NCBI GenBank assembly: GCA_964425075.1 | Contig: CAYRKM010000001.1 | Coordinates: 266,484 to 330,483 of the forward strand | DNA from: an uncultured Gammaproteobacteria bacterium | Lineage (GTDB): Bacteria; Patescibacteriota; Microgenomatia; Levybacterales; GWA1-39-11 | DNA length: 64,000 nucleotides | Direction of reading: 5' to 3' | Shown: piece by piece, positions 1 to 64,000 of the stretch | How positions within the stretch are numbered: position 1 is the stretch's first letter | Layout: every line of letters starts with the position of its first letter | Notes under the pieces: model-generated | The model's input: only the letters and a program-made list of their open reading frames with translations | Database searches by the model: none | What the model was told of the DNA's origin: nothing | Translations under genes and position numbers: made by a program

Positions 1-1577
1 TGTCTTAAGGAGGTTGTAATATTTACATTCCCATCGCGCTCTGAGTCAAAATAATCTCTACTTCCTACCATTGCCAAAATATCTCCATTTTTTGGATTTG
101 TAATTACTGACGCTCCATTTCCAATCCCCAAGTAACTACCATTTTGCACCTCTTTCTGAACTATATTTTCTGCCATCGTCTGCAAATTCATATCAAGGCT
201 TGTTGTTACCTGTAACCCTCCACGTTCAACCTCATTTAAACCATACCTTTTTATGAGTTCCTCTTTTACATACATGACAAAATGTGGTGCTCTAATTGGA
301 ACCTTTGAAGATAAAAACTTAAGTTCTTCTTTATACGCCCTATCTGCTTCCTTTTGCGTAATATAGCCATCTCTAACCATAGCTTTTAATACTTCTTCTT
401 GCCTCTTTTTCCCTTGTGTTCCATCCGTTAAAAAAGGAGAGTAAAGACTAGGAGCACGAGGAAGACCAGCAAGATATGAAGATTCTGCAAGGCTCAATTT
501 ATCTACATCTTTGCCAAAATATACTTGACTTGCGGCCTCTACGCCCCACGCTGTTCCACCATATGGCACATAATTAAAATACAGCTCTAGTATTTCATTC
601 TTCGTGTATTGCCTTTCAGCCCAAAAGGCGAGAATAATTTCTTTTGTTTTTCTTATAATAGTAGGCTCAGGAGTTAAAAGTGCAGATTTTATTAACTGTT
701 GTGTAATAGTTGAGCCGCCCTGTAATTGTCTATGTTGAGAATTTACATACGCTGCTCTTAAAATACCTCGAATATCAAATCCAGGATGGTGATAAAAATC
801 CTTATCTTCGATTGCAATTGTTGCCTGTTTTAGCTCTTCGGGAATTCTTGAAAGGGGAACAACTGTTCTGTTTTGGGATGAATAAATCTCAAATAAAAGA
901 TTACCATTCCTGTCAAATAACTTTGTTGTCTTAGGGATGTAATTAACTGAAAGGTTTGATAATTTGGGCAAATCGGATATAAAAACATAAAAAGTAAGGG
1001 GTATAAAAAATAAAACTGAAGCAAATAGTCCTCCAAAGAAAAAGTACCTTGCTTTGTAAAATAAAGAGGCTGGCTCAGCAACTTCCGGAAGTTTTTTGCT
1101 TTCTTTTGGCTTTTTATGTCTAAAAATACGTAACGGATAAAAAATAATTGATAATACAAAAATAATAAAACCAATAATTTCCCTTATGCTTTTTTTAATA
1201 AAGATAAAAATGTAGATAAGCGAAGATACTAATAATTTAAATAATCCTATAAATAAATGGCTTATAGTAGAAGCGTTGCTTTTTGCATTCCGGGGACTTA
1301 TTGTTTTTTTAAAAATTGAAAAAGAGAGCGCAACTTTCTTAAATGGCCATAATAAAAAACTGAGAATTAAAGATAGAAGTGCACCTATTAGTTTGGTAAC
1401 AGCATAAATAAAATCCCCAATCTTGATGAGTAAAAAAAGTATGACGTAAAACAGAAATTTAAAAACCGCCATAAAAAACACGCTACTTCTTCTCTTAAAT
1501 AATAACGGGCAGTTGGGAATTAGTAATAATGGTATTATAGTAATTGACCTGAATATTCGCAAGAGAGCAAACCACAT
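1..1577 (-). CDS. Class A penicillin-binding protein (N-terminal TM anchor, GT51 transglycosylase and start of transpeptidase domain); C-terminus runs off the window start
   Basis: Minus-strand translation gives ...ATIAIEDKDFYHHPGFDIRGILRAA...GGSTITQQLIKS... (GT51 EDxxFxxHxG and downstream motifs). Hydrophobic N-terminus. ATG at 1575-1577. Not in the ORF track because it is truncated by the window edge. Confidence 0.8.
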   Translation of the reverse strand, partial: MWFALLRIFRSITIIPLLLIPNCPLLFKRRSSVFFMAVFKFLFYVILFLLIKIGDFIYAVTKLIGALLSLILSFLLWPFKKVALSFSIFKKTISPRNAKSNASTISHLFIGLFKLLVSSLIYIFIFIKKSIREIIGFIIFVLSIIFYPLRIFRHKKPKESKKLPEVAEPASLFYKARYFFFGGLFASVLFFIPLTFYVFISDLPKLSNLSVNYIPKTTKLFDRNGNLLFEIYSSQNRTVVPLSRIPEELKQATIAIEDKDFYHHPGFDIRGILRAAYVNSQHRQLQGGSTITQQLIKSALLTPEPTIIRKTKEIILAFWAERQYTKNEILELYFNYVPYGGTAWGVEAASQVYFGKDVDKLSLAESSYLAGLPRAPSLYSPFLTDGTQGKKRQEEVLKAMVRDGYITQKEADRAYKEELKFLSSKVPIRAPHFVMYVKEELIKRYGLNEVERGGLQVTTSLDMNLQTMAENIVQKEVQNGSYLGIGNGASVITNPKNGDILAMVGSRDYFDSERDGNVNITTSLR

Positions 1578-1589
1578 CTTTCTTGTCCT

Positions 1590-2594
1590 TTGTTGGTGTT
1601 TTGTACTACAATGAAATTGATGAATGCTCTTGTTGTAGGCTCTTCTTTAATTGACCTCTTTATTTCGCTTCAAAAAAATGAAGATTTAAAAATTAAAGAT
1701 AATGCTATCTCCTTTACCTTGGGAGATAAAATTCCAATTGATATACAAACTCTTACTCTTGGCGGAAATGGTGTAAATGTCACCTCAGCACTACAAAAAT
1801 TACAAATTAATACCTCTTTTTACACGTATTTAGGAACGGATGTGCTATCAAACCATATAAAAACCCTCTTGCAAAAAGAGGACATAACACTTCATATTGA
1901 GGGAGAGGAAACAATCACAGGATCTTTATCCATTATTCTTAACCTAAATTACGACAGGATAATTTTCTCCCACCACAATGAATTTACTCATTCCTTTGAT
2001 TCCTCAAAAATAGATGTAAGACCTGATGTAATTTTTCTTACTTCAATTGGTAAAGATTGGACAGATGCGTACAGTAAGGTTTTGTCTTATGCAAAAGACA
2101 ATTCAATTCCCATCGCCTTCTCTCCTGGAAGCCAACAAATGAGTGATATGAATGAAGTTTTTATCAAAACAGTTCATCAATCGAAAATGCTTTTTTGCAA
2201 TATGCAGGAAGCTCAAGAAATAAATAAAGCGCTTACGGGAAACGCAATTGATAATGCACGTGAATTACTATTAAATATAAAAAATAACGGCTTTGATCTT
2301 CTTTCAATTACAGATGGAAAAAATGGCGCGTATGCAGTGGGAAGTGGCGAGGTAGTATATAAAATAGAGTCAACTGAACCTGATGGTAAAGAAAAAACAG
2401 GAGCCGGAGACTCTTATGCAGGCGGTTTTTTAGCCGGATACATGCACAAAAAACCCATTGAAACATGCATGAAGTGGGGAGTGCTAAATGCAGTTGGAGA
2501 AATGAGACAAATTGGCTCAAGAACTGGTCAATTAACCCTTTCTGAAATGGAAGAAAAGGTAGAAAAAACAACTTTTCAAATACAAACATTATGA
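1590..2594 (+). CDS. PfkB-family carbohydrate kinase (ribokinase-like)
   Basis: C-terminal GAGDSYAGGFLAGY motif (PfkB signature 2). Co-localised with rpiB/rpe. Confidence 0.7.
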   Translation: MLVFCTTMKLMNALVVGSSLIDLFISLQKNEDLKIKDNAISFTLGDKIPIDIQTLTLGGNGVNVTSALQKLQINTSFYTYLGTDVLSNHIKTLLQKEDITLHIEGEETITGSLSIILNLNYDRIIFSHHNEFTHSFDSSKIDVRPDVIFLTSIGKDWTDAYSKVLSYAKDNSIPIAFSPGSQQMSDMNEVFIKTVHQSKMLFCNMQEAQEINKALTGNAIDNARELLLNIKNNGFDLLSITDGKNGAYAVGSGEVVYKIESTEPDGKEKTGAGDSYAGGFLAGYMHKKPIETCMKWGVLNAVGEMRQIGSRTGQLTLSEMEEKVEKTTFQIQTL

Positions 2595-3037
2595 ACATAT
2601 ATATAGCGTCAGATCATGCAGGTTTTGAATTTAAAGAGCATATAAAAACATTGCTTGAAAAATGGGGACATAAAGTAACTGACTCCGGAGCTTTTGAATT
2701 AAATTTAGAGGATGACTACCCAGATTTTATTAAAGACGCGGCAAGAAAAGTTACCAGTGACCCTCAATCTAGAGGGATTGTTTTGGGAAGATCTGGTGCG
2801 GGAGAGTGTATGGTCGCAAATAAAATAAAGGGGGCAAGAGCTTTTCTTGCTGTTAACGAGCATAACGTCAGACTAGCAAGAGAACATAATGATGCAAACA
2901 TAATGTCTCTTGGCTCAGAAATTATTCAAGAAAACGAAATCGAAAATCTCGTTAAGCTTTTCTTGGAGACTCCCTTTTCAAATGCAACGCGCCACATCAG
3001 AAGAATTGAAAAAATCAAACAAATAGAAAATGAGTGA
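2591..3037 (+). CDS. rpiB: Ribose-5-phosphate isomerase B (RpiB/LacAB family)
   Basis: MNIYIASDHAGFEFKE...GRSGAGECMVANK pattern typical of RpiB. 4-bp overlap with the upstream kinase. Confidence 0.8.
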   Translation: MNIYIASDHAGFEFKEHIKTLLEKWGHKVTDSGAFELNLEDDYPDFIKDAARKVTSDPQSRGIVLGRSGAGECMVANKIKGARAFLAVNEHNVRLAREHNDANIMSLGSEIIQENEIENLVKLFLETPFSNATRHIRRIEKIKQIENE

Positions 3038-3662
3038 AATAATTCCGGGAATTTTAGAGGCAGAATGGGATGAGATTGAGAAAAAACTTGAACTCATAAA
3101 ACCGTTTACCAATACTGTTCATATTGACATTATCGACGGAAAATTTACTGACAATCTAACCCTTCTTGACCCCTCACCTTTTCAAAAATATTCTAAAGAC
3201 TTTTTCTTTGAACTTCATATGATGGTTAAGGAACCAGTTAATTATTTAGAGTCTTGGGCAAATGCTGGTTTTAAAAGATTTATTGGACATATTGAAAAAA
3301 TGTCTGATATTAATGCTTTTATAACGGGGGGAAGAAGATATGGAGAGATAGGTCTTGCAATTGATGGACCAACTGATATTGGTATTTTAGATGGAATTAA
3401 CCTGAACGATCTGGATTGTTTGTTGGTAATGACAATAAAAGCAGGAGCATCAGGACAAAAATTTCAACCTGAATTACTTGAAAAAGTAAGAGTTTTAAGG
3501 GGGAAAACTGCTATTCCGATTGAGGTTGATGGGGGAATAAATGACATGACGGTTATTAATGCAAAAGAAAGTGGAGCTACCAGATTTGTTGCAAATAGCT
3601 TTCTTTTTAAAGCCAATGCGCAAGAACAGTACGAAAAATTAGAATCCCTCCTTGAAGAATAG
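3030..3662 (+). CDS. rpe: Ribulose-phosphate 3-epimerase
   Basis: HIDIIDGKF (HxDxMDGxF-like) and MV.EP motifs; size 210 aa. Confidence 0.8.
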   Translation: MSEIIPGILEAEWDEIEKKLELIKPFTNTVHIDIIDGKFTDNLTLLDPSPFQKYSKDFFFELHMMVKEPVNYLESWANAGFKRFIGHIEKMSDINAFITGGRRYGEIGLAIDGPTDIGILDGINLNDLDCLLVMTIKAGASGQKFQPELLEKVRVLRGKTAIPIEVDGGINDMTVINAKESGATRFVANSFLFKANAQEQYEKLESLLEE

Positions 3663-3719
3663 TAGGATGGGACGCCCGCCGAGCTTGGCTCGACGGGACG
3701 TCCCGAGATGGATGCCTCC

Positions 3720-4538
3720 TTACTGGAACGGGAGAGGGACGGACTTGTTAGTCCCTGGAAACCCCCCACAGTGGTTGGCTGCCACGTCCAACCCAACGTC
3801 GCCGTTCTTCAAGCAGAGTACCGCAAGGTACTGCTCGCCTGAATCGAGAGTTGGACTGACGAAGGTGAATCGCCACACACCATCAGAGGTGGTCCCAGAG
3901 AACAGACTTCCCGTCACCTCCTGGGCGTCGAGACCTACGTAGATCTCGGCACCGGCACTTACCATCGCCGTCGGCGAGGAAGTTATCCGAACATCCAGGG
4001 TAACAGTGTTACCCTGGCAGGGCCTCACCGAGCTGAGGCTGACGCTGTTGTCCCCGACGACACGAGGCAAAGTACTCACGGGAGAACTGACGTCATACGT
4101 TTCAGCGGGTCCCGCCACACATGGCGTCGGGGTCGCCGTGGCTGTTGCCGTCGCGGTCGCTGTGACTGTCGCCGTAGCCGTCGCGGTCGCTGTGGCCGTA
4201 GCAGTAGCTGTCGCCGTAGCCGTGGCGGTTGCCGTGGCAGTAGCCGTAGCGGTCGGGGTGGATGTAGCTGTCACGGTGACAGTTGGCGCGCTCTCGCACG
4301 CCTTAACCCACGCCAACCAGCCTCTGTAGAACGGCAACGCCTGCTTGTACCGAGGGTTTGACTCGGCAAAGCGTATCATGCCCTCCACGAATGACTTCTG
4401 TTGTCGGAGAACGTAGGAGGACGGACATCCTCCCTTTGCCTCCGCTTGCGGCGGGTTTGACACCCGCCAGACTGTGGCAAGGCTTGCCACGAGCACCACC
4501 ACCAGGACAAGTCCTGGCACAAAGGCCTTTTTCATCAA
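3720..4538 (-). CDS. Secreted hypothetical protein with long (Thr-Ala)n repeat linker, encoded in a high-GC island
   Basis: 272-aa ORF with signal-peptide-like N-terminus (MMKKAFVPGLVLVVVLVASLA). GGAGG SD 8 nt upstream. ~25x TA dipeptide repeat encoded by a GCN-GTN tandem repeat. Local GC about 60-65% versus about 35% in the flanks. Confidence 0.6.
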   Translation of the reverse strand: MMKKAFVPGLVLVVVLVASLATVWRVSNPPQAEAKGGCPSSYVLRQQKSFVEGMIRFAESNPRYKQALPFYRGWLAWVKACESAPTVTVTATSTPTATATATATATATATATATATATATATATVTATATATATATPTPCVAGPAETYDVSSPVSTLPRVVGDNSVSLSSVRPCQGNTVTLDVRITSSPTAMVSAGAEIYVGLDAQEVTGSLFSGTTSDGVWRFTFVSPTLDSGEQYLAVLCLKNGDVGLDVAANHCGGFPGTNKSVPLPFQ

Positions 4539-4678
4539 CCTCCTCCAATCCTATTAGCATCCAAATTCTCAAAGAACAACTCGCACCCTCAATCGGGCAT
4601 GAAGTCGCCCTAAGAGAATACTTGTTAATGCAATTATACTAAAAATTCCGAAACATTAACAACTACAGGATGAAACTA

Positions 4679-5542
4679 TTACTTTGCTTTAGGGAAGCGG
4701 AGTGAATAAATAAGCTGAGCTACCTGACCAATTGTTTCTTTTCCTTTTCCTTCATCTTTTAGATTATGAGCCATAACCACAAGAATAAAGGGGTCCTCAC
4801 TATTGTCAACTATTGCCCCATCATGAACCAAAGTTACGGCATCCCCAATTTTGTGATATACGGTTACATCTTTTGATAATAATCTTGGAATTCTGTCTTC
4901 AAATTCCGTGTCTTTCATAAAATCCATCATTTCTTGGCTTAAAGCAGGAGAGGTTATTTTGTGAGAATATAATAATTCCAAAAATCTTCCTACATCACGC
5001 GCTGAGGTTTCGTTTTCTACCATATTAGTAGCACTCATCCCAAGTTGGCGGGCATATTCTTGAATATTGTCCTCACCAAGTCTTATGGTTAATACATGAG
5101 CGGCCGTATTGTCAGACTGTTTGAATGCAAGTTGGGCTAAATATTTTAGAGTGTAGGGTTCTCCAGCTTTTTTATAACGCAGACTTCCTGTTCCATAATC
5201 TTGAATATCTTCTTCTTGAATTACTATTTTATCCTCTAAATTTATTTCCTTTTTTGAGGCTAAATTGTATAAATATCCAACAATTACGAGCTTATTAAGG
5301 GAAGCTGCTGTAAGAACAGTATTCTCCTGTATCCCAAACCCCTCCCCACTATTTATATCTTTATAATAAATACTGAACTGCCCCTCTTTTTCCTTCAAAA
5401 ATTTGGTTAATTCTTCTCGAATCTCTTCTGTATCCTTTGCCTTTTCTGCTTTTGAAAAATTAAGAGTTGGAATAAAGGTAAGATGCCGACCCAAAAGGAT
5501 TAGGAAAAAAGAATAAAAAAGAAAAATTGCTACATTTCTCAT
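4679..5542 (-). CDS. Serine hydrolase of the class A beta-lactamase / PBP-like family
   Basis: SxxK (TAASLNK), SDN (KQSDNTAAH) and K[TI]G (HKIGD) motifs in canonical order; N-terminal hydrophobic segment. Confidence 0.6.
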   Translation of the reverse strand: MRNVAIFLFYSFFLILLGRHLTFIPTLNFSKAEKAKDTEEIREELTKFLKEKEGQFSIYYKDINSGEGFGIQENTVLTAASLNKLVIVGYLYNLASKKEINLEDKIVIQEEDIQDYGTGSLRYKKAGEPYTLKYLAQLAFKQSDNTAAHVLTIRLGEDNIQEYARQLGMSATNMVENETSARDVGRFLELLYSHKITSPALSQEMMDFMKDTEFEDRIPRLLSKDVTVYHKIGDAVTLVHDGAIVDNSEDPFILVVMAHNLKDEGKGKETIGQVAQLIYSLRFPKAK

Positions 5543-5547
5543 AAAAA

Positions 5548-7068
5548 TTACTCAATGCTTCTTGGTCTATATTGTAAAGCCTCTAAGATATGCTGAGATA
5601 AAATTTCTTTTGAATTCTCAAGATCCGCAATGGTTCTTGAGACCTTAAGCACTTTATTAAAAGAACGAGCTGATAAATTAAGGCTTGCCATAGCCTGTTT
5701 CATGATAGTTTTTGCCTCATCTGTTATGTTGAGAAGTTCTTTTAATTCTTTTTGGTTCATTTCTGAGTTCATGATGGTTTTTTTACCCTTAAAACGTTTT
5801 TCTTGATTGCTTAATGCTTTTATTACTCTTTTCCTAATCTCCTCGGATGTTTCCGACCTTTCATTATCTGCCAACAACTTTTCTACTTTTACTGCCGGCA
5901 CGTCAATATGAATATCTATTCTATCAAGAAGTGGTCCCGAAAGCCTTTTTTGATATCGTAATATTTGGCTTGTAGAGCAAGTGCAAGTTCTTGTAGTGTC
6001 TCCATAAAATCCGCATGGACAAGGATTGGCTGCTGCAACAAGCATAAAACGTGAAGGAAAACTTACCCTCTCACGAGCCCTTGAGATACTTACTATCCCG
6101 TCCTCCAATGGTTGACGAAGCGCCTCTAGAACATACCTTGAGAATTCTGGAAATTCATCCAAAAACAATACGCCACGATGCGCAAGAGAAATTTCCCCGG
6201 GGCGAGGATTTGCACTTCCACCCACTAACCCGACATGGGAAGTTGTGTGATGAGGACTTCTAAAAGGTCTTGTTGTAATTATAGATTTTCCATTCAAAAG
6301 ACCAGAAATGCTATAAATTTTTGTAACCTCTAAAGCCTCTGCAAAAGAGAGTGGTGGAAGAATAGAGGGAATTGTTTTGGCTATTAAAGTTTTTCCTGCT
6401 CCTGGCGGACCTTTAAGTAAAATATTGTGTCCCCCTGCAACCGCCACCTCAACCGCGCGCTTTACATATGCTTGGCCTTTGATATCTGACATATCATGCT
6501 CGTATTCCTCATCTCTTAACGCATCTTTAAATTCAATTGGGGTAAGTGGCTCTATCAAGCTTTGTCCTGAAAAATGAAGGAATAGCTGTTTTAAGTTTTC
6601 TACAGGATAAAGAGTTACTCCCGCAACAACTGAAGCCTCATGTTCATTTTCTTTCGGTATAAAAACATTTTTTATTTTTTTCTCGCGGGCAAGCAAGACC
6701 ACAGGCAAGACTCCTTTTGTTTTTCTTAATTTTCCATTTAAAGATAACTCTCCCACAAAAAGACACTCGTCCGTATTAAAAACAAGTTGGCCTGATGATA
6801 AAAGAATGGAAACAGCAATTGGCACATCAAATGAGGGCCCTTCTTTAGGAAGATCCCCAGGTGCAAGATTTACAGTTACTCGTTTTGTGGGAAAGTCAGC
6901 GCCGGAATTTTTAATTGCAGAGCGTACTCTTTCTTTTGATTCCTCAACTGCCTTATCGGGAAGACCAACTATAGTAAAAGAGGGGAGACCATTTAGTATA
7001 TCTGTTTCAACCTCAACCAATACACCATCTAGACCAACGACGGTGGACGAGAGAACTCTTGAAACCAT
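5548..7068 (-). CDS. comM: YifB/ComM-family Mg-chelatase-like AAA+ ATPase
   Basis: N-terminal Lon-like domain, Walker A GPPGAGKT, Walker B LFLDE, C-terminal CxxC cluster; 506 aa. Confidence 0.8.
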   Translation of the reverse strand: MVSRVLSSTVVGLDGVLVEVETDILNGLPSFTIVGLPDKAVEESKERVRSAIKNSGADFPTKRVTVNLAPGDLPKEGPSFDVPIAVSILLSSGQLVFNTDECLFVGELSLNGKLRKTKGVLPVVLLAREKKIKNVFIPKENEHEASVVAGVTLYPVENLKQLFLHFSGQSLIEPLTPIEFKDALRDEEYEHDMSDIKGQAYVKRAVEVAVAGGHNILLKGPPGAGKTLIAKTIPSILPPLSFAEALEVTKIYSISGLLNGKSIITTRPFRSPHHTTSHVGLVGGSANPRPGEISLAHRGVLFLDEFPEFSRYVLEALRQPLEDGIVSISRARERVSFPSRFMLVAAANPCPCGFYGDTTRTCTCSTSQILRYQKRLSGPLLDRIDIHIDVPAVKVEKLLADNERSETSEEIRKRVIKALSNQEKRFKGKKTIMNSEMNQKELKELLNITDEAKTIMKQAMASLNLSARSFNKVLKVSRTIADLENSKEILSQHILEALQYRPRSIE

Positions 7069-7142
7069 ACAAATAGTATTGCCACGTTAGCGTTTTAATT
7101 GCAAATGGGTTATTTTTACCCTATGTTACAATACACTTGGCT

Positions 7143-7181
7143 ATGGACGATGTAGAAAAGAAAGCGACTTTTCGTTTTTAA
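7143..7181 (+). repeat. Upstream copy 1 of dnaG start (ATGGACGATGTAGAAAAG) forming 12-codon mini-ORF MDDVEKKATFRF*
   Basis: Exact 18-nt identity with copy 2 and 17/18 with the true dnaG start at 7227. Spacing 41 and 43 bp. Confidence 0.7.
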
Positions 7182-7183
7182 GT

Positions 7184-7222
7184 ATGGACGATGTAGAAAA
7201 GAACTCTACTTTTCTACAATAG
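7184..7222 (+). repeat. Upstream copy 2 of dnaG start forming mini-ORF MDDVEKNSTFLQ*
   Basis: See copy 1. The downstream tail is similar but diverged (ACTTTTC shared). Confidence 0.7.
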
Positions 7223-7226
7223 AAGT

Positions 7227-8990
7227 ATGGATGATGTAGAAAAGGTAAAAGCAAAACTCAATTTAGTTGATGTAATTGAAGGCTATATCCCTCTGAAGCG
7301 AGCTGGAAGAAATTTTAAAACCCCTTGTCCCTTTCACAATGAAAAAAGCCCTTCATTTGTGGTTTCTCCTGAAAGGCAAATTTGGCATTGTTTTGGATGC
7401 GCAAAAGGTGGAGACATGTTTACATTTGTTGAAGAATACGAAAGAGTGGACTTCTCTGAAGCTCTTAAAATTTTAGCGGATAAAGCTGGAATAACGCTTA
7501 CCAAAACTGTTTTTAAAACCAAGAGAGATGAGAAAAAGAATAGGATTTATGAAATAAATCACCTTACAGCTCAATTCTATCACTACCTTTTAACAGAGCA
7601 TAAATCCGGAAAAGAAGCACTTTCTTATGTAATTGAAAAGAGAGGATTAACAAAAGCTCTCCTTTCAACTTATATGCTGGGATTTGCTCCTCTTCAAAGA
7701 GACGCGCTATCTCAATATCTTATAAAGAAAAAGCACTATTCAAAAGAAGAACTTGTTGAGGCAGGTGTTTCTTTTTTTAGAAACGGGAGGGTGTTTGATT
7801 TCTTCATAAACCGGCTTATTTTCCCAATTCTTGATAGTAGGGGCAATATCATCGCCTTTTCAGGACGCGCCTTAACTGACAATGTAATGCCTAAATACAT
7901 AAACACAAAAGAAACCCCGGTATACGTAAAGGGAGACACTGTATTTGGAATATATCAGGCAAAAGAAGAGATCAAAAAGGAGGGTAAAGTAATTGTTGTT
8001 GAAGGTGAATTTGATGTTATTACTAGCTTTAAGGAAGGAATTGTAAATGTTGTTGCAGTCAAAGGAACAGCTTTAACTGAAAATCAAATTCGACTTTTGA
8101 AGCGCTTTTCCCAAAAAATAGTTTTTTGTTTTGACACAGACCCTGCAGGAACTGAAGCGCAGCGTAGATCAATTGCATTAATTGCAAAAGAGGGAATTTC
8201 TGCCTCAGTTGTACTTCCTCCACAGGGAAAAGATCCTGACGAATTATTAAGAGACAATCCTGGCCTTTTTAAAAAAGCTTTAAAAGAGGAGATAAATATC
8301 TATGATTTTATCCTGGAGTCATCCATTCAAAAAATTGATCCAAAGTCAGTAGACGGTAAAAAAGCTATCCTCTTAAGAACTTTGCCGTATTTATATGATA
8401 TTGAGAATGAAATTGTAAAAGAGCATTACCTAAAGAAACTTGCCTCACTTTTAGATTCATCCCTTGAGTCGGTTGTAAAGGAAGCTGAGAAACTCAAATC
8501 CCCTCCACCGGCACCCCAGCCAGAAAAACTAAAGATTGAGAAAAAACCACGACAATATATGATTGAAGAATATTTGTTAACACTTATTGTACAAAGCGCT
8601 AATCCAAAAGAAGCAACTATTCTTACAGCAGGAATTATTAATGGCGTAAAACTACAAACTCCTATTTTTAACCAACTATTTGAATTTTTGCGTGAATATT
8701 TCAAAACCCAGGACAAGCTAGTTTTGGAAGAGGTCAGTCAAGTGCTTCCAAAAGATCTTACGAGTGTTTTTGACCTATGTTTACTTACCCCAATTCCACA
8801 ATTTGCAACAGAAGAATTATTTACTCACCAACTTGGAAAAACGGCAAATGAGGTAAAACACATATCTATTAAGGCAAAATTGTCAGCAATCTCAAATTCC
8901 ATAAAAACTGCTGAAAAAGAAGGAAATGAGGAAAGCATAGAAGAGCTTCAAAAGGAATTTGATATGCTTGCCTCTCACTATAAGAGCTAA
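7227..8990 (+). CDS. dnaG: DNA primase
   Basis: CHC2 zinc finger CPFHNEKSPSFVVSPERQIWHCFGCAKGGD, TOPRIM region (VVEGEFDV), followed by rpoD as in the classical operon. Confidence 0.9.
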   Translation: MDDVEKVKAKLNLVDVIEGYIPLKRAGRNFKTPCPFHNEKSPSFVVSPERQIWHCFGCAKGGDMFTFVEEYERVDFSEALKILADKAGITLTKTVFKTKRDEKKNRIYEINHLTAQFYHYLLTEHKSGKEALSYVIEKRGLTKALLSTYMLGFAPLQRDALSQYLIKKKHYSKEELVEAGVSFFRNGRVFDFFINRLIFPILDSRGNIIAFSGRALTDNVMPKYINTKETPVYVKGDTVFGIYQAKEEIKKEGKVIVVEGEFDVITSFKEGIVNVVAVKGTALTENQIRLLKRFSQKIVFCFDTDPAGTEAQRRSIALIAKEGISASVVLPPQGKDPDELLRDNPGLFKKALKEEINIYDFILESSIQKIDPKSVDGKKAILLRTLPYLYDIENEIVKEHYLKKLASLLDSSLESVVKEAEKLKSPPPAPQPEKLKIEKKPRQYMIEEYLLTLIVQSANPKEATILTAGIINGVKLQTPIFNQLFEFLREYFKTQDKLVLEEVSQVLPKDLTSVFDLCLLTPIPQFATEELFTHQLGKTANEVKHISIKAKLSAISNSIKTAEKEGNEESIEELQKEFDMLASHYKS

Positions 8991-9058
8991 GTCTTTCCTC
9001 GCTTTGCTCGCACAAAACATAGAGTCACACCTTGATAAATTGACCCAAATGAGGTAAA

Positions 9059-10201
9059 ATGATTAAACGTGCGACCAATGCGGTATTTTCTGTGTGGTTT
9101 GCACCCATTATTATGCGTGCAGGTAGTGTAAAAAACGAACAAGTAGAAGAGCTTTTAAAGGAAGCGAAGAAAAAGGGCTACATCACTCAGGAAGAAATCC
9201 TACAAAAATTCCCCAAACCCGAACATTTTCTTGAAGAACTTGATTATCTTTATGATCAACTTATCAAAAAAGATATTGATATCTTTGAGACTGTCGAGCA
9301 AGAAAAAGAAACCCACAAGTCAATTGAAGACCTTGAAAAAGAATTAGAGGCACTAAATCTTATCTCTGGTGGAGCAGTATCTGATCCCGTCAGAATGTAT
9401 CTTAAAGAAATTGGAAGAATTCCTCTTTTAACCTTTGAGCAAGAAGTTGACCTTGCAAAGAGACTTGAAGCAGGGGACGAGAGCGCTCGAAAGAAATTGG
9501 TTGAAAGTAATCTTCGTCTTGTTGTGTCAATTGCTAAAAAATACGTAGGCCGTGGTATGACTCTTCTTGATCTTATCCAAGAAGGAAATCAGGGTCTTAT
9601 TCGTGCAGTTGAAAAATATGACTGGAAAAAAGGATTTAAATTCTCAACTTATGCAACTTGGTGGATAAGGCAAGCCATCACTCGTGCAATTGCTGATCAG
9701 GCAAGAACTATAAGAATTCCTGTTCATATGGTTGAAAATATCAATAGAACAATGCGTGTGCAAAGACGTCTCATGCAAGAAATTGGAAGACAACCCACCC
9801 CTGAGGAAATTGCAAAAGAACTTGAAACCGATCCTGAAAAGGTACGTGAAATTCTAAAAATCTCACAGCAACCAGCCTCACTTGATACTCCAGTAGGGGA
9901 TGAGGAAGATAGTTATCTTGGAGATTTTATTTATGACACAACCGCACCAACTCTTTTTGACACAGCTTCTCGCGGGCTTTTGAAAGAACAATTAAATACA
10001 GTTCTCTCAACCCTATCTGATAGAGAAAGAAGAGTTCTTGAGGAAAGATTTGGACTTAAAGATGGTAAACCAAAGACGCTTGAGGAAGTGGGACGTATGT
10101 TTGCAGTAACCCGTGAACGTATCCGCCAAATTGAAGCAAAGGCTTTAAGAAAATTGAGACATCCATCCCGTGGAAATAAACTCCGCGACTACTTAGAATA
10201 G
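9059..10201 (+). CDS. rpoD: RNA polymerase primary sigma factor (sigma-70 family). True start may be an internal Met (e.g. MRAGS)
   Basis: Region 2 [29 protein letters not shown] and region 4 [29 protein letters not shown]. Confidence 0.9.
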
Positions 10202-10323
10202 ACCCTCTGTATATCGCATTCTAGCAAGCACTTTTCAAGATCAAGATTTTTTTAAACTATTAACAAACAAAGAGCCATAATTTATATATTGCAATTTTCG
10301 TAGTTCGTACACTATACTTAATT

Positions 10324-11064
10324 ATGGGTTATTTCGGGAAAATTGAACTTAAAAATGAAGCTATCGCACTCCACCAAAAAGGCCTTTCCTATAACGAAAT
10401 TCTGAAAACAATTCCTGTTTCCAAAGACACATTAAGTCGGTGGTGCAGAGAAATTGAACTAACAAATGATCAAAAAGCAAGATTAATGACAAATAAAGAG
10501 AACGGCCAGAGAAAGGGCTCGCTTGTAGCAGCTGGTAATAAAAGGAGACAAAGAATAGAAAAAATTAAGAACATAAATATCTTGGCTAGAAAGGACATAG
10601 GTAAAATTTCAAAGAGAGATAATTTCATTTTTGGCCTAGCTCTTTATGCCGGAGAGGGAGGCAAAACCGATGGAAAAGGTACCTTCACCAACTCGAATCC
10701 CTTTTTTATTAAATTTATGTGTAAATGGTTAATGGAATATTGTGATTTAAATGCTAATAATCTAAAGGGGGCACTATGGATTCATGAAGAAAACGATGAA
10801 AAAGAAGCAAAAATATTTTGGTCAAATTTAACTGAAATTCCTATTATAAATTTCCATAAATCATACGTCGTTAAAAACAAAAATGGAGTTTATTATCGGA
10901 AAAATGTTCATCCATTTGGAGTTTTTTCTATACGATTTTACAATAGTGATTTACAAAGGAAAATAATGGGCTGGATTTCAGCTTTCTTAGATGATAAAAT
11001 AACTTCCACTCAAGAAATTGAGTCGATCCGCGATAGCTCAATGGTAGAGCAGGAAACTGTATAA
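10324..11064 (+). CDS. Hypothetical protein with N-terminal HTH and a single degenerate LAGLIDADG-like motif (possible free-standing homing-endonuclease relative)
   Basis: HTH-like LSYNEILKTIPVSKDTLSRWCRE. Motif FIFGLALYAGEGG resembles LAGLIDADG with a terminal acidic residue. Family assignment by eye only. Confidence 0.3.
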   Translation: MGYFGKIELKNEAIALHQKGLSYNEILKTIPVSKDTLSRWCREIELTNDQKARLMTNKENGQRKGSLVAAGNKRRQRIEKIKNINILARKDIGKISKRDNFIFGLALYAGEGGKTDGKGTFTNSNPFFIKFMCKWLMEYCDLNANNLKGALWIHEENDEKEAKIFWSNLTEIPIINFHKSYVVKNKNGVYYRKNVHPFGVFSIRFYNSDLQRKIMGWISAFLDDKITSTQEIESIRDSSMVEQETV

Positions 11065-11204
11065 CAATGCAGCCTCCGAGGGAAACATCGGAGTGAATAA
11101 CTGGGCTAATTCGGGGAAACCCTGAGACAATTGAAGGGCAATCCCGAGCTAAATTCCGCCAAATGGCGAGATAAATGTGTAGAGACTATATACCCAGGAC
11201 CTAA

Positions 11205-11305
11205 TTCGCCAAGATGGTGAAATGGTCATAAGATAGTCCAAGCCTTTTAGTAATAAAAGGGTCCTTGTAATTTCAAGGTTCTAGGTTCGAATCCTAGTCG
11301 CGGAG
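11205..11305 (+). tRNA. tRNA-like element with canonical T-arm and 3' acceptor strand. Full cloverleaf not resolved (possible intron-containing, aberrant or remnant tRNA)
   Basis: CTAGG-TTCGAAT-CCTAG T-arm at 11281-11297, followed by 7-nt acceptor strand TCGCGGA plus discriminator G. Upstream TTCGCCA pairs 6/7. A D-arm-like ATGG-TGAAATGG-TCAT with a GG pair is present. Total length about 101 nt is too long for a standard tRNA and the anticodon arm is non-canonical. Confidence 0.35.
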
Positions 11306-11345
11306 CAAATTGACACCAAGGTCTAAAAAGACTATAAATTAGTTA

Positions 11346-12092
11346 ATGAAAAAGCTGATTCCCGTTATAGTAATTTTGCTGATTATTCTTGTAGCAGGCT
11401 TTCTTTTCGTAAGTAACTCCTTTTCACCCCTAACTCCTGAGTCGAAACAAGTGAATAGAGACATAGTTAATGCCTCTTTTTCAAATCCTACTAAAAGTGC
11501 TCATTATGAAAGCAATACCCCCGAACACGGCTCAACCCTAGCGGGTGTACCAATAAATGTAGTTATAAATTTTAATTTTGACCTGGCCGCACCATCTGAA
11601 ATCAAAATTGAAAAAGACGGAGAAGAATATGGAAGTGGCAATACAGAAATTGATGAGAATAAATTGTCTATGAGAAGAGGGATGAGAAGTGATTCCCCTA
11701 ATGGAATTTATACTGTGAATTACAAGGCGTGCTGGCCAGACGGCAGTTGCCATGACGGAAGTTTTCAGTTTGCAATAGACAGAACACGAGAATCTTCATA
11801 CGAAGATCTGACTGGACAAAAGGAAATTACAATCGAAATGAGTGAAATACAGTTTAAATCTATGAATTTGAAAATCAGCAAAGGTACTAAAGTAACTTGG
11901 ACCAATAATGATGATGTTGAACATTATGTTAATACGGATTCTCACCCAGCACACACATACTTCCCTGTACAAAACTCTAAAGCACTAAAGACTGGGGACA
12001 CTTATTCTGCTATATTCACCGATGTGGGAATTTACCCCTATCACTGCTCGGCTCATGCGGACTCCATGATTGGCTCAATACTAGTACAGTAA
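11346..12092 (+). CDS. Membrane-anchored copper-binding protein: CopC-like domain fused to a cupredoxin (type 1 Cu) domain
   Basis: N-terminal TM. Middle region has CopC-like beta pattern. C-terminal ...YHCSAHADSMIG (Cys-x2-His-x3-Met) with upstream His typical of the cupredoxin ligand set. Confidence 0.5.
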   Translation: MKKLIPVIVILLIILVAGFLFVSNSFSPLTPESKQVNRDIVNASFSNPTKSAHYESNTPEHGSTLAGVPINVVINFNFDLAAPSEIKIEKDGEEYGSGNTEIDENKLSMRRGMRSDSPNGIYTVNYKACWPDGSCHDGSFQFAIDRTRESSYEDLTGQKEITIEMSEIQFKSMNLKISKGTKVTWTNNDDVEHYVNTDSHPAHTYFPVQNSKALKTGDTYSAIFTDVGIYPYHCSAHADSMIGSILVQ

Positions 12093-12304
12093 AAGTTCCG
12101 AAATTCGTCCATTAGGCGGAGTACTTGTAGGTTTGACAATAAAATTTCACTACACTAGATTGGATTATAAGGATAGAGTATATTTAAAATCACTGCTAAT
12201 CAAGTGTGGATAAAATAAGTTCTCGAATTTTTGTATTCGACGTAGCAAATAAAATTAACCCCACTTGATGCAAACCCGGTTAGTGGTTTGACATTACGCT
12301 TTAT

Positions 12305-13579
12305 TTGTATACTATATATCTAATGAGAAAAAAGAGTAAGTCTTCTAAAAATTGGTTGTGGGGTGTAGTTTTACTTTTTTCCCTCTCCCTTACCCTTATA
12401 GTCTTCTATTCCACAAGCATAGATGGTGATCTCAGATCTGAAGCAAGTACAGTTCAGCCTGTGGGTCAGACAGGAAATTGGAATCTCATCTTTAATGACG
12501 AATTTAATGGGTCAGCGCTTGATACGACCAAATGGGTTACTTGCTATTCATATAGTCTAAGTGATAATGGATGCGGGCACAGCAATGGAGAACTACAATA
12601 TTATCTACCAAGAAATGTTACCGTTAGTTATGGCACAGTCAAATTGAGAGGAAAAAAGGAAACCTACGTTGCTCCTGATGGCAAAACCTACAACTATACA
12701 TCAGGAATGATCTCAACAGGCAGAAATAAATTGGATACGTCAATGCCCGCCAAATTCAAATATCAATACGGGTATGCCGAAATGCGGGCAAAAGTACCAA
12801 AGGGGAAGGGGTATTGGCCGGCATTCTGGATGTTACCATTTAGTGATACAGATCCCAACAAATGGCCGCCAGAGATTGATGCTATGGAAATTCTAGGAGA
12901 CAAGATTTCTACAGTATATATGTCGCACCATCACAAAGACTTGTCAGGAAATCTTGTCACGGATACAAAAAGCTGGGTTGGTTCGGATTTTTCTACAGGT
13001 TTTCATGTCTACGCAGTTGATTGGGAACCAAATGCTATCAGGTGGTATGTTGACGGGGTAGAGAGGCGAGTAGCATATACAGATACTACATGGATTCCGG
13101 CAGAGCCAATGCATCTTTTAGCAAATTTGGCAATCGGCGGAGATTGGCCGGGATCACCGGATAGTACAACATCTTTCCCCAGAAATTTTGAAATTGACTA
13201 TGTTCGTGTTTGGCAAAAAGCGCCTGACGCAACAAGTCCTACTCCAACACCCACTTCCGCTGTCACCCCAACACCCACCCCAACACCTACCCCCTCAGAC
13301 ACAACGCCTCCTAGTGTTGCAATTACGTCTCCTCTTAATAATGCTACTGTGCGGCGTTGGTGGACTACGAATATTACCGCTTCCGCCTCAGACAATGTCA
13401 GCGTAAAAAAGGTGGAGTTTTATGTAGGCAATATTCTCAAGTGCACAGACACCACATCTCCTTATTCTTGCGCTTGGTCAGTTCCTTATACCACCTCTTC
13501 TTATTATTTAAAAGCCAAAGCCTATGACGCAGCAGGCAATAATGCTGAATCTACTCAAATAACTGTCTTTGCTAAATAA
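12305..13579 (+). CDS. Secreted glycoside hydrolase family 16 (beta-glucanase/laminarinase-like) with Pro/Thr linker and C-terminal Ig-like domain
   Basis: GH16 catalytic motif EIDAMEILG (ExDxxE). N-terminal TM/signal. PTPTPT linker. Confidence 0.7.
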   Translation: MYTIYLMRKKSKSSKNWLWGVVLLFSLSLTLIVFYSTSIDGDLRSEASTVQPVGQTGNWNLIFNDEFNGSALDTTKWVTCYSYSLSDNGCGHSNGELQYYLPRNVTVSYGTVKLRGKKETYVAPDGKTYNYTSGMISTGRNKLDTSMPAKFKYQYGYAEMRAKVPKGKGYWPAFWMLPFSDTDPNKWPPEIDAMEILGDKISTVYMSHHHKDLSGNLVTDTKSWVGSDFSTGFHVYAVDWEPNAIRWYVDGVERRVAYTDTTWIPAEPMHLLANLAIGGDWPGSPDSTTSFPRNFEIDYVRVWQKAPDATSPTPTPTSAVTPTPTPTPTPSDTTPPSVAITSPLNNATVRRWWTTNITASASDNVSVKKVEFYVGNILKCTDTTSPYSCAWSVPYTTSSYYLKAKAYDAAGNNAESTQITVFAK

Positions 13580-13662
13580 TATCTACTTAGCGCGTTCCAT
13601 GAGGGTAGACCTTCGTTAACTTCTATAAATCGCCGCTCAAGCAAATTTGATATAATTAATTC

Positions 13663-13968
13663 GTGTCAAAGAACCCCATAATTAATGCCCTGAGCGCTGC
13701 AGGCTATATAACCCTCGTTGTATCTCTCATTAATTTCATATCTATAACTCACAGCAACAAACCAGATACAGCTTTTGCACCAGTTGTGTTCTTATCACTA
13801 CTAACACTCTCTGTTACGGTAATGGCCTATTTGTTTTTTTACCAGCCACTTCAGCTTTTTATTGAAGGGCACAAAAAAGAAGCTGTAAATTTATTTGTTA
13901 AAACTGTTGGTGTCTTCGCAGCTTTTACTGCAATAGCTTTACTCCTGCTTTTTTCAAACGTTATTTAG
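13663..13968 (+). CDS. Small hypothetical membrane protein (3 predicted TM)
   Basis: ORF with hydrophobic helices only; no recognisable motif. Confidence 0.4.
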   Translation: MSKNPIINALSAAGYITLVVSLINFISITHSNKPDTAFAPVVFLSLLTLSVTVMAYLFFYQPLQLFIEGHKKEAVNLFVKTVGVFAAFTAIALLLLFSNVI

Positions 13969-14090
13969 TGGTTTTAGATTCATCCATCAGGGGAAACCAA
14001 GTTTTAAACCTCAACCCGATTGAATAGGGTCCAATTTTTAAAACTCACGAGTTAAGTCTTTAAATATTTGGCATTTGATACAATTAAATC

Positions 14091-14459
14091 ATGGGTATTA
14101 CAATTTTTTTGGCAAGATTTTGGGGAAGCCTATTTATTATTCTTGGGTTATCAACTGTTTTGAAAGGATTTTTGGGTAAAGTAATTACTTATACGGAGGA
14201 TAAAACCATAACCGTCTCTACCGGGTATATTACTTTCTTGCTAGGACTTGCCACTGTTGTAGCCCACAACGTATGGGCGCTAGACTGGAGGGTATCAATT
14301 ACTATTTTGGGGTGGGCAACATTATTTAAAGGTATCGAGAAAATTGTATTCCCCAATCGCATAAATAAAGTAGCACAAAAGTTTAAGGCTGATCAGTCAC
14401 TTTGGGGTCTTGTTATTCTTCTAATCGGTGCTTGGTTCTTCTGGATGAGTTTTCAATAA
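14091..14459 (+). CDS. Small hypothetical membrane protein
   Basis: 4 hydrophobic segments; no motif. Confidence 0.4.
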   Translation: MGITIFLARFWGSLFIILGLSTVLKGFLGKVITYTEDKTITVSTGYITFLLGLATVVAHNVWALDWRVSITILGWATLFKGIEKIVFPNRINKVAQKFKADQSLWGLVILLIGAWFFWMSFQ

Positions 14460-14574
14460 TCTTCTCGGTGTTTCCCATGAGGAAAAATATTAACTAGCAC
14501 TTGTTATATTATATTTTAGTATGTAGGTTTTCCTTACTTAAATTGCATACCTAACCCAATGCTATAATCTACCT

Positions 14575-15051
14575 ATGAATAGTTTAAATATTAGAAAAGC
14601 AAGGAGATCTGATTTGAAAAAAATTCAGGAGTTAAATTATCAGCTATTCGTTCACGATAAGGTTTATGACTTAACTCTTAACATAAATTGGCCATACGAA
14701 AAAGTTGGGGAAGAATACTTTAAAGACAGAATAGGTGGCAAGAATGGAGTCTGTTTTGTAGCAGAAATTAAGGACGAAATCGTCGGATATTTGGCGGGTG
14801 CACTGACTAAGCCCTACTCGTATAGAAATGTAGGAAATTTGTCAGAACTAGAGAATACTTTAGTTAAAGAAGAATTTCGTGGTAAAAAAATTGGAGAGGA
14901 ATTATTTAAGGAATTTTTGAAGTGGAGCAAAGAAGAGGGAGCAGTAAGAATAAAAGTTAGCGCTTCTGCCGATAATTCTAGGGCTATCAAATTTTATAAG
15001 AGAATTGGATTTGTCCCCTACGTTGCAGAGATGGAATACGAAATAAAATAA
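14575..15051 (+). CDS. GNAT-family N-acetyltransferase
   Basis: Acetyl-CoA binding motif region RGKKIGEELFKEF...AVRIKVSASADNSRAIKFYKRIGF. Confidence 0.7.
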   Translation: MNSLNIRKARRSDLKKIQELNYQLFVHDKVYDLTLNINWPYEKVGEEYFKDRIGGKNGVCFVAEIKDEIVGYLAGALTKPYSYRNVGNLSELENTLVKEEFRGKKIGEELFKEFLKWSKEEGAVRIKVSASADNSRAIKFYKRIGFVPYVAEMEYEIK

Positions 15052-15079
15052 TCTTAATAATTAAATTGGTTAAAATAAC

Positions 15080-16477
15080 TTACTTTTTCCTCTCGAATAT
15101 ATACTGATCATTGGTCTTGTAGATAATTTTGTAATTCGGGTCTTTTAATAACCTTGAAAAAATTTCTTCTACGTTTTTGGTTTCCAGAAAGTTATTTGGA
15201 CTTTGACCGGAACGCAAATCCATCAAAATATAATCAGGTTTTACTTTATAGTAGTCAAGTCTTAGTAATTGCACTGGTTGATGAGAAAATCTTGCTGCCA
15301 AGTTGTTATGTGTTGCCACAGATTTGTCTTTTGGTATTTTTCTAATCATAGTATTCAAAAACTCAAAGTCCTTAGTGTGTTGGTAAAAAACAGGATTTAG
15401 AGCAAGCATAAATGGCCCATTTAATATAAATCTGAAGAGAACAAAAGAGTTTATTATCATAAAAATCCCAAAAAGAGTACTGTATTTTTTTATAAGTTTT
15501 ATCTTTAATAAATGTTTTAACCCAAAAACAGATGCGACAGAAAGTAGCACTGCTGACTGGGCGTTATAATGCATTGCCAAATCCCAACGTATCATAAAAT
15601 TTAGAGGCAGAAAACGACTCGCATAATCCTGAAGAATTGCAAGATAAAATTGGGGCGAGAGAAGTGGAAGGAATGAAAAACTTAAAAAACTATAAAATAA
15701 TGTTCTTTGCTTTAGTGGATGGTCAACTAACGCTAGAGCGTTGTTGATAATCCCATCCGGAAAAGCTGTTGCGTATAAATATCCGCCTGAAGAAAAATAA
15801 GGAAGGATAACCCTAAAGGCAACAATTCCCCATAAAAGAGAAAGTAAAATAGTAAAAATGCCATACATTCTCCATTCTTTTTTAAGAAAAAACAGTGCTA
15901 TGCCTATGCCCACACCTAGCGCAAATGTTGTTTCCTTAAAACCAAGAGCAATAATGAGCGCAACAAAGTAAATGATTGGCTTTTTTTTGACAACTGAGAA
16001 AAACGCAACCATGAGGGGAAGAGTCATAATCGTAAGTTCGTGAAATTCTGTAATGACTGCATTTTGAAGTCCTACAAATAGAAAATAACTGGAAAGAATA
16101 GATAATGATAAAAATTTATTTTTTAAAACGCTTTTTGAGAGTTCATAAAGGAAAAGCCCACTTAACCCAACTACCAGTGCTTGAAAGATAAGCAACATCT
16201 CACTTTTGTCAGTTAACCAATAAAGAGGAGATATAAGAAAAACACTAGGCGTTACATGGTCTCCCAAAACATTAATTTTTCCGTGTACAAAATGGTAAAC
16301 AATTGGCTCCTGAAATCTTGAAACTTGCCAAATCGCCTGGTCATATTGCCCAAAATCAACATATGTTACCTCGTATTGCCAATAACGATGCAAAGACACA
16401 ATACTGCCAACAAAAATAAAAAGGGCACAGAGAAAATATGCTATAAAATCAACGTTAGGCTTTTTCCAAAACCTCAT
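15080..16477 (-). CDS. Polytopic membrane protein (DUF2079-like / putative glycosyl- or arabinosyl-transferase family)
   Basis: 465 aa with more than 10 hydrophobic helices. The type is common in CPR envelope biogenesis loci. No catalytic motif verified. Confidence 0.4.
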   Translation of the reverse strand: MRFWKKPNVDFIAYFLCALFIFVGSIVSLHRYWQYEVTYVDFGQYDQAIWQVSRFQEPIVYHFVHGKINVLGDHVTPSVFLISPLYWLTDKSEMLLIFQALVVGLSGLFLYELSKSVLKNKFLSLSILSSYFLFVGLQNAVITEFHELTIMTLPLMVAFFSVVKKKPIIYFVALIIALGFKETTFALGVGIGIALFFLKKEWRMYGIFTILLSLLWGIVAFRVILPYFSSGGYLYATAFPDGIINNALALVDHPLKQRTLFYSFLSFSFLPLLSPQFYLAILQDYASRFLPLNFMIRWDLAMHYNAQSAVLLSVASVFGLKHLLKIKLIKKYSTLFGIFMIINSFVLFRFILNGPFMLALNPVFYQHTKDFEFLNTMIRKIPKDKSVATHNNLAARFSHQPVQLLRLDYYKVKPDYILMDLRSGQSPNNFLETKNVEEIFSRLLKDPNYKIIYKTNDQYIFERKK

Positions 16478-16534
16478 ACATTTATTATGACGGGAAGCGC
16501 TATTTCTGCAAGAACCTTTTGATATAATTACTAT

Positions 16535-16810
16535 ATGAAAATTGAGCCCATTGCGATATTGAAAACAGACGATAGAGGAGTTATTTACAGAATTGAATCT
16601 ATTAATTACATCGTACGGAAAAAGGGGACAATTTCAGCTGACCATACTCATCCAGAGGAAGAAACTTTATATCTTATTGAGGGAGAAGTTAAATTAACAA
16701 TTGGTGAAGAAACAAAAAATATTGTGTCACCTATAAAAGTTAGTATCCCTTCAGGAATTTATCACAAACTTCTTGCTTTAACTGACATTAAACTGCTTGA
16801 ATTCAAATAA
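16535..16810 (+). CDS. Small cupin-fold protein
   Basis: HTHPEEETLYLIEGEV...IPSGIYHKL resembles cupin motifs 1 and 2. Confidence 0.4.
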   Translation: MKIEPIAILKTDDRGVIYRIESINYIVRKKGTISADHTHPEEETLYLIEGEVKLTIGEETKNIVSPIKVSIPSGIYHKLLALTDIKLLEFK

Positions 16811-16862
16811 TTCATCCTTCAAAGCGTGAGTTTTTTACCTCTTTTTGCTATAATTCACCCCT

Positions 16863-17489
16863 ATGACTCAAGAAAGACAAGAAGGGCAACCAGAGCGTAT
16901 CCCATCAGATGGATTAACTCTTGAACAAGACATTGCTCTCGAGGGTTTATTAAAACTATGGGAGGGAGGAAGACTCTCTGCGGAAGTATTCACTGAAATT
17001 GCAAGACTTATCCCACAACCCATTATCGAAGTGGTTGTTTTAAGAAATAATTGCGGCATTATTGAAACACTTCTTCTTCCAAGACCCAAGGATGAGAAAG
17101 TAAAGCAGTGGGAAGATAAATACCATACACCAGGAAGTGCTTTAAGAAATAGTGATGTTAAAAAAGAGACAAATAATGACCTCAGTGGGCCCTTTGAAAG
17201 AGTTGAAAGGGGTGAGCTAGGGACTAAGTTTGCTTATCCTCCAAAATTTGGTTGGTTTACTGTGAGAAAAGGAGATAGAAGCGTAGAGATGGTACAAGCA
17301 TACTACACGGAACTTGAAAAAGGCGCAGATATAAAACCAGGACACATTTGGTATCCTGTGGATATGCTTGCTGGAAATGAACTTTTCCTACAACATCAAC
17401 TAGAGCATGTTGTAATGACCGCTGAAGCTTTTAGGGAAAGTGTGCTTGAAAGAGAAATGCGCAACCAAAAAGAATTATTTTTACAGTAA
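16863..17489 (+). CDS. Hypothetical protein
   Basis: 208-aa ORF with good coding potential; no recognisable motif. Confidence 0.4.
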   Translation: MTQERQEGQPERIPSDGLTLEQDIALEGLLKLWEGGRLSAEVFTEIARLIPQPIIEVVVLRNNCGIIETLLLPRPKDEKVKQWEDKYHTPGSALRNSDVKKETNNDLSGPFERVERGELGTKFAYPPKFGWFTVRKGDRSVEMVQAYYTELEKGADIKPGHIWYPVDMLAGNELFLQHQLEHVVMTAEAFRESVLEREMRNQKELFLQ

Positions 17490-17497
17490 AGCGATAA

Positions 17498-18493
17498 TTA
17501 TGGAGTGGCGGAGCAATATATTTTTCCTCCTCGAAGTTCAGGACTAAATTCCATCAATGCAAGTATTGCAACAACGGTGTGATGAATTCTTACACCATCT
17601 GGCTCGCTTTTATCCCCCCAACTTCCATCCGAATTCTGAAGCGAAATTAGTCTTTCGTGAAGCTTTTTCATTTTCTGATCTGAGTTAATACCGAGCAACT
17701 TTTTACTTAATAGAATCTCTGACAATATATCTGCTCTAAATGGAGATATTTCTTCCTCTTTCATAAAAACATCAATCGCTTTATCAAGACCTTCCAATTC
17801 TTTTTTATATTTATTTCTATCTAAATATTTTCCGTAATAATCAGACTCTGTAAAAATTATGTGAGTTAAAGCATAAAGATAAGGGTTATAATCCTTCCCG
17901 GTAGGGTCACTTAAGAGACTGTCTTTTGATCTAATTTCAGAAATTACCGATTGATATAAATTATTCGTATCTATTCCCAACTCTTTTATTAAATAGAAAA
18001 ATACAATTTTTTGACTAAGGTCAATTTCTCTTGAAAACATTTCATCTCTATTAATGTCAATAAATTTTTTAACAATTTGTGCATCAGCCCTGTATTCTTT
18101 ATCTAAACATTTCCTTCTCAACAAATCCTGCACAACTGGTCTTAAGATCCTTAAATCAAGATGTTTCTTATCATTAATATCAATATTTGTGTCACCTTGG
18201 GGAATCCCTTTGCCCTTTTCATTAATGATTGTAGATAGTTTTAATGCAAGAGTCTTGTCGTTTGTGGTTTTGTAAATCTGCATAAGATAAGCAACATACG
18301 TCCTTGTTGACACTCTGCCTTCTTGGGCAATTAACCAACCGACGCCATTCTTTACTGATTCATCTTTTTGGTTTTGAGAAATAGGTGTTTTTAAAAAATT
18401 CTTTAATTCACTAAAATTTTTTTGTAACAAAAAAAGTCCAAAAAAGAAGAGTAGAGCCGCCACAACTATCAAAATTTTCCTACGTCTTTTCAT
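17498..18493 (-). CDS. Membrane-anchored protein with prenyltransferase/squalene-oxidase-type (alpha-alpha toroid) repeats
   Basis: N-terminal TM. Repeats with QxxDGSW-like pattern (LQNSDGSWGDKSEPDG, GVGWLIAQEG). Confidence 0.4.
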   Translation of the reverse strand: MKRRRKILIVVAALLFFFGLFLLQKNFSELKNFLKTPISQNQKDESVKNGVGWLIAQEGRVSTRTYVAYLMQIYKTTNDKTLALKLSTIINEKGKGIPQGDTNIDINDKKHLDLRILRPVVQDLLRRKCLDKEYRADAQIVKKFIDINRDEMFSREIDLSQKIVFFYLIKELGIDTNNLYQSVISEIRSKDSLLSDPTGKDYNPYLYALTHIIFTESDYYGKYLDRNKYKKELEGLDKAIDVFMKEEEISPFRADILSEILLSKKLLGINSDQKMKKLHERLISLQNSDGSWGDKSEPDGVRIHHTVVAILALMEFSPELRGGKIYCSATP

Positions 18494-18561
18494 TCACTTA
18501 CAATCATAACAGCAATTTAGCCCTTACTTATAGATGCCTTCCTATTATGCTATATTGAAAT

Positions 18562-20004
18562 ATGCCCCACATGAACCTTGCAAGATTTAAGATTTTACTC
18601 TTACTAATTTTTGTAGCACTTCTAATTGGATTTGCATTCAAAGACACTCAAACCGTAAAGAAAGAATTTAAGGAACCAAAGCACATAGTTCTTATCACCA
18701 TAGATTCCCTAAGAGCAGATCATATGGGGACTTATGGATATGATAAAAAAACAACCCCTTTTCTTGATTCACTTTTTAAAAAAGGTGTTACTTTTGATAA
18801 GGCAATTACCCCGGGTTTTCTAACATTTCAAACCGATTCAGCAATCTTCTCGAGTCTTTATCCTTCTCAAAATAACGTTATGACTTTTTCAACCCCAATT
18901 AACAAAAACCTTCCTATTTTGCCACAAATTCTTAATATTTATGGATACAAAACCGCAGCATTTGTTTCTCCTAGCGCAGGGCCTCAGTTTGGATGGAGCG
19001 ATAAATTTCAAACATACAAGTGGAATCAAAATCTTAAAAACATAAAGTCCGCAAAGCTTGACGTTGCTTCTTGGTTAAATTCTAACAACGAGCCTTCCTT
19101 TCTTTTTTGGCACATATATGATGTTCATATTCCTTTTGTAAAACCCTCTAAGGAATTTTATAAAAACACATACTCTGGCCCCTTTTCCAATCAAGACATG
19201 TGGAAGCAAAGCTGGCAAACAAAAAACACCTTTTTTACAAAAAAAGATTCTGATGATCCCAATAAATTTACCCCGATTGCAATGAGTCAAACGGACGTCG
19301 AATATATTAAATCATCGTACGACACTGGGGTTTCCTATGTAGATGAAGAGCTTCGTTTGTTTTTTAATTCTATAAAAGACAAACCATTTTTTAACGATAC
19401 GCTTTTTATTATCACATCAGAACATGGAGAAGACCTAAAAGAGCATGGGTATATCTTCCATGGAGATATTTATAATGTAAATATTCATGCGCCACTTACC
19501 TTTATCTATCCTTCTTTAAAACCACAGCGCATACAAGAAACCGTTTCCTCTCTTGATATCTTACCAACGCTACTTGAACTACTAGGCATCCCGCAACTTG
19601 AAAGAGCTGAGGGAATAAGCCTAGTCCCGTATTTTTCAGGCAAATCCGTTAACCCAAACAGAAGTGTTTTTACAGAAAGACCTCCATTTGATGAATATGC
19701 ACTTCATAAAGGAAAATGGAAATATATTCTAAGAAATTCAAATAAGCTAAAGACAATTATTCCTGAAAATAAAGCAGATCTTCTTTTTTCAAATATTCTA
19801 AAAAGTGACAACACATTTACCGACGAACTTTATAATATCGATAAAGATCCATACGAACAACACAATCTTATTGGAATGGGAATAGAAGAAGAACAAATAC
19901 TAAGAGAGGAAATAATTTCTTTTCGGGAAAAAATGAGAAATGAAAGAAGGGCAGACGAAGATATCCCTTCGGTAGATCCTGAAAAACTGATACCATATCC
20001 ATAG
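18562..20004 (+). CDS. Sulfatase-like hydrolase/transferase (alkaline-phosphatase superfamily), membrane-anchored
   Basis: N-terminal TM then VLITIDSLRADHMGTYGY (metal-binding Dxx[RH]xD region). Nucleophile is Ser/Thr rather than the Cys/FGly of true sulfatases. Confidence 0.6.
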   Translation: MPHMNLARFKILLLLIFVALLIGFAFKDTQTVKKEFKEPKHIVLITIDSLRADHMGTYGYDKKTTPFLDSLFKKGVTFDKAITPGFLTFQTDSAIFSSLYPSQNNVMTFSTPINKNLPILPQILNIYGYKTAAFVSPSAGPQFGWSDKFQTYKWNQNLKNIKSAKLDVASWLNSNNEPSFLFWHIYDVHIPFVKPSKEFYKNTYSGPFSNQDMWKQSWQTKNTFFTKKDSDDPNKFTPIAMSQTDVEYIKSSYDTGVSYVDEELRLFFNSIKDKPFFNDTLFIITSEHGEDLKEHGYIFHGDIYNVNIHAPLTFIYPSLKPQRIQETVSSLDILPTLLELLGIPQLERAEGISLVPYFSGKSVNPNRSVFTERPPFDEYALHKGKWKYILRNSNKLKTIIPENKADLLFSNILKSDNTFTDELYNIDKDPYEQHNLIGMGIEEEQILREEIISFREKMRNERRADEDIPSVDPEKLIPYP

Positions 20005-20006
20005 CT

Positions 20007-21395
20007 ATGAAAACTAAAATACTTATACTTCTTGCGTTTATTGCTATAAGCGGAGTTGCTATTTATTTTAATAAAATAAAAAAAACTACCACCCTAAAAC
20101 CTCAAAACGTAATACTAATTTCTATAGACGGCTTGCAGGCAAACCATCTTGCAAAATACGGATATTATCTTAAAACTACTCCAAATTTAGATAAATTTCT
20201 GGATGACTCCTACCTTTTTACTAATGCCGTAAGTACATCGTCCTGGACAGTTCCTTCACATATGTCAATTTTTACATCAATGTATCCAAGTGAACACAAG
20301 GTAGTAAATAAATTTATTGACTTTAATTCCACAACCCAAAAAGGAACAGTTGCTAACTTAAAAAAACTAACCCCCCAAGCCCTAACCATTGCAGAAATTC
20401 TTAAAAACAATGGTTATGTGACTGGAGGATTCACAGGAGACGCTGGAGTAGGAAGACAATTTGGTTTCTCTCAAGGTTTTGATGAGTATTACGACTCAGA
20501 AACTTTTGGAGGACTTGAGGGAAGCATCCCAAAAGCCATAAATTGGCTTTATAAAAATAAAGGTAAGAAATTTTTTCTATTCCTTCATGGGTATGACGTG
20601 CATGGCCAACACTCCCCAAAAGGGGGGTTTGACTATAGATATGTTTCAAAACCATATAAAGGCTCGTATACAGGAAGTCCTGCCGAGCAAGGAAAACTTC
20701 GCGAAGAAGGCTTGAGGAATGGAACATTAAGTCTAAATGATGAAGATGTTTCCTTCTGGCGAGCAGTTTATGATGAGAAAATTAATCGCGCGGACTCAGA
20801 ATTTAAGAATTTTATGAAAAAAGTAGAGGAGATGGGTCTTATGGACAATACTCTTATTGTTATTATTAGCGACCATGGCACTGAGTTTTATGAACACAAA
20901 AGATTTGATCATGGACACACCCTCTACGGAGAGCTTGTTGATGTTTTGTTTGCGATTCATCTTCCTGGTCAAAAAAACGGAAAAGAAATTAAAAACTTAG
21001 TATCAACAATGGACATTTTACCAACGATCTTAAAACTTCTTGACATCGAAAAACCACAAGGAAATCAAATTAAAGGAATTGATTTAACTTCTAGCTTTAA
21101 TGGTAATGATATTTCGCGAAATATATTTACCGAAACCGATTACAGGCTCTATACACATAAAAGGGCTGTTCAAACACCAGAAGGATGGAAATTTATTCTT
21201 ACGATAAATGGTCTTGAAAAGGAATTATATAATTTGAAAACTGACCCTGGCGAAAATTTGAATTTAATAGACAAAGAAACGAAAAGAGCATATGAGATGG
21301 AGCAAATACTATACAAGCACTTAAAGGAGATGGGTTCGTTAGATGGCCCGTGGATAATTGGATGCTCTCCGGTATATGCCGACCAATGTAAATAA
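20007..21395 (+). CDS. Sulfatase-like hydrolase/transferase, paralog of the upstream gene
   Basis: VILISIDGLQANHLAKYGY and TSSWTVPSHMSIFTSMYP (sulfatase-signature-like with Thr/Ser nucleophile). In tandem with 18562..20004. Confidence 0.6.
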   Translation: MKTKILILLAFIAISGVAIYFNKIKKTTTLKPQNVILISIDGLQANHLAKYGYYLKTTPNLDKFLDDSYLFTNAVSTSSWTVPSHMSIFTSMYPSEHKVVNKFIDFNSTTQKGTVANLKKLTPQALTIAEILKNNGYVTGGFTGDAGVGRQFGFSQGFDEYYDSETFGGLEGSIPKAINWLYKNKGKKFFLFLHGYDVHGQHSPKGGFDYRYVSKPYKGSYTGSPAEQGKLREEGLRNGTLSLNDEDVSFWRAVYDEKINRADSEFKNFMKKVEEMGLMDNTLIVIISDHGTEFYEHKRFDHGHTLYGELVDVLFAIHLPGQKNGKEIKNLVSTMDILPTILKLLDIEKPQGNQIKGIDLTSSFNGNDISRNIFTETDYRLYTHKRAVQTPEGWKFILTINGLEKELYNLKTDPGENLNLIDKETKRAYEMEQILYKHLKEMGSLDGPWIIGCSPVYADQCK

Positions 21396-21398
21396 AAT

Positions 21399-21635
21399 CT
21401 ATCTAAACCTAGACAGAAATAAATAGGCTGTAATTCCCAATAGGAGAGGGTAAATTATAAAAAGAAAAAGTTTTGAAAGAATAGAATTCTCAGAAATTGC
21501 TTTAAGAAAACCCACTTTTCCTGCGTTATTCAAAAAAGGATACCAAGTATCAATTCCAAGTCTTGTAGCAACAACATTCAGAAGGATTGCAACCAAAAGA
21601 ATCACCCATCCAAGAATAAATATTTTTACCACCAT
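21399..21635 (-). CDS. Small hypothetical membrane protein (2 TM)
   Basis: 78-aa hydrophobic ORF. Confidence 0.3.
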   Translation of the reverse strand: MVVKIFILGWVILLVAILLNVVATRLGIDTWYPFLNNAGKVGFLKAISENSILSKLFLFIIYPLLLGITAYLFLSRFR

Positions 21636-21791
21636 ACAAATACTATACTAAATACAAATATCTTTTAACATTACCTTTAAAAAAACTGGGGCTAATTTGC
21701 TTCAAATTCGATAAATCTTGATTAGCACTGTATAATGTAAATTAGGAAAGGAGGAGCAGTAGATTTAAATCATAAATCTACGAAAAATAAT

Positions 21792-22097
21792 ATGACAGGT
21801 ACAGTTAAGAAAAAGACAGACAGAGGGTTTGGATTTATTTCCATCCCAGGACAGGACAAAGATCTTTTCTTTCATTCTTCAGCACTAGTCGGAGTTTCTT
21901 TTGATCAACTTCAAGAGGGAGCAACCGTTAGTTTTGATGTTGAGAATGGAGAGAATGGTCGCCAAAGTGCAAAAAATGTACAACTTGCAGAAGGAAACGC
22001 ACAAGCACCAGCTGAAGAAGCTAGCGAAAGCGAACCTAATGAAGTAAGCGATCAAGCCGAATCAAGCGAGTCCACCGATCAAGGTGAGCAAGCTTAA
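21792..22097 (+). CDS. cspA: Cold-shock domain protein with acidic C-terminal tail
   Basis: GTVKKKTDRGFGFISIPG...DLFFHSSAL (RNP1/RNP2 motifs of CSD). Upstream 5'UTR hairpin AGATTTAAATCATAAATCT. Confidence 0.8.
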   Translation: MTGTVKKKTDRGFGFISIPGQDKDLFFHSSALVGVSFDQLQEGATVSFDVENGENGRQSAKNVQLAEGNAQAPAEEASESEPNEVSDQAESSESTDQGEQA

Positions 22098-22278
22098 TTG
22101 GTAATACAAAAAAGCCTTGTTTTATTCGCCCTTCAAGAAAACCCTGAGCTTGTCGAAGGGATGAATTGAAGTAAGAAAACATCTTCTTTAGAGAATACTT
22201 CAAGCTAAAACTTGGGGAAGATGTTATTACAGGGTTTTTTTGTGCCTATTTAATTAAATTTGTGTTATAATTCCCCAT

Positions 22279-22425
22279 ATGGCAAAAAGACCAACGGGAG
22301 TGGGCAAAAGAGGAAGAGTCCATTCACCAAAAACAAAAAAGAGGCTTTCTATAAAAGCAGCAATGCTTAATGCGCTTACTTTAAAACGTGGCTACAAGGG
22401 CAAAAGAAAACCAAAGAGTCAATAA
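22279..22425 (+). CDS. Unannotated 48-aa highly basic small ORF (MAKRPTGVGKRGRVHSPKTKKRLSIKAAMLNALTLKRGYKGKRKPKSQ)
   Basis: ATG-to-TAA ORF not in the supplied track (under 60 aa). Lys/Arg rich like small ribosomal or nucleic-acid-binding proteins. No family recognised. Confidence 0.25.
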   Translation: MAKRPTGVGKRGRVHSPKTKKRLSIKAAMLNALTLKRGYKGKRKPKSQ

Positions 22426-22630
22426 TTCTGTAAATATTTCTTCAGGGGTTTCCAATAATAATCTTCCCATCCTTTTTCAATTTCTTTTTCAAATTCTTCT
22501 GGTACGTTTTCATGTGTAAATTCAAGTTCCGTTCCGTCTTTAACAGAATTTTCTGTGGTAAAATCACTATATGACACAGAAAATAAGAACCACTTCTGAA
22601 CCTTGTTTTTTGTTTTGACGGTAAATCAAT

Positions 22631-23083
22631 ATGACACAAAAAATTACACCATTTTTGTGGTTTGACAAAGGAAAGGCGAGTGAAGCCGCAAAGTTTTATG
22701 CCGCGGTTTTTAAAGATTCAAAAATTCTGACTCCAGAGAAATATGAAGGGACTCCTTCCGGAGAAATTGAAATAATCACGATTGAACTATTCGGCCAACA
22801 ATTTACCCTTATGGGAGCAGGCCCCGAATTTAAATTCAATGAAGCAGTATCTTTTATCATTGACTGCGATGGACAGGAAGAGGTTGACTATTATTGGGAC
22901 GCTCTTATTGCAGATGGCGGGGAAGAGTCTCAATGTGGCTGGCTTAAGGATAAGTTTGGACTATCGTGGCAAGTGCTCCCAAAACAACTAAACGAAGCGT
23001 TGGCAGACCCCAAAAGGTCAAAATTTACATTGGAAGCAATGCTTAGGATGAAAAAAATTATAATTGCAGATCTTGAAAAATAA
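22631..23083 (+). CDS. VOC-family protein, PhnB-like (3-demethylubiquinone-9 3-methyltransferase-like fold)
   Basis: N-terminal ITPFLWFDKGKASEAAKFYAAVF typical of the PhnB/COG2764 family. Confidence 0.55.
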   Translation: MTQKITPFLWFDKGKASEAAKFYAAVFKDSKILTPEKYEGTPSGEIEIITIELFGQQFTLMGAGPEFKFNEAVSFIIDCDGQEEVDYYWDALIADGGEESQCGWLKDKFGLSWQVLPKQLNEALADPKRSKFTLEAMLRMKKIIIADLEK

Positions 23084-23091
23084 ACGTATTC

Positions 23092-23448
23092 ATGAAGTCT
23101 TATAAAAACATCGATGAATATATTGAGGACTCTGATCAGAAAGTAAAAATCTTGCTCCAAAAATTGAGGCATACTATTAAAAAATCTGCGCCAAAAGCTA
23201 CAGAAACAATAAACTACGGTATTCCTACATTTAAGCTAAATGGTAAAAATTTGGTACATTTTGGTGGATTTAAAAACCATATAGGCTTTTACCCAACACC
23301 AGGTGGAATAAAAGAATTCGAACAAGAACTAAAAACGTATTCCAAGAGCAAGGGTGCTGTGCAGTTCCCTCTAGACAAACCCCTTCCAACCGGACTAATT
23401 GAAAAAATTGTAAAATTTCGTGCCCAAGAAATCAAAAGAAAAGGGTAG
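23092..23448 (+). CDS. DUF1801 (YdhG-like) domain protein
   Basis: YIEDSD...LRHTIKKSAPKATETINYGIPTFKLNGKNLVHFGGFKNHIGFYP pattern. Confidence 0.5.
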   Translation: MKSYKNIDEYIEDSDQKVKILLQKLRHTIKKSAPKATETINYGIPTFKLNGKNLVHFGGFKNHIGFYPTPGGIKEFEQELKTYSKSKGAVQFPLDKPLPTGLIEKIVKFRAQEIKRKG

Positions 23449-23513
23449 GGAAAAAAGCCTGGGACTTCCTTTTGTAAACTCTTCAGTTTGATACCGCATG
23501 GTATAATTAATGT

Positions 23514-23759
23514 ATGCCAACAACAAAGAAAACCGAAACATTTAAAATAAATGGAGATGAGCTTTTAAAAAAAGTTAAAGAGCTTATTAAGGAGGGTAAT
23601 GTGAGAAGAATAATTATTAAGGACAAAAAAGGAAAAAGTCTAATTGAACTTCCCCTAACTCTTGGCGTGATTGGTGCAGTTATTGCCCCAATGCTTGCTG
23701 CCGTTGGTGCGGTTGCTGCCCTTGTTACCGAATGCACAATTACCGTTGAGAGAGATTAG
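23514..23759 (+). CDS. Small DUF4342-like protein
   Basis: 81 aa with a KINGDELLKKVKELIKEGNVRRIIIKD N-part and a GVIGAVIAPMLAAVGAVAAL Gly/Ala hydrophobic C-part. Confidence 0.4.
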   Translation: MPTTKKTETFKINGDELLKKVKELIKEGNVRRIIIKDKKGKSLIELPLTLGVIGAVIAPMLAAVGAVAALVTECTITVERD

Positions 23760-23808
23760 TCCTTCTTCTAATTATTCTATCCGCCTCTTTTAGTATTATA
23801 ATTTATAG

Positions 23809-25311
23809 ATGAAGTTGTTCTTGTATCTATTTCTAGGCATCCTTTTTTTCTATCTTGTCTATCTTTGCTCCTTTTCAGCTCTAAATGGCGAATTAGTTTT
23901 TTCAAATGACGTTGCACGCAATTTTTTACTTCTTCAAGAACTTGACCAGAAAAAAATAGTTCTAATTGGACCACGCTCAAGCACTCAGGGACTTTTCTAT
24001 AGCTCATTTTTAACATACATGAATTACCCGGCTTATCTAATTGGAGGAGGGAATCCGGTAATAGTCGCCTGGTTTTGGGTTCTTGTGGGACTATTTATGT
24101 TTGTAACAAGCTTTTTTATGGCAAGGAAATTATTTGGCGTATTTCCTGCGATTGTATATGTTTCGATTATTGCTGCAAAACTTGTTCCAAAATCAAGTGA
24201 AATCTTTGAACCAATGGCAATCTATTTTGTAATGCCATTTTTTTTATACATGATTATTCAATATGTCAAAACAAAAAAACTATCCTTTTTGGTAGGGCAT
24301 TTAATTGCTCTTTCTATCTTTATCCATTTAAGCATTGGCATAGGATTGCAGTTCTTAATACTATCAACAGCTATTATTTCTTTCGTGATTATAAGGAGTA
24401 GAAAATGGAAACATTTATTGTCCTTTATTGTCCTTCCAGTCAGTCTTATTAATCTTATTGTGTTTGACATAAAATACGGATTTGGCATGACAAAAGCGCT
24501 TTTTTCAACAGGGGGAGCAACTAAGTTTTTTGTAACAATTCCAGAGTGGATAGACGACAGAATGCGACACATGGTATCCCTTGAGCTTTTAAACAACACT
24601 ACATTCTTGTGGCTTCCGATATTTGTTCTTGTCATGTTTTTTACTTTTCTTTCAATAAAAAATGACAAAAAACAACGCCCAATATATATATTGTTTTTGA
24701 TCTATTATTTTGGCTATCTTGCTCTTTCTTTCTTTAATAAGGGACTACTTTTAACTCACTACATGTTTCTTCTTATTCCCCTTACCTCCCTTTGGGTCGT
24801 TTCATTTCTTAAAGGAAAATATAAAGTTATTTTTATTCCAATTCTTGCAACCATCTTTCTTCTCAATCTTCAATATGCGATTGGTTTTACCAATTCCCTA
24901 AAGACCTCTTACATTGGGCGCGCTCAGGACTCATGGGTTGGACTTTTAAATGTTGCAAAAAACATTTCTTCCTCCCAAGAGGGAAAAGAATTTGGATATT
25001 ATGTTTTTGCACCTGATTCATATGCTTATCAACCAAGATACGCGATGATTTATGGTTTTAAAAAATATGGAGCAAAATCTTTTGAATATGAAAAATTGGA
25101 TACAACTCTAGTAATTGCTCAAGCTCCACCAAAAAATGATAAGTACAAAGACTATAAATGGTGGGTAAAAGTTCCTGTGGGAATAGTAAAGGACCCTGTG
25201 GGAAAAACCTCTTTCCCGAATGGCTATACTGTCCTTAAATATAACCTAACTGAAAATGAGAAGAGGGTCGAGCATGATAAAGCAATAGAACTTGGAATAC
25301 ATTTTAGATGA
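23809..25311 (+). CDS. Polytopic membrane protein (about 12 TM) with C-terminal soluble domain; possible envelope glycosyltransferase-type protein
   Basis: 500 aa, many hydrophobic helices; no motif verified. Confidence 0.4.
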   Translation: MKLFLYLFLGILFFYLVYLCSFSALNGELVFSNDVARNFLLLQELDQKKIVLIGPRSSTQGLFYSSFLTYMNYPAYLIGGGNPVIVAWFWVLVGLFMFVTSFFMARKLFGVFPAIVYVSIIAAKLVPKSSEIFEPMAIYFVMPFFLYMIIQYVKTKKLSFLVGHLIALSIFIHLSIGIGLQFLILSTAIISFVIIRSRKWKHLLSFIVLPVSLINLIVFDIKYGFGMTKALFSTGGATKFFVTIPEWIDDRMRHMVSLELLNNTTFLWLPIFVLVMFFTFLSIKNDKKQRPIYILFLIYYFGYLALSFFNKGLLLTHYMFLLIPLTSLWVVSFLKGKYKVIFIPILATIFLLNLQYAIGFTNSLKTSYIGRAQDSWVGLLNVAKNISSSQEGKEFGYYVFAPDSYAYQPRYAMIYGFKKYGAKSFEYEKLDTTLVIAQAPPKNDKYKDYKWWVKVPVGIVKDPVGKTSFPNGYTVLKYNLTENEKRVEHDKAIELGIHFR

Positions 25312-25327
25312 ATTTAGTTTGAAAAAA

Positions 25328-25699
25328 CTAATTCCTATCTCCTAAATGAAGTAGTTTCCAAAAGGCGGTCAATAGGTAGCTTATTCCTATTGCAAACATT
25401 ATACTTCTTCCCCAAAAGGAATTAATCAAAACATCAACAAGTTGCGAAAGGCTTGAAAATCCCAGAAAAGTAGCAGTGAAAGCAGAGATGCTTAGAGAAA
25501 CCCCGAAAACAATTTTTATAATATTGTCTATCCTTTCAGCAAAAAGATAAGCAGGGCGGACCACCACAAGAGCCCCATTTATAACTGCAGTTTTCTTTTT
25601 GGGGGAGTGTGTTGGCTTTTTTTTAAATAAATGCTCAGCATAATCCTCAAAAAAATCCCCTATCTCGTCCGTTAGTTCTTCCCAAAATTCTTTTAACAT
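25328..25699 (-). CDS. Small hypothetical membrane protein
   Basis: 123-aa ORF with acidic N-terminus and 3 hydrophobic segments. Confidence 0.35.
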   Translation of the reverse strand: MLKEFWEELTDEIGDFFEDYAEHLFKKKPTHSPKKKTAVINGALVVVRPAYLFAERIDNIIKIVFGVSLSISAFTATFLGFSSLSQLVDVLINSFWGRSIMFAIGISYLLTAFWKLLHLGDRN

Positions 25700-25744
25700 A
25701 CTGCAATTATATCAATTTCTGCTTGTTATATTTATAATAATCAC

Positions 25745-26164
25745 ATGAATATGTTTAAACCATTACATGCCAAAACACCTGAGGAATATATTGAAAAACT
25801 TGATGAGCCACGACGTTCTGAAATTTTAAAACTGCACCAATTAATTATAAAAACTGTTCCAAAACTAACGCCCTATATTGAGACAGGAATGTTGGGGTAT
25901 GGAAAATTTCACTACAAATCAAAATCCGGCAGAGAAGGGGATTGGGCAATAATTGGGCTTGCCTCTCAAAAAAACTATATCTCCCTTTATATTTGCGCTA
26001 TTGAAGACAATGAATATTTAGCTGAGAAAAATAAAAAGCTTTTCCCAAAAGCTTCAATTGGTAAAAGCTGTATCAGATTTAAGAGAACTGATGATATTGA
26101 TTTTAATAGCCTTACTACAATTATTAAGAAGGCTGAAAAGGCTGGCGGATTCCCAAGTAATTAA
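25745..26164 (+). CDS. DUF1801 (YdhG-like) domain protein, second copy
   Basis: EYIEKLDEPRRSEILKLHQLI...YGKFHYKSKSGREGDWAIIGLASQKNYISLY. Confidence 0.45.
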   Translation: MNMFKPLHAKTPEEYIEKLDEPRRSEILKLHQLIIKTVPKLTPYIETGMLGYGKFHYKSKSGREGDWAIIGLASQKNYISLYICAIEDNEYLAEKNKKLFPKASIGKSCIRFKRTDDIDFNSLTTIIKKAEKAGGFPSN

Positions 26165-26709
26165 TTTTTGTATTCTTCCTTTATATCTTTCCCGTACTCC
26201 TTTAAGAGCTTCTGAATCTTCGGCGCAATAGTGTAAGAACAGTACCCCTGAGACTTATTATTCTCGTAATAATTTTGGTGATATTCCTCAGCTGTATAAA
26301 ATTTTTCAAACGGCACAATTTCTGTCACAATCGGGTCAGAATACTCTCCGCTATCAGCAACTTCGTCTCTTACTTCTAATGCTTCTTCTCTTTGAGAATC
26401 GTTATGATAAAAAATTACAGAACGATATTGCTCTCCAACATCATTTCCTTGCCTATCAACTGTTGTTGGATCGTGAAGGTGAAAAAATATTTCTAATAGT
26501 TTCCTGTAGGAAATAACCTCCGGGTCAAACTCTACCTGAACAACCTCAGCATGCCCAGTTACGCCCATTGACACCTCCTCGTATGAGGGGTTTTCACGTC
26601 TTCCCCCAGCATATCCCGAAACCACATCCTCAACACCCTTCAATCTCTTGAAAATAGCCTCAGTGCACCAAAAACATCCTCCTCCAAATGTAGCTGTTTC
26701 TAATTTCAT
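26161..26709 (-). CDS. msrA: Peptide methionine-S-sulfoxide reductase
   Basis: GGGCFWCTEAIF active-site motif; 182 aa. Confidence 0.9.
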   Translation of the reverse strand: MKLETATFGGGCFWCTEAIFKRLKGVEDVVSGYAGGRRENPSYEEVSMGVTGHAEVVQVEFDPEVISYRKLLEIFFHLHDPTTVDRQGNDVGEQYRSVIFYHNDSQREEALEVRDEVADSGEYSDPIVTEIVPFEKFYTAEEYHQNYYENNKSQGYCSYTIAPKIQKLLKEYGKDIKEEYKN

Positions 26710-26714
26710 TTGTC

Positions 26715-27107
26715 TTAATAGTTCTCCATTCCAATCTCGCTTAGTTCCTCCCTTGGCACAAAACGGATGGACAAAGAATTTACGCAGTGTCTTGTATCTT
26801 TTTCTGTCATACCTTCCCCCTCAAACACATGTCCTAGGTGACCACCGCAACTGGAGCATTGTATCTCTGTTCTCATCCCATCTTCATCAGCAATCCTCTT
26901 TACTGCATTTGGGAAATTCTCATCAAAAGCTGGCCAACCACAACCTGCATCAAATTTTGCTTTTGAGGAAAAGAGTGGAGAGTTGCACTGCCTGCAAATA
27001 AAGACACCATCTTTGTAAAAATCGTCATATTCGCCAGTAAAAGCCCTCTCTGTTCCTTTTTTTAAAATTACTTCTGCTTCTTCCTCAGTTAATTTATTTA
27101 GTCTCAT
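26715..27107 (-). CDS. msrB: Peptide methionine-R-sulfoxide reductase (SelR). Start placed at internal Met (MRLNK...), because the longer track ORF would overlap truB
   Basis: Two CxxC zinc motifs (CRQCNSPLF... CSSCGGHLGHVF) and a catalytic Cys region; about 131 aa from the internal Met. Confidence 0.8.
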   Translation of the reverse strand: MRLNKLTEEEAEVILKKGTERAFTGEYDDFYKDGVFICRQCNSPLFSSKAKFDAGCGWPAFDENFPNAVKRIADEDGMRTEIQCSSCGGHLGHVFEGEGMTEKDTRHCVNSLSIRFVPREELSEIGMENY

Positions 27108-27136
27108 ATATATAGTATGACACACAGTGTAAAGCA

Positions 27137-27895
27137 TTAAACATAAATACAATCCTCTATGCTTATTTTTCCAACTTTCAGCCTTTTTATGTGAAGTGCT
27201 AAAGCAGGAATTGCAAGCCTTTGTCCCATACTTTCCGCCAGAGAGCGCATGTAGGTACCCGAAGAGCATTCCACGATAACATCAGCGACAACATATTCAT
27301 CCTTTGACTTTCCCAATACTTCAAACCATTTTTTTATAATTTCCTCTTGCCTAAAATCCCCATTTATTTTTTTAATTTCCCCACTGACCCTTTCCAAAAT
27401 AACTTTGGCTGAAATTTTTTTGAATTTACTAACCTTAACCTCGTATATCTCAACTTCTCTTGTAGGAATTTCTATTTCTTTCAACTTATTTTTTCGTGCC
27501 CAATAATACATTGGTTTTCCGTTTACAGTTTTTGAAGAGTAGGGTGGATATTTTTGGCTCATTTTCCCCTGAAATGATAATGCCACTTTTTCTATGTCAT
27601 GTCTCAAAAGCTTCTTTGCGTTAGAGAAATCAGTAATTATTCCTAGAGCATCATAAGTGTCTGTTGAGATACCAAATAGAATTTCTACTTCATATGTTTT
27701 TCTTTCATTTTCAAATTTTCGCCTTTCCTTGTTTAAGTCTCCCACTAAAAGCGAGAGAACCCCTTCTGCCATTGGGTCAAGCCTGCCAGCATAACTTATT
27801 TTTTCGTTTCTGTATTCGTCCTTTAATTTTAGCCTAGAAATTACTTCAAGGGGTGTTAGTCCTTGAGGCTTATAAACATATATAATTTTGTTCAT
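27137..27895 (-). CDS. truB: tRNA pseudouridine(55) synthase
   Basis: ISYAGRLDPMAEGVL catalytic Asp motif; 252 aa. Confidence 0.85.
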   Translation of the reverse strand: MNKIIYVYKPQGLTPLEVISRLKLKDEYRNEKISYAGRLDPMAEGVLSLLVGDLNKERRKFENERKTYEVEILFGISTDTYDALGIITDFSNAKKLLRHDIEKVALSFQGKMSQKYPPYSSKTVNGKPMYYWARKNKLKEIEIPTREVEIYEVKVSKFKKISAKVILERVSGEIKKINGDFRQEEIIKKWFEVLGKSKDEYVVADVIVECSSGTYMRSLAESMGQRLAIPALALHIKRLKVGKISIEDCIYV

Positions 27896-29034
27896 TTCTT
27901 GTTTGCGGGAAATTTTATTGCAGCATATGAGGCAATAAATGTTGAAATGGGCACAGCAAGAGTCAAGCCCATGCTTCCTGCAATTGTTCTTATGACCTCC
28001 TCAGAAACCATTTCATAGTTCAAAAGCACCCATGCTGGTTGGTTTGATGGATTAAGGACAAATAAAATAAAAAGCGCCAATGATACTCCCGCATATACTA
28101 AAACCAGCGTGTTCACGAGAGAGGCGACGTGCTCGCGTCCAACACGAAAACCCCTTTTAAAAAGCTCTATAAGAGATAGCTTTTTGTTTGCCCTACGAAG
28201 CTCATAAACAACCGCCGACTGTGAGGTAGTAATGTCATCAAGAATACCTAATGTCCCGATGATAATTCCACCCAGCAGAAGCCCTTCGAGATTTATTGGC
28301 GCATTGCCAAACTGTAGGTTGTAACTATCTTCATTACCAAGTCCCGTAAGGTGAACAAGTTTTACAAAGAAAAACGCCAACAATCCTGTGATCGTAAGAG
28401 AAATGAAGGTGGAGACAACTGCTGCGGTTGTTTGTCGCGAAATACCATGTGCGAGATAAATTGCAACTACAAGAATAATAAGAGAACCTGCGATACTAAC
28501 AAGAACAGGATCGTATCCCTGGATAATTAGGGGGACAATAAATTTTAGAATTACAAACAAACCAAATAGCATTCCAAAAACCGAGCCTATTCCCTTTTTT
28601 CCAGCAACAACAAAAACAAGAAGAAAAAAGAGAATAAGGATGTAGGAAATGTTTGTAAGCCTATATCTGTCTACAATAAAATATCCCTCCTTGCCGTTAG
28701 CGTCTTTTGTTTTAGCAATTATTACCTCTTCTCCCTTCGAAAGTCTTTGGTTGGGGGTAATGTTTACAACCCCACCATATTCAATTAGAATATCTTTTCC
28801 TTTTTCATAGCCATCTTGAATAGTGAGACCAACTACTTGCTGAAAATTTTTATAACCTGCAACCTCTTTTTCTCCCTGAGACACAATCTCAACAACTTTT
28901 GCACGCATGTATTCCTCTTTTGGTGGACTAAATTGAGGCCGACTTAAATCTTGCCCAAATACACCAACAAACTGTGGAATTGTGAAAAAAAAGAATAGCA
29001 GAAAAATAATAATTTTCTTCATGATGCGCTTCAT
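27892..29034 (-). CDS. YibE/F-family membrane protein
   Basis: Signal/TM, extracellular N-domain, then about 6 TM with characteristic Gly-rich helices; overlaps truB start by 4 bp. Confidence 0.55.
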   Translation of the reverse strand: MKRIMKKIIIFLLFFFFTIPQFVGVFGQDLSRPQFSPPKEEYMRAKVVEIVSQGEKEVAGYKNFQQVVGLTIQDGYEKGKDILIEYGGVVNITPNQRLSKGEEVIIAKTKDANGKEGYFIVDRYRLTNISYILILFFLLVFVVAGKKGIGSVFGMLFGLFVILKFIVPLIIQGYDPVLVSIAGSLIILVVAIYLAHGISRQTTAAVVSTFISLTITGLLAFFFVKLVHLTGLGNEDSYNLQFGNAPINLEGLLLGGIIIGTLGILDDITTSQSAVVYELRRANKKLSLIELFKRGFRVGREHVASLVNTLVLVYAGVSLALFILFVLNPSNQPAWVLLNYEMVSEEVIRTIAGSMGLTLAVPISTFIASYAAIKFPANKK

Positions 29035-29093
29035 ATTGTAACTTATTTAGTTTTTTTTGCATACTGAACTTCCCTTGATATAATGGATGTAGG

Positions 29094-30083
29094 ATGCTTA
29101 ATACATTTTTCAAGTTTTTGTTGAAAAATCAATTTATTGCGGGGCTTCTTTTTATTGCAATTCTTTGGATTCTTTTTACTCTTCGGGGTATTCTTCTTGC
29201 TTTTTTTATATCCTACATTATTATGGCAGCCCTTTCCCCAATGGTAGATTGGCTAAGGCACCAAAAAATTCCTAAAACGATTGCAGTTGTCATTACTTTT
29301 TTTACAGTTGTTGCGCTAGTAGTTCTTCTTATCCTACCTTTAGTTCCATTTTTTATAACCCAAATTCAGCAACTACTTAAAAGTTTCCCTCTATACCTTG
29401 ACCAAGCAGCAAGCGTAGTTGGGGTTAATCTTGACATACGAGGCGTTTCTCAAATCATCTCGCCTCAAACATTAGGAAATAATGCTTTTGCACTTGCGGG
29501 GGGCGTATTTGGAGGCGTTTTCTCTGTTATCACTATCCTTGCTGTAAGTTTTTATCTTCTTATGGACTACGACCATCTCAAGTCATCAATTGCCTCAATT
29601 TTTCCCAAAAAATACCAAGATGAAGTGACTTCTTTGGTTACTCAAATTAATGAAAAGCTCGGAGCATGGTTGAGAGGGCAAATCGTCCTTTCTCTTGTTA
29701 TTGGTAGTTTCACTTGGATTCTCTTAATGTTTCTGCATCTTCCCTTTGCCCTTCCCCTGGCAGTTCTTGCAGGACTTCTTGAAATTGTTCCAACGATTGG
29801 ACCTATCTTGGCCGCAATTCCAGCAGTAATAGTCGCCCTAACCATTTCCCCAAACATGGCTTTGGTTGTAATTATTGCTTACATAATTGTTCAAATGCTT
29901 GAAAATAATCTTTTAGTGCCCCGTATTATGCAAAGAGCAGTGGGGCTTAATCCGATTGCAGTAATTATAGGAATAATTGTTGGAGGACAACTTTTGGGAG
30001 TTATGGGAGCCCTTTTGTCTGTTCCATTTATTTCCCTGCTTGTTGTTATTTTTAAAAACGTGAGAGAACAATTTGAGGCCTAA
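29094..30083 (+). CDS. AI-2E family transporter (PerM/UPF0118 permease)
   Basis: 8-TM profile and the conserved C-terminal region LENNLLVPRIMQRAVGLNPIAVIIG. Confidence 0.6.
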   Translation: MLNTFFKFLLKNQFIAGLLFIAILWILFTLRGILLAFFISYIIMAALSPMVDWLRHQKIPKTIAVVITFFTVVALVVLLILPLVPFFITQIQQLLKSFPLYLDQAASVVGVNLDIRGVSQIISPQTLGNNAFALAGGVFGGVFSVITILAVSFYLLMDYDHLKSSIASIFPKKYQDEVTSLVTQINEKLGAWLRGQIVLSLVIGSFTWILLMFLHLPFALPLAVLAGLLEIVPTIGPILAAIPAVIVALTISPNMALVVIIAYIIVQMLENNLLVPRIMQRAVGLNPIAVIIGIIVGGQLLGVMGALLSVPFISLLVVIFKNVREQFEA

Positions 30084-30245
30084 ATATTTTTAAATAAGGC
30101 TTATATTAAAACCTCCTCTTGACAAGAAGTTATCCACATTTTTATACTGTACTACTGTTTCTGTCTTGCAACCTACCCAAAAGCTGCCTTCACGCGAACT
30201 TACTTCCCATATGGTTTGCGTTAAGACAAAACATAAAAACCTACT
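30084..30245. promoter_or_regulatory. Candidate oriC segment upstream of dnaA, with perfect DnaA box TTATCCACA at 30130-30138
   Basis: Consensus 9-mer seen directly. A second near-consensus box TTATCCACT at 31633-31641 plus an AT-rich run lies between dnaA and dnaN. Confidence 0.5.
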
Positions 30246-31583
30246 ATGGAAGACCTTTGGAAACAAGTCCTTGCTGAAATACAACTAGAAGTGTCCCCGC
30301 CAAGATTTACAACCTTTTTTAAAAAAACAACGCTTTTGTCCCTTGATGGAGACGTTGCCACAATAGCGGCTCCCAACTTTATGGTAGCAGAGCTATTGGA
30401 GAGGAATTATTATTCGCTTCTTAAGAGAGTTATTGATAAAAAAACTGAAAAAAATGTTTCCCTCATTTTTGAAACCCGGCAAGCAATTTCTCCTCAGAGA
30501 GACTCAGGACCATTATTCACGCAGGTTTCGTCTCAAAAGACTACAAAGAAAAGACCAATGAGAATAAAACCTGACTATAATTTTGACACCTTTGCAGTCT
30601 CCGACAGTAACCAGCTCGCATACACCGCTGCAAGCACTGTAGCAAATGACCCTGGCGGAAAATACAATCCTCTTTTTCTATACGGCTCTGTTGGGGTAGG
30701 AAAAACCCACCTGATGCATGCAATTGCAAATGAGGTTGTTGATAAGAATAGTAGCGCTTCTATTGTTTACCTTACTACTGAAGAATTCACAAACGAGCTC
30801 GTTGAGGCTATACAGTTCAAAACCACAACCCAAATGAGAAAAAAATTCAGGAACACAGACCTTTTACTTTTGGACGACATTCAATTTCTGAGCGGCAAGG
30901 AGAGGGTTCAAGAGGAGCTCTTCCATACTTTTAACACACTAATTGATAAGCATTGCCAAGTTATTTTTTCCTCAGACAGGCCCCCACATGAAATAAAAAA
31001 AATTGAAGCTCGGCTGGCATCTAGATTTGAGGGTGGACTTACAGTTGATATTGCCCCCCCGGACTTTGAGTTAAGAACTGCAATTCTCCTTATCAAAAGC
31101 GAAAAACTTGGTCTCTCTTTATCAGCTGAGCTTGCAAAGAGGGCGGCTGAAAAAATAACTGACTCAAGAGCCCTCGAAGGATTTCTGCTTAGGCTTATGT
31201 CGTATGTTGCAGCAAAACAAATAACCGAAATTAACGAAGAGCATATAGATGTCTGTCTTGGAAAACTGAAAGAAGAAAAGCAGGCCATTCATCCTGACGA
31301 CGTTGTAAAGGCGGTTTGTGACCATTTTAATATTAAAAACACACAGCTAAAAGGCACTAGAAGAGATGCTTTTCTGGTTAAGCCTCGACATATTTGCATG
31401 TTTTTACTAAAAGAGGAGCTTGGACTCACCTTTGTTGAAATTGGCAATCTTTTGGGTGGGAGAGATCACACAACAGTAATGCATGGTGTGGATAAGATAA
31501 GGGAACAGCTTCAGGGTTCTTCACATATCAATGAGGAAATCTTGTTCATTAAAAAAAAGGTTGAGGAGGGATATCTACAATAG
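30246..31583 (+). CDS. dnaA: Chromosomal replication initiator protein DnaA
   Basis: Walker A GSVGVGKTHLMHAIAN, sensor motifs, C-terminal DNA-binding HTH (LGGRDHTTVMHGVDKI). Confidence 0.95.
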   Translation: MEDLWKQVLAEIQLEVSPPRFTTFFKKTTLLSLDGDVATIAAPNFMVAELLERNYYSLLKRVIDKKTEKNVSLIFETRQAISPQRDSGPLFTQVSSQKTTKKRPMRIKPDYNFDTFAVSDSNQLAYTAASTVANDPGGKYNPLFLYGSVGVGKTHLMHAIANEVVDKNSSASIVYLTTEEFTNELVEAIQFKTTTQMRKKFRNTDLLLLDDIQFLSGKERVQEELFHTFNTLIDKHCQVIFSSDRPPHEIKKIEARLASRFEGGLTVDIAPPDFELRTAILLIKSEKLGLSLSAELAKRAAEKITDSRALEGFLLRLMSYVAAKQITEINEEHIDVCLGKLKEEKQAIHPDDVVKAVCDHFNIKNTQLKGTRRDAFLVKPRHICMFLLKEELGLTFVEIGNLLGGRDHTTVMHGVDKIREQLQGSSHINEEILFIKKKVEEGYLQ

Positions 31584-31713
31584 AAAAATGGAACACTTTT
31601 GTAAACACTTTTTCCCCCGAGTTTTCCACTACTTATCCACTTTTTTTGAGCCTCAGCCGTTTGCTTTTATACACTTATCAACCTATACTACTACTAATAC
31701 TAATTAATATTAT

Positions 31714-32817
31714 ATGAAGGTAACTATACTAACAGAAATCATTGATATATATATTCCACTTATAAACAAAACCCTTCCAACACATTCCCAAGTACCCATA
31801 CTTTCAAACATACTTCTTGTTGCAAAAAAAGACGGATTAACTCTTAAAGCAACAGATTTAGAATTAGGAATAGAAATAAAAATACCCGCAAAAATAGAAG
31901 CAGAAGGCTCAGTTACCGTTCCAGGTAAAGAATTTTTGGAAGTAATTGCTTCTTTACCCAAAGATAAAATAACCCTCGAGCTTATTAAAGACACTTTGAC
32001 ACTTCAATGTAGAGCAAGCAAAGTGAGTTTTAATACTATTCCAATGGAGGAATTTCCGGAGCTTTACAAAAGTAGGGGGGAAGAGGTCGCTCGATTTGGA
32101 AAGGGTGAATTTATGGACATCTTTTCCTACCTAGTATTTGCGGTTTCCGCAGAAGAAACAAGGCCTCAGTTGACGGGTGTTTTTATAAACAAGAAAGACG
32201 ATAAAATAGACTTTGTTGCAACTGATGGATATAGGATGTCTGTTAAGACAATAAGTGGGGGAGAGAGGAAAAACATATCTCAAGGATTGATTATTTCAGT
32301 TAAGTTAATAAATGAGGTTATGGGACTAAAGAATGATAAGGGGGACGTAGTTTTAAGAGTTAATCAGCAAGAGAATCAGGTTTTTTTTGAACTTGGGGAT
32401 GTGTTGTTTGTGGGGAGAATGATAGAGGGCGGATTTCCTGATTATTCAGGAGTGCTTCCTAAAGAAAGCAAAACAATAATTACCGTTGATAGGGAAGAGT
32501 TGCTACAAAGTGTTAAATTAGCATCTGTTTTTGCAAAAGATCAAAGCAACGTTTTGACGATGGAAGCAAGAGGCCAAGCGCTGCATTTGACAACAAAAGC
32601 TTCTGGTGTAGGCGAGGGGGAGATGGTGGTTGATTGTGAAAAGAAAGGCGAAGATGTAAAAATTGCATTTAACGCCCGATTTCTTCAGGATTTACTAAGG
32701 ACAGTTGATGCAAAAACAATTACTTTGAAGTTGAATAGTGGACTTGAATCAGCCCTGTTTGAAATAAAAGAAAGCAATTTTAAGCATGTAATAATGCCTG
32801 TTCAGGTGGACAATTAA
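31714..32817 (+). CDS. dnaN: DNA polymerase III beta sliding clamp
   Basis: 367 aa, three-domain pattern, position directly after dnaA. Confidence 0.85.
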   Translation: MKVTILTEIIDIYIPLINKTLPTHSQVPILSNILLVAKKDGLTLKATDLELGIEIKIPAKIEAEGSVTVPGKEFLEVIASLPKDKITLELIKDTLTLQCRASKVSFNTIPMEEFPELYKSRGEEVARFGKGEFMDIFSYLVFAVSAEETRPQLTGVFINKKDDKIDFVATDGYRMSVKTISGGERKNISQGLIISVKLINEVMGLKNDKGDVVLRVNQQENQVFFELGDVLFVGRMIEGGFPDYSGVLPKESKTIITVDREELLQSVKLASVFAKDQSNVLTMEARGQALHLTTKASGVGEGEMVVDCEKKGEDVKIAFNARFLQDLLRTVDAKTITLKLNSGLESALFEIKESNFKHVIMPVQVDN

Positions 32818-33833
32818 AAGGCCGGTAGGTAAAGAAGAATGTTTTTTTCTCCGCTCGAGGTTTTTGCTTTCCCACTTAGTATAAAGATGGGAGAAAGTAT
32901 ATTTTTTATTTTGTCATCAAAATAGCCAAGGGAAACAAGAGTAATATTAATTGCCTCAACGGTTAAGGAAGGGTCTTCAAATTCCCCCAGCTTTACAACG
33001 GTTGCTTCTCCTCTTTGGGTTAGTGTTTTTACTTCTTCAAGTGTATGAATTGTCGTTAGTCCAATTGTGTCTAGAGTAACGTTGAAATATTCAATTTTTT
33101 GAACCTTCCCAGCATTAGTTATCCAAACCGCAAATTTTGCAGGTGTTCCAAGCTGGTAATAAAGAGGGATGTCTTGTGCCGTTTGGGTATAGAGAAGTTC
33201 ATAAATAATAGCGTTGTCAAGAGAGAGTGCTGGTAAAAGCTCGCCGGTTTCGCTTTCATATCCATTTATCTCAACAGAATTTAAGGAGACATTTTTAATT
33301 TTAAGTTTTTCAATCTCTTCCCTGGCAATTTTTTCAATTTGCTCAACCGGAAGCTTGTTGGGCGAGGAGGGAGAGGGCTCAGTATTCATATACTGAACAA
33401 ATCCAGAGGTAGGATTTAGGAGGAGTGTTTGGTTTTGACCTTTTGTCCACAAGAGGCTATTTCCAAGCTTAATTGGACTTTCTAAAAAAGAAAGGTTCTC
33501 GGCAAATTCAGCGCCAGAATTCGAGAGGGAGTGGGAAACTTTAATAGCAGGAATCTGTTGGGGGAAGGATAGGCCTTCTTGAAGATCAAAGGTGACAGGT
33601 GTAGTAGTAGATATACTCACTCCGTCAGCCTTGTTAAACGTGGGTTTGGGAGGATTGATGGCACCTGTTGGGTTGAGTGGCACCCTTGTTGGAACAGGAA
33701 ATGACACATTATTCCCAATTCCGTTATTTTGTCGCAAAAATATTAAAACTCCGGCGACGACAAGAAATGTTATCAAAAAAGCGAGAACTACAAGAATTCT
33801 TAATTTAAATGAAGTTAAAAAATTATTTTCCAT
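32814..33833 (-). CDS. Membrane-anchored extracytoplasmic hypothetical protein. First gene position of the T4SS-like cluster on the minus strand is 40057; this is the last
   Basis: N-terminal TM then 300-aa soluble region. 4-bp overlaps chain it to the M23 peptidase gene. Confidence 0.4.
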   Translation of the reverse strand: MENNFLTSFKLRILVVLAFLITFLVVAGVLIFLRQNNGIGNNVSFPVPTRVPLNPTGAINPPKPTFNKADGVSISTTTPVTFDLQEGLSFPQQIPAIKVSHSLSNSGAEFAENLSFLESPIKLGNSLLWTKGQNQTLLLNPTSGFVQYMNTEPSPSSPNKLPVEQIEKIAREEIEKLKIKNVSLNSVEINGYESETGELLPALSLDNAIIYELLYTQTAQDIPLYYQLGTPAKFAVWITNAGKVQKIEYFNVTLDTIGLTTIHTLEEVKTLTQRGEATVVKLGEFEDPSLTVEAINITLVSLGYFDDKIKNILSPIFILSGKAKTSSGEKNILLYLPAF

Positions 33834-33836
33834 ATT

Positions 33837-34436
33837 TTAGCAAGACTCTGATGAAACACTAGCTGGAGCACAACCAGCTCCATTGCAAGTAGCTGGAATA
33901 ATTGATTGCGGAACATTTGGTGGGGCAAGTCTTAATCCACGCAGCTCAAAGTGAAGATGGGGTCCAGAAACTCTTCCAGTGGCCCCCATGTAGCCAATAA
34001 GTTGCCCCTTTTTAACTTTTGCACCTTCACCAACAAGAATTGCTGACAAGTGGGCATAGTAAGCAAGTGTTGCTCCTACGCTTGTAGGCGAAACTTTTAT
34101 TAAGTTTCCATATCCCCCATCGCATACTCCTTTTCCGTCGCAATCAAACACTTTAGCTGTTCCATCAAGAGTGGAGTAGACTGGGGTTCCTGTGTTGTTT
34201 GCGATATCAACTGATTCTCCCCCTCCCTTTAATTGAATTTCTGCATGGCTGGATGATCCCAGTGGCCCTTGGCTTATGATGCCTGTTGTTGGCCAACAAC
34301 CAGCTGTGCCCGCTGGGGGATTGCCAATTTTTACGTGAATGGTATTGCTGTCTGTTTGATATTTTTGTTGTCCAAAAACAAGACTTACTGAAAAAAACAA
34401 AAACAAAATACCTATGACAATGCTGTATTTTTTCAT
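33837..34436 (-). CDS. M23-family (lysostaphin-like) metallopeptidase, secreted
   Basis: HxxxD and HLHFEL (HxH) zinc-ligand motifs; signal peptide. Confidence 0.75.
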   Translation of the reverse strand: MKKYSIVIGILFLFFSVSLVFGQQKYQTDSNTIHVKIGNPPAGTAGCWPTTGIISQGPLGSSSHAEIQLKGGGESVDIANNTGTPVYSTLDGTAKVFDCDGKGVCDGGYGNLIKVSPTSVGATLAYYAHLSAILVGEGAKVKKGQLIGYMGATGRVSGPHLHFELRGLRLAPPNVPQSIIPATCNGAGCAPASVSSESC

Positions 34437-34915
34437 CTATTACAAAAGCTAAGCTTAAATATTTGACCTGCCTCGTTTGGATTGATACTTGCAGTGGTTG
34501 AGATTTCAACGGGTAGATTGCAAGCCTCATTTTCGCTTATTTCAAGCCTTTCTAAAAATGCTCTTTCGGCCTTTTGCCTGTTCTCTTCAAAAGGCGAGGA
34601 CTTAATGCTAATTAGGAATTTATTAAAAGGCTTAAGGTAAATAAGTCTAAACTCAGAAGCTTCCTCCATCAGTGAGTCTCCTTGTGCGGTTAGCTGAACC
34701 GCAGAAGCGTAGGGGTTTTTGACACTTACCCCTGATACGTCAATTCTCTCACCTGTTGGAATGTTTCTTAGAAAAATTGGTACGAGGGTGGGTGTTGGAA
34801 AAGTTGTTACCTGGGGAGTTTGTCTTGAAAAGCGTGCAAGCATAAGAGACAAAAGAGCAAGTCCAGCAAGGATAGTTAGAATAATAAATAATATTAGTTT
34901 AAGATTTAATTTCAT
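34433..34915 (-). CDS. Membrane-anchored hypothetical protein
   Basis: N-terminal TM; translationally coupled (overlaps) with both neighbours. Confidence 0.4.
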   Translation of the reverse strand: MKLNLKLILFIILTILAGLALLSLMLARFSRQTPQVTTFPTPTLVPIFLRNIPTGERIDVSGVSVKNPYASAVQLTAQGDSLMEEASEFRLIYLKPFNKFLISIKSSPFEENRQKAERAFLERLEISENEACNLPVEISTTASINPNEAGQIFKLSFCNR

Positions 34916-36156
34916 AAAGTATTACTGCACGAAGAAATTATTCTGTTTGCCTCCGACCATGCTCCCCACAATGTCCAATTGGTGCCGTTTTGTGAGAGAG
35001 AAACTGCTTTTTGAATGTTTTGCGTAGTGTCTTTCATTTGTTGAGAGCAGACAAGTCTTTTATTTTCATCAAGCGGATTATCGCATGATTGCGCCCCCCA
35101 TTTCCCTTCGCCATATGCGCCTTCGCAATGCGCCACTAAGTTAATTTGAAAAAGACCGACGCTGTAGTCATTTGTATCACAGTTTGTGTTCATAGCAAAA
35201 GGGTCTCCGCCGCTTTCAAGCTTGCAAATTAAAGACGCTGTTGTCGCCTTAGCCTCATCTCCTCCAAAATATGGAAGCAAGTTATTAACTGAGCAATATC
35301 CCCCAGCTTCGTGTGGTTGCGTGCAAACATTGGAAGAAACCCCATTGCTGCTTAAAAGGGGGCCGGTTGTTCTTGCGCTTACTACATAGTCAAACTCCAC
35401 AGATGGAACAGTTGGGGTGAGGGTAAACTTTATTGTTGGATAATTTTCGCTTGAAGAAAGAGACCACTCAATAACACTTCCCGTCTGAGTGTAGTTGCCG
35501 CTTATTTGCTCAGGTTTTGTGTCCGGTGGAATTATCGCAAAAATTGTAATAGTGTTTCTTGGAATATTCCCAACGCTTTCATCATGAGAGATGGAAACAG
35601 TTATATTAACAGATGAGCCCTCTGGTAGGTTTGGTGGCGGTTCTGAAATTGTAAGCTTTAGTCCGGGAATATCAGGATCGGTTTTTTGGGCACCATTTGC
35701 TGGAGGGTTAGTGGTTGAGTCTTTGTCACTAAATGGGTTAGGAATTGAGGAGCCTCCTCCAAAAAAAAGCATATAAATAATAATAAAAATAAAAACCCCG
35801 AAAAGCGTCCACATCACTCCGGGGTTTACTATATATCTTGCGACATTAATAGCGGTCCGAATATTTTTAATGGTATTGCGAGCCGTTTGAAAATTGTCAA
35901 AAGCAGAGCGTTTTTTCTTTCTATTCTCTTCATTCCCTTCGCCTGAACCGTTTTGAGACGAGTCGGGGTGGCCGCCATGTCTTCCCTCCGGCGCATGACT
36001 CCCTCCAAATCTACCACGGAATTTGTTGATAGATTCCATTGGGTGTCGCGCTGCTTTGCCCAATCTGTATGCGCTATTCGCTCTATCAACTAGGCTACTT
36101 TTGGATTTTTGTTCCTGCTGTGCCTCAGCTTCGTCGTAGTCAACATCGTTTGCCAT
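34912..36156 (-). CDS. Membrane-anchored lytic transglycosylase (SLT/lysozyme-like domain; VirB1-like role inferred)
   Basis: C-terminal KLESGGDPFAMN...YSVGLFQIN matches the SLT ES...GLMQI motif. TM at about residues 95-120. Confidence 0.6.
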   Translation of the reverse strand: MANDVDYDEAEAQQEQKSKSSLVDRANSAYRLGKAARHPMESINKFRGRFGGSHAPEGRHGGHPDSSQNGSGEGNEENRKKKRSAFDNFQTARNTIKNIRTAINVARYIVNPGVMWTLFGVFIFIIIYMLFFGGGSSIPNPFSDKDSTTNPPANGAQKTDPDIPGLKLTISEPPPNLPEGSSVNITVSISHDESVGNIPRNTITIFAIIPPDTKPEQISGNYTQTGSVIEWSLSSSENYPTIKFTLTPTVPSVEFDYVVSARTTGPLLSSNGVSSNVCTQPHEAGGYCSVNNLLPYFGGDEAKATTASLICKLESGGDPFAMNTNCDTNDYSVGLFQINLVAHCEGAYGEGKWGAQSCDNPLDENKRLVCSQQMKDTTQNIQKAVSLSQNGTNWTLWGAWSEANRIISSCSNTL

Positions 36157-36162
36157 AGTCTA

Positions 36163-38283
36163 TTATTTTGATGGTAATGGGTTATTTGGGGCAGGAGCCG
36201 GATTTTTGGGCTTGAAATCAGTCATTTGTGGTTCGGGTGTTGGCTGATCTGTTGGCATAATTGGCTCAGACGGCGCTGGATTTTGTTGGGGCGTAGGCTC
36301 TAGAGCAGCAGGTTGTGGTGCCACCGGAGGCATTTGTGGCGCACTGGGAGATGGGGATGTCATTTGGGGTGCGGGTTGTTCAGGAATTGGGGGAGGGGGT
36401 GGTGGAGCGGAAGCAGTTCTTGCATCGAGTATGTCCTGGGGTTTTGATGTAATTAAGTCATATTCAAATTGAGATGAAACGAATTGTGCGGTTACATGAT
36501 TTTGCCCGGCAAAGAGTAGGCCTTCTCCAACCTGGGCAGTAAGAAGGTATTGCTTTTCTCCTTCTGATAGGTTTAGGGTTTTGGCCAGGGTTTCAACTTC
36601 TGAGGAGCCCTGTTTTAAAAGGATTTGGACTGACGAATTTGAAAGAATTGCTTTTCCGTAATCACTTGACAGAAAATCTTCAATGTCCTGAGTTAGTGTG
36701 GTAACACCAAGATAGTATTTTCGCGCTCTCTTTGCTATTCCCTGAAGGAACGCTGCTGAGTCAGGATAGCGCATCATATACCAGGCCTCATCAACTATTA
36801 AAAGTCTTTTTTTAAGTTTTGTTCTCACTCTATTCCACACAAAATCTAGGATAACGTGCATAGCAATGGGTCGAAGAACGTCCTCGAGTTGTTTTAGGGA
36901 AAAAACTGTAAGCTGGTTTTTAACATCATAATTAGTTTGGTGGTTAAATAGCCCCGAAAATCCTCCTTTTACATATTTTTCAAGTCGGAAAGCTAACTCT
37001 TTTGCTTCTGGCTCCTCCATGTTAAGCAAAGTTTTGTAAAGGTCTTCAAGAATTGGGGGCTCATTTTTATAGGTTGCAGGATCGGGTGTTATGCCTTTTT
37101 GCTTATAGGAAAGCACGATTGCTCTATCAAGCATTGCCTCTTGCGTTGCACTCATTTCTCCAAGCATGGTTTTTAAAAGTCCATGAATTGAAAGTATTTT
37201 GATACCAAGCTGGGCCTCGGTTGCCTCATCAGCAAGAAGGGCAAAGGGATTAATCTTAACTGCAGAATCTTTTGAAAAAGAAATGTATTCTCCGCCTAAG
37301 GATTTGCAAAGTGCGCTATATTCGTCTTCAGGATCAATTATCAAAACCTCAGTGTCAAACATCATTTGGCGCAACACCTCAAGTTTTACCAAAAAAGATT
37401 TTCCAGAACCAGACTTTCCAAACACTACAGAATTCGCATTCTCAAAGGAAAACCTATCAACAATAACAAGGGAATTATTCAAAGTATTGACCCCATATAG
37501 AATTCCTCCCGGCTGCGAAAGCTCATATGAGGTAAATGGAAAAGTTGAGGCAACAGAGGTCGTGTCCATATTTCGAGTTGAAAATAGTTTGTCTGTTCCC
37601 ATTGGAAGAGTGGTTTTAAATCCATCTTCCATCTGAAGAGTGGCGGGTTTTATAACGAGCAAGTTAGAAGCCAAGAGAGACATTAGTTCCTTTGAGCGTA
37701 AATTTAGATCATTAATTTCGTTTGAGGCAAGGGTAATGTATAGTCCAAATTGGAAAAATCTTTCAAGTCCACGCGCGAGCTCCTCTCTTAAGGCTATTGC
37801 GTCCTCTAGTGATGCACGAATTTTAGGATCTGCCTCAATTCCTTGTTTTTCATCAGATTCAATTGTTGCCTCCATCTCGGCAATTTTACGTCTAAGATTG
37901 GATAAAATATCTTTTGACTCAACTGGGTATAAAAACATTGAGATATTCATTGTTTCTTTATAGTCGATGAGAATAGAGAGCCAATTTGGAGAAACCTGGC
38001 GAGGATAGTCCACAACAAAAAAAGTGCGGTAGTATGTGTCTCCAACGCGAATATGTTTAAAATCAACTTCAACAGAGGAAGGGGCAATGATATCAACAAT
38101 TGAGACGGAGCCCTTTTTTAAAGTTTCAAGAGAAGAATTCATGTCAGGTTTTTTTGAAGAAGGTTTTGCCTGTGGTGCTTGGGGTGTTTGGGTGGGCGCA
38201 GTTGCGCTGTCAGGAGGTTGCGTTGGGACAGCTCCAGACCGTGTTGGATTTGGTTGTTCTACCTTTTTTTTCTTTCCAAACAT
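36163..38283 (-). CDS. virB4: VirB4/TrbE/CagE-family type IV secretion ATPase with Pro-rich C-terminal extension
   Basis: Walker A FGKSGSGKSF, Walker B LLIVDEAWYMM, TTLTQDIEDF, family-typical N-domain (VGDTYYRTFFVVDYP). Confidence 0.8.
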   Translation of the reverse strand: MFGKKKKVEQPNPTRSGAVPTQPPDSATAPTQTPQAPQAKPSSKKPDMNSSLETLKKGSVSIVDIIAPSSVEVDFKHIRVGDTYYRTFFVVDYPRQVSPNWLSILIDYKETMNISMFLYPVESKDILSNLRRKIAEMEATIESDEKQGIEADPKIRASLEDAIALREELARGLERFFQFGLYITLASNEINDLNLRSKELMSLLASNLLVIKPATLQMEDGFKTTLPMGTDKLFSTRNMDTTSVASTFPFTSYELSQPGGILYGVNTLNNSLVIVDRFSFENANSVVFGKSGSGKSFLVKLEVLRQMMFDTEVLIIDPEDEYSALCKSLGGEYISFSKDSAVKINPFALLADEATEAQLGIKILSIHGLLKTMLGEMSATQEAMLDRAIVLSYKQKGITPDPATYKNEPPILEDLYKTLLNMEEPEAKELAFRLEKYVKGGFSGLFNHQTNYDVKNQLTVFSLKQLEDVLRPIAMHVILDFVWNRVRTKLKKRLLIVDEAWYMMRYPDSAAFLQGIAKRARKYYLGVTTLTQDIEDFLSSDYGKAILSNSSVQILLKQGSSEVETLAKTLNLSEGEKQYLLTAQVGEGLLFAGQNHVTAQFVSSQFEYDLITSKPQDILDARTASAPPPPPPIPEQPAPQMTSPSPSAPQMPPVAPQPAALEPTPQQNPAPSEPIMPTDQPTPEPQMTDFKPKNPAPAPNNPLPSK

Positions 38284-38289
38284 ATTAAA

Positions 38290-38982
38290 TTAGACAATCA
38301 CATTTTTTATATCTTTTGAATCAAAGTCTATGTTGATGGTGTCATTATTTAATGTTTCGTAATAAAGCTTTATTAATTCTTCATGAGCAAGTGGTCTGGC
38401 GGAAAGGCCCATTCTTTCAATTTGCGTCATTATCATTGCCCTTTTTGTATTTATTCCTTCTTTTGCCTGTTGGGAGAAATAGCTCGTTGAAACATTGGGC
38501 TTTTTCTGATTTTTCGAAGCGTTAATGGCTCCTCCTTCAAGATATGAATAAGGAATTACAACATAGATTTTTTTATCCAACAGGCCTTCATTCTTCACAA
38601 GCTCTTCTATGAATTGACGATACATCCCTAGATGTTCTCTTAATTTTGTGCTTTGCATTGTTGTAAGGCGTTGGTCAAGCGTCTTAAGGTATGACTGCAT
38701 GTCAACGCGTTTTGAGATGATTACAATTTGAATTGAGAAGGAAAGAGAGTTAATCAGAGACATGTATCCATATATTCTTGCGTTTTGCTCTTCGGCCGAA
38801 AGAAGGAAGAAATTAACAGATGAGACTTCTAAGACAGCACAGGCAGTTTTGTTTTTGAAAAAAACTATATCATCCTCAATGTCGAGAATTTCCGTAAAGT
38901 CTTGGGTTGTAGAATGAACTTGTTGTTTTTTTGACATAATATTAGGCTGTAGCTTGTGGTTGAGTGTTTCCAAACAATTCAC
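38290..38982 (-). CDS. Hypothetical protein resembling the N-terminal (non-ATPase) region of VirB4-family proteins
   Basis: IEDDIVFFKNKTACAVLEVSSVNFFLLSAEEQ pattern, like VirB4/TrbE N-termini. Precedes virB4. Confidence 0.35.
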   Translation of the reverse strand: MNCLETLNHKLQPNIMSKKQQVHSTTQDFTEILDIEDDIVFFKNKTACAVLEVSSVNFFLLSAEEQNARIYGYMSLINSLSFSIQIVIISKRVDMQSYLKTLDQRLTTMQSTKLREHLGMYRQFIEELVKNEGLLDKKIYVVIPYSYLEGGAINASKNQKKPNVSTSYFSQQAKEGINTKRAMIMTQIERMGLSARPLAHEELIKLYYETLNNDTINIDFDSKDIKNVIV

Positions 38983-40057
38983 GTCTCAATTTTTCTCGTT
39001 GGTCAGTTGAGAATATTTCGAGTGGCTGGAAAATGCTCCCATCAAGCGTGATGTCAATATTTTCAAACTCATTTTGCTTGCGCTGGTCCTCAAGAACAAC
39101 AGTATAGTCTCCATTTGACAGGGTGGTAGCAGCTCTGAATTGACCTAGGGCGTTAGTTTTAAATGCTCTTACTGGAACGCCTTGCTTATCCATAATTTCA
39201 ACTAAAATATTTGGCAAAACTTTTCCCCTAGGGTCCTTAACTATTCCAAGCACCACATTGGGAGAGTCGGGGAGTTGTGGAAAGCCAGCCTTAAGCTGTG
39301 CTTCTGGTGCAACAGTAGTTGCGTTTTGGGTTTGGTTAGGAGCAGTTGGGGGCGCGGGTTGGGGGATAGGTGGAGGAGTGGGAATAGAAATTGGAGCAGG
39401 TGCGCTCTGTGGTGCTGGGACTACTTCTGGTTGTGCAATTACTGGTGCAGGCTTTGTGATAGTTTCCTCAACCGGTGGGGCTACAGGAGGGCGTACCACC
39501 TGTAAGTTTTCTTGTATGGGTTGCTCGATGGGAGCTGTGGGAGCACTGTCAACCATTTGTCTTGGTGGTGAAGCAGGTTGGGGAGTATCAAAATAAGTAT
39601 TGATGTTGCTTAAGGCAGTTCTCTCCTTCTCGTCAGGAGCATAGCTTCCAGCGCGAAGAGTTTTGTAAAGAAGCGCACGTTTTGACTCTAGGTTCGAGCT
39701 TGACTGAACTGGCTGTGCCACTTGTACGGCTTTTGAGGGAGTAAAGAGTGCTGAAATCAAAAACTCTGCACCCTTTTTTCTATAAATGTATTGATTTTCT
39801 GAAGGAAGGGCTTTTAGAAAATTTTTTATCATTATATCCATTGGTCTTCCCTCAATTGGAATGAAGGCAAGGGAAGCGCCAATTGCCCCGAAAAAAAGAG
39901 CTAAGGGAATTCTAAGTAAACCGTTAAAGGGTAACACATATGTTATAGCTGCAAGAATTCCGCCACCCAATAAATATAAAAATTGCTTTACGGTGACACT
40001 TCCGATAAGTTTGAACTTAAATCCGGTAACATCTTGGGGAATTGGGTGGTTTTCCAT
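38942..40057 (-). CDS. Membrane protein with 2 N-terminal TM helices (VirB3/PrgI-like topology), Pro-rich linker and C-terminal beta domain
   Basis: TM hairpin at residues 25-70. PAPxxP repeats. C-terminal region resembles carboxypeptidase-regulatory/Ig-like folds. Position immediately upstream of VirB4 N-domain ORF. Confidence 0.35.
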   Translation of the reverse strand: MENHPIPQDVTGFKFKLIGSVTVKQFLYLLGGGILAAITYVLPFNGLLRIPLALFFGAIGASLAFIPIEGRPMDIMIKNFLKALPSENQYIYRKKGAEFLISALFTPSKAVQVAQPVQSSSNLESKRALLYKTLRAGSYAPDEKERTALSNINTYFDTPQPASPPRQMVDSAPTAPIEQPIQENLQVVRPPVAPPVEETITKPAPVIAQPEVVPAPQSAPAPISIPTPPPIPQPAPPTAPNQTQNATTVAPEAQLKAGFPQLPDSPNVVLGIVKDPRGKVLPNILVEIMDKQGVPVRAFKTNALGQFRAATTLSNGDYTVVLEDQRKQNEFENIDITLDGSIFQPLEIFSTDQREKLRRELFGNTQPQATA

Positions 40058-40268
40058 AATTCAAACCACGCTACTTAAGCCTTAGCGAAATATATAAATA
40101 TAACGCTATACAAACGTATAGCTGTGGTGCTTTCTAGCGTATAACGTGAAAATTTATGATGCAACAGTTACAAAGTGGGTCAAAGTAGACATTCTTTTGA
40201 GGCTGGTGTGAAAAGCTTCAAAATGAACCTTGTTGACTTGGGTGGAAAAATAGTATTACTATGATTAT

Positions 40269-40601
40269 ATGGAGCCGTTAAAAGACGTGGTATTAAATGA
40301 TGTTGTGGACGCACTTATTTTGGCGTTAGAAAATGGTGTAATAAAAGAAGGAGACATCACTCCTATAGCTGACTATGTTTTGGGAAGAATGGATGATATT
40401 AAGAGTGAAATAGAGATGGATCAATTTCTATCTGAATTATCGACAAAATGGCCAATATTTTCTCATATCACTTCTGGTTTTCAAGCAGAAAATAAGGAGA
40501 AGGCAGACAGTGAGGTTGCCGAGGGTGTTCTAACTCTTGCCCAGCACGGAAAAATTGATGAAGCAATTTCGCTCGCAAAGACAGCAACGCAGACCCAATA
40601 A
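40269..40601 (+). CDS. Small acidic hypothetical protein
   Basis: 110-aa ORF, divergently transcribed from the T4SS-like operon. Confidence 0.35.
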   Translation: MEPLKDVVLNDVVDALILALENGVIKEGDITPIADYVLGRMDDIKSEIEMDQFLSELSTKWPIFSHITSGFQAENKEKADSEVAEGVLTLAQHGKIDEAISLAKTATQTQ

Positions 40602-40604
40602 ATT

Positions 40605-42428
40605 ATGACTGAATTAACTCTTGAAAAAGCACAGATAGAACGTAAGGGAATTCTTGCCCAGGCTGCACTTAAAGAAACTGGCGGAGACGCGGGTGCTGTG
40701 AAAATGCGGGCATTAAAAAGAGAACGGGGACCTGCGGGGGCACTGGACGCATATAGGTCCAATAAGCCAATAGATGAGGTTAGTGGGGCTGAGGCTATTG
40801 AAAAAATGGGATATGAACGCAGGCCTGATGGGACAAAAAATAGAACCGGCGAAGAAAGAGTCAGGTATCAGGAGGCAGCTCAAGCGGCTGGTATTATTGA
40901 GCAGTATTTAAGGGGCGGGATAGAGTCTTTAGGAGATCCCGGAGACAGAGCCGCTATCATGGATGCATTAGATAGGGCGACTCAGCTTTGGCCTGAGACG
41001 TCTGGAATGAATGCTGTGGAGAGAAAGAGATATATAGAAAAAAGAGTGAGAAATAATCAGTTCATGGGGAGGGTAAAAGAGACATACGCGAAGGCTCTGG
41101 AGGCATCTGATAGTTTGGGTGAGGGTGTTGTTGAAGCAGAGAGGGAATTAGTAGCCGCTCAAACAGCAGAAGAAGCTGCGAGAAAAAGATATGATGCCAA
41201 CATCACACAGCAAGGAAAAATAAATGCACAACTTGCATTGTTTGATGTTGACGCATCAGGCACTCCGCGGGCCAAGTTAAAAGAGCTGAACGATTTAATT
41301 ACTGGAAAACCAACAATAGAAAAAAACATATTAGATTGGCGCGGGGAGCTTGATGATTTGGAGTCGGACCTAGAATATTCAAGGAGCGTGCTTAGAGCAG
41401 TATTATCTGGAAGATCAGCTTCTACTACTTCAGGAGCAGACACGGCAGATAAAATACAGCTTGAAATAACAAGTAAAAGGAGAGATATTGCTAAGAAGAA
41501 AGGGGATATCTCAACCGAGGAGGCAAAGTTGGTTAAAATCCAGCAATTAGAGGGAGAAAAGCAAGCCCTTGAGCAGAAAAAGATAGAAGTAGAAGTTGAA
41601 GAGGCCGAGCTTAAATCGGCGCTTGATGCTGCTGTCTATGAACTTACAAGCAAGAGGGCTATATTTGAAGATGCAAAAAATTCCCGCGCAACGCACGAGG
41701 ATCATTTAGTTACCGCACTTAAGAATGTCTGGGTTAATGCTGCATTAGACGATGTTGAGGCAACAATTAGTGAGTGGGAGGGGTTGCGTAGCGATAGGCT
41801 AACTGAATTAAAAGAAAAAATCGGAGATATGGCGGCAAAGAAAATCTTGGACTGCGACAAGAGATGGACTGAGCAAAAACCAGGCTCAACAAAGCCTAAA
41901 GACATAAGAATTAATAAAGCTAAAATTGAGGAAGACTACACAATGTTGTTAAATGAAGGTCCGGAGGCACTAATGAGAAAGATATTAAAATTCTCGGGCG
42001 ATGAGAATGGGATAAGATTATTTACAGACGCGGAGATAGAAAACAAATTGGCCGATCCGGAATTTATTGCGGAGGTGCAAAATGAGCTCATTTCCCAATT
42101 GTTGTTTAGGCGTTTGAATATAGGCAAGAAGCCTACAGAAGCAGAAGTAAGTATTATTGCAACCAGTAAGTGGGGGGAGGGCATGTTCCAAGCAGCAGCA
42201 GCGAAAGACCAGAGAGTAGCTGATGCTATGGCTATAGTTGATAGAAAATATGGTGCAACAACAGGAGAGAAAATAAGAAATCTTGCAAAGGATCCTAAAG
42301 CATATGGCATGCTTGTTGGAATTTTGGCTTTACTACTTGGATCGCCATTCTTACTTGCAGCCGGTGGAGTTGCGGGAAGTGCTTATATGGCACTAGGTGA
42401 AGCGGCAAACGCTCCCTTTATTGGTTAA
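40605..42428 (+). CDS. Large coiled-coil hypothetical protein with C-terminal hydrophobic anchor
   Basis: 607 aa, charged heptad-like stretches, C-terminal GILALLLGSPFLLAAGGVAGSAYMALG. Confidence 0.4.
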   Translation: MTELTLEKAQIERKGILAQAALKETGGDAGAVKMRALKRERGPAGALDAYRSNKPIDEVSGAEAIEKMGYERRPDGTKNRTGEERVRYQEAAQAAGIIEQYLRGGIESLGDPGDRAAIMDALDRATQLWPETSGMNAVERKRYIEKRVRNNQFMGRVKETYAKALEASDSLGEGVVEAERELVAAQTAEEAARKRYDANITQQGKINAQLALFDVDASGTPRAKLKELNDLITGKPTIEKNILDWRGELDDLESDLEYSRSVLRAVLSGRSASTTSGADTADKIQLEITSKRRDIAKKKGDISTEEAKLVKIQQLEGEKQALEQKKIEVEVEEAELKSALDAAVYELTSKRAIFEDAKNSRATHEDHLVTALKNVWVNAALDDVEATISEWEGLRSDRLTELKEKIGDMAAKKILDCDKRWTEQKPGSTKPKDIRINKAKIEEDYTMLLNEGPEALMRKILKFSGDENGIRLFTDAEIENKLADPEFIAEVQNELISQLLFRRLNIGKKPTEAEVSIIATSKWGEGMFQAAAAKDQRVADAMAIVDRKYGATTGEKIRNLAKDPKAYGMLVGILALLLGSPFLLAAGGVAGSAYMALGEAANAPFIG

Positions 42429-42435
42429 CAAAAAG

Positions 42436-42735
42436 CTATAAACTCGGATTGGAAATTTGTTCAACTCCAGTAATTTGTCCAATTACTCTTACAACAAAGA
42501 AAGAGAGGAATATAACGATAAGCCCAATGATAGCGTAGGTTAATGTTTTTTTGGCGCTGTCAATTTCGTTTTGATCCCCTTTTGACGAGATAAATTTAAT
42601 TCCAGAAAAAATAATTAAAATGAGGGCTACAATTCCCGAGAATACGAGTGCTGCGTTAATGATGTTGTTGAGAACTACTGGAATGCAGGCAAGTGTTGCA
42701 ACGCCATTCTTGTCAAGACAGTTACCCCACTGCAT
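42436..42735 (-). CDS. VirB2/TrbC-like pilin paralog 1
   Basis: Signal-like N-terminus with Cys pair, then FISSKGDQNEIDSAKKTLTYAIIGLIVIFLSFF, the conserved (S/T)GGD-x6-A(R/K)...I.G.I..F block shared with the three genes upstream. Confidence 0.5.
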   Translation of the reverse strand: MQWGNCLDKNGVATLACIPVVLNNIINAALVFSGIVALILIIFSGIKFISSKGDQNEIDSAKKTLTYAIIGLIVIFLSFFVVRVIGQITGVEQISNPSL

Positions 42736-42748
42736 ATATTAAATTGAA

Positions 42749-43159
42749 TTAGGCTCCAGGGAATTTGGGAAGAGTTAGGTCAAACAAGTTTAGTCCAAAT
42801 AGACCAAGGATGAGGTTAAGAATAAAGAAGGCAAGGAAGACGATAATAAGCCCAATTATAGCTGCAATGATTTGGTTGCGAGCTGTTTCAACGTTAGCTT
42901 TGTCTCCTCCTGATGTAATCCATTTAATGCCTCCCCAGATAAGGTAGACAAGGGCAACAAGAATCGCAATTATAAAAGCGATAGTGACAATAAATCCAAT
43001 AACAGCACCAAGATCTCGGGTCTTACAAAGGACACTAAGAATTTGAGATGAGTTGTTGCAGGGATTAAGGCTTTCTCCGGGGGTTTGCGCAAAAGATTGA
43101 GCTGCATTCATTAAGAACAAAGGAGTAGAAATAGAAAGAGAGCTTAATAATTTCTTCAT
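42749..43159 (-). CDS. VirB2/TrbC-like pilin paralog 2
   Basis: ITSGGDKANVETARNQIIAAIIGLIIVFLAFF block; N-terminal signal peptide. Confidence 0.5.
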   Translation of the reverse strand: MKKLLSSLSISTPLFLMNAAQSFAQTPGESLNPCNNSSQILSVLCKTRDLGAVIGFIVTIAFIIAILVALVYLIWGGIKWITSGGDKANVETARNQIIAAIIGLIIVFLAFFILNLILGLFGLNLFDLTLPKFPGA

Positions 43160-43210
43160 GTGTTACTAATTGTTATCAATTTTAATAGTGTTTGTCAATA
43201 CCCGTGTGCT

Positions 43211-43555
43211 TTATAAAGAAATGTTTAACAGGTCAATGCCTAAGACTGAGCTAAACAATCCAATTACAAAGAATGAAAGAAAAGCAATGATAAGGCCAAG
43301 AACAGAGAAGATTATGGTTTTTCTAGCACTTTCTACTTTTGTTTTATCCCCTCCTGAAGTAACCCACATAAATCCTCCATACACTATAAAGCCTAAGGCA
43401 ATAAAAACCACTGCTACAAGCAAAAGCATAATAATCCACTCAATAAGTTGTCCTCCGCTGGTTGATAATCCTCCTGTTGGAACACCTTCTGGTGCTTGGA
43501 TTTCTATTGAGCCATTATTTCCGGGAACTGTGAGTTGAGATAATAGTTTTGTCAT
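43211..43555 (-). CDS. VirB2/TrbC-like pilin paralog 3
   Basis: VTSGGDKTKVESARKTIIFSVLGLIIAFLSFF block. Confidence 0.5.
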   Translation of the reverse strand: MTKLLSQLTVPGNNGSIEIQAPEGVPTGGLSTSGGQLIEWIIMLLLVAVVFIALGFIVYGGFMWVTSGGDKTKVESARKTIIFSVLGLIIAFLSFFVIGLFSSVLGIDLLNISL

Positions 43556-45030
43556 TTAGTATTTGTTTGATTGCTCTTTTGTCCGGGTAGCGGATTGTCG
43601 TTAAATCCAGGGATCTTTAGGACGTCTCCTGCTATAACTGATAGTAGCACAAGTGAGAAAATAATAAAAAGCAGTCCAACAATTGCTGAGGTAATTCTTT
43701 CTCTTTGTGCCTGAATTACTTCTTTGTCTCCCCGAGAGAGCAGTAGCCTATATCCTGCATAGAGGATAAGAAGCATTGCCCCAATTGCTGCAAAGCTTAA
43801 TACTATCTGAAAAAGCTTTGTTATAAAGCCGACAGGGTTTAGGGGAATTTTTCCAATCGCAGTGTCAAGCTCATTGCATTTGAGTACACCGGGGTTTGGC
43901 TTACCTTCTTCGCAGGGGATTATGCTTCCTTTTGCCGCTCCTATTTCATCAAGTAAATTCTGTAACTTCTTTGTGTCGCTTCCACCAGGGTCAATTATTT
44001 CTTTACATTCAGGAGTAGCTTTTTTGTCAAAAACGGAACATTCATATTTGAGAAAAGTGTACCCACCACTACAATCGTCTCCAACTGGTTTGTCTTCATT
44101 TACTTGCTCGTTAACTTTTATAACATATCTTCCTGCAATAACGCCTTTCCCATCATCCTCACTATCTTTATATGGAAATTCAACAACGTATTGGTCGGAG
44201 GGCGATGTGAGTCGGAAGTTCTTGTTTTTACTATCGTCTTGGGGCAAGCATCTTTCCTGCATGTATCCGCCTGTTCCCTGCATGACAATTTGAAAGTTAT
44301 TTGCCTTTTGCTTTCCATCTTTAGAAAGACGGTCCTGGTGTAGTTCTACCCTGAATTTTTCAGGAGACTTATTATTGAGTGGGGTGATTTTAACTATGGG
44401 TTCATGATGATTTACAAAAAAGCCTGCTTGACTACGAACAACCCAATTTTCTCCTTGCCTTTCATAAGCAGTTATGTAATAATTTTTCCCTGCCCAAAAC
44501 CAAACCTTGTCTTCAGGGGTGCACTCTTGTTTAAGGTTACTTTCTCCTGCACCACAGACCGTAATAGAGCCGTCAGCATCAAGCTTTGTTAGTTTGCTTC
44601 CAACCACATTATCAGCGGGTAGGTCAATAAACTTTTGAGCTAAGTATCCACCAATTGGGTTGAATCCTCCACCCACTAAAGTTCCAACAGCAAATAGTCC
44701 AACATTTTCAATAATCGAATCTTTTAGGCAATAGTCCCCTCTTAAGCAGACTTGAACCTTGCTTGCATCAACTCCAGGGAAAACAATCTTGACCTTTTTG
44801 ACTGCGTCATCAATACTCTCCAAGCGGTCTGGGTCTTTATAGTCGGGAGGGGAGATAATAGTTGTTGTAAAGCTACTGTCTTCGGAATATTCAGTTGAGA
44901 CATCTCCGAGGTTTTTATCTAGGGGATCGGGTCCAAGTTGTATTTCCTGAGCGAATATAGAGCCAGAATAAACTGAAAGGAATAGTGTGACTATGACAAC
45001 AAAACCAAAAAATCCAAATAATTTTTTCAT
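43552..45030 (-). CDS. Large secreted protein with about 400-aa Cys-rich extracellular domain fused to a C-terminal pilin-like module (candidate pilus tip or adhesin subunit)
   Basis: Signal peptide. Many Cys. C-terminal LSRGDKEVIQAQRERITSAIVGLLFIIFSLV pilin block identical in pattern to the three small paralogs. Confidence 0.45.
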   Translation of the reverse strand: MKKLFGFFGFVVIVTLFLSVYSGSIFAQEIQLGPDPLDKNLGDVSTEYSEDSSFTTTIISPPDYKDPDRLESIDDAVKKVKIVFPGVDASKVQVCLRGDYCLKDSIIENVGLFAVGTLVGGGFNPIGGYLAQKFIDLPADNVVGSKLTKLDADGSITVCGAGESNLKQECTPEDKVWFWAGKNYYITAYERQGENWVVRSQAGFFVNHHEPIVKITPLNNKSPEKFRVELHQDRLSKDGKQKANNFQIVMQGTGGYMQERCLPQDDSKNKNFRLTSPSDQYVVEFPYKDSEDDGKGVIAGRYVIKVNEQVNEDKPVGDDCSGGYTFLKYECSVFDKKATPECKEIIDPGGSDTKKLQNLLDEIGAAKGSIIPCEEGKPNPGVLKCNELDTAIGKIPLNPVGFITKLFQIVLSFAAIGAMLLILYAGYRLLLSRGDKEVIQAQRERITSAIVGLLFIIFSLVLLSVIAGDVLKIPGFNDNPLPGQKSNQTNTK

Positions 45031-45106
45031 ACTATCTTAATCATAACTTAAATTGAGGAAATTGTTAAATTGTCACTTTTTTAGTAATTAGAACTTAGTC
45101 ACTAAG

Positions 45107-45173
45107 CTTACTTTTCGTCAGGAAAGCAAGGGGAGATATTAATCACTCAACTTACTTTTCGTCAGGAAAGCAA
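45107..45173. repeat. Two 23-bp perfect direct repeats CTTACTTTTCGTCAGGAAAGCAA (45107-45129, 45151-45173; about 32 bp with flanking similarity) in the promoter region of the pilin operon
   Basis: Seen directly. 44-bp spacing. Lies between the pilin-fusion gene start (45030) and the winged-helix regulator gene. Confidence 0.7.
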
Positions 45174-45182
45174 AATGAGCGA

Positions 45183-46571
45183 TTAGTCGCTTAATTTATA
45201 TCCTTTTCCTTTTATCGTGTGAATAAAGTGAGGATTGGTAGGGTCTTGTTCTATTTTCTTTCTTAGTCTATAAAAAATCTGATCAAGAGCTTGATCTGTG
45301 ACTCCTTCTTGGGTTTTGTTATCACTCCAAATAGCATTAATTATCTCGTCTTTTGAACAAAGTTTTTCTTTATTTGCAATTAAAAACTTAAGCAGTTTGA
45401 ATTCTGAGGGTGAAAGCTTGTCCGATATTGAGGCATCTCCAACTCGTATATCATTTTTCTCACTGTCATAAGTAAGTTTATCTTTACTTGAAACCGATGT
45501 TGTCTTGATAAATTCTGAAAGTAGGGGAATGGATGGGGCATTATTTTTTATAAGTTCACTATTTGTTAAAAAGGAAGAAGCATTTGTTATCGGTGAATTT
45601 TTTAGTTCAATTTGCTCTGAAGGGAGAAGGGCATTCCAAATTTCAGATAATGCCCCCTGAATGGTTGGTCTTTTCAATAAAAAGTCACGAAGGCTTGAGG
45701 GTGTTTCGTCTTCGCTAATAAGCGCCTCATAAGAGAGCTTGGTGAGTTTTGCATGTCCTCCGGTAAGATTAAGAATTTCCTTTTTTGTATTTTCAGGAAT
45801 TGTTTTATGAGCCGCCTTTTCAATATATGAAAGCCTAAAGTCCATCCCAATAGGGTCAAAAAGAGAGACAAATACGTTGTTCCCCGCGACTATATCATGA
45901 AAGTCGGAAAGCAATTCTGGCTCACATACATCCTCAAGTGGTCGAGTAAGCGCAAATACGCTCCCAAATCTATATTTGGCATGATTTCGAAGGACTCTGA
46001 GGTTAGTAAAAAATTGAGAGTCAATAGTTGGAAGTAAAGAGTCGAATCTATCAAATAGCAAATGGACTGTAAGTTTCTTTTCTATTGATAGGTAATCAAG
46101 GGCTTGTTTTAATGATTGAAATAAAACTAACTCATCCTGCATGCTCACCCCATTTTTCAGAAATTCGTTTACTTTTTTTGATTCATCAATCAGGCGTCTT
46201 TCTCCAAGAGAGAAGGCAAGAGACAGTAGGATAAATTTAGTTATGTCAAAAAGTGGGCGATTTTTAACCTCGGTTGAGTCAATATATACAAAATGCATTA
46301 TTTTTTCGTATTCTCCAAAATGTTTTGCTCTCACATTTAGGTTGTAGGCTAGTAGACGCAGGATATTGCTTTTTCCAACCCCTGGAAGTCCAACGACCTG
46401 AGAAGAAAGACCCTTTCCTATAAAAGGAGCAAGAGCACTAAGCTCCTTTTCGCGCGTTCCTTCAGGATACAAGCTTTCAAAATATTTAAGGGGTTCAAAT
46501 TGCATGGTATCTCCAATATACCACAGTAAAAGGGAGCTGTGAGGTGGTTGTAAGCTAAATATCAAGTTCAA
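45183..46571 (-). CDS. Putative transcriptional regulator: N-terminal P-loop NTPase domain plus C-terminal OmpR/PhoB-type winged-helix DNA-binding domain
   Basis: Walker A GLPGVGKSNILRLL. C-terminal ...KLLKFLIANKEKLCSKDEIINAIWSDNK...ALDQIFYRLRKKIE...IHTIKGKGYKL typical trans_reg_C. Confidence 0.6.
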   Translation of the reverse strand: MNLIFSLQPPHSSLLLWYIGDTMQFEPLKYFESLYPEGTREKELSALAPFIGKGLSSQVVGLPGVGKSNILRLLAYNLNVRAKHFGEYEKIMHFVYIDSTEVKNRPLFDITKFILLSLAFSLGERRLIDESKKVNEFLKNGVSMQDELVLFQSLKQALDYLSIEKKLTVHLLFDRFDSLLPTIDSQFFTNLRVLRNHAKYRFGSVFALTRPLEDVCEPELLSDFHDIVAGNNVFVSLFDPIGMDFRLSYIEKAAHKTIPENTKKEILNLTGGHAKLTKLSYEALISEDETPSSLRDFLLKRPTIQGALSEIWNALLPSEQIELKNSPITNASSFLTNSELIKNNAPSIPLLSEFIKTTSVSSKDKLTYDSEKNDIRVGDASISDKLSPSEFKLLKFLIANKEKLCSKDEIINAIWSDNKTQEGVTDQALDQIFYRLRKKIEQDPTNPHFIHTIKGKGYKLSD

Positions 46572-46598
46572 ATAAAGGCATCAAATTACAATAACGGC

Positions 46599-49500
46599 AT
46601 GGTAAATGAATTGACAGGCAACATTCAAATGCCCTATCCTGGAGGTAGGACCATAGCAGGTTCTCAAAACCAACCACACGAATCCTACAGGCTAAATGAG
46701 CCCAAAGGACGAGCTGTAGAAAAGAGAAATATGGATGATATTGTCGAGAAAGATAAAAAAACCCCAACTGTAAACCCAGAAGAAGAGAAAAAGAAAACGG
46801 ATGAGATCCTCGATAAGGAAAGAAGAGAGAGGCTAAAAGCAAAATCTAGCAAATTCACAAGAGAAGAGGAGGAGGAAATCCGCAGAGCACTTGAGGATGA
46901 GAGAGAGAAGGGAAGAAATAATTTAACCGAGAAACAGAAAAGCCTTTTGGAGATGGCAAGGGCAATAAGTACTGGTGGAGGAGCAAGTGATGACTATTTT
47001 GAACATTTTCCAGCTGAAAAATTTAAGAACCCTTCTCTTAAAGCTCTTGCAGATAATTTAAAATCTCTCGGCCAAAATAGCCAGATAACCGAGGAAAAAC
47101 TACAAGAAGCCGTAAAGCTTGTGCACGATATGGTTAGAGCGAGCGTTATTCAGGATGATGAAGGGGCGGAGTTCATAGAGGAGGTCTCAAGAGCAAGAAC
47201 TGCTCAGGCTACTGGTCAACCTTACGAGCCCTCTATGGAAACCGGAGGTGCTGGTGGGCAAGAGCCTCCGAGAACAGGTCGTACCGCAGCAGGCGGTCAG
47301 GAAAATCGAGGAAGAAATAGTCAGGAGGGAGATGGGCATTGGTCAACAATAAACGTAGATAAATTTCAAGAAGACACTCCAATACGAAGAATTGCAGAAC
47401 AGATAAGACAAGCAGGTTTTAACCGCGCAAGCGTAAACCAAGAAACTATTAGGTCGTGGGCAAATGAAGCATCAGCCGCAGTTCAGAGGGGAGAAGATAC
47501 AGAGGAGCAGGAAAGAATACTTAGGGATGAAATACAGGGAATTATGCAAGAACTGCAAAATAAAGAGAGTCTTGTAAATACGCCCAAATCAATTCAAGCG
47601 CTATGTAGATGGATTATTGAAAAGGAGGGGGCGCAGTGGGGACCGGGAGGGGTAAATGAGCTTATTGATGGGGAAAACAACTTTAAGCAAGAGAATTTTC
47701 TCAAGTGGGTACGTGAGAGAATGCTTTTCTTCCATGGTTTTAGTCCGGATGATGAGCTTAATTTATTGGGTCAAATTGGTGTAGAAACAGAATTTAGGAC
47801 AATTGGTCTTGGAACGATGATCTCAAATAAAAATCAATACTTTAGAGACGAGAATAGAATAGACCCTGCTACTGGACGACCATATATTTATGATGAATTT
47901 ATTGAAGAGGTAGTAAATGAAGTATTTTTGTTTAACCAATCAAGAAATTATGACGCAAATTACCGCTTTACAATGTGGAGCGACAAAGATTTACCTGGGC
48001 TTTTAAGTAAAATTCACCAGCGCAGTGTTTTTACCACTTCTGATCAAATGAAAAAAATCTTCAAGCTTTCTGCTGACTATACGGAAGATGAAGCAGCAAG
48101 AGATACAAAGGTTGGAGATTCGATTAGAATGGCTTATGAGGTCTACTATAGTATGTCAGACCTTGAAGAATTAAAAGAGGTGTTGGGTGAAGATTCGCTA
48201 TTCTTTACCAGAAAAGGATTTGAGGATGCATACCGCCTTTCTCAAAACAAATCTGCTGACGAACCTATCCCCCAAAATTATAGTGATTTATTTGATTCAC
48301 TTTTCGATGCCTCCGGCAAGCCAATTCCGCATGACAGAAAAGATGAGAATGGAAATAACATAGAGGGCTTTATGAGTTTTATTAATTTATTTAATGAAAC
48401 GGGAAAATTGCAATCAACAGTTTCTCTCGTTAGAGAGGCTGTGCGCCTTGCAATATCTGAGAGATACGGGCTTGAGAATGGGCTTAATGATTCGGGGGAG
48501 GCACGCAGTGTTAGGAGGAAAAACCTTGAATATGCAGAATTGTGGGCATATTCTATGGCTCGTTGGACAGGTGCTGGAGCACGAAATGATACTGGTGCTA
48601 TTGGATATGATGCTCAAACCAAATTCCAGCGCTTTCAGGAATACAGGCTTCGTCAGGCAAGAGCTGTGAGAGGTGGGGCTTTTGGTAATGAGTATGACCT
48701 ACCTGTTATAAAAGATTTGACACTCGATTTCTTTAATGGAATTTTTGTTGAAAAAGAGGTGGGTGAAGCTCGTGATTTTACGCCTTTTGAAATCTTTAAA
48801 CAACTTGATGGTATTGATAAGCAAATTGCTGCTGTCCGTCGAAATAGAGGTGATAATGATTTAAATGAAGCAGAAAAGGGTCAAATTCTCCAGCTTCTTC
48901 AAACAAAAGAAGAGGCATATAATCGTTTTAAATTCAAGCAATTTACCCAACTTGATTATGCCTCAAATCACATAAATCGTGCATATCAGGTATTCGAGTG
49001 GCTTACTGGGGCAAATGAAATACAAATTGATCAAATCGTTAAGCACGAGCCTTTTAGAGGACTTGTGTTTGACAGGGCAAAGTTTGAAGAGCAAGTAAAG
49101 GAAAACTTTATAAAACCCATTCGATATGCATTCAATACATATTCAAACATAGATTACTCTAAAAAAATGAGAGTTCAGGATAGAAAGGCATCTCGAGAGC
49201 AAAAAAGACCAGTATATAAAGAGGTCACGATGGCAGAGGCTATGTTTGGTCCTGCAGTTTTGGAGGATTTTTACAAAAAAGATGAGAATGGGAAAAGGGT
49301 AATTGATGAAGAAAAATTGAGAAAAGATAGAGGGCTTTTATATAAAAGAGTAATTCGTTCGATCCTTGCAGCACACATAAAGTCTCACAGAGAGCGTTTT
49401 AGTGGATATTCAAAAATGGATTGGGCGCAGATGGAAAAATTTTATGAGGCGTTAGAAAGCATCAGAGAGATTGAGATAGCAGATGATGAAGAGGGACTAA

Positions 49501-49673
49501 CTGCCAAGGAGGGGTTCTTTACGGAGGAGGATATCAAATGGATGAGAAAAGCAAGTGGAACAGGAAAACTTAGAATGCTTCTAACAGATGTTACCCCAAG
49601 TGTTGGTGTAGGTATAGCGGGAGGATTCTTTAAGGGCCTAAAGGACTTTACAGAGGAGATATTTGACGATTAG
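46599..49673 (+). CDS. Large (about 1000 aa) soluble hypothetical protein, highly charged. True start probably an internal Met near 46733
   Basis: Long uninterrupted ORF with strong coding character; no Walker or other motif recognised. Confidence 0.4.
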   Translation: MVNELTGNIQMPYPGGRTIAGSQNQPHESYRLNEPKGRAVEKRNMDDIVEKDKKTPTVNPEEEKKKTDEILDKERRERLKAKSSKFTREEEEEIRRALEDEREKGRNNLTEKQKSLLEMARAISTGGGASDDYFEHFPAEKFKNPSLKALADNLKSLGQNSQITEEKLQEAVKLVHDMVRASVIQDDEGAEFIEEVSRARTAQATGQPYEPSMETGGAGGQEPPRTGRTAAGGQENRGRNSQEGDGHWSTINVDKFQEDTPIRRIAEQIRQAGFNRASVNQETIRSWANEASAAVQRGEDTEEQERILRDEIQGIMQELQNKESLVNTPKSIQALCRWIIEKEGAQWGPGGVNELIDGENNFKQENFLKWVRERMLFFHGFSPDDELNLLGQIGVETEFRTIGLGTMISNKNQYFRDENRIDPATGRPYIYDEFIEEVVNEVFLFNQSRNYDANYRFTMWSDKDLPGLLSKIHQRSVFTTSDQMKKIFKLSADYTEDEAARDTKVGDSIRMAYEVYYSMSDLEELKEVLGEDSLFFTRKGFEDAYRLSQNKSADEPIPQNYSDLFDSLFDASGKPIPHDRKDENGNNIEGFMSFINLFNETGKLQSTVSLVREAVRLAISERYGLENGLNDSGEARSVRRKNLEYAELWAYSMARWTGAGARNDTGAIGYDAQTKFQRFQEYRLRQARAVRGGAFGNEYDLPVIKDLTLDFFNGIFVEKEVGEARDFTPFEIFKQLDGIDKQIAAVRRNRGDNDLNEAEKGQILQLLQTKEEAYNRFKFKQFTQLDYASNHINRAYQVFEWLTGANEIQIDQIVKHEPFRGLVFDRAKFEEQVKENFIKPIRYAFNTYSNIDYSKKMRVQDRKASREQKRPVYKEVTMAEAMFGPAVLEDFYKKDENGKRVIDEEKLRKDRGLLYKRVIRSILAAHIKSHRERFSGYSKMDWAQMEKFYEALESIREIEIADDEEGLTAKEGFFTEEDIKWMRKASGTGKLRMLLTDVTPSVGVGIAGGFFKGLKDFTEEIFDD

Positions 49674-49696
49674 AGTTAGAAACTTGCTAAGAATTT

Positions 49697-51727
49697 CTAA
49701 CTACTATTATTTCCATCTCTCAAATCCTCAACTGCATCTTGAGCTCCAAGAGCTGCATCTCTTGCCTCATTAGCTGCTACTTCTGTTCGTTGCGCTGCTC
49801 TTCCTGCTTCTGGATTTGCATTGTCTGCGTCATCCGATGGCCCCGTTGCAACCTCTGAACCAGTTGCACCTCCTCCTGAGGGTGCTGGTTCTCTTCCTGC
49901 GGGTGCTGCGCCTGCAGGGTTATTTCCACTGTCTTTTCCCTTATTTCTTCTCAACGGATTTTTTATCCAGGGAATGTGTTCATATCCACCTTTTCCATCG
50001 TTCTTTTCAGGATCCCAACGTTTTGACTTAAAGCTGCCCCCAAATACAGCAGCTGTAAGTCTGCCGCCCCTTTCCTCAGCAATTCTTGTTAACAACTTTG
50101 GATTACCCATTGCGTCCTCACCCCAAACCTTGTTCCAACCACCTTTGATAGGTGAAGTTATGAGTTTTTGACCTGAGCCCAATGCTCTTCCGGCAGCTCC
50201 TGCAATCTTAAGGTCAGGAGCTTTTAGAGCTTGTTTTGTTATATTTACAGCCTCAGGCATGATAAGTATCATTCCAAGTCCAAGTATTGATGCAATAGCC
50301 CCAACTCCATTGTCTCCAGGATCTCCTACAAGAGGGGGGATAAATGTGGCCTGGCCTGGAACCACGTTGTCCTGAACTGCTTTTCCAATTAGGAATAAAA
50401 CAATAACAACAGGAAAGGCTGCAAGATTTGCTGTAACGCTTCTAAGCCAGGGACCAACGCCTCCACCGGCTCCAGGAATAACTCCTTTCAATATCCAAAA
50501 TGGGGCAAAAATAACATCAAGAATGATAAACACATAGGCTTTAATAAGCATGAACCAAACCCGAAGAAGAGCAGAAAGAATTGCGATTGCTATTATAAGG
50601 TAGGCAATAATTAGAGCAATAAGGCCGAAGACTTTGGTCCCAAAAGCATAACCAGCCGCCCCCATTATTGGTCCGAGAATCCAATTTGTGCTAAAACCAG
50701 CTATTTCAGGCGCCATATTTGCAGCAGTCATTCCAGCGATAATACCAGTTACGATTCTTGCTAGCTGTTCTCCAATTCCACCTTCAAAGAGTGATCCTAA
50801 AACGTTTGCTATTCCTTTTGCGGCCGGAGTCGCAATATTATTTATCCCGCCCAATCCCCCGACGGCATTAACTGGATTGGTGTCAATATTTGTAATAGTT
50901 GTAAGACCCTGACTATGGAAGAGTTGGATAACAAGATAAATTGAAACATACATCATGTCAATCAAAAATCCGACGATAGCATAGGAAAACGTGATAAGAA
51001 TGAGGGCAATAACAATTTTTGGAATTTGGTTTTGGATACTCATAACAGTTCTAGCGTCAATATTTATACGAAACATTATTCCCAAACCAAGCAGGATAAA
51101 AACTAAAACAAACAATAAATAAACGAGATTTCTAAAAGTTTCCCAAATTTTAAGAACCGGAGTAAGGCCTTTAAATCCTATTCCTTGCCCAAATCCTGTT
51201 TGTGAAGCTTTTGCAGCATCAAGACATGCTCCCATCGATTCAGGAGGAGTGCCTAGGCATTGCTCGGTTGGGGTTGCGGCATATGAATTACGTGTTATCC
51301 CAAAATTTGATGCGACGTATTTTCCATATTCAACTGAGGAAACAGGTATATTATAGGTAGACCCAATAAGATTTCCGGAAAGAGTTAATAGTCCTCCCGT
51401 GCCATTTTCTACATATCCTACCTTTCTTGTTGTTGGGTCAATTCCAAGACATTTACCATTGGTTGAAAGAGGATCGTATCCTGTTAAAAAGCAAGATGCT
51501 GTTGCTAGGATGTTTATAAATGTAGTTTGAGTATAGGTATTAATATTTTGAGGAACATTTGGATTTGTGTTTAGAGGCAATGACTGAGGGGAGGCAATGT
51601 TTGAAGTTTGAGCTGAAACATTTCCGGTAAAAATAAAAACACCTAAAAAGAAAAAGACAGATAGAAGTGCGATCTTTGCTTTTTGAGAGAATACTTTAGT
51701 TTTCCATTTAGAGCAGTTCATTTTCAT
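49697..51727 (-). CDS. VirB6/TrbL-like polytopic membrane protein with Gly/Ala/Pro-rich C-terminal tail
   Basis: Signal peptide, about 250-aa periplasmic region, then more than 8 TM helices, then GGSFKSKRWD...GAAPAGREPAPSGGGATG tail, an architecture typical of TrbL/VirB6. Assignment by architecture only. Confidence 0.45.
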   Translation of the reverse strand: MKMNCSKWKTKVFSQKAKIALLSVFFFLGVFIFTGNVSAQTSNIASPQSLPLNTNPNVPQNINTYTQTTFINILATASCFLTGYDPLSTNGKCLGIDPTTRKVGYVENGTGGLLTLSGNLIGSTYNIPVSSVEYGKYVASNFGITRNSYAATPTEQCLGTPPESMGACLDAAKASQTGFGQGIGFKGLTPVLKIWETFRNLVYLLFVLVFILLGLGIMFRINIDARTVMSIQNQIPKIVIALILITFSYAIVGFLIDMMYVSIYLVIQLFHSQGLTTITNIDTNPVNAVGGLGGINNIATPAAKGIANVLGSLFEGGIGEQLARIVTGIIAGMTAANMAPEIAGFSTNWILGPIMGAAGYAFGTKVFGLIALIIAYLIIAIAILSALLRVWFMLIKAYVFIILDVIFAPFWILKGVIPGAGGGVGPWLRSVTANLAAFPVVIVLFLIGKAVQDNVVPGQATFIPPLVGDPGDNGVGAIASILGLGMILIMPEAVNITKQALKAPDLKIAGAAGRALGSGQKLITSPIKGGWNKVWGEDAMGNPKLLTRIAEERGGRLTAAVFGGSFKSKRWDPEKNDGKGGYEHIPWIKNPLRRNKGKDSGNNPAGAAPAGREPAPSGGGATGSEVATGPSDDADNANPEAGRAAQRTEVAANEARDAALGAQDAVEDLRDGNNSS

Positions 51728-51796
51728 AACAAGACAACCCTTTGAGAAAGAAGGGTAGGCATTTTCAGTATGAAGAACGGGGTATTAAAAATCAAG

Positions 51797-51835
51797 CCTT
51801 CGCTGAGCTCAGTCCGGGTCCTTCGCTGAGCTCAG
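51797..51835. repeat. Two copies of CCTTCGCTGAGCTCAG (each containing the 10-bp palindrome CTGAGCTCAG) with 23-bp period
   Basis: Seen directly in the divergent region between the VirB6-like gene and 51923 gene. GC-rich relative to surroundings. Confidence 0.6.
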
Positions 51836-51884
51836 GGCAGGACTTTTATTCAATTTAGTCTAATGTCACTTGAGGCAAAAAATA

Positions 51885-51913
51885 TTGACAAGCCCTTATT
51901 TAGGGGTTAGTAT
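51885..51913 (+). promoter_or_regulatory. Sigma-70-like promoter (TTGACA-17 bp-TAGTAT) driving a near-leaderless transcript of the 51923 gene
   Basis: -35 at 51885-51890, -10 at 51908-51913, ATG at 51923. Confidence 0.4.
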
Positions 51914-51922
51914 GACATCAGA

Positions 51923-52519
51923 ATGATAAGAGTATATAAAGTTGTTTTGGGGGTTCTTCTTTTTGTTGTTTTCATAACAAATACTGCTTTTGCAAAAAGC
52001 GCAGAGCCGGTAGAGAGCACTACCCCAGAACGCATAGACGCAACAGTGAGCGCCAAACCCGGAAAGATTGAGTACGAGTTGCCATATCCTGGGATGCTGC
52101 CTGACAACCCTTTGTATTTTTTAAAAACAATAAGGGACGCGATAGTAAAAGCATTAATAAACGACCCATTTAAAAGAGCAGAATTCAATCTTTTAACTAC
52201 ACAAAAAAGAATGTATGCGGCAAAGTTTTTATCGGAAAAGGGGAAAGATAAGTTAACATACGAAACTGTTGCAAAGAGCAATAATTATTATCATGAGGCA
52301 ATAGATTCCATTCAAGTTGTGCAAAAGAATAATCCCAAGAGCCCTGTTGTGAAGCCGTTTCTTGATCAGGCATTGAAGGTAAACATAAAGCATAAAGAAA
52401 TTTTGGGGGTAATAAAAAAAGAAATAGACAAGAAATACCAGAAAGATGTTTTAAATGAAGAAAAAAGACTTGAAAGGATGAAAACTACAATTGACCAAAT
52501 GCTAAAACTTTACCTCTAG
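51923..52519 (+). CDS. Secreted hypothetical protein (DUF5667-like N-terminal motif common in Patescibacteria)
   Basis: Signal peptide then YPGMLPDNPLYFLK motif. Confidence 0.4.
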   Translation: MIRVYKVVLGVLLFVVFITNTAFAKSAEPVESTTPERIDATVSAKPGKIEYELPYPGMLPDNPLYFLKTIRDAIVKALINDPFKRAEFNLLTTQKRMYAAKFLSEKGKDKLTYETVAKSNNYYHEAIDSIQVVQKNNPKSPVVKPFLDQALKVNIKHKEILGVIKKEIDKKYQKDVLNEEKRLERMKTTIDQMLKLYL

Positions 52520-52778
52520 AAAAGTTATTTAGGGTAAGCATAATTTTCTTTCCCCACATATTCAATATTACAGTATTGAAGTAGTTTGTTATACGCTTTT
52601 TAGCAGTTCTTTTCCAAATTATAGTCTGTGTTTATTTTTGAGGCTAGGGAAAAAGTTGCGATGATTTGATACATTTATTTATAGTTGACACTGCAGATAT
52701 AGTGGTTTACATTAGTTCATGACACTAGATATTGTGTTTTTTGAGGTTCTTTAACAATACGCTTGAAATATAAAATTT

Positions 52779-53228
52779 ATGCATTGTCCATATTGTAAAC
52801 ACAACAATACTGAAGTAGTTGAAACCCGCGTTAGTGAGGATGGGAATAATATTCGAAGGAGAAGGCTTTGTGGTAATTGTTCAAAGAGATTTACTACTTA
52901 CGAAAGGGTTGAAAACCTTACCCTCTTGGTAATGAAGAAAGATGGAAGAAGCGAGAGATTCAGTAGAGAAAAACTTAAGGGTGGAATTCTAAAGGCAGTT
53001 GAGAAAACCACCGTAACCCTCGAGCAGATTGAGAGAATAGTTGATGATATAGAGCGCGAATTATTGGGTTCTGATAGCGTAGAGGTGGAAAGCAAAAAAA
53101 TTGGGAGACTTGTTGCTTCCAATTTAAAAAGACTTGATAAGATAGCATATATTAGATTTGCAAGCGTATTTAAAAACTTCGTAGACATAGAAGAGTTTGA
53201 AAAGGAAGTGAAAAAGTTAATAAGATAA
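52779..53228 (+). CDS. nrdR: Transcriptional repressor NrdR
   Basis: MHCPYCKHNNTEVVETR...CGNC zinc ribbon plus ATP-cone; 149 aa. Confidence 0.9.
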   Translation: MHCPYCKHNNTEVVETRVSEDGNNIRRRRLCGNCSKRFTTYERVENLTLLVMKKDGRSERFSREKLKGGILKAVEKTTVTLEQIERIVDDIERELLGSDSVEVESKKIGRLVASNLKRLDKIAYIRFASVFKNFVDIEEFEKEVKKLIR

Positions 53229-53239
53229 AAAAACATTTT

Positions 53240-53287
53240 ATGGCACTAACTGGAATTAGAGAAAAAGTTTTCATTTCCGAAAATTAA
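53240..53287 (+). repeat. Upstream copy 1 of nrdJ start (ATGGCACTAACTGGAATTAGAGAAAAAGTTTT) forming mini-ORF MALTGIREKVFISEN*
   Basis: 31/33 nt identical to the true nrdJ start at 53440. Followed by a diverged tail and stop. Confidence 0.7.
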
Positions 53288-53345
53288 TTTGAGGAAACAA
53301 AAAGGAAGTATAGAAAGTTATTAATGGAGGTTAAATTTTAAAAAT

Positions 53346-53393
53346 ATGACATTAACTGGAATTAGAGAAAAAGTTTTTATTTTCGAGAAGTAA
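53346..53393 (+). repeat. Upstream copy 2 of nrdJ start forming mini-ORF MTLTGIREKVFIFEK*
   Basis: 33-nt perfect identity with nrdJ start. GGAGG located 18 nt upstream. Confidence 0.7.
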
Positions 53394-53439
53394 CTCGAGA
53401 AAACAAAATTTTTATTCGAAGAAAAAAACAAACTACTTT

Positions 53440-55851
53440 ATGACATTAACTGGAATTAGAGAAAAAGTTTTTATAGACCGTTATTCATTGAAAGATGCGG
53501 ATGGTACTCCTCTTGAAACAGAACCCCAACAGATGTGGAGAAGGGTAGCTAAGGGAATAGCTGGACAAGAAGTAAAAGCCAAACGTGAAGAATGGGAGGA
53601 AAAATTTTATAAAGTTTTAGAAGACTTCAAATTTGTTCCTGGGGGAAGAATTCTCTCAGGGGCCGGAACAGGATATCAAGTAACTTACTTTAATTGCTTT
53701 GTAATCCCATCGCCCAAGGATTCTAGAGAGGGAATTCTCGATAGTCTTAAACAACTCGTCGAGATTCAAAGTCGCTCTGGGGGTGTGGGACTAAATCTGT
53801 CCTCCCTTCGCCCCCGCGGGGCACGTGTTAAAAAAGTAAATGGTACTTCTTCAGGTCCCGTAACCTGGGCAGGGCTTTTTTCATACGCAACCCATGACGT
53901 TGTACAGCAGGGTGGAACCAGAAGAGGGGCAACAATGCTTATGCTTTGGGATTGGCATCCTGATATAGAGGAGTTCATTACTGTAAAAGAGGACCTTTCC
54001 AAAATAAATGGCGCAAATCTATCAGTAAATGTTTCAGATGCTTTTATGAGCGCTGTTAAAAATGATTCTGATTGGGAATTGGTTTATCCAGATCTTGACG
54101 ATCCTAAATATGATGAATTTTGGGATGGAGATATTGTGGGCTGGAAGGCAATGGGGGGAGCCGTAAAAGTATACAAAACAGTAAAGGCTCGTTATCTTTG
54201 GGATCTTATTTGTACAGCTGCTTGGAAAAGTGCTGAGCCAGGACTTCACTTTTTGGAGAGAAGCAACAAACAATCAAACACTTGGTATTTCGAAAAGCTT
54301 ATTGCAACCAACCCCTGTGGAGAGCAGCCTCTTGGTGGATGGGCAGTATGTAATCTTGGAGCAATGAATTTGTCTCAATATGTTAAGGATGAGAAATTTG
54401 ATTATGATAGCTTTTCAGATGACGTAAAAGTTGCAATGAGACTTTTAGATAACGTCATTGATGATACGTATTATTTCTTTAAAGAAAACGAAAAGTGCGC
54501 AAAAGAAATACGAAGAACTGGACTTGGAATAATGGGTTTGGCAGATGCGCTTATAAAAATGAAACTCCGTTACGGATCTGAGGAAGCAATGCCAACGATT
54601 GAGAAAATCTTTCAAGTATTAAGAGATAGTGCGTATGATGCGTCTTCTGATATTGCAAAAGAAAAAGGTTCATTTCCTAAATTTGATAAAGAAAAATATC
54701 TTCAGGGACATCATATAAAAGCGCTTCCCAAAAAACTTCGAGATAAAATAGCTGCGCAGGGCATTAGAAATGCAGTACTTCTTACAATTGCTCCAACCGG
54801 AACAACATCATTATTGTCAGGTGTTTCTTCAGGAGTAGAGCCAGTTTATGAATTTACTTTTGTGAGACGAGATAGAACAGGAGAGCACATAATGTACCAT
54901 CCCCTATATGAGGAGTGGAAAGAGCAGAATCCAGATGCGGAAAAACCTAATTATTTTGTAAGTGCAAATGACTTGACCCCGCTAGAGCACGTAAGCGTTC
55001 AGGCTGTAGCTCAGAGATATATTGATTCATCTATTTCAAAAACAGTTAATGCTCCAAATGCGCATACTATTGATGATGTGAAAACCCTCTATATGTTAGC
55101 TTACGAAATGGGGCTGAAGGGAATAACCTACATGAGAGATGGCTCTCGTGAAGGAGTTTTATCAAGGATTGAGGATAAGAAAAAAGAAGAAGAGGTAGAG
55201 AGGGCAGCTCGAGAAATGCCAATAAGAAAACGCCCAGTCGTGCTTCACGGGGTAACTCACAAGACTGTAACACCTTTGGGGCACACATTTATAACGATTA
55301 ATAACGATGAAGAAGAAAAACCATTTGAGATATTTATAAATGCTGGAAAATCGGGTAGTGATGTTATGGCAATGGCTGAGGCATTAGGAAGGATTATGTC
55401 TATGGTTTTGCGTATCCAGTCACCAGTTGAGCCGCGAGAAAGAGTGCGGGATATGATAGATCAACTTTCAGGAATTGGTGGAGGTCGCTCGGTTGGATTT
55501 GGACCAAATAGGGTGCGCTCACTTCCTGATGCTGTTGCAAAGGTTTTGGCAGAGCATTTTGCTTTTAGAGTAAATGGACATGTTGCGGATAAAAAAATTG
55601 AGGCAACTCTTGCAGATGGAGGGAAAAAGGAATCTTTGGAAGTCGTAGCGCAGGAAGCAAAGCCAGTTGAAGCAGCTAAAGAGGTATTTGTAGCAGAGGA
55701 ACCAAGCGAGCCATCTCTTCCGATGGTAGCGGTTTTGCAAGCTCCAAAAAGTGCAGCTAATGCTGATCTTTGTCCCGAATGTGGATCTGCTTCATTCGTT
55801 CACGAAGAAGGATGTGCTAAGTGCTATGCTTGCGGACATGCCGAATGTTAA
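53440..55851 (+). CDS. nrdJ: Class II (adenosylcobalamin-dependent) ribonucleoside-triphosphate/diphosphate reductase
   Basis: Active-site NPCGEQPL, TGTTS, C-terminal zinc ribbon CPECGS...CAKCYACGH; 803 aa; downstream of nrdR. Confidence 0.85.
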   Translation: MTLTGIREKVFIDRYSLKDADGTPLETEPQQMWRRVAKGIAGQEVKAKREEWEEKFYKVLEDFKFVPGGRILSGAGTGYQVTYFNCFVIPSPKDSREGILDSLKQLVEIQSRSGGVGLNLSSLRPRGARVKKVNGTSSGPVTWAGLFSYATHDVVQQGGTRRGATMLMLWDWHPDIEEFITVKEDLSKINGANLSVNVSDAFMSAVKNDSDWELVYPDLDDPKYDEFWDGDIVGWKAMGGAVKVYKTVKARYLWDLICTAAWKSAEPGLHFLERSNKQSNTWYFEKLIATNPCGEQPLGGWAVCNLGAMNLSQYVKDEKFDYDSFSDDVKVAMRLLDNVIDDTYYFFKENEKCAKEIRRTGLGIMGLADALIKMKLRYGSEEAMPTIEKIFQVLRDSAYDASSDIAKEKGSFPKFDKEKYLQGHHIKALPKKLRDKIAAQGIRNAVLLTIAPTGTTSLLSGVSSGVEPVYEFTFVRRDRTGEHIMYHPLYEEWKEQNPDAEKPNYFVSANDLTPLEHVSVQAVAQRYIDSSISKTVNAPNAHTIDDVKTLYMLAYEMGLKGITYMRDGSREGVLSRIEDKKKEEEVERAAREMPIRKRPVVLHGVTHKTVTPLGHTFITINNDEEEKPFEIFINAGKSGSDVMAMAEALGRIMSMVLRIQSPVEPRERVRDMIDQLSGIGGGRSVGFGPNRVRSLPDAVAKVLAEHFAFRVNGHVADKKIEATLADGGKKESLEVVAQEAKPVEAAKEVFVAEEPSEPSLPMVAVLQAPKSAANADLCPECGSASFVHEEGCAKCYACGHAEC

Positions 55852-55874
55852 CTGCAAGCTGCTTTTAAATTAAA

Positions 55875-56017
55875 AATTAATTGGAAATCATGGTGAAAGT
55901 CCATGGCTGTGCCGCAACTGTAAACTCACCCTTTCGGGTGTAAAGCCAGAAAACAAGTAATTCCCGAGCAGGAAAAAAGATTGCCCATTTTGACCTCCTC
56001 GGAAAAGGAGGTTTTTT
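55875..56017 (+). promoter_or_regulatory. Cobalamin riboswitch 1 with SD-sequestering terminator-like hairpin, upstream of pduO-type adenosyltransferase
   Basis: GGTGAAAGTCC...GCTGTGCCGCAACTGTAA core; AAGCCAG B12-box remnant. Expression platform CTCCTcggaaAAGGAGGTTTTTTT immediately before ATG 56019. Confidence 0.7.
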
Positions 56018-56018
56018 T

Positions 56019-56573
56019 ATGGCAATATATACAAAAAAAGGAGATAAGGGAAAAACCGCATTGGGAAGCGGGGTCAGGGTGTATAAAGATACCCCGAGAG
56101 TGGATACATATGGCACAATTGATGAGCTAAACGCGTCTTTGGGGATAATCAATGCTCAGCTTTCTTTAGTTCATAAAAAATACGCGCCTTATCTTTCCAG
56201 AATTACACTTCTTATTCAAGACGATTTATTTTCAATTGGTGCATATCTTTCAAATCCTGCAAACCGTGAATTAGTAAAAAACCTATCATCAAGAACAGTT
56301 GAGTTTGAGAAGTATATCGACGAGATGACTGAGAAAATGCCTGAAATTACCAATTTTACTGTTCCCGGTGGGACAATTGTTGCTTCGCACCTTCATTTGT
56401 CCCGTACTATTTGTAGAAGAGCTGAGCGCAAACTCGTAACATTGATGAAAAAAGAGAAAGTAAATGAGGATGTGGTGAAGTATATAAATAGACTATCTGA
56501 CCTTTTATTTACCATGAATAGATTTTCAAACTTTAGTGAAAAAGTAAAAGAAGTTATTTGGAAAAGACGATAG
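56019..56573 (+). CDS. pduO: ATP:cob(I)alamin adenosyltransferase, PduO/MMAB type
   Basis: MAIYTKKGDKGKTALGSGVRV...DTYGTIDELNASLG N-terminal signature; 184 aa. Confidence 0.8.
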   Translation: MAIYTKKGDKGKTALGSGVRVYKDTPRVDTYGTIDELNASLGIINAQLSLVHKKYAPYLSRITLLIQDDLFSIGAYLSNPANRELVKNLSSRTVEFEKYIDEMTEKMPEITNFTVPGGTIVASHLHLSRTICRRAERKLVTLMKKEKVNEDVVKYINRLSDLLFTMNRFSNFSEKVKEVIWKRR

Positions 56574-56577
56574 ATAG

Positions 56578-56716
56578 ATTTACGGGTGAAGTCGGGTGGA
56601 ATTCCCGCGCTGTGCCGCAACTGTGAATCCGCCGATGAGGCGGAAAGCCAGGCCCCCAAGAGACTTTTCGAGCCCCGCACCGTTGTGGTACAGGGTCATG
56701 CATCATATGGTGCATG
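56578..56716 (+). promoter_or_regulatory. Cobalamin riboswitch 2, upstream of the 457-aa unknown protein. Start codon embedded in CATGCA/TGCATG hairpin
   Basis: GGGTGAAGTCGGGTGGAATTCCCGCGCTGTGCCGCAACTGTGAA core and GAAAGCCAGGCCCCC B12 box; GC-rich structured region. Confidence 0.75.
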
Positions 56717-58087
56717 GCAAGAAGCATTTTCTATGACCTTCTCGAAAAGCGAGAAGGTTTTTTTTGGACCAAAAAGTATATGGAAAGATTTCAAAGATCA
56801 GCATTAGTAGAGCAGGTGCCTCCAGCAGTGGATTGTGCGTATATTCAGGGTGAAATTTCTCAGGCGCGGGACAGATTGTTGTCTCAATGGCAAAATAATG
56901 GACGACAAGTGCGTTCATTTGAACCAGAATTTGATAGGGTTTGCTATGTTACATTAGGACGATTTAAGGATAGTAATCCAGAGGCCTATTTTGAGGCAAA
57001 AAAACAGCTTGATAGCATTACCGAAACCAATCTTAAAACAACAGTTGGAGAAAGGCTAAACGCTTCACTAAGTCAGTGGGAATATGACATTAAAGAGGAT
57101 GGGATATATGCACAGGGGACAACGGAGAAAGCTATAGAAATGTATAGGAGAGGCAGAAATTTTAGGCGTATTCATGGAAAAGGGGTTGATTTTGCGCGTG
57201 AAGAGGCAGAGCTTGATGGTTTTTCATCAATTGATGATGAATTTATAGATGGGACACAAGTACCCGAGGGGACTATGTGGATTTCTTTCTCTCCCCGAGG
57301 AGACGTTCAGGGTGGGTCAATTTACTCACATAATTTCTATGATATATTGACGGTTAAAAAAAGAGACGGGAAACATTATATTGAGTCAAGAAGGTATGCA
57401 AGTGCGCTTACTCCAGAGGAAAGTATAAAAAAAATTACTCAATTAGATCCTGAGCAATTTGAGGATGCTCAGCCTACAGCTGAATACCTCTTAGCTAACC
57501 CCATCAAATTAAGTGCTCAAAACGGTATGTTTGAAAATGCAGACGAGTTGCATTCATATCTTCATAAAAATATTGATAAAGTCATCACAGCGGATCAATT
57601 TGAATTTGTGCTTCAAAGGATAAAGCCCGCAATTAGCGAGTATTTAAAGGGATTGAATGATAATCCCAATGATTCATTGGGGCAGCTTGAGAAACTTCGT
57701 GGTGTACTAAACTCAGCTGATGCAACAGTTGATATGTTGGCAGGTAAAAGTGGGGGAGGTATGGTTGTTGAGGAGATGAGGCCACTTACTGCTTATGAAC
57801 TTGTAGCATATCGACAGTCAGAGGTAAAACCGGTTCAGGCTGGATGTGGATTTTCTGGGGATTATGGAGGGGGCATACTTGATTCATCTCAAAGCGTCTT
57901 TAGTGTTGCAGAATTTGGAGCAGACCAAAAAAAAGCAGAAGATGATCCTAATTTATGTAAATGTGGTGGAGAAAGGCCTCATTTTCATTGTCCGGGAAAA
58001 ATAGAGGACGAGGAATGCAATCGGAAGATAATTGTAGGTCAAGGAATAAAATCCTGTCCTAGCTGTGGAGAAGGAAAACGTTGTTAA
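56714..58087 (+). CDS. Hypothetical cytoplasmic protein with C-terminal Cys-rich zinc-ribbon-like tail, under cobalamin riboswitch control
   Basis: 457-aa ORF; C-terminal CKCGGERPHFHCPG...CPSCGEGKRC; no corrinoid-binding DxHxxG motif seen. Confidence 0.5.
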   Translation: MARSIFYDLLEKREGFFWTKKYMERFQRSALVEQVPPAVDCAYIQGEISQARDRLLSQWQNNGRQVRSFEPEFDRVCYVTLGRFKDSNPEAYFEAKKQLDSITETNLKTTVGERLNASLSQWEYDIKEDGIYAQGTTEKAIEMYRRGRNFRRIHGKGVDFAREEAELDGFSSIDDEFIDGTQVPEGTMWISFSPRGDVQGGSIYSHNFYDILTVKKRDGKHYIESRRYASALTPEESIKKITQLDPEQFEDAQPTAEYLLANPIKLSAQNGMFENADELHSYLHKNIDKVITADQFEFVLQRIKPAISEYLKGLNDNPNDSLGQLEKLRGVLNSADATVDMLAGKSGGGMVVEEMRPLTAYELVAYRQSEVKPVQAGCGFSGDYGGGILDSSQSVFSVAEFGADQKKAEDDPNLCKCGGERPHFHCPGKIEDEECNRKIIVGQGIKSCPSCGEGKRC

Positions 58088-58224
58088 TTGAGGCTAAAAA
58101 GAGGTACTACCTTATAGTAATAATTGGGAAATGTGGATAACTCGGGATAACTTTACAGATATAGCCCTATAACATATTTAGATCTTAGCATAGGCTAATT
58201 ATGTTTTGAAAAGGATTTATATCT

Positions 58225-58944
58225 TTGATTTCTAGATATAATATATTAGTGTTTGATTTCATAGCCTCTATTTTCTATCCAAAATCATGCGTGGGATGTA
58301 GGAAGCCTGGAAGCTATATTTGCCCTGACTGTTTTGCTAAAATTTCCTTTTTAGAATATCAATATTGTGCTGTTTGTCAAAAAGGTACCATCAACGGCTT
58401 AACTCATCCTCGATGCCTTACTCCTTATTCAATTGATGGAATAATTGCGAGTATCTCTTATAAAGGAATCGTTAAAAAACTTCTTTATCAGTTCAAATAC
58501 CGTCCATATCTATATGACCTGAAATCTCCCTTGGGGAGACTTATGTATGAAGGTCTTATTCAAAACGAAACATTTATGAATTTTGCACGTAAAAAAGATG
58601 TATTTATAACTCCAATTCCGCTTCATGCTAGACGAGAAAAGAAGAGAGGCTATAACCAGTCTAAATTATTGGCTCAGGAGTTATCAAAAAGAACAGGGAT
58701 TTTACATATTGATGAGATTTTGAGTAGAAAGATTTATACAAAACCTCAATTCCAACTTACAAAGGAGGAGAGAAAAAATAATTTAAAAAATGCCTTCAAG
58801 GTAAATAAAGATGTGAAGGGAAAAAATATATTACTAGTTGATGATATTACAACAAGTGGAGCCACCATGCGTGAATGTGGCAAAATTTTAAAGAGAAGTG
58901 GGGCAAAAAAAGTGCTTGGAATTGCCCTCGCGCACGAAGGATAA
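58225..58944 (+). CDS. comFC: ComF-family protein (double zinc ribbon plus phosphoribosyltransferase domain), TTG start
   Basis: N-terminal CVGCRKPGSYICPDC...CAVC. PRTase motif ILLVDDITTSGATMRE. Confidence 0.75.
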   Translation: MISRYNILVFDFIASIFYPKSCVGCRKPGSYICPDCFAKISFLEYQYCAVCQKGTINGLTHPRCLTPYSIDGIIASISYKGIVKKLLYQFKYRPYLYDLKSPLGRLMYEGLIQNETFMNFARKKDVFITPIPLHARREKKRGYNQSKLLAQELSKRTGILHIDEILSRKIYTKPQFQLTKEERKNNLKNAFKVNKDVKGKNILLVDDITTSGATMRECGKILKRSGAKKVLGIALAHEG

Positions 58945-58950
58945 AATTTG

Positions 58951-59309
58951 TGGAGATGGGGGGTTTTGAGCCCCCGTCCAAAAATCATCCATAAAAACAT
59001 CTACAAGCGTAGTTCCCTCTAATTCTTGCCATATCTAACCGTTGGAACAAAGAAAATATGACAAAGGCCTAATACGAAACGGGCTGGCCAGCTCCGTTAA
59101 GTTTTTCTAGCAGGTTAATGCCTGTATCTTTGTGCTAGAAGCAAGTTGATACAAACAGGTCTTAGGTATTAAGCAAACGCAAAGTTTGGTTTAAAACCAA
59201 GTCCGCTAAATTGTGATTTAGCATGTATTTTTGAACCTCTTTTACGACTTTGGTTCATTGTCGGCTTGCAGTTTTTAAGGTACAATTCTTGTCGATGCAG
59301 TGCATCCCC
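58951..59309 (-). ncRNA. ssrA: tmRNA (SsrA), standard one-piece form
   Basis: Minus-strand 5' GGGGATGCACTGCATCGACAAG... 3' ...GGACGGGGGCTCAAAACCCCCCATCTCCA. Acceptor stem carries the G3:U70 wobble (AlaRS identity) and discriminator A. T-arm GGGGG/CCCCC. Putative tag ORF GCT AAA TCA ... GCG TTT GCT TAA (AKSQFSGLGFKPNFAFA). Adjacent to smpB. Confidence 0.75.
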
Positions 59310-59349
59310 AAGACAAGTATTATAGCAAATAGGCCTATAGAAATCAAGT

Positions 59350-59790
59350 TTAGATAAGGTTTTTTAGCTCTTTTTCTCGGTCGCGTTCAATCGCCTGCTG
59401 TTTTAAATCCTTACGTCTTTCGAATTCTCTTTTACCGCGGGCAAGCCCAATTTCAAGCTTAAAATGTCCGTTTTTAAGGTATAAGGAGAGTGGAGCGAGA
59501 GTAAATTTTCCGGTATCAAGCTTGTTTTTGAGAGTTAATAGCTCTTTTTTATGAAGTAAAAGCTTGCGGGTTCTGTCTTCCTGATAGCCTTCCTTGCGGG
59601 AATATTGGTAGGGAAATATTTTGGAATTTATCAAATAAGCTTCACCACTCATTAATTTTACATACGAGCCCGAAAGATCAACATGGCCAAGCCGGATGGC
59701 TTTAACCTCAGAGCCCAAAAGCTGAATGCCGGCTTCATATTTCTCATCAATTTTAAATCTATTTGGCGCAGTTTTGTTATAAATTTTCAT
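59350..59790 (-). CDS. smpB: SsrA-binding protein
   Basis: 146 aa; conserved GxEVKAIRLG region and basic C-terminal tail. Confidence 0.85.
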   Translation of the reverse strand: MKIYNKTAPNRFKIDEKYEAGIQLLGSEVKAIRLGHVDLSGSYVKLMSGEAYLINSKIFPYQYSRKEGYQEDRTRKLLLHKKELLTLKNKLDTGKFTLAPLSLYLKNGHFKLEIGLARGKREFERRKDLKQQAIERDREKELKNLI

Positions 59791-60075
59791 ATTCTCTGGA
59801 TGTAGTAATTATACTTGTATTATATATGTTTGAGACCCACCTTCGCCAAGGCTTCGGCGGGCGAGGGGAGTGAGCTCAAATTATAGAGAAATGATACAGT
59901 CTGATATAGTTGTCAGTGAAAAGTGGTGTGGATAACTTTTCACACCAACCCAATTTTATTGGCAAATCTATAGGATGTGTGCTAAGGGGTTTTGAGGCTA
60001 AATCAAGGGTAAGAATGGAGGAATACGAAAAAAAACCGAAAAGGCTTTCTTGAGATGCAATATTAGATAGGTTTC

Positions 60076-61977
60076 TTACAAATCAAAAGAATTTAATGCA
60101 TCATTAACTACAACATATCCCTTTTTATTTTTTTCATCTATTGCAAATGAAGTAGCGTTTTCAAATTCATTCCATTCGTATTGATTTTGATATTCACCTT
60201 TTTTAGAAAGGGCCACTACTCTCTGATTTTTCACGTCTAGAATATATAGATTTGAATAATCAACATCAGTGTAAATTTGAGAATTTGTGCTAAAAGGGGC
60301 AAGAAGCCCTTTAATTTCATATGCTTCCCTCTTCCCTTTTGTGAACTTCACAATTTCTCCATTGTCCTCTAAGATCCATACCGAACCGTCAATTGAGAAA
60401 GAGATTGGGTTTGCCTCAAAAGTGGGTTTTTCAGCAAAATATGAAGTAGAATTTTCTGAGGGCGCACGGTATTTTTCAATATCGTCTCCATTCAGAACAT
60501 AAAAATTGCTTCCAAAAAGTTCAATTGCGCTCCCTTTTACTTTCTCAAGAACGGTTTCTTTACTCCCATTGCCTTTATCTATCCGCTCAACCCCATCTCC
60601 TAGAATGTATATAAATTTCTCATCGGCGGTTATTAGCGATCCAGAAGTTTCGGTTTCAAACGATTCATCTATGCCGCCAGTTGGCCTTAAGGTTGCTATC
60701 TTTTTGCCTTTTTCACTAACTACTGCAAGTTGTCCTCCTTTTATTGTTACAGCATCAATTGATGGAAGTTCGTCTGAAGATTTTGTTATAACCTTTTGGT
60801 TTTTAATTTGCCCTCCCCCACCAATACTTTCAATTTTAGACTGAATGTCTTTTAAAAGTGCTGCAAGGTCTTTATATTCTTGTGAACTTTCGGGGAATTT
60901 TGAAATTGATCCCTCAATAAGCTTTTGGGAATCCAGCAATTTTTCAAGAGCAAGCGATTTATTAAGACTTTCAAGCTCAACGCCCTCATCGAACGTAGAC
61001 TTAGCTGGCGTATACACCTTTGCAAATTCTTCTTGACGCGCAGCGGAATTGCGTCTATTGGTTTCAAAAACAATGCTACCTATTAGTAAAATGATAAGAA
61101 ATATAGCTACGACAACTATAATCCCCTTTTTGTTTTTAGGGGAGAAAAATGAAGTGATAGATCTAAGGGACTTAAGCGATGGAAAAGAAGGGATAAAAGA
61201 GTTCTTGGGGTGAGTAGATTCTTCTAATTCCTCAATTGGACCATCATTTTCAAAGTTTTCCTTAGGTGGTTTGGTCCATAGATTCGAAGTGACCTCATCT
61301 TCTTTTACATTTTCTTCGTGGTCTACTTCTGGTTCTTCGACTTCTTCTTGTTGCACAAATTCTTCACCTTCCTCAGAGGGAATTACTGATTTATCGATGT
61401 CTTTATATTGAAGAATGATTGCAGCTTCATTACCCTTTGACTCACCATGGACAAGGGGCGTAATATTTTCAGAAATTTGAGAAACATCATTTACGCTTAA
61501 ATATTCTTGCATTGTTGAAAGGGGAATTTTTTCATTGAATCCTCCAGTTTCGAAAGAAACAATATCATCGTGTTCAAGTCTTCCCGAAAATCCAACCAAC
61601 TCATCCTTCTTTCCTTGCGCAATTACTCCTACCCTATCTCCCCTTTTTAAAATTACAATTCCTTGGGATGCGATAACAATATAAAGAATATCCTTAACAA
61701 TAGCTCCAACTAGAATAGAATATTCATATTCAGGTTCTATTGTTTTTGCAACATTTTCGACTGCTTCTTTGATATTTTCAAGGTCTTTTTGATCGAGAGC
61801 GAAGAATTCTCGTTGGAGTTTTTCAAGAACATCTTTTCCAATAGATGCTACGGTATTCGTTGTCTTTGCGCTCTCGATGCTTAAGGCTATATAAACATTT
61901 AGAGTGGTATATGCCTGAGACCACGTGGTCTCAGTCGCATTGGGGACTATTTTTGAAAGTAAAATGTCTTGGTTCAT
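60076..61977 (-). CDS. Hypothetical membrane protein: cytoplasmic N-domain (possible PPM/SpoIIE-like fold), acidic linker, TM helix, extracytoplasmic beta-rich C-domain
   Basis: 633-aa ORF; single central TM IIVVVAIFLIILLIGSIVF. Motif assignment weak. Confidence 0.35.
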   Translation of the reverse strand: MNQDILLSKIVPNATETTWSQAYTTLNVYIALSIESAKTTNTVASIGKDVLEKLQREFFALDQKDLENIKEAVENVAKTIEPEYEYSILVGAIVKDILYIVIASQGIVILKRGDRVGVIAQGKKDELVGFSGRLEHDDIVSFETGGFNEKIPLSTMQEYLSVNDVSQISENITPLVHGESKGNEAAIILQYKDIDKSVIPSEEGEEFVQQEEVEEPEVDHEENVKEDEVTSNLWTKPPKENFENDGPIEELEESTHPKNSFIPSFPSLKSLRSITSFFSPKNKKGIIVVVAIFLIILLIGSIVFETNRRNSAARQEEFAKVYTPAKSTFDEGVELESLNKSLALEKLLDSQKLIEGSISKFPESSQEYKDLAALLKDIQSKIESIGGGGQIKNQKVITKSSDELPSIDAVTIKGGQLAVVSEKGKKIATLRPTGGIDESFETETSGSLITADEKFIYILGDGVERIDKGNGSKETVLEKVKGSAIELFGSNFYVLNGDDIEKYRAPSENSTSYFAEKPTFEANPISFSIDGSVWILEDNGEIVKFTKGKREAYEIKGLLAPFSTNSQIYTDVDYSNLYILDVKNQRVVALSKKGEYQNQYEWNEFENATSFAIDEKNKKGYVVVNDALNSFDL

Positions 61978-62210
61978 AGGCTTAATACAACTATTAATAA
62001 TAGTATAAACGAAAACGCAACATGAAGAATGGCAACTGCCCTAAAAACAGGCGCGAACGAAGAAATGGTCATAAGTCTATTATAAGTAAATATTTGGAAA
62101 GCAAGGGCAAGTGCGTAGAAATTATACATAGTTAAAGTTATAAGAATAAAAACTCTTACAAAATTGTCAGCGTCTCTAAAATAATCAATAATAGCTAGAA
62201 AATCCATCAT
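61974..62210 (-). CDS. Small hypothetical membrane protein (2 TM)
   Basis: 78 aa, translationally coupled to neighbours. Confidence 0.3.
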   Translation of the reverse strand: MMDFLAIIDYFRDADNFVRVFILITLTMYNFYALALAFQIFTYNRLMTISSFAPVFRAVAILHVAFSFILLLIVVLSL

Positions 62211-62854
62211 TTTGCCCCCAATAGGTCTCCAATAATTCTTGCAATAGTTGCGGGTCTTGGTGCTTTATCAAATTCAATGTTTTGCATGCTTCCGGCAGTC
62301 TGTACAAATACTTCCCCATAATTAAAGAGTGAGCGGACAAATCCAATTTGTGAGTAAGACACGTCTTGAATGAACTCATTTTTTGCTTCGGAAATATCTT
62401 TATATAAAATTCCATGAATATCTATATCTATTACTCTTTTACTTGTGATTATTCCTACATGAAAGTACCATAGGGTGAATTTAAGTAATACATAGCCCAA
62501 GATAATAAGATAATAGAAGAGAAGTACAAATGACTCTGTTTCAGTGCTAAGCGTGGGGAAGGGTGAGAAGCGCATCAAAAATGGAAAAAGGGCTATAGGA
62601 AGAAGAGCTAAAACAAAAGAGCCGAAAACCCAAGGAAAATTCGTTATAAAATGCCGTCTTGTAAAAAGAATAATTTCCTCGTCCTCCTCTTGATCCACAA
62701 AGCTAATATTTTTGGGGTAATCTACATACGAAGAATAAAAATGAAGCGAATTTTTATGAATTTTATTTGACCCGGTTTTTTTCTCAGATGCTAGCTCGGG
62801 AGTATTTTTATCAGTATCATTTAAAATAAATTCACCTTTGAGTGGTTCGGCCAT
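62207..62854 (-). CDS. YdbS/YdbT-like membrane protein with bacterial PH (bPH_2) domain
   Basis: Two TM helices followed by ...GILYKDISEAKNEFIQDVSY...GEVFVQTAGSMQNIEF pattern. Confidence 0.45.
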   Translation of the reverse strand: MAEPLKGEFILNDTDKNTPELASEKKTGSNKIHKNSLHFYSSYVDYPKNISFVDQEEDEEIILFTRRHFITNFPWVFGSFVLALLPIALFPFLMRFSPFPTLSTETESFVLLFYYLIILGYVLLKFTLWYFHVGIITSKRVIDIDIHGILYKDISEAKNEFIQDVSYSQIGFVRSLFNYGEVFVQTAGSMQNIEFDKAPRPATIARIIGDLLGAK

Positions 62855-62996
62855 AAAAACAAATATATATCTTCTTATTTATGTAGTGTAATAAGTTTAG
62901 TACACACCCATAAAACCATTTCATTATTGCACTGGCAACATGAGTATAACGATTATAGCGTAATTAGGATTAAAACGCACATTTCAGGCTCAAAAA

Positions 62997-64000
62997 TCAG
63001 TTTTTTTCTATATTAAAGAATGCAAAGCCCGATTGAGGAATTGAAATATATCCTGGAGCTCTAAGGTTAAATGTTTCTTTAAATTCACTACCTGGAATAT
63101 TAATGGTACCTCTATTTGTATTAAACGCGACATTTGTTGTTTGTCCGCTATTGTTATTGGTTGTAACGACTGATGAAATTGAGGTTACAGCGCCCCCAGA
63201 ACCATTTGCTTTATCTCTTAATTCAGACATTGAATAAGGGCTTCCCGAAACTCCATTAATTCCACATTCATTAATAGTTACAGGTATTATTCTTCCAACA
63301 TCTGCTCCATTAGGATTTTTTCTTACAATCCAGGCATTGATGATATCTGACATTTCCTCACCACTTAGCCATGGGTGAGATCTCCCACAGCTATTGCCAG
63401 AATTGCTATACCCTTGACGGTACCATCCTCTGTAAAACCAGGGAGAACCAGCCATGCTTTCGTATGCTCGAGATGTCCAATCTCCATTATTTGTCCTGTC
63501 AGTTGTATCCCAACCTGAGGTATTTGTGTAGCCACCCGTTGTTGAAGAATATTGCGCAGAAACATCACCATCAATAATTTCCTTATTGGTGTCATCAACT
63601 GCTTGTTTCCAGGCTGCGGGTGGATTATCGGATTTACTTTTTACAAATACTTGACATGCTTCGGTTGTGCAAATAGGTTTTCCGGCACGATTAGCATAAG
63701 TTCTTGCTGCAACCGCCTGAGCCCTTAGTGCTTCAATTGGCCAGTCGGAAGGCATTTCGCCAAGACCATAAAGATATGTTTGAAAATCCATTGTGCCATA
63801 CCCTTGGACATCTATTGTTGAGGCCATTCCATCATCTTTTTTAACTCCATGACCATAGTACCACTGGATAATATCCTTATACCCCTTACTTTCAGCCTGT
63901 TTTTTTGCCCCGTACTGACTCATTCCATTTCTGTGGGTATATGCTCCAAACGAAAATGCTGCAAATGAACCTGCGGGAGCCGATGATTTGTATCCAATTG
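62997..64000 (-). CDS. SpoIID/LytB-domain protein (amidase-enhancer/lytic transglycosylase-like). N-terminus extends beyond the window end
   Basis: ...YTHRNGMSQYGAKKQAESKGYKDIIQWYYGHGV matches the SpoIID core motif. Reading frame stays open upstream of the track Met to position 64000. Confidence 0.6.
   Translation of the reverse strand, partial: IGYKSSAPAGSFAAFSFGAYTHRNGMSQYGAKKQAESKGYKDIIQWYYGHGVKKDDGMASTIDVQGYGTMDFQTYLYGLGEMPSDWPIEALRAQAVAARTYANRAGKPICTTEACQVFVKSKSDNPPAAWKQAVDDTNKEIIDGDVSAQYSSTTGGYTNTSGWDTTDRTNNGDWTSRAYESMAGSPWFYRGWYRQGYSNSGNSCGRSHPWLSGEEMSDIINAWIVRKNPNGADVGRIIPVTINECGINGVSGSPYSMSELRDKANGSGGAVTSISSVVTTNNNSGQTTNVAFNTNRGTINIPGSEFKETFNLRAPGYISIPQSGFAFFNIEKN

Follow-up and report, generated by a model that had tools for sequence, protein, structure and literature searches.

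A GC-rich island in AT-rich Levybacteria as a candidate resident cassette for a variable, predicted secreted protein

Stretches of deviant composition are routinely taken for recent horizontal transfer or contamination, and metagenome-assembled genomes are often stripped of them. What, then, is a sharply bounded, GC-rich island of about 1 kb doing in an AT-rich genome? The island studied here lies within a 64-kb stretch of DNA (hereafter the window) whose host, judging from sequence, is a Levybacteria-like (CPR/Patescibacteria) bacterium. Assembly error and recent foreign insertion both fail to account for it, because a GC-rich gene shares the same slot in several related AT-rich Levybacteria. 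We propose, with a probability of roughly 60%, that the island is a resident, vertically transmitted Levybacteria expression cassette whose GC-richness is actively maintained rather than left over from a donor. Bin cleaning based on GC content or tetranucleotide usage may delete real genes of this kind.

Composition, borders and content of the island

GC content rises at the rpe stop codon from ~0.35 to 0.55–0.69, as the original prediction had described, and maximum-likelihood change points fall at 3665 and 4527. The island has a GC content of 0.598 against 0.379 for the remaining window, its top 300-nt value is 0.663 against 0.547 elsewhere in the window, and its tetranucleotide distance lies 13 standard deviations above same-size windows (z=13), marking it as a compositional outlier. 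The return to background that had been placed near 4620 is there, but the strongly GC-rich block already stops at ~4527, just inside the coding sequence; the leader beyond it (4539–4625) is intermediate at 0.46, and GC falls to 0.26 in 4626–4678.

The junctions of the island are real. Two independently assembled Logan contigs span both junctions and match the window at 100% identity, over 6339 bases for SRR14271365 and 3511 bases for SRR14271372, which disposes of the earlier suggestion of a chimeric contig. A low-GC contig into which DNA of a GC-rich organism had been wrongly joined would fit the abrupt switch in composition, but we give this reading next to no weight, with both junctions exactly reproduced in two assemblies from different sequencing runs, the same low/high/low-GC layout present with diverged sequence in at least three further contigs from unrelated runs, and promoter, leader and hairpin conserved across the junctions. 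No mobility genes (integrase etc.) lie between rpe and the neighbouring gene for a class-A beta-lactamase-like serine hydrolase (bla), no tRNA lies near the island, and no significant direct or inverted repeats flank it; an 11-nt near-repeat, TACGAAAAATT/TACTAAAAATT (10/11), was considered as a border repeat and set aside as AT-rich and at chance level. An integron cassette was also rejected, as the 3′ hairpin is, by eye, free of GTTRRRY/RYYYAAC core sites and the neighbourhood is without an integrase.

The island carries the single 272-aa minus-strand gene that had been predicted, as an ORF at 3720..4538 encoding 272 aa from a TTG at 4538 or 271 aa from an ATG at 4535. Logan's gene caller chose the ATG, and the 271-aa product is matched exactly in Logan, where a look-up of the 272-aa TTG-start product gave no exact match. 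The expected ribosome-binding site is the Shine-Dalgarno sequence GGAGGAGG directly upstream of the ORF. Codon usage is indeed foreign: GC3 is 0.67–0.68 with the repeat included or excluded, against 0.24–0.28 in the neighbours and 0.302 ± 0.033 (maximum 0.372) in 28 host ORFs, making this the only GC3 outlier among 53 window ORFs. Third-position A is the most depleted base (0.14 vs 0.34 in the host), and the codons preferred in island genes (ACG/ACC, GCG/GCC, CCG, GTG) resemble those of a ~60% GC organism. A plus-strand ORF of 107 aa (4006..4329, VAVAVA...) is an antisense shadow of the TA repeat and not a gene.

The encoded protein appears modular. The start codon and a signal peptide (residues 1–34; 4437..4538, minus strand, as are all parts of the gene) have an n/h/c layout legible in the ORF and end in ...VSNPPQAEA|KGG; the motif ...(V/T)SxPxxAEA is common to the signal peptides of the related alleles P0030, L017 and L019, and cleavage probably occurs at this conserved AxA site. 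The ‘type A’ N-domain that follows (residues 35–85; 4284..4436) is predicted by single-sequence AF2 to form a helical hairpin between Cys38 and Cys81, with helices at 40–59 and 61–81 (pLDDT 80–93); outside these helices the single-sequence model of the full protein is poor (pLDDT 49). Both cysteines ascribed to this domain are present, but they are not the whole tally, since the protein has six, four of them in its C-terminal part. A (Thr-X)27 linker of 53 aa comes next (4125..4283); its DNA is a 6/12/24-nt tandem repeat that is imperfect and mixes synonymous codons. The linker contains 20 TA dipeptides rather than about 25, and the repeat had been overstated as near-perfect: TRF matches are 69–87%, and all four bases occur at the third positions of the Thr and Ala codons. 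Linker GC3 is 0.64, 20 of its 53 codons end in G, and the repeat is identical in the window and two other assemblies. The lack of a near-perfect short tandem repeat counts against a simple-sequence contingency locus.

The C-terminal region (residues 139–272; 3723..4124) covers ~134 aa, with an Ig-like core of ~100 aa in place of the 110-aa domain first proposed, and contains the remaining four cysteines; the gene closes with a TAA stop codon at 3720..3722. The C-terminal region is modelled at medium confidence as an Ig-like/E-set beta-sandwich (pLDDT 72; the alignment behind the model is shallow and takes in distant Ig-like repeats), and structure comparison of this predicted model returns E-set, filamin, CBM and invasin Ig domains. 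Neither a catalytic domain nor a recognisable anchor was found in the window allele.

Homology searches gave the protein no donor-side homologue. Among 1.84 billion protein cluster representatives the sole real homologue is P0030, itself encoded in a Levybacteria bla-rpe slot. A separate whole-protein search gave 29 matches, all of them spurious and owed to low-complexity TA similarity. A repeat-free N+C query found no match in a 5.8-billion word-index search, and no homologue appeared in phage and plasmid records or in IMG/VR viral contigs. In Pfam and NCBIfam neither the N- nor the C-domain of the window protein matched a model, and PDB sequences returned noise only. Among the relatives, the Pfam/NCBIfam matches are PKD models in the middle module and Peptidase_A4 on the L019 C-domain, the latter barely over its cut-off (24.3 vs 22.3 bits; P0030 falls below it at 17.3 bits) and taken by us to be fold-level likeness.

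The slot and its alleles in related genomes

The gene order RpoD-DnaG-ComM-bla-[slot]-rpe-rpiB-PfkB-PBP1 is conserved in the host and its relatives. ComM, a natural-transformation helicase, lies two genes upstream of the island. At least four relatives (anchor protein 62–87% identical) have a homologous, highly diverged, mosaic gene in the bla-rpe slot. The L005 gene has a GC content of 0.58 and GC3 of 0.61 between flanks of GC3 0.26–0.32, and shares the leader; GC3 is 0.71 in the L019 gene, and GC climbs to 0.59 in the L017 slot. In the deep relative L024, the slot gene has GC 0.56 and GC3 0.61, against 0.30 for bla, and its product combines a lipobox-like N-terminus with a C-terminal TM segment. 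With GC-rich slot genes, homologous or analogous, in these four low-GC relatives, the recent transfer from a high-GC donor that the original prediction had offered is left unsupported.

Not every relative conforms. The partial allele of L021 (113 codons) keeps the leader and has a GC3 of 0.41 against 0.42 for its own bla, so maintenance of GC3 is not universal. L018 also keeps the leader, within which its contig ends. The slot is empty in L020, whose nesting within the clade in the bla tree has 57.5% bootstrap. In L022 it holds an unrelated SLT gene of normal GC; high GC therefore follows the gene and not the position. Scans of GTDB representatives and JGI with the bla anchor returned just ~40%-identical relatives, without GC islands, which are uninformative for the bla-rpe locus.

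The alleles differ in whole modules. A homologue of the type-A N-domain occurs in L019 (~40% identical by eye), and the corresponding position in L005 and L017 is taken by an unrelated ‘type B’ region. A PKD domain (K319L-like, E 1e-16 to 1e-18) replaces the linker in L005 and L019. Grouping the alleles by N-type, by middle module or by C-domain similarity gives partitions at odds with the bla tree. The clade alleles (window, L005, L017 and L019) share a conserved signal-peptide region, itself GC-rich, which points to a common Levybacteria-specific 5′ end. Nonsynonymous divergence is high, with dN 0.32–0.81 in the island gene vs 0.09–0.14 in bla. Because this protein outpaces its neighbours several-fold in evolutionary rate, with modules reshuffled from lineage to lineage, diversifying selection probably acts on it. 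Secretion and a surface role appear probable, and the AxA signal peptide, the T/A/P linker, the Ig-like C-domain, the PKD domains of relatives and the extreme mosaic divergence make a surface or host-interaction protein plausible.

The 5′ leader is conserved to a degree that far exceeds the coding sequence. A sigma-70-like promoter (TTGTTA, 18 nt, TATAAT; 4633..4662, minus strand; 10/12 matches in a promoter scan) is predicted just beyond the end of the bla-like gene, in DNA of low GC. Its TATAAT box and an upstream GTAGTT(G/A)TT are conserved in the window, L005, L017, L018 and L019, and TATAAT additionally in L021 and L024. Near the likely transcript start, the leader is predicted to form a long hairpin of 22 pairs (4565..4619, minus strand; -26.4 kcal/mol), nearly invariant and with one compensatory pair in an RNAalifold comparison of four alleles; in L021, GGGC/GCCC is changed to GGGTG/CACCC. 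Rfam yielded no family match for the leader, and matches at permissive thresholds were chance hits within the repeat.

The distal leader (4539..4564, minus strand) consists of UGGAUGCU, complementary to the start of the 3′ UTR, followed by the Shine-Dalgarno sequence at 4539–4546. The 3′ UTR start in question, GGAGGCAUCCA (3709..3719, minus strand), is conserved in L005. In the window the duplex between distal leader and 3′ tail reaches -20.9 kcal/mol, a value attained by 1.7% of shuffles; L024 has a different yet complementary pair (-23.9, 0/1000 shuffles), and in L005 the pairing is not significant by the shuffle test. Leader and tail may possibly pair, on the strength of these two independent cases, the window and L024. 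Between the convergent island gene and rpe lies a GC-rich hairpin of 16–17 bp that has no U-tract (3669..3704, minus strand; -35.4 kcal/mol, z -5.9; plus-strand fold z -4.1). Its orthologue in L005 shows compensatory changes (GAGC/GCUC to GAGU/ACUC; GGGACG/CGUCCC to GGGGUG/CGCCCC), and L024 has an analogous hairpin. A scan for T-tail terminators did not call this element, which is likely a (bidirectional) terminator or a 3′ stabiliser. Slot, leader and 3′ hairpin are evidently conserved, around alleles that are by comparison homologous, mosaic and rapidly diverging.

Persistence and origin of the GC excess

A hypervariable gene invites the idea of targeted hypermutation or programmed variation, in which a DGR (adenine mutagenesis) or vls-like conversion with silent cassettes would both diversify the gene and skew its composition. 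DGRs are common in CPR bacteria, and the depletion of third-position A would be in keeping with one. Conversion-driven loci can also be GC-rich in AT-rich genomes, as Borrelia vls shows (PMC11499132). We nevertheless regard programmed variation as very improbable. DGR and silent-cassette readings were both rejected for lack of any second copy or template repeat of island segments in the 64-kb window (best blastn match 22 nt, E 0.49), and no reverse transcriptase is found among the called genes of related contigs. The GC excess spans the entire coding sequence and not a variable region of 100–150 bp, coding-strand GC skew is 0.012 against ~0.52 in vls, G-runs are not enriched (12, vs 11 C-runs), and the three assemblies of the window organism are identical.

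The vls locus nonetheless offers a compositional parallel. In Borrelia burgdorferi s.l. it has a G+C content of 49.1% against 28.6% for the genome, an excess that is conserved across species and read as selectively maintained rather than foreign (PMC11499132). The two would have in common a variable surface-protein locus, that of vls being ~20 points of G+C above an AT-rich genome. They part in that vls has strong skew, G-runs, adjacent silent cassettes and segmental gene conversion, whereas the island has negligible skew, no cassette copy in the window and three identical assemblies, and the proteins are unrelated. Should a gene-specific process keep the island at a compositional equilibrium of its own, it would be a second GC-rich variable antigen in an AT-rich genome, mechanistically different from vls.

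The GC excess is old. In the bla tree the island is placed at or below the base of a clade with 95.5% bootstrap, across which bla pS is 0.66–0.89, equivalent to a dS of at least 1.6 up to saturation. Between L005 and L019, pS is 0.64 in the island and 0.73 in bla; the island's synonymous sites have thus turned over while GC3 stayed high. A two-state amelioration model started at a GC3 of 0.95 predicts at most 0.44–0.51 for the shallowest pair (window vs L005) and, even from 0.95, at most 0.38 for the deeper, saturated splits. Observed values are 0.60–0.71 in four lineages, above these predictions: flanking synonymous sites are saturated, and the GC3 excess persists. Nor is it driven by amino-acid content, because the same island proteins recoded with host codon usage have GC 0.47–0.49 and GC3 0.30–0.32. 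The linker alone is no explanation either, because the T/P linker of the window's GH16 protein uses host codons (GC3 0.35).

These values bear directly on a single ancient transfer from a GC-rich donor into the Levybacteria ancestor, with amelioration still incomplete. The foreign composition and codon usage agree with such an event, as do the host-like GC3 of the L021 allele, as though fully ameliorated, and the missing gene in L020. We consider it improbable all the same, since the clade's flanks are saturated and four lineages exceed the decay model, and since the island's own synonymous sites have been replaced without loss of GC3. Nonsynonymous sites also change faster than in the neighbours, so mutation bias should have acted quickly, and neither the 1.84 billion representatives nor the word-index search contains a donor homologue. 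A classical acquired islet likewise shows GC, GC3 and tetranucleotide usage sharply off the host and abrupt borders; unlike such an islet, the island recurs at one site in diverged relatives, keeps regulatory ends that are native and conserved, and is without an integrase, tRNA, direct-repeat borders, donor homologues, or amelioration despite saturation.

The main rival is recurrent replacement of the cassette, with the slot reloaded by homologous recombination from an external GC-rich pool, at the conserved leader/signal-peptide end on one side and at the 3′ hairpin on the other. Such a pool might lie in the bacterium on which these epibionts live, or in a GC-rich phage or plasmid that has escaped sampling; the alleles could have diverged and acquired their high GC there, and simply been imported. 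Such imports would account for codon preferences like those of a ~60% GC organism, for sharp GC borders that coincide with the coding sequence and hairpin, and for mosaic alleles whose module distribution conflicts with the bla tree. Sporadic import would suit L021, L022 and L020, with no GC3 excess, an unrelated gene and an empty slot, and the short inverted complementarity at both ends could provide recombination anchors. DNA uptake is plausible in CPR bacteria, the nearby ComM gene would fit with it, and secreted proteins of GC-rich phyla typically combine T/P/A linkers with PKD and Ig modules. Weighing against replacement, neither globular domain was found outside the Levybacteria slot (in the representatives, the word index, phage and plasmid records, or IMG/VR), although the sampling of GC-rich phyla far exceeds that of Levybacteria. 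The GC-rich signal-peptide region shared by the window, L005, L017 and L019 suggests a common, lineage-specific 5′ end, and the L005–L019 island pS is about as deep as that of bla, as expected under co-divergence. On balance we judge recurrent replacement unlikely, though less so than the readings above.

We favour the resident, vertically transmitted cassette. Its parts, in a fixed slot from bla to rpe, would be its own promoter, a structured and conserved 5′ leader, a single gene whose modular product is secreted, and a 3′ hairpin rich in GC. That product would begin with a signal peptide and a small N-domain bracketed by a disulfide, continue through a flexible Thr/Ala/Pro linker or PKD domain to an Ig-like C-domain, and most likely act as a cell-surface or extracellular binding or spacer protein under diversifying pressure. 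The cause of the GC excess is presumably either selection on the transcript or GC-biased recombination. Our preferred mechanism is selection on the nucleic acid, which would favour a transcript that is rich in GC, highly structured and for that reason long-lived, with a hairpin at either end and possibly with pairing between the 5′ and 3′ UTRs. GC-biased repair during frequent inter-allelic recombination may be an alternative or an added contributor. More specifically, we put forward tentatively, at slightly short of even odds, that the island genes form a hypervariable family with its own compositional equilibrium, ~35 GC3 points over an AT-rich genome beyond synonymous saturation, through a gene-specific process (strong transcript selection or unusually intense GC-biased conversion).

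Two observations temper these mechanisms. Other window genes, including presumably well-expressed ones, have a GC3 of at most 0.37, so GC enrichment for mRNA stability is no general strategy here. The rpiB gene has a discordant phylogeny yet normal GC3, which counts against recombination-driven GC. GC3 differences attributed to bacterial gBGC amount to a few points genome-wide. A recombination-associated increase of GC3 in bacteria (the gBGC hypothesis) is reportedly proposed by Lassalle et al. (2015, PMC4450053). The island resembles this in that a mosaic, recombining gene exceeds its genome in GC3 against an AT-biased mutational background; it differs in that the island gene alone stands ~35 points above background and its discordant neighbour rpiB is not enriched.

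Should selection or biased conversion indeed keep GC high, the island would offer a compact natural system, ~1 kb long, at a fixed position, rich in alleles and equipped with an internal codon control. The locus could then be used to measure selection or biased conversion against AT-biased mutation in bacteria, and the gene-specific process would be one undescribed for CPR bacteria. Independently of mechanism, the island gene encodes a conserved, lineage-specific, fast-evolving predicted secreted protein in an uncultivated CPR group, and flags a candidate host-interaction or surface determinant for Levybacteria.

Two further comparisons concern the protein. Like modular secreted proteins with PT/TA linkers and PKD or Ig-like (E-set) modules, it appears to combine a signal peptide, a small domain, a Thr/Pro/Ala linker and a beta-sandwich; unlike them, its N- and C-domains match no Pfam/NCBIfam model, and it has no catalytic domain. 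A Gracilibacteria (BD1-5) genome provides the other parallel, a hypervariable PTD-repeat gene to which an important role at the cell surface or interface is ascribed (Sieber et al. 2019, PMC6851277). Both are CPR cases of one unusual, exceptionally variable gene with a Pro/Thr-rich short-period repeat. The passages describing the PTD-repeat gene mention no compositional island, conserved slot or Ig-like domain, and its variation, as described there, is a within-population hypervariation of the repeat that fragments assembly (PMC6851277). In the island, by contrast, the repeat is stable over three assemblies, and variation lies between lineages and involves whole modules.

A GC-rich gene between rpe and a serine hydrolase

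GC content in the window rises from ~0.35 to 0.55–0.69 directly past the rpe stop codon (3662) and drops back within 4530–4625, with maximum-likelihood change points at 3665 and 4527, confirming the sharp jump of the original prediction with minor corrections. GC is 0.598 inside this island and 0.379 elsewhere in the window, where no 300-nt window exceeds 0.547. The tetranucleotide comparison suggested at the outset points the same way, placing the island 13 sd away from windows of equal size.

The island carries a single credible gene, the expected 272-aa minus-strand ORF (3720..4538; 272 aa from TTG, 271 aa from ATG at 4535), directly preceded by GGAGGAGG. Its codon usage had been called foreign, and GC at third codon positions (GC3) agrees: 0.67–0.68, repeat included or excluded, compared with 0.24–0.28 in the neighboring genes and a host baseline of 0.302 ± 0.033 (maximum 0.372; 28 long host ORFs). 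No other gene among 53 ORFs is a GC3 outlier. The GC-rich block comprises the coding sequence and a 3′ hairpin, with a leader of intermediate GC and an AT-rich promoter region. ORFs at 4006-4329 (plus strand; 107 aa, VAVAVA...) and 4102-4299 (minus strand; 65 aa) are other-frame shadows of the TA repeat rather than genes.

The linker of the predicted protein is (Thr-X)27 and contains 20 TA dipeptides, fewer than the ~25 first counted; the underlying DNA, described as a near-perfect tandem repeat, is imperfect (69–87% matches by TRF) and uses all four bases at third positions. Single-sequence AF2 confidently predicts the N-domain as a helical hairpin between Cys38 and Cys81, and the C-domain has a fold model of medium confidence; the island protein lacks a catalytic signature. 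Its architecture is that of a putative exported protein with a probable binding or spacer role.

Two independent assemblies reached by exact-protein look-up, Logan contigs of runs SRR14271365 and SRR14271372 (6339 and 3511 bases), are 100% identical to the window across both junctions, and linker length is equal in all three assemblies, which rules out the chimeric contig considered originally. Just beyond both island borders is an AT-rich 11-nt near-direct repeat (TACGAAAAATT / TACTAAAAATT, at 3630-3640 and 4637-4647; 10/11 matches) that shares bases with the −10 box; we regard it as a chance match.

Slot contents, conserved ends, and mosaic proteins in relatives

Gene order in the window is PfkB kinase, rpiB, rpe, island, Beta-lactamase2-family serine hydrolase (bla), ComM/YifB, DnaG, and RpoD. 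The named bla homologs are Candidatus Levybacteria (CPR/Patescibacteria group), and the order RpoD-DnaG-(ComM)-bla-slot-rpe-rpiB-PfkB-PBP1, where the slot is the place of the island gene, is kept in relatives with bla 62–87% identical. Slot alleles are few and several are truncated. The related contig L005 (bla 87%) encodes P0030, a 338-aa protein of GC 0.58 and GC3 0.61 between flanks of GC3 0.26–0.32; L019 (bla 79%) has a truncated gene of >300 aa and GC3 0.71, L017 (bla 82%) a truncated allele with GC rising to 0.59, and the contig end of L018 (bla 80%) falls within the conserved leader. The commonly sampled lineage of L024 and L025 (bla 62%) encodes a 377-aa protein (GC 0.56; GC3 0.61 versus 0.30 in bla) with a lipobox-like N-terminus, a ~150-aa T/P/S/A linker, a beta-rich Cys-containing C-domain, and a C-terminal TM segment. 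Judged by sequence, this deep-branching allele (L024, 5896-7029) looks like a lipoprotein, with an ...LLLASC lipobox and, near its C-terminus, a hydrophobic stretch ending before RKKS; translation likely begins at a TTG ~80 nt 3′ of the annotated start, so that the annotated N-terminus is probably translated leader sequence. GC-rich slot genes in the low-GC relatives L005, L019, L017, and L024 argue against the recent horizontal acquisition proposed for the island, a feature that is real and neither a chimera nor a recent transfer.

Other relatives differ at the slot. L020 (JGI 3300009868, Ga0130016_10036378; bla 79%) has an empty site without the island gene, where convergent bla and rpe have stop codons 4 nt apart (4150-4160), and ComM is missing between DnaG and bla. 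L022 (5875-6960) and L023 (2446-3531), from a different Levybacteria lineage (bla 64%), hold an SLT lytic transglycosylase gene (361 aa, GC 0.37, GC3 0.24) 16 nt past bla and without the leader, and distant loci with bla ~40% identical have no island. In L021 (bla 69%) the conserved leader precedes a truncated T/A/P-rich secreted protein that is the exception among alleles in having no GC3 excess (0.41 versus 0.42 in bla). In L021, moreover, DnaG and ComM are separated by an inserted gene (1797-3401) for a glycosyltransferase of the PMT_2 family, similar to protein O-mannosyltransferases and possibly relevant if Thr-rich linkers are O-glycosylated.

The promoter of the island gene (TTGTTA, 18 nt, TATAAT) and its ~90-nt leader are near-invariant in the window, L005, L017, L018, and L019, still recognizable in L021, and partly so in L024. 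The leader, which matches no Rfam family, is predicted to fold into a long hairpin. A 16–17 bp GC hairpin without a U-tract (z −5.9) lies 3′ of the stop codon, with an ortholog bearing compensatory changes in L005 and an analogous hairpin in L024. Promoter, leader, and 3′ hairpin are conserved native ends of the cassette. In addition, a leader segment 5′ of the Shine-Dalgarno sequence (4547-4564, minus strand) is complementary to the first post-stop bases (3709-3719, minus strand), and the L024 counterparts (~5945-5975 and ~7027-7045) differ in sequence and are again complementary to each other. The duplex reaches −20.9 kcal/mol in the window (1.7% of shuffles) and −23.9 in L024 (0/1000); cross-clade pairs are weaker (−12.9 and −14.9), and pairing in L005 alone is not significant. 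This complementarity suggests that the 5′ and 3′ UTRs pair, or that the cassette ends in inverted repeats.

An exhaustive HMMER search over 1.84 billion representatives, with a profile that put signal peptide and repeat mostly into insert columns, returned P0030 as the only real homolog, together with distant Ig-like repeat proteins. P0030 and the island protein have the signal-peptide/cleavage region in common and 46% identity in the C-domain; across alleles, C-domain identity to the window is 36% for L005, 35% for L019, and 20% for L024. The window and L019 have a type A N-region (~40% identical by eye in the alignment), L005 and L017 an unrelated type B, and L021 and L024 a third type. In the middle section the window has the TA linker, and L005 and L019 have a PKD domain of K319L-like type; the C-domains of the latter two are ~80% identical by eye (62% over the whole aligned gene pair). 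These partitions conflict mutually and with the bla tree, because the latter joins the window to L005 (83% bootstrap); modules of slot proteins are shuffled among lineages. Non-synonymous divergence is 0.32–0.81 for the island gene versus 0.09–0.14 for bla, and the island gene is therefore fast-evolving and recombining. The phylogeny of rpiB (2591-3037) is also at odds with those of bla, ComM, and rpe (identity 72% to L022, 54% to L005, 38% to L020), implying that the rpiB region beside the slot was exchanged among Levybacteria.

Persistence of the GC excess and its possible causes

Island-bearing genomes form one clade in the bla tree (95.5% bootstrap), with the empty-site genome inside it at weak support. 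Synonymous sites of bla are saturated in almost every pair (pS 0.66–0.89), and those of the island have also turned over (pS 0.64, L005 versus L019), yet island GC3 is still 0.60–0.71. A two-state decay model started at 0.95 predicts GC3 of at most 0.44–0.51 at the shallowest split (window versus L005) and at most 0.38 at deeper splits; saturation and the higher observed values counter a decaying foreign gene. Amino-acid composition explains part only of the excess, because island proteins recoded with host codon usage would reach GC 0.47–0.49 and GC3 0.30–0.32. As an internal control, the gene at 12305-13579 (plus strand), for a secreted glycoside hydrolase (GH16) that also has a T/P-rich linker and an Ig domain (Big_7), reaches local GC of ~0.5 due to amino-acid composition, with host-type codons (T/P linker GC3 0.35, G-ending codons 1/31); the island linker has GC3 0.64 and 20/53 G-ending codons. 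Thr, Pro, and Ser in island alleles prefer NCG codons, which are rare in the host. The island is a resident cassette with conserved ends, a hypervariable mosaic coding sequence, and a GC excess lasting at synonymous sites. The encoded Ig-like protein is hypervariable, lineage-specific, and predicted to be secreted, and the compositional anomaly of its cassette is maintained.

We propose that selection may act on the nucleic acid, for a GC-rich, structured, stable transcript. We favor this mechanism because the excess is limited to the transcribed coding sequence and terminator and tracks the gene family rather than position (the SLT gene in the L022 slot has normal GC), because the transcript is bracketed by two hairpins, the 5′ one conserved and the 3′ one strong, and because leader-tail complementarity is kept in the window clade and L024 despite differing sequences. 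The main rival, in which the slot repeatedly takes in alleles from a GC-rich pool outside current sampling, would also account for high GC3 despite deep allele divergence. We consider it less likely, as the searches made (1.84 billion representatives, phage/plasmid records, and viral contigs) returned zero homologs outside the slot, and the GC-rich signal-peptide region is common to clade alleles. Alternatively, GC-biased conversion during frequent inter-allelic recombination could maintain the excess, as would fit the evident mosaicism; however, rpiB has a discordant phylogeny and normal GC3, and the reported effects of such conversion in bacteria amount to only a few GC3 points. Recombination-associated GC enrichment in bacteria (the gBGC hypothesis) was reportedly proposed by Lassalle et al. 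in 2015. DGR and vls-like readings are not supported, with no second copy of island segments in the 64-kb window and neither GC skew nor G-runs.

Nearest in behavior is the Borrelia vls variable-antigen locus, likewise GC-rich in an AT-rich genome (49% G+C in 28.6%), where the excess was put down to selection tied to gene conversion (PMC11499132). Unlike vls, the present locus has no GC skew, G-runs, or silent cassettes within the 64-kb window and therefore lies outside the vls system. Among CPR bacteria, the nearest parallel for a variable repeat protein of this unusual kind is the hypervariable PTD-repeat gene of a Gracilibacterium, for which the available portion of the source mentions neither a compositional island nor a conserved slot (PMC6851277).

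Other features of the window

A group I intron (Rfam, 63 bits) interrupts a tRNA gene at 11026-11310 (plus strand); with ~11049-11255 excised, ARAGORN reports tRNA-Gln(TTG), and it finds no uninterrupted tRNA in the 64-kb window. Upstream, a 246-aa ORF (10324..11064) with a LAGLIDADG-like motif (GLALYAGEGG) and no Pfam match extends into the tRNA 5′ half. Directly 3′ of this tRNA lies a gene for a CopC and cupredoxin (plastocyanin/azurin-like) domain protein (11346-12092, plus strand). A tmRNA gene (123 bits) at 58948-59309 on the minus strand encodes the tag peptide AKSQFSGLGFKPNFAFA.

Follow-up and report, generated by a model that had tools for sequence, protein, structure and literature searches.

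Tandem triplication of a promoter-start module ahead of the primase gene dnaG in a Levybacterium, with related start duplications at nrdJ and a PF06983 gene

In organisms where Shine-Dalgarno sites are few or absent, it is poorly understood how the translation of single genes is controlled, and in CPR bacteria the subject is essentially unexplored. The DNA primase gene (dnaG) of a Levybacterium (CPR), an organism in which Shine-Dalgarno motifs are rare at gene starts, raises the question in a concrete form, because two further copies of the gene's own start, here called decoys, stand directly ahead of it. Here we ask whether these copies are real, which unit was repeated, and whether the arrangement controls the gene or is a passive scar. 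The analysis covers a 64-kb stretch of genomic DNA (hereafter the window), and the features discussed are listed in Table 1.

Table 1. Features of the dnaG, PF06983-gene and nrdJ start regions in the window (promoters, decoys and anti-start elements are predicted).
Feature	Coordinates	Strand	Remarks
P1, ancestral extended -10 promoter TGtTACAAT	7124..7132	+	10 nt upstream of ATG-1
Decoy mini-ORF 1, MDDVEKKATFRF and stop	7143..7181	+	12 codons; core copy 7143-7160
Weak anti-start CTTTTC	7168..7173	+	complementary to GAAAAG of the cores; GTTTTT follows
Decoy mini-ORF 2, MDDVEKNSTFLQ and stop	7184..7222	+	12 codons; core copy 7184-7201; no preceding -10 box
Anti-start CTTTTCTACA	7209..7218	+	perfect 10-nt complement of TGTAGAAAAG, which is present in every core
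P3, TACAAT -10 box	7215..7220	+	exactly 6 nt before the dnaG ATG; inside mini-ORF 2
dnaG, DNA primase, 587 aa	7227..8990	+	core copy 3 = 7227-7244
PF06983-gene decoy, TGgTAAAAT-N6-ATG (22571)	22556..22630	+	15 codons, 22571-22618; copies the gene start
Two nrdJ decoy units, 53240-53345 and 53346-53439	53240..53439	+	between nrdR and the real nrdJ
nrdJ mini-ORFs	53240-53287 and 53346-53393	+	stops 58 and 46 nt before the next ATG

The 18-mer ATGGAYGATGTAGAAAAG matches the window at 7143-7160, 7184-7201 and 7227-7244, always on the forward strand and nowhere else, and three matches with up to three mismatches were reached in none of 100 shuffles. TRF called an array at 7142-7244 with a period of 41, 2.5 copies and 82% matches, and the first two copies have 21 exact bases in common (7142-7162 = 7183-7203). 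The triplicate start reported in the initial annotation is confirmed by these matches. The array is a mosaic, in which agreement is 18/18 and 17/18 among the cores and falls to 10-15 of 25 positions in the segments between them (Fisher p 2e-5 to 0.011). The copy at 7227 is the true dnaG start, because the Zn_ribbon_DnaG alignment begins at residue 3 of the encoded protein (other Pfam domains: DNAG_N, Toprim and DnaB_bind) and approximately 160 DnaG homologues start at the same MDD/MDQ position. Both upstream copies are intact, ATG-initiated mini-ORFs, with the translations first given for them and with the motif ACTTTTC common to their tails (7167-7173 and 7208-7214). As had been noted, each stops beside the next ATG, the TAA at 7179-7181 lying 2 nt before ATG 7184 and the TAG at 7220-7222 lying 4 nt before the dnaG ATG, which in both cases is the geometry of termination-reinitiation, i.e. 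a stop within a few nucleotides of a downstream start on the same strand.

The region 7040-7290 is 100% identical in two separately assembled contigs from the sequencing runs SRR14271372 and SRR14271365, and a comparison of assemblies for population polymorphism gave three copies in the window and in both other assemblies. Since these contigs agree, and since the copies diverge from one another outside the 21-nt core, collapse or expansion of the repeat during assembly is excluded.

The repeated unit is larger than the translation start alone, which is what had originally been described, and also includes a promoter. A TAnA[AT]T box exactly 6 nt upstream is found at 7 of the 52 gene starts in the window versus 0.8% of all ATGs, 6 nt is the modal spacing between -10 box and ATG, and most genes of this Levybacterium genome look leaderless. 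A GGAG-type motif is missing upstream of all three ATGs of the dnaG leader. With a -10 hexamer approximately 6-10 nt upstream and no Shine-Dalgarno motif, ATG-1 (N10) and ATG-3 (N6) have the form of leaderless starts; the -10 box is absent from copy 2. In L168 and L169, the closest relatives found, the P1 block (...ataccctgTGtTACAATac...) directly abuts dnaG, and TGnTAcAAT at 8-10 nt before the dnaG ATG is common among the dnaG loci of relatives. The segment ahead of core 3 still has TACAATA and, compared with the P1 region, agrees at 15 of 25 positions. The repeat therefore fits a promoter-plus-start module of approximately 42 bp that comprises the -10 box and the first six codons, and the ancestral promoter would now be positioned to drive decoy 1, while the real start appears to have its own TACAAT-N6-ATG. 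This second box, P3, overlaps the TAG stop of mini-ORF 2 and an anti-start element (see below). Because P3 supplies dnaG with its own -10 box, dependence of the gene on translation of the upstream mini-ORFs is probably at most partial; the geometry of the termination-reinitiation proposed at first stands. Two other derivations of the repeat were rejected. Slippage between the TGATGTA microhomologies within dnaG (7232 and 7268) would yield a 36-nt in-frame repeat and the observed units are 41 and 43 nt long, and the inter-core segments resemble codons 7-14 of dnaG only weakly (13-14 of 25), with the promoter-including phase fitting at least equally well.

The triplication is missing from the closest relatives found, L168 and L169 (79-81% DnaG identity), and all but one of the other dnaG loci examined (approximately 160) lack a start duplication. 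The exception is a distant relative (L085) with a similar start copy, again on the ancestral promoter and with only a feeble anti-start; this copy was gained independently. Another decoy candidate, in L059, was a false positive that lies in a Lys-rich stretch inside dnaG. Given its absence from the closest relatives, the triplication is, by this comparison of sequences, young and lineage-specific, and its function is not inferable from conservation. As a structural and evolutionary description, we are therefore confident that 7118-7244 represents a lineage-specific tandem triplication of the dnaG module of approximately 42 bp.

Conservation does bear on a second gene of the window, nrdJ, whose start occurs at 53240, 53346 and 53440, the last being the real one. 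The claim that nrdJ repeats the dnaG architecture is correct for the three start copies and incorrect for a stop-to-ATG spacing of 1-4 nt; with gaps of 46-58 nt at nrdJ, the tight termination-reinitiation geometry is not general. Decoys of nrdJ are present in four species (the window, L164, L167 and L174), and the arrays differ between species in having 0, 1 or 2 of them. For nrdJ, the nearest relative is L164 (sample SRR22387838). Between the window and L164 the decoy units have equal lengths without indels, and the decoy region matches at 172 of 200 positions, versus 59.8% at synonymous-type sites (p 5e-16). Some substitutions (GAA vs CAA, ACT vs ACA, AGA vs CGA) are common to all copies within one genome, which indicates concerted evolution of decoys and real start, and 17 of the 22 differences between decoys and real start fall at third codon positions (p 3e-5 against 1/3). 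Because of this conservation across species with signs of selection, the decoy starts of nrdJ look maintained rather than noise. In L165 a single nrdJ start resembles the decoy-1 starts of its relatives, and the array seems to have collapsed back to one copy. A conserved consensus structure of the decoy-1 units was rejected, as their consensus fold is weak (-4.3 kcal/mol). A contig look-up with the exact NrdJ protein returned no other contig carrying it, and breakage of short-k-mer assemblies at the repeats may be the cause.

That start duplications recur at other genes had been suggested from nrdJ, and a third case, absent from the initial annotation, bears this out. At the PF06983 gene, a decoy at 22571 ends 12 nt upstream of the real ATG at 22631, which lacks a -10 box of its own; the duplication is identical in a separately assembled contig (L163) and is accompanied by the inverted repeats ATTTTCTGTG/CACAGAAAAT and TTTTTTGT/ACAAAAAA. 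Both here and at nrdJ a -10-like box is found at a decoy only and at none of the real starts, so that the real genes must be read as downstream cistrons. A start duplication is also present at comM in L002. Altogether, 3 of 52 genes in the window have duplicated starts versus roughly 2 of approximately 900 in the other loci (rough gene count; Fisher p 0.0014), and a downstream control search for such duplications gave 0 matches.

The array at dnaG further contains an inverted copy of its own core. The anti-start can pair either with 7192-7201 in decoy 2 or with 7235-7244, i.e. codons 3-6 of dnaG. Both hairpins have a predicted energy of -10.3 kcal/mol (z -5.6 and z -4.2, respectively), and equal or better folding was found in 0 of 200 shuffles. 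The two are mutually exclusive, and the second holds the dnaG AUG (7227) in its loop; in the fold predictions, dnaG thus has the exclusive hairpins of translational attenuation, one of them sequestering the initiation region of the main gene. Complementarity of the anti-start type occurs at approximately 0.3% per gene in a shuffled control, and of the 52 genes only dnaG and the duplicated PF06983 gene show it. A rough estimate of chance for the dnaG anti-start is ~1.4e-4. The hairpin of GAAAAG with the weaker anti-start (CTTTTC+GTTTTT) reaches only -4.2 kcal/mol (z -0.7).

Several familiar kinds of leader were considered and rejected. Transcription attenuation of the trp/his type would call for a terminator, and a scan of 6900-7500 called no intrinsic terminator, the GAAAAG...CTTTTC hairpin being weak; neither mini-ORF peptide contains a run of a repeated regulatory amino acid, and known arrest motifs were not recognised in them. 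A globally stable leader RNA is not indicated, since the whole-leader folds of dnaG, nrdJ and L085 (z -0.96, +0.81 and +1.02) are within the range of the shuffles and only the local 10-bp hairpins are significant. Nor does the dnaG leader match a known RNA family or riboswitch: at gathering thresholds, the Rfam matches in the window are limited to tmRNA and a group I intron, and a permissive search of 7000-7400 gave solely chance-level eukaryotic matches (E > 1).

A control device could be assembled from these parts as follows. dnaG would be expressed from two mRNAs, a short leaderless one from P3 and a longer one from P1 whose first cistrons would be the two 12-codon mini-ORFs. Ribosomes on this longer mRNA would load at the 5'-terminal AUG and arrive at dnaG by termination-reinitiation across the gaps of 2 and 4 nt, which we regard as plausible. 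Pairing of the anti-start with decoy 2 would leave the dnaG initiation region open, and pairing with codons 3-6 of dnaG, with the AUG in the loop, would close it. The main argument for a function of the decoys is the persistence of the nrdJ decoys across species under constraint. Against it, dnaG has its own -10 box, and for primase output the long mRNA with its decoys may not matter; the likeness of the cores could be explained by gene conversion alone, and stops adjoining the next ATG are partly expected because promoter remnants, being AT-rich, contain many stop codons. We consider the chances about even that the arrangement at dnaG throttles or couples the translation of primase and is not a passive scar.

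The strongest competitor is that scar, neutral or nearly neutral: two slippage duplications would have left dnaG expressed from P3 only, on a leaderless mRNA of the usual kind, and the upstream copies would be decaying junk, their cores alike through short-tract gene conversion or recent origin. P3 is indeed a canonical promoter, the -10 box of copy 2 is already gone, and the closest relatives have no repeat; yet both mini-ORFs are still intact from ATG to a stop just ahead of the next ATG, the perfect cores are set sharply against diverged spacers, and the new -10 box lies partly within a perfect inverted copy, 10 nt long, of core sequence. At nrdJ, gene conversion between such copies is evident and the array of L165 has apparently shrunk to one copy, but the identity of the decoy units across species far exceeds that of synonymous sites, indels are lacking, and the differences are biased to third codon positions. 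The excess of duplicated starts in the window over other loci also counts against a scar, although a compact genome that tolerates only tandem duplications straddling gene boundaries would be enriched in duplicated starts by survivorship alone. On this evidence, a scar is possible but the less probable outcome.

An array of DNA-level operators is improbable. In that case, the cores and the palindrome TGTAGAAAAG-N7-CTTTTCTACA-N16-TGTAGAAAAG would bind a dimeric regulator, which would thereby cover both the -10 box and the transcription start of dnaG, and of this the overlap of the palindrome with P3 and the similarly placed ATTTTCTGTG-N17-CACAGAAAAT, bracketing the -10 box and start of the PF06983 decoy, might be taken as signs. 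One factor would not suffice, however, since the cores at dnaG, nrdJ, PF06983 and comM are wholly different, and the palindrome is absent from the dnaG promoters of L168 and L169. The motif common to the dnaG and PF06983 palindromes (TTTTCT...AGAAAA) was rejected as a shared operator, because two of the 3 matches of TTTTCT-N20-25-AGAAAA in the window (0.53 expected) are these same loci and independent support is nil. NrdR and DnaA boxes were likewise dismissed as the repeated element. The interval 7100-7260 contains no NrdR box (acaCwAtATaTwGtgt; tandem 16-bp boxes approximately 31-32 bp apart), the only good ones lying upstream of nrdR (52722-52737, 1 mismatch; 52690-52705, degenerate and read by eye), and no DnaA box (TTATCCACA-like) with at most one mismatch, TGTAGAAAA agreeing at only 7 of 9 positions.

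A further candidate is a contingency-type locus, in which recombination between cores would vary the copy number within the population, reset the distance from P1 to dnaG and thereby tune primase expression. The copy number of nrdJ does differ between species, and the single start of L165 is as expected after a deletion between copies, but this variation is interspecific and not within a population, the dnaG array has exactly three copies of identical sequence in all three assemblies, and its exact repeat is just 18-21 nt long; we consider this explanation very unlikely. An assembly or scaffolding artefact, for which there is nothing beyond the general suspicion of short tandem repeats in metagenome-assembled genomes, is refuted as far as assemblies allow and can practically be disregarded, given the identical contigs, a core shorter than usual assembler k-mers with divergence outside it, and the orthologous multi-copy nrdJ architecture in other species from other samples.

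Returning to the translational throttle, a wider claim can be made only tentatively: the loci may represent a new class of cis-regulatory leader in Levybacteria, perhaps also in other leaderless bacteria without Shine-Dalgarno sites, in which "self-mimic decoy starts", tandem repeats of the promoter and start of the gene itself that are translated as 5'-terminal mini-cistrons and kept matched to the gene by concerted evolution and selection, would together with the anti-start set the supply of ribosomes to replication genes such as dnaG and nrdJ. The repeat at nrdJ, kept between species, hints at undescribed translation control. If the decoys are functional, duplication of a leaderless promoter-start module would be a simple evolutionary path to a leader-ORF control device, and the oddly long "intergenic" gaps ahead of essential genes in tiny genomes would be accounted for. 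In practice, gene callers can choose the wrong start at such repeats, and short-k-mer assemblers may break contigs at repeated start modules.

Parts of the arrangement resemble known systems. Leaderless expression with a -10 box adjacent to the ORF has been described for Deinococcus-Thermus, mycobacteria and archaea (PMC12340547, PMC3160421). The Levybacterium genes agree with those accounts in having a TAnAAT box 6-10 nt upstream of the ATG and, by prediction, no 5' UTR, a geometry that dominates the window; the modules described there are single, whereas that of dnaG is tandemly repeated. A literature search on both subjects turned up no paper devoted to the leaderless architecture of CPR bacteria or Levybacteria.

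In mycobacteria, leaderless short ORFs are reported as first cistrons of polycistronic mRNAs (Shell et al. 2015, PMC4633059), and polycysteine leaderless ORFs as attenuators (bioRxiv 10.1101/834739). As outlined in these reports, they have in common with the decoys a 5'-terminal AUG, a very short ORF ahead of a gene, the lack of a Shine-Dalgarno motif and a proposed control of what follows. The Levybacterium decoys differ from the short ORFs described there in copying the first 6-12 codons of the downstream gene itself, in stemming from tandem duplication of promoter and start with up to two copies, and, at nrdJ, in evolving in concert with the real start; unlike the attenuators, they contain no run of regulatory codons such as poly-Cys.

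Translational coupling by termination-reinitiation has also been described (Huber et al. 2019, PMC6728339; review PMC12548453). The cases presented there share with dnaG a stop close to the next AUG (2 and 4 nt at the mini-ORFs) and a downstream start without a Shine-Dalgarno motif. They couple two real genes, whereas the upstream partners of dnaG are 12-codon decoys made from the downstream gene and chained twice, and dnaG, unlike those downstream genes, also owns a promoter.

In the translational attenuation of ermC and cat, a leader ORF is combined with alternative hairpins that cannot form together, and the initiation region of the main gene is locked up in one of them. The leader ORF and the predicted exclusive hairpins of dnaG, one covering the initiation region, follow the same plan; the dnaG leader, however, lacks a Shine-Dalgarno site that could be hidden, has neither a known stalling peptide nor a known inducer, and uses as competing arm a sequence that repeats the gene start literally. 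In a bicistronic design, the ribosome on a short cistron unfolds the next initiation region and is handed over to it, which needs Shine-Dalgarno sites; a synthetic version by Mutalik and colleagues (2013) reportedly has a short leader cistron whose end meets the start of the gene to be expressed. dnaG is similarly preceded by a short upstream cistron, with a proposed hand-over to the next, but where that design is engineered and dependent on Shine-Dalgarno sites, the arrangement at dnaG is natural, does without such sites and is derived from the gene itself.

The 18-mer ATGGAYGATGTAGAAAAG, which the initial annotation had placed in triplicate at 7143, 7184 and the dnaG start at 7227, occurs at these three positions only in the window. 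Three matches were reached in none of 100 shuffles, with up to three mismatches permitted, and TRF reported an array of period 41 at 7142-7244; the repeat finder placed successive starts 41 and 43 nt apart. The two upstream copies, here called decoys, open mini-ORFs with the products MDDVEKKATFRF* and MDDVEKNSTFLQ* (asterisk, stop), whose stops lie 2 and 4 nt ahead of the following ATG, in agreement with the 1-4 nt first noted. The copy at 7227 is the true dnaG start; the ORF encodes 587 aa with a complete primase domain set, the match to the zinc-ribbon model begins at residue 3, and about 160 DnaG homologues begin at equivalent MDD/MDQ codons. The repeat is real and not an assembly artefact, because two contigs from separate assemblies of two other sequencing runs carry the same DnaG and show 100% identity to the window across 7040-7290, and because the start copies diverge from each other outside a 21-nt core.

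The DnaG relatives belong to Candidatus Levybacteria (Microgenomates, CPR). In the window genes the Shine-Dalgarno motif is nearly absent, and a TAnAAT box lies a few nucleotides ahead of the ATG instead; TAnA[AT]T exactly 6 nt upstream was found at 7 of 52 gene starts versus 0.8% of all window ATGs, and dnaG of the relatives carries TGnTAcAAT 8-10 nt before the ATG. Judged by sequence, this placement of the -10 box in the window and its relatives appears to be the signature of leaderless mRNAs. In leaderless-type genes, promoter and first codons form a single compact module. Copies 1 and 3 of the dnaG start have such promoters (P1 and P3; see table), and ATG-2 has no -10 box. In the closest retrievable relatives, loci L168 and L169 (DnaG identity 81% and 79%), the P1 block (...ataccctgTGtTACAATac...) stands immediately ahead of a single dnaG start, so P1 is ancestral and the triplication is later than that split. 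The units align when taken as upstream segment plus core; TACAATA is common to units 1 and 3, whose upstream segments agree at 15 of 25 positions. The simplest origin would be two rounds of tandem duplication of the dnaG start region, roughly from -24 to +18. Across the cores, 18/18 and 17/18 positions agree; in the spacers, where there is also an indel, the figure is 10-15 of 25 (Fisher p 2e-5 to 0.011). A fresh duplication should show uniform identity and an old neutral one uniform decay. The region ahead of dnaG is a duplicated leaderless-type promoter-start module, with the ancestral promoter now ahead of a 5'-proximal 12-codon ORF.

Features of the window and of related loci (window coordinates unless a locus is named)
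Feature	Position	Strand	Remarks
P1, TGtTACAAT	7124-7132	+	10 nt ahead of ATG-1
P3, TACAAT	7215-7220	+	modal 6-nt spacing to ATG-3 (real dnaG start)
Anti-start CTTTTCTACA	7209-7218	+	perfect inverted copy of TGTAGAAAAG, found in every dnaG core
PF06983 start copy	22571; real start 22631	+	region 22548-22645
52-aa ORF (…GWEDYYWKPLKKYLQNY)	22419-22577	-	abuts and overlaps PF06983 decoy
nrdJ start copies	53240, 53346; real start 53440	+	
nrdJ decoy regions	window 53185-53503; L164 650-890; L174 2894-3036; L167 2036-2183		
NrdR-box-like palindromes	52690-52705, 52722-52737		32 bp apart, upstream of nrdR
comM/yifB decoy	L002 ~2357-2388	- (of locus)	another Levybacterium; 31 nt upstream of real start
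23-nt direct repeat TTGCTTTCCTGACGAAAAGTAAG	45107-45129, 45151-45173	-	two copies, 44 nt apart
16-nt direct repeat CCTTCGCTGAGCTCAG	51797-51812, 51820-51835		23 nt apart; divergent intergenic region upstream of 49697-51727 (-) gene
tRNA gene with group I intron	11027-11306		intron ~207 nt, in anticodon loop
tmRNA gene	58948-59309	-	tag peptide AKSQFSGLGFKPNFAFA*
GC-rich tandem array	4131-4268		periods 6, 18, 24, 42 (GCCGTA-like units); inside ORF 3720-4538 (-)

A scan of every ORF start in the window recovered start duplications at two further genes, nrdJ, as already reported in the initial annotation, and a PF06983 gene that had not been listed there; few local direct repeats lie away from gene starts. 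At the PF06983 gene, a canonical TGgTAAAAT-N6-ATG stands ahead of a 15-codon decoy, the real start lies 12 nt past the decoy stop and lacks its own -10 box, and the region is identical in a separately assembled contig. Its two units have inverted repeats that differ from one another yet match within each unit (ATTTTCTGTG/CACAGAAAAT versus TTTTTTGT/ACAAAAAA), a pattern that looks compensatory. The 52-aa ORF at this junction probably resembles an SRPBCC/AHSA1-type protein in its C-terminal third, and could be what a rearrangement left of a gene. Decoys were also searched for in about 1 Mb of related loci. In L085 (DnaG 52% identical), a dnaG decoy 41 nt upstream (MNDIEKISLFN*) uses the ancestral promoter and therefore arose independently. 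The comM decoy of L002 (TATACT-N7-ATGGTAAGCAAAGTT..., product MVSKVCHKLVYG*) runs into the real gene, its stop overlapping codons 2-3, and a 6-bp hairpin (AGTTTG-cca-CAAACT) lies within it; the two differences in the first five codons are both synonymous. A control search downstream of the starts found nothing. Start duplications affect 3 of 52 window genes versus roughly 2 of ~900 elsewhere, where the number of genes is approximate (Fisher p 0.0014).

The nrdJ decoys are kept in at least four Levybacteria lineages, namely as the same two decoys in the window and in L164 (NrdJ 93% identical) and as a single decoy in L174 (listed at 84%) and L167 (87%). No nrdJ decoy is present in L165 (NrdJ 91%), L170 (84%) or L175 (listed at 83%), the last of which has an nrdR-nrdJ gap of 1 nt. 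Within the first spacer of the array, the nrdR 3' end recurs in degenerate form, which indicates that the array started as a tandem duplication across the tightly coupled nrdR-nrdJ junction. The units of the window and L164 have equal lengths (106 and 94 nt) and identities of 83% and 89%, and their tails match at 57/70 and 54/58 positions; where NrdJ residues are identical, third codon positions agree in only 59.8% of cases, and conservation against this value (binomial p 9e-5, 1e-8, 5e-16) indicates that the nrdJ leader is under purifying selection. Substitutions that are genome-specific yet common to all copies (GAA/CAA (E/Q) and ACT/ACA between the window and L164; CGA for AGA in both copies of L174) show that the copies evolve in concert. 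The L167 decoy differs from the real start only at six consecutive third codon positions, and 17 of 22 decoy/real-start differences fall on third positions (p 3e-5 vs 1/3; p 0.003 vs a 0.46 model in which the real gene changes synonymously only). By these patterns, the decoy cores are constrained, directly or via conversion with the real gene. A conserved hairpin (TTTTCGAG-AAGTAA-CTCGAGAA) holds the stop of the decoy-2 mini-ORF in its loop. Upstream of nrdR, ACACTAGATATTGTGT has one mismatch to the NrdR consensus and ACTGCAGATATAGTGG, read by eye, is more degenerate; the nrdR-nrdJ operon seems to be autoregulated by NrdR in the conventional way.

The dnaG repeat had been described correctly in the initial annotation. 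The inverted anti-start had been missed there. This element overlaps both P3 and the stop of mini-ORF 2, and is predicted to form a hairpin either with decoy 2 (7192-7218; -10.3 kcal/mol, z -5.6) or with dnaG codons 3-6 (7209-7244; -10.3 kcal/mol, z -4.2; AUG 7227 in the loop), the two being mutually exclusive. When the 45 nt ahead of each start were compared with the 45 nt after it in 52 genes, 10-nt complementarity turned up only at dnaG and the PF06983 decoy (shuffled control ~0.3% per gene). The whole dnaG leader folds no more stably than shuffles, and neither a terminator nor an Rfam match was found in it. In this leader, each mini-ORF stop adjoins the AUG that follows, the real gene has a canonical promoter, and the anti-start has two states.

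Transcripts from P1 would start 2-4 nt ahead of AUG-1, where ribosomes would load as on leaderless mRNA, translate decoy 1 and reinitiate first at AUG-2, then at AUG-3. By default the anti-start would pair with decoy 2, leaving the dnaG start open, and could close that start while decoy 2 is otherwise engaged; P3 transcripts would skip both the decoys and the switch. We are highly confident of the structural and evolutionary description of the repeat. The decoy and reinitiation reading of the initial annotation is supported in part: it is plausible and gains from the conserved nrdJ arrays, but for dnaG it loses strength because the gene has its own promoter and the repeat is absent from the closest relatives; that ribosomes translate the decoys and DnaG synthesis is modulated by them is about an even call. 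The same two observations speak for the repeat being mostly a neutral scar, with P3 driving dnaG expression, a reading that sits poorly with the nrdJ arrays and that we consider rather unlikely.

Several other features were recorded. The 14-nt sequence CAAATGAGGTAAAA occurs at 8845-8858 in the dnaG 3' region and at 9046-9059 directly ahead of the rpoD ATG, overlapping its first base; chance may account for the pair, or the rpoD initiation region may have been duplicated over a short length. The TTGCTTTCCTGACGAAAAGTAAG repeats lie between the next gene and the end of ORF 45183-46571 (-), which by its C-terminal sequence resembles an OmpR-type response regulator, and they may be binding sites for a response regulator. 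The intron of the tRNA gene matches Rfam Intron_gpI (11050-11260, 63 bits), and the gene is read as tRNA-Asn(GTT) by ARAGORN with introns enabled and as tRNA-Arg(CCT) under another splice choice. The GC-rich array is a low-complexity coding repeat.

Among known leaders, trp-type attenuation does not fit dnaG, where terminator and regulatory codon run are lacking, and tests for a riboswitch, an NrdR operator and a DnaA-box cluster were negative. Literature searches turned up no leader ORF that combines a copy of its own gene's start, an origin by module duplication and concerted evolution with that start. The hairpin logic of the dnaG leader recalls translational attenuation of the ermC type. 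In operation, the leader most resembles termination-reinitiation coupling and the short, leaderless upstream ORFs found in mycobacteria.

What the first reader, a model, noticed from the sequence alone, without database searches (positions are those of the whole stretch)
10202..11340. Atypical tRNA-like element paired with an HTH / LAGLIDADG-like ORF downstream of rpoD
The 280-nt non-coding stretch after ORF 10324..11064 ends in a textbook T-arm (CTAGG-TTCGAAT-CCTAG), a 7-nt acceptor 3' strand and a discriminator. A 5' acceptor strand 101 nt upstream (TTCGCCA) pairs 6/7, and there is a D-arm-like hairpin with GG. However the anticodon region cannot be folded into a canonical 5-bp/7-nt arm: two consecutive hairpins have 6- or 8-nt loops, and the total length is about 25 nt too long. 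Possibilities are a tRNA with a short intron, a tRNA-derived integration scar (att site remnant) left by a small mobile insertion carrying the HTH/LAGLIDADG-like gene, or another structured RNA. The neighbouring protein's FIFGLALYAGEGG segment loosely resembles a single LAGLIDADG motif.
Basis: seen in the sequence. Interest (0 to 1): 0.5.

Follow-up and report, generated by a model that had tools for sequence, protein, structure and literature searches.

The report
Intron-split tRNA-Asn with abutting nuclease gene
The "atypical tRNA" is a normal asparagine tRNA gene split by an already-published type of self-splicing intron, but the gene next to it belongs to a large, undescribed family of nuclease-like genes that sit directly in front of tRNA genes in ultra-small bacteria and look like selfish DNA-cutting elements.

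Summary
The true 5' half (11027-11060) lies inside the last 38 nt of ORF 10324-11064. A 207-nt group I intron (11061-11267; Rfam 63 bits, threshold 50) separates it from exon 2 (11268-11305). Splicing gives a canonical tRNA-Asn(GUU) with the intron at position 35/36. This intron class was published for Patescibacteria in 2026, with self-splicing shown in vitro.

The ORF is the more interesting part. It has an N-terminal HTH, a 45-residue helix and a single LAGLIDADG-fold domain that keeps the catalytic-type Glu. No curated family covers that domain. In 51 Microgenomates species it directly precedes tRNA-Asn, which carries the intron in about 47. Distant relatives (5,878 clusters) abut intronless tRNAs of about 11 other kinds (58 of 77 loci). 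Decayed tRNA 5' halves upstream of some ORFs end in the anticodon loop, and ORF and intron phylogenies disagree.

My best reading (about 50%) is a free-standing homing-endonuclease family that targets tRNA anticodon loops, here partnered with an ORF-less intron. No cleavage has been demonstrated.

The parts
10289..10318 (+). Promoter of the ORF: TTGCAA, 18-nt spacer, TATACT, ending 5 nt before the ATG with no Shine-Dalgarno sequence (inferred leaderless mRNA). The spacer carries the conserved box TAGTTCGTA at 10301-10309.
   Evidence: Consensus scan. The TTGACA-like -35 box, the (T)TAGTTCG(T/A)A box and the -10 box sit at the same distances from the ATG in most of 41 related loci. GTTCG occurs at -30..-21 in 26 of 41 loci.
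10324..11064 (+). ORF of 246 aa as read. The conserved protein is about 228-231 aa (to about 11007-11019). The tail ...IRDSSMVEQETV is read-through into tRNA exon 1, and the stop codon TAA (11062-11064) lies in the intron.
   Evidence: Homologues cover 92-93% of the query. dN/dS is 0.05-0.30.
10324..10464 (+). N-terminal helix-turn-helix domain (aa 1-47), of the transposase/resolvase type.
10465..10599 (+). A single long alpha-helix (aa 48-92, about 45 residues) that links the HTH to the nuclease-like domain.
   Evidence: AlphaFold model, pLDDT 84-94 in this stretch.
10606..11007 (+). Single LAGLIDADG-fold domain (aa 95-228). The motif helix FIFGLALYAGEGGKTD is at 10624-10671, with invariant E111-G112-x-K114-x-D116.
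11027..11060 (+). tRNA-Asn(GUU) exon 1: acceptor TCCGCGA, TA, D-arm GCTC-AATGGTA-GAGC, A, anticodon stem GGAAA, then loop CUGU up to U35.
   Evidence: Covaries with exon 2.
11061..11267 (+). Group I intron, 207 nt, with no ORF. P1 is 11057-11062/11067-11072, with the U11060-G11069 wobble at the 5' splice site. P2 is 11074-11079/11088-11093. P3 is 11101-11105/11193-11197. P4 is 11110-11115/11143-11148. P7 is 11184-11189/11233-11238. P8 is about 11197-11228. P9 is 11243-11260. The terminal (omega) G is 11267.
   Evidence: Rfam RF00028, 63.3 bits against a gathering score of 50, E 1e-13, full-length model match. ARAGORN i(35,207). Helices were read from the Rfam alignment and checked against the sequence. 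All 48 homologous introns follow ...CTGT and end in G.
11205..11211 (+). It is part of the intron's P8 region and is not tRNA.
11268..11305 (+). tRNA-Asn exon 2: UAA (positions 36-38), anticodon stem TTTCA, variable loop AGGTT, T-arm CTAGG-TTCGAAT-CCTAG, acceptor TCGCGGA and discriminator G. CCA is not encoded.

Best explanation
SHOWN. Window 11027-11305 is a single tRNA-Asn(GUU) gene interrupted between U35 and U36 by a 207-nt ORF-less group I intron. The pre-tRNA must be spliced to give a 72-nt tRNA. This is the intron class described for Patescibacteria by Nakagawa et al. 2026, who demonstrated self-splicing in vitro for homologues. ALSO SHOWN. The upstream ORF is a real gene under purifying selection. 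It encodes an HTH, a long helix and one LAGLIDADG-fold domain that keeps the catalytic-type Glu. It belongs to a very large Patescibacteria family whose members almost always end within a few bases of, or inside, the 5' end of a same-strand tRNA gene. One subfamily goes with tRNA-Asn, and others go with Gln, Met, Phe, Lys, Gly, Arg and further tRNAs. INFERRED, about 50%. The protein is a free-standing homodimeric LAGLIDADG homing endonuclease. Its target is the pseudo-palindromic anticodon arm of its cognate tRNA gene, and it cuts in the anticodon loop. Repair copies the cassette (promoter, ORF and a replacement tRNA 5' half) from a donor. If only the 3' side is homologous, the old 5' half is left behind upstream as a scar that ends at the cut site. 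In the Asn subfamily the intron sits exactly at this site (35/36). The intron would therefore split the target and protect the carrier. The nuclease in turn would drive the spread of an intron that has no endonuclease gene of its own, which is the 'collaborative homing' arrangement. The ORF promoter probably also transcribes the tRNA, and RNase P cleavage would define the 3' end of the mRNA.
Against: No cleavage activity or target site has been tested. The ORF is intact in about 88% of species at a conserved locus near rpoD. Its divergence tracks RpoD (rho 0.56) even though synonymous sites are saturated. That pattern fits long vertical inheritance under selection better than a purely selfish gene, which should decay once fixed. 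L014 (the same place as L006) has an intact ORF next to an intronless tRNA-Asn, so the intron is not needed for self-immunity there. The intronless subfamilies (Gln, Met, Arg and others) have no visible protection of their own tRNA gene. Scars are common only in one Asn clade, where they may derive from a single ancestral event, and are sporadic elsewhere. Foldseek against the PDB gave no LAGLIDADG hit, and sequence-level support is weak (E about 0.003-0.08). Homing between bacterial chromosomes needs donor and recipient DNA in the same cell, which has not been shown for these organisms.
Confidence: 0.5

Rival explanations
1. The ORF is a domesticated, non-cutting DNA-binding protein, analogous to WhiA (LAGLIDADG plus HTH). 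It would regulate its own promoter and thereby transcription of the downstream tRNA. Its association with tRNA genes would be regulatory, not selfish.
Against: The Glu at the end of the motif helix, together with Gly and Lys, is invariant across a family that has diverged to 28% identity. From my background knowledge, WhiA has lost these acidic residues. It is hard to see why about a dozen different tRNAs would each need a private regulator with a nuclease fold. The regulator model does not explain ORF pseudogenes, tRNA 5'-half scars ending in the anticodon loop, or a GIY-YIG nuclease occupying the same slot.
Confidence: 0.22
2. The ORF is a maturase-like splicing cofactor for the tRNA-Asn group I intron, as some mitochondrial LAGLIDADG proteins are.
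For: The ORF co-occurs with the intron in about 47 of 51 species and is probably co-transcribed with it.
Against: Homologous introns self-splice in vitro without protein (PMC13011429). The introns persist where the ORF has decayed, in L055, L056 and L058. Most of the family abuts intronless tRNAs. The ORF lies outside the intron.
Confidence: 0.05
3. The ORF is a conserved neighbour with no mechanistic link to the tRNA or intron. The adjacency would reflect genome compaction, and the tRNA would simply end the transcription unit.
For: Patescibacteria genomes are compact. No activity has been shown.
Against: Adjacency to a same-strand tRNA 5' end recurs in at least 12 tRNA species across distant lineages in different gene neighbourhoods. 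Each subfamily tracks one tRNA identity. Chance synteny does not predict this.
Confidence: 0.08
4. One reading: the region is a tRNA-derived integration scar or a non-tRNA structured RNA, and not a working tRNA gene.
For: A default tRNA predictor finds nothing. Real tRNA 5'-half scars do exist in relatives.
Against: The spliced product is a canonical tRNA-Asn with full covariation between the halves. No other tRNA was found in the 64-kb window. The published work reports these as tRNA-Asn genes that standard annotation tools had missed.
Confidence: 0.02

Closest known systems
Group I introns at position 35/36 of tRNA-Asn(GUU) in Patescibacteria (Nakagawa et al., mSystems 2026, PMC13011429; bioRxiv 10.1101/2025.07.03.662931)
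   Same: Same tRNA, same insertion site, same size range (173-294 nt here), same U before the 5' splice site and G at the intron's 3' end. ARAGORN makes the same mis-calls (Thr UGU 33/34, Asp) as. The window's intron is a new member of this described class.
   Different: [quoted passage not shown] Four tRNA-Asn introns there carry HNH genes inside the intron. A term search of its main text found no 'free-standing', 'maturase' or 'Microgenomat', so it does not appear to discuss a conserved nuclease-fold gene abutting exon 1. Here the ORF and intron phylogenies are discordant.
Collaborative homing: a free-standing endonuclease gene next to an ORF-less group I intron (F-CphI with cyanophage psbA; T4 mobE with nrdB and I-TevIII; see PMC6083498, PMC2790892, PMC3984707)
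   Same: A nuclease gene lies outside but adjacent to an intron that has no ORF. In the proposed logic the enzyme cuts the intronless allele at or near the insertion site, and the intron protects the carrier.
   Different: The known cases are phage protein-coding genes with Endo VII-like or HNH enzymes. This one is a bacterial chromosomal tRNA gene with a LAGLIDADG-fold enzyme. Cleavage is untested. Most of the family has no intron partner at all.
Single-domain homodimeric LAGLIDADG homing endonucleases (I-CreI, I-CeuI; I-ShaI from CPR rRNA insertions, PMC11270868)
   Same: One LAGLIDADG-fold domain with the acidic residue kept at the end of the motif helix. Pseudo-palindromic targets suit such homodimers, and a tRNA anticodon arm is a pseudo-palindrome.
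   Different: This protein has an extra N-terminal HTH and a 45-residue connecting helix. It is free-standing, not encoded in an intron or insertion. It falls below all Pfam LAGLIDADG thresholds. Its motif is LY(W/A)xEGxK, closest to motif 2 of I-DmoI.
WhiA (DUF199), a LAGLIDADG plus HTH transcription factor
   Different: WhiA has two degenerate LAGLIDADG domains followed by a C-terminal HTH and, from my background knowledge, lacks the catalytic acids. This family has an N-terminal HTH, one domain and an invariant Glu.
Phage T4 SegB, a free-standing GIY-YIG homing endonuclease in the tRNA gene cluster (recalled from the literature, not checked here)
   Same: A free-standing homing endonuclease associated with tRNA genes.
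   Different: It is a different enzyme family in a phage context, and it has no fixed abutment to a tRNA 5' end.

Membership tests
tRNA (tRNA-Asn, anticodon GUU) | Cloverleaf with a 7-bp acceptor stem, D-arm, anticodon arm with a 7-nt loop, and T-arm with TTCGAAT | tested here: met
   The spliced sequence is called tRNA-Asn(gtt) by ARAGORN. Covariation across 37 distinct sequences supports all the stems. Pair 27:43 is usually a mismatch.
tRNA (tRNA-Asn, anticodon GUU) | Production of a mature, aminoacylatable tRNA in vivo | not testable with these tools
   Needs RNA-seq or a northern blot. Homologues splice correctly in vitro (PMC13011429).
Group I intron (Rfam RF00028) | Score at or above the curated gathering threshold over the full model | tested here: met
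   63.3 bits against 50, model positions 1-253. Across the related loci scanned, the introns scored 50.5-94 bits.
Group I intron (Rfam RF00028) | [quoted passage not shown] | tested here: met
   U11060 pairs with G11069, and G11267 ends the intron. All 48 relatives have ...CTGT | intron ...G | TAA.
Group I intron (Rfam RF00028) | Self-splicing activity | not testable with these tools
   Shown for two Patescibacteria 35/36 introns, not for this one (PMC13011429).
LAGLIDADG homing endonuclease | The LAGLIDADG alpha/beta fold (motif helix, then beta-hairpin, helix and strands) | tested here: met
LAGLIDADG homing endonuclease | LAGLIDADG motif ending in a conserved acidic residue followed by Gly | tested here: met
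   ...LALYAGEGG..., with E111-G112 invariant family-wide and aligned to the LYVAEGD motif of I-DmoI.
LAGLIDADG homing endonuclease | Match to curated family models (Pfam LAGLIDADG_1/_2/_3, NCBIfam) | tested here: not met
   Nothing but weak HTH hits in Pfam, NCBIfam, PHROGs or PADLOC.
LAGLIDADG homing endonuclease | Site-specific double-strand cleavage of an allele that lacks the element | not testable with these tools
   The evidence is only indirect: scars ending in the anticodon loop.
Collaborative homing system | A free-standing nuclease gene adjacent to an ORF-less group I intron in the same host gene region | tested here: met
   The ORF ends inside exon 1, and the 207-nt intron has no ORF. 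The same arrangement is found in about 47 species.
Collaborative homing system | The nuclease cuts the intronless allele at or near the insertion site, and the intron disrupts the site | not testable with these tools
   This is inferred only. L014, with an intact ORF and an intronless tRNA, argues that the intron is not strictly required.
WhiA-type regulator | Two degenerate LAGLIDADG domains plus a C-terminal HTH, with the catalytic acids lost | tested here: not met
   There is one domain, the HTH is N-terminal and the Glu is invariant.
LAGLIDADG maturase | Encoded within, and required by, the intron it helps to splice | tested here: not met
   The ORF lies outside the intron. The introns persist beside decayed ORFs. 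Most family members abut intronless tRNAs.

The most novel reading that the evidence does not exclude
A family spanning Patescibacteria lineages (thousands of 50%-identity clusters) consists of free-standing, single-domain LAGLIDADG endonucleases with an HTH arm. Each subfamily is specific for one tRNA gene and cuts in its anticodon loop. The genes spread as cassettes made of the ORF plus a replacement tRNA 5' half. In tRNA-Asn they have formed a partnership with the 35/36 group I intron. This would explain how 'endonuclease-less' tRNA introns persist and move in these reduced genomes, and why tRNA-Asn stem sequences there are so variable.
Probability: 0.4. Interest if true: 0.8.

Novelty: new variant of a known kind. 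Interest (0 to 1): 0.62.

Why it matters
The intron is a textbook-type element that was published in 2026, so the window's copy is only a new member. It does illustrate why standard annotation misses tRNA-Asn in these genomes. The neighbouring gene is the useful lead. It belongs to a very large uncharacterised protein family whose defining genomic trait, abutting the 5' end of a specific tRNA gene, does not appear in the literature I could search. If these proteins are endonucleases that cut tRNA anticodon loops, three things follow. First, they would supply the missing mobility engine for Patescibacteria tRNA introns, which are currently thought to be largely immobile. Second, they would be a bacterial chromosomal example of collaborative homing. 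Third, they would provide many natural LAGLIDADG enzymes with different tRNA-gene specificities for meganuclease engineering. The idea can be tested directly with one recombinant protein and a 72-bp substrate.

Tried and rejected
(1) Host versus ORF incongruence. I first read RpoD identity of 95-97% against ORF identity of 55-67% as evidence that the ORF had been replaced. I withdrew this for two reasons. Synonymous sites in rpoD are saturated in the same pairs (pS 0.67-0.91). The four-taxon RpoD and ORF trees also share the same unrooted split. Only the ORF-versus-intron and ORF-versus-exon discordance survives.
(3) Pfam, NCBIfam, PHROGs and PADLOC do not recognise the C-terminal domain.
(4) The diverse alignment A2 could not be back-translated for a metagenome scan. 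I used a narrower alignment, A3, so the 80-locus sample is biased towards proteins with LYW[AG]EG[SA]K and towards relatives of P0203.
(5) tRNA 5'-half scars as a family-wide rule. The systematic search found them in only about 10 of 103 loci, mostly in one Asn clade. They support the model but do not prove it.
(6) A T-loop-like box in the ORF promoters as a shared recognition element. It is enriched in the Asn subfamily, but neighbouring tRNA genes confound the result elsewhere. I kept it only as a side observation.
(7) The maturase idea and the att-scar idea were both rejected (see the rival explanations).
A few intron identities of 5-14% are alignment artefacts and were excluded from the quartet test.
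(9) The organism name could not be recovered.

Full report
WHAT IS IN THE WINDOW. They are the T-arm CTAGG-TTCGAAT-CCTAG (11281-11297), the 3' acceptor strand TCGCGGA (11298-11304) and the discriminator G at 11305. The proposed 5' strand, TTCGCCA (11205-11211), does pair 6/7, but it is not the partner. The perfect complement, TCCGCGA, lies at 11027-11033. It is followed by TA, a canonical D-arm (GCTC-AATGGTA-GAGC) and GGAAA-CUGU, all inside the last 38 nt of ORF 10324-11064.

Rfam places a full-length group I intron at 11050-11260 (RF00028, 63.3 bits against a gathering score of 50, E 1e-13). Its P1 helix pairs U11060 with G11069, which fixes the 5' splice site after 11060. The intron ends at G11267. 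Joining 11027-11060 to 11268-11305 gives a 72-nt tRNA-Asn(GUU). ARAGORN finds nothing by default, but with introns allowed it returns tRNA-Asn(gtt) i(35,207).

IS THE SPLIT tRNA REAL? Forty-eight related loci show the same layout: exon 1 ending ...CTGT, an intron of 173-294 nt that always ends in G, and exon 2 starting TAA. The introns score 50.5-94 bits in Rfam. Across 37 distinct spliced sequences, all 7 acceptor pairs and 4 of 5 anticodon-stem pairs are paired in 37/37. Each of those pairs joins exon 1 to exon 2, and several positions show three or four pair types. ARAGORN's occasional Thr, Asp, Val or Gln calls are boundary errors of the kind already reported.

WHAT IS ALREADY KNOWN. Nakagawa et al. 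(mSystems 2026, PMC13011429; bioRxiv 2025) described group I introns at position 35/36 of tRNA-Asn(GUU) and tRNA-Asp in Patescibacteria. They showed precise self-splicing in vitro and noted the Thr(UGU) 33/34 mis-annotation. The RNA part of this finding is therefore a new member of a described class. [quoted passage not shown] A term search of its main text found no "free-standing", "maturase" or "Microgenomat".

THE ORF. It has 224 close homologues, all from Patescibacteria (Microgenomates). They are typically 228-231 aa and cover 92-93% of the window protein, so the window's C-terminal tail (…IRDSSMVEQETV) is read-through into exon 1. Several homologues carry the same translated-tRNA tail. 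dN/dS is 0.05-0.30.

THE LINK TO tRNA-Asn. In 51 species-representative genomes (Daviesbacteria, Roizmanbacteria, Gottesmanbacteria, Woesebacteria, Shapirobacteria and others) the ORF directly precedes tRNA-Asn. In most of them the ORF stop lies between 38 nt inside the tRNA and 47 nt before it. In at least 26 loci rpoD lies within 3 kb upstream. All four combinations of states occur:
- ORF intact with the intron present, which is the majority.
- ORF intact with an intronless tRNA: L014, the same place as L006.
- ORF decayed with the intron present: L055, L056 and L058, plus L033 (frameshift) and L027 (one in-frame stop).
- ORF decayed with an intronless tRNA: L057.

THE LINK IS TO tRNA GENES IN GENERAL, NOT TO THE INTRON. 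An exhaustive profile search finds 5,878 clusters at 50% identity at E ≤ 0.001, and 437 at E ≤ 1e-30. Most have the same length and keep G..LY(W/A).EG.K…F.NSDP. I examined six contexts of distant members from Parcubacteria. Four abut an intronless tRNA-Arg(TCT), one abuts tRNA-Arg(TCG), and one sits among tRNAs and recombinases.

In 80 metagenome loci, 58 of 77 informative ORFs are followed within 60 nt by a same-strand tRNA: Gln 25, Met 9, Phe 5, Lys 5, Gly 6, Arg 5, and Val, His and Leu once each. None of these tRNAs has an intron. Of 98 ORF-tRNA pairs, 44 ORFs stop inside the tRNA, often at the TAG formed by tRNA positions 8-10, and 40 stop 0-20 nt before it. The sample is biased by the search pattern, and I ran no random-gene control.

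SIGNS OF MOBILITY AND OF A CUT SITE IN THE ANTICODON LOOP.
- L018: upstream of the full ORF lie the last ~20 codons of another ORF copy plus a complete exon 1. The remnant stops exactly at …CTGT and carries a different anticodon-stem allele.
- L021, L024, L029, L035 and L038 have decayed versions of the same remnant.
- L106 (tRNA-Lys subfamily): a tRNA-Lys 5' half runs directly into the ORF's ATG at the anticodon-loop position, and a complete tRNA-Lys follows the ORF.
- L057: a GIY-YIG gene (PF01541, E 1.6e-16) starts immediately after position 35 of a degenerate exon 1 and ends in the TAG of a second degenerate copy. An unrelated nuclease therefore uses the same slot.
- Discordant histories: L048-L051 split (48,50|49,51) by ORF and exons but (48,49|50,51) by intron. 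L001 and L031 share 84% intron identity and 100% exon identity but only 51% ORF identity. Overall, 329 of 1,234 well-resolved quartets disagree.

MODEL AND WHAT IS INFERRED. The steps below are inferred, not shown.
- A single-domain LAGLIDADG enzyme works as a homodimer on pseudo-palindromic sites (established knowledge; I-ShaI from CPR is such an enzyme).
- A tRNA anticodon arm is a 5-bp inverted repeat around a 7-nt loop centred on position 35, so cleavage there would fit both the scars and the intron's 35/36 position.
- Repair from a donor would copy the ORF plus a new 5' half. If homology is one-sided, the old 5' half is left as a scar.
- The intron would interrupt the target, which is the collaborative-homing arrangement.
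- The ORF promoter (TTGCAA-18-TATACT, 5 nt before the ATG, no Shine-Dalgarno sequence) probably also drives the tRNA. No + strand terminator lies between the ORF and the tRNA.

WHAT ARGUES AGAINST THE MODEL.
- No enzymatic activity has been shown.
- The ORF is intact in about 88% of species, and its divergence tracks RpoD (rho 0.56) although synonymous sites are saturated. That suggests long vertical maintenance under selection.
- L014 tolerates an intact ORF beside an intronless tRNA.
- The intronless subfamilies have no visible self-protection.
- The Asn scars may stem from few events.
A domesticated WhiA-like regulator is the main rival at about 0.2. The invariant catalytic-type Glu, the pseudogenes, the scars and the GIY-YIG occupant fit the regulator model poorly.

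VERDICT. The RNA element is ordinary and already described. The ORF's family-wide abutment to tRNA genes appears unreported in the searched literature and is worth experimental follow-up.

Noticed in passing
window 10301-10309; related loci at about -30 and about -60 from the ORF start: The spacer of the ORF promoter carries a conserved box, (T)TAGTTCG(T/A)A, which resembles the DNA encoding the tRNA T-loop (GGTTCGAAT). Some loci also have its reverse complement near -60. The cognate T-loop 8-mer (one mismatch allowed) occurs at 4.4 per kb upstream against 0.3 per kb in the ORF body. It may be an operator for the HTH, and the 45-residue helix (about 67 A) matches the roughly 20 bp between the T-loop and the anticodon. 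This is speculative.
   Followed up: partly
L057 3280-3699: Beside an intronless tRNA-Asn and a gutted LAGLIDADG-type ORF, an 82-aa GIY-YIG gene (3318-3566) is flanked by two identical 38-nt degenerate exon-1 copies (3280-3317 and 3556-3593). In these copies the D-arm is replaced by a GC-rich hairpin (TCCGCCAGCTGGCGGAC).
   Followed up: partly
L106 800-970: Two tandem 68-nt repeats lie upstream of the tRNA-Lys 5'-half remnant. Each starts with the first 15 nt of tRNA-Lys, and each can form a GCCATTAGC...GCTAATGGC stem.
   Followed up: no
L008 about 1380-1440 and L019 about 260-300 (upstream of the ORFs): A short GC-rich palindrome (CCTGCCTGCCGGYAGGCAGG) is inserted in the exon-1 remnant of L008, and a similar one lies upstream in L019. 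It may be a small repeat element of these genomes.
   Followed up: no
window 11062-11064: The stop codon of the window's ORF lies inside the intron, and its last 11 sense codons are tRNA exon 1. RNase P cleavage at the tRNA 5' end would leave this mRNA without a stop codon. In 44 of 98 family loci the ORF likewise stops inside the tRNA, often at the TAG formed by tRNA positions 8-10.
   Followed up: partly
window 58948-59309 (- strand): A tmRNA gene (Rfam 123 bits) with tag peptide AKSQFSGLGFKPNFAFA. It is the only other structured RNA that Rfam or ARAGORN found in the 64-kb window. No other tRNA gene was detected.
   Followed up: no
tRNA-Asn exons of L001-L058: There are 18 different anticodon-stem sequences and 12 different acceptor stems among 46 species. 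Pair 27:43 is almost always a mismatch, usually G-A. I did not compare this diversity with other tRNAs of the same genomes.
   Followed up: partly
proteins P0178 (531 aa), P0208 (504 aa) and P0266 (335 aa): Some family members are about twice the normal length and match the profile in two stretches. These may be tandem fusions or mis-called adjacent copies.
   Followed up: no
L143 3779-4078: A tRNA-Tyr(GTA) with a 213-nt intron called by ARAGORN lies 1.5 kb downstream of a family ORF that has no adjacent tRNA.
   Followed up: no
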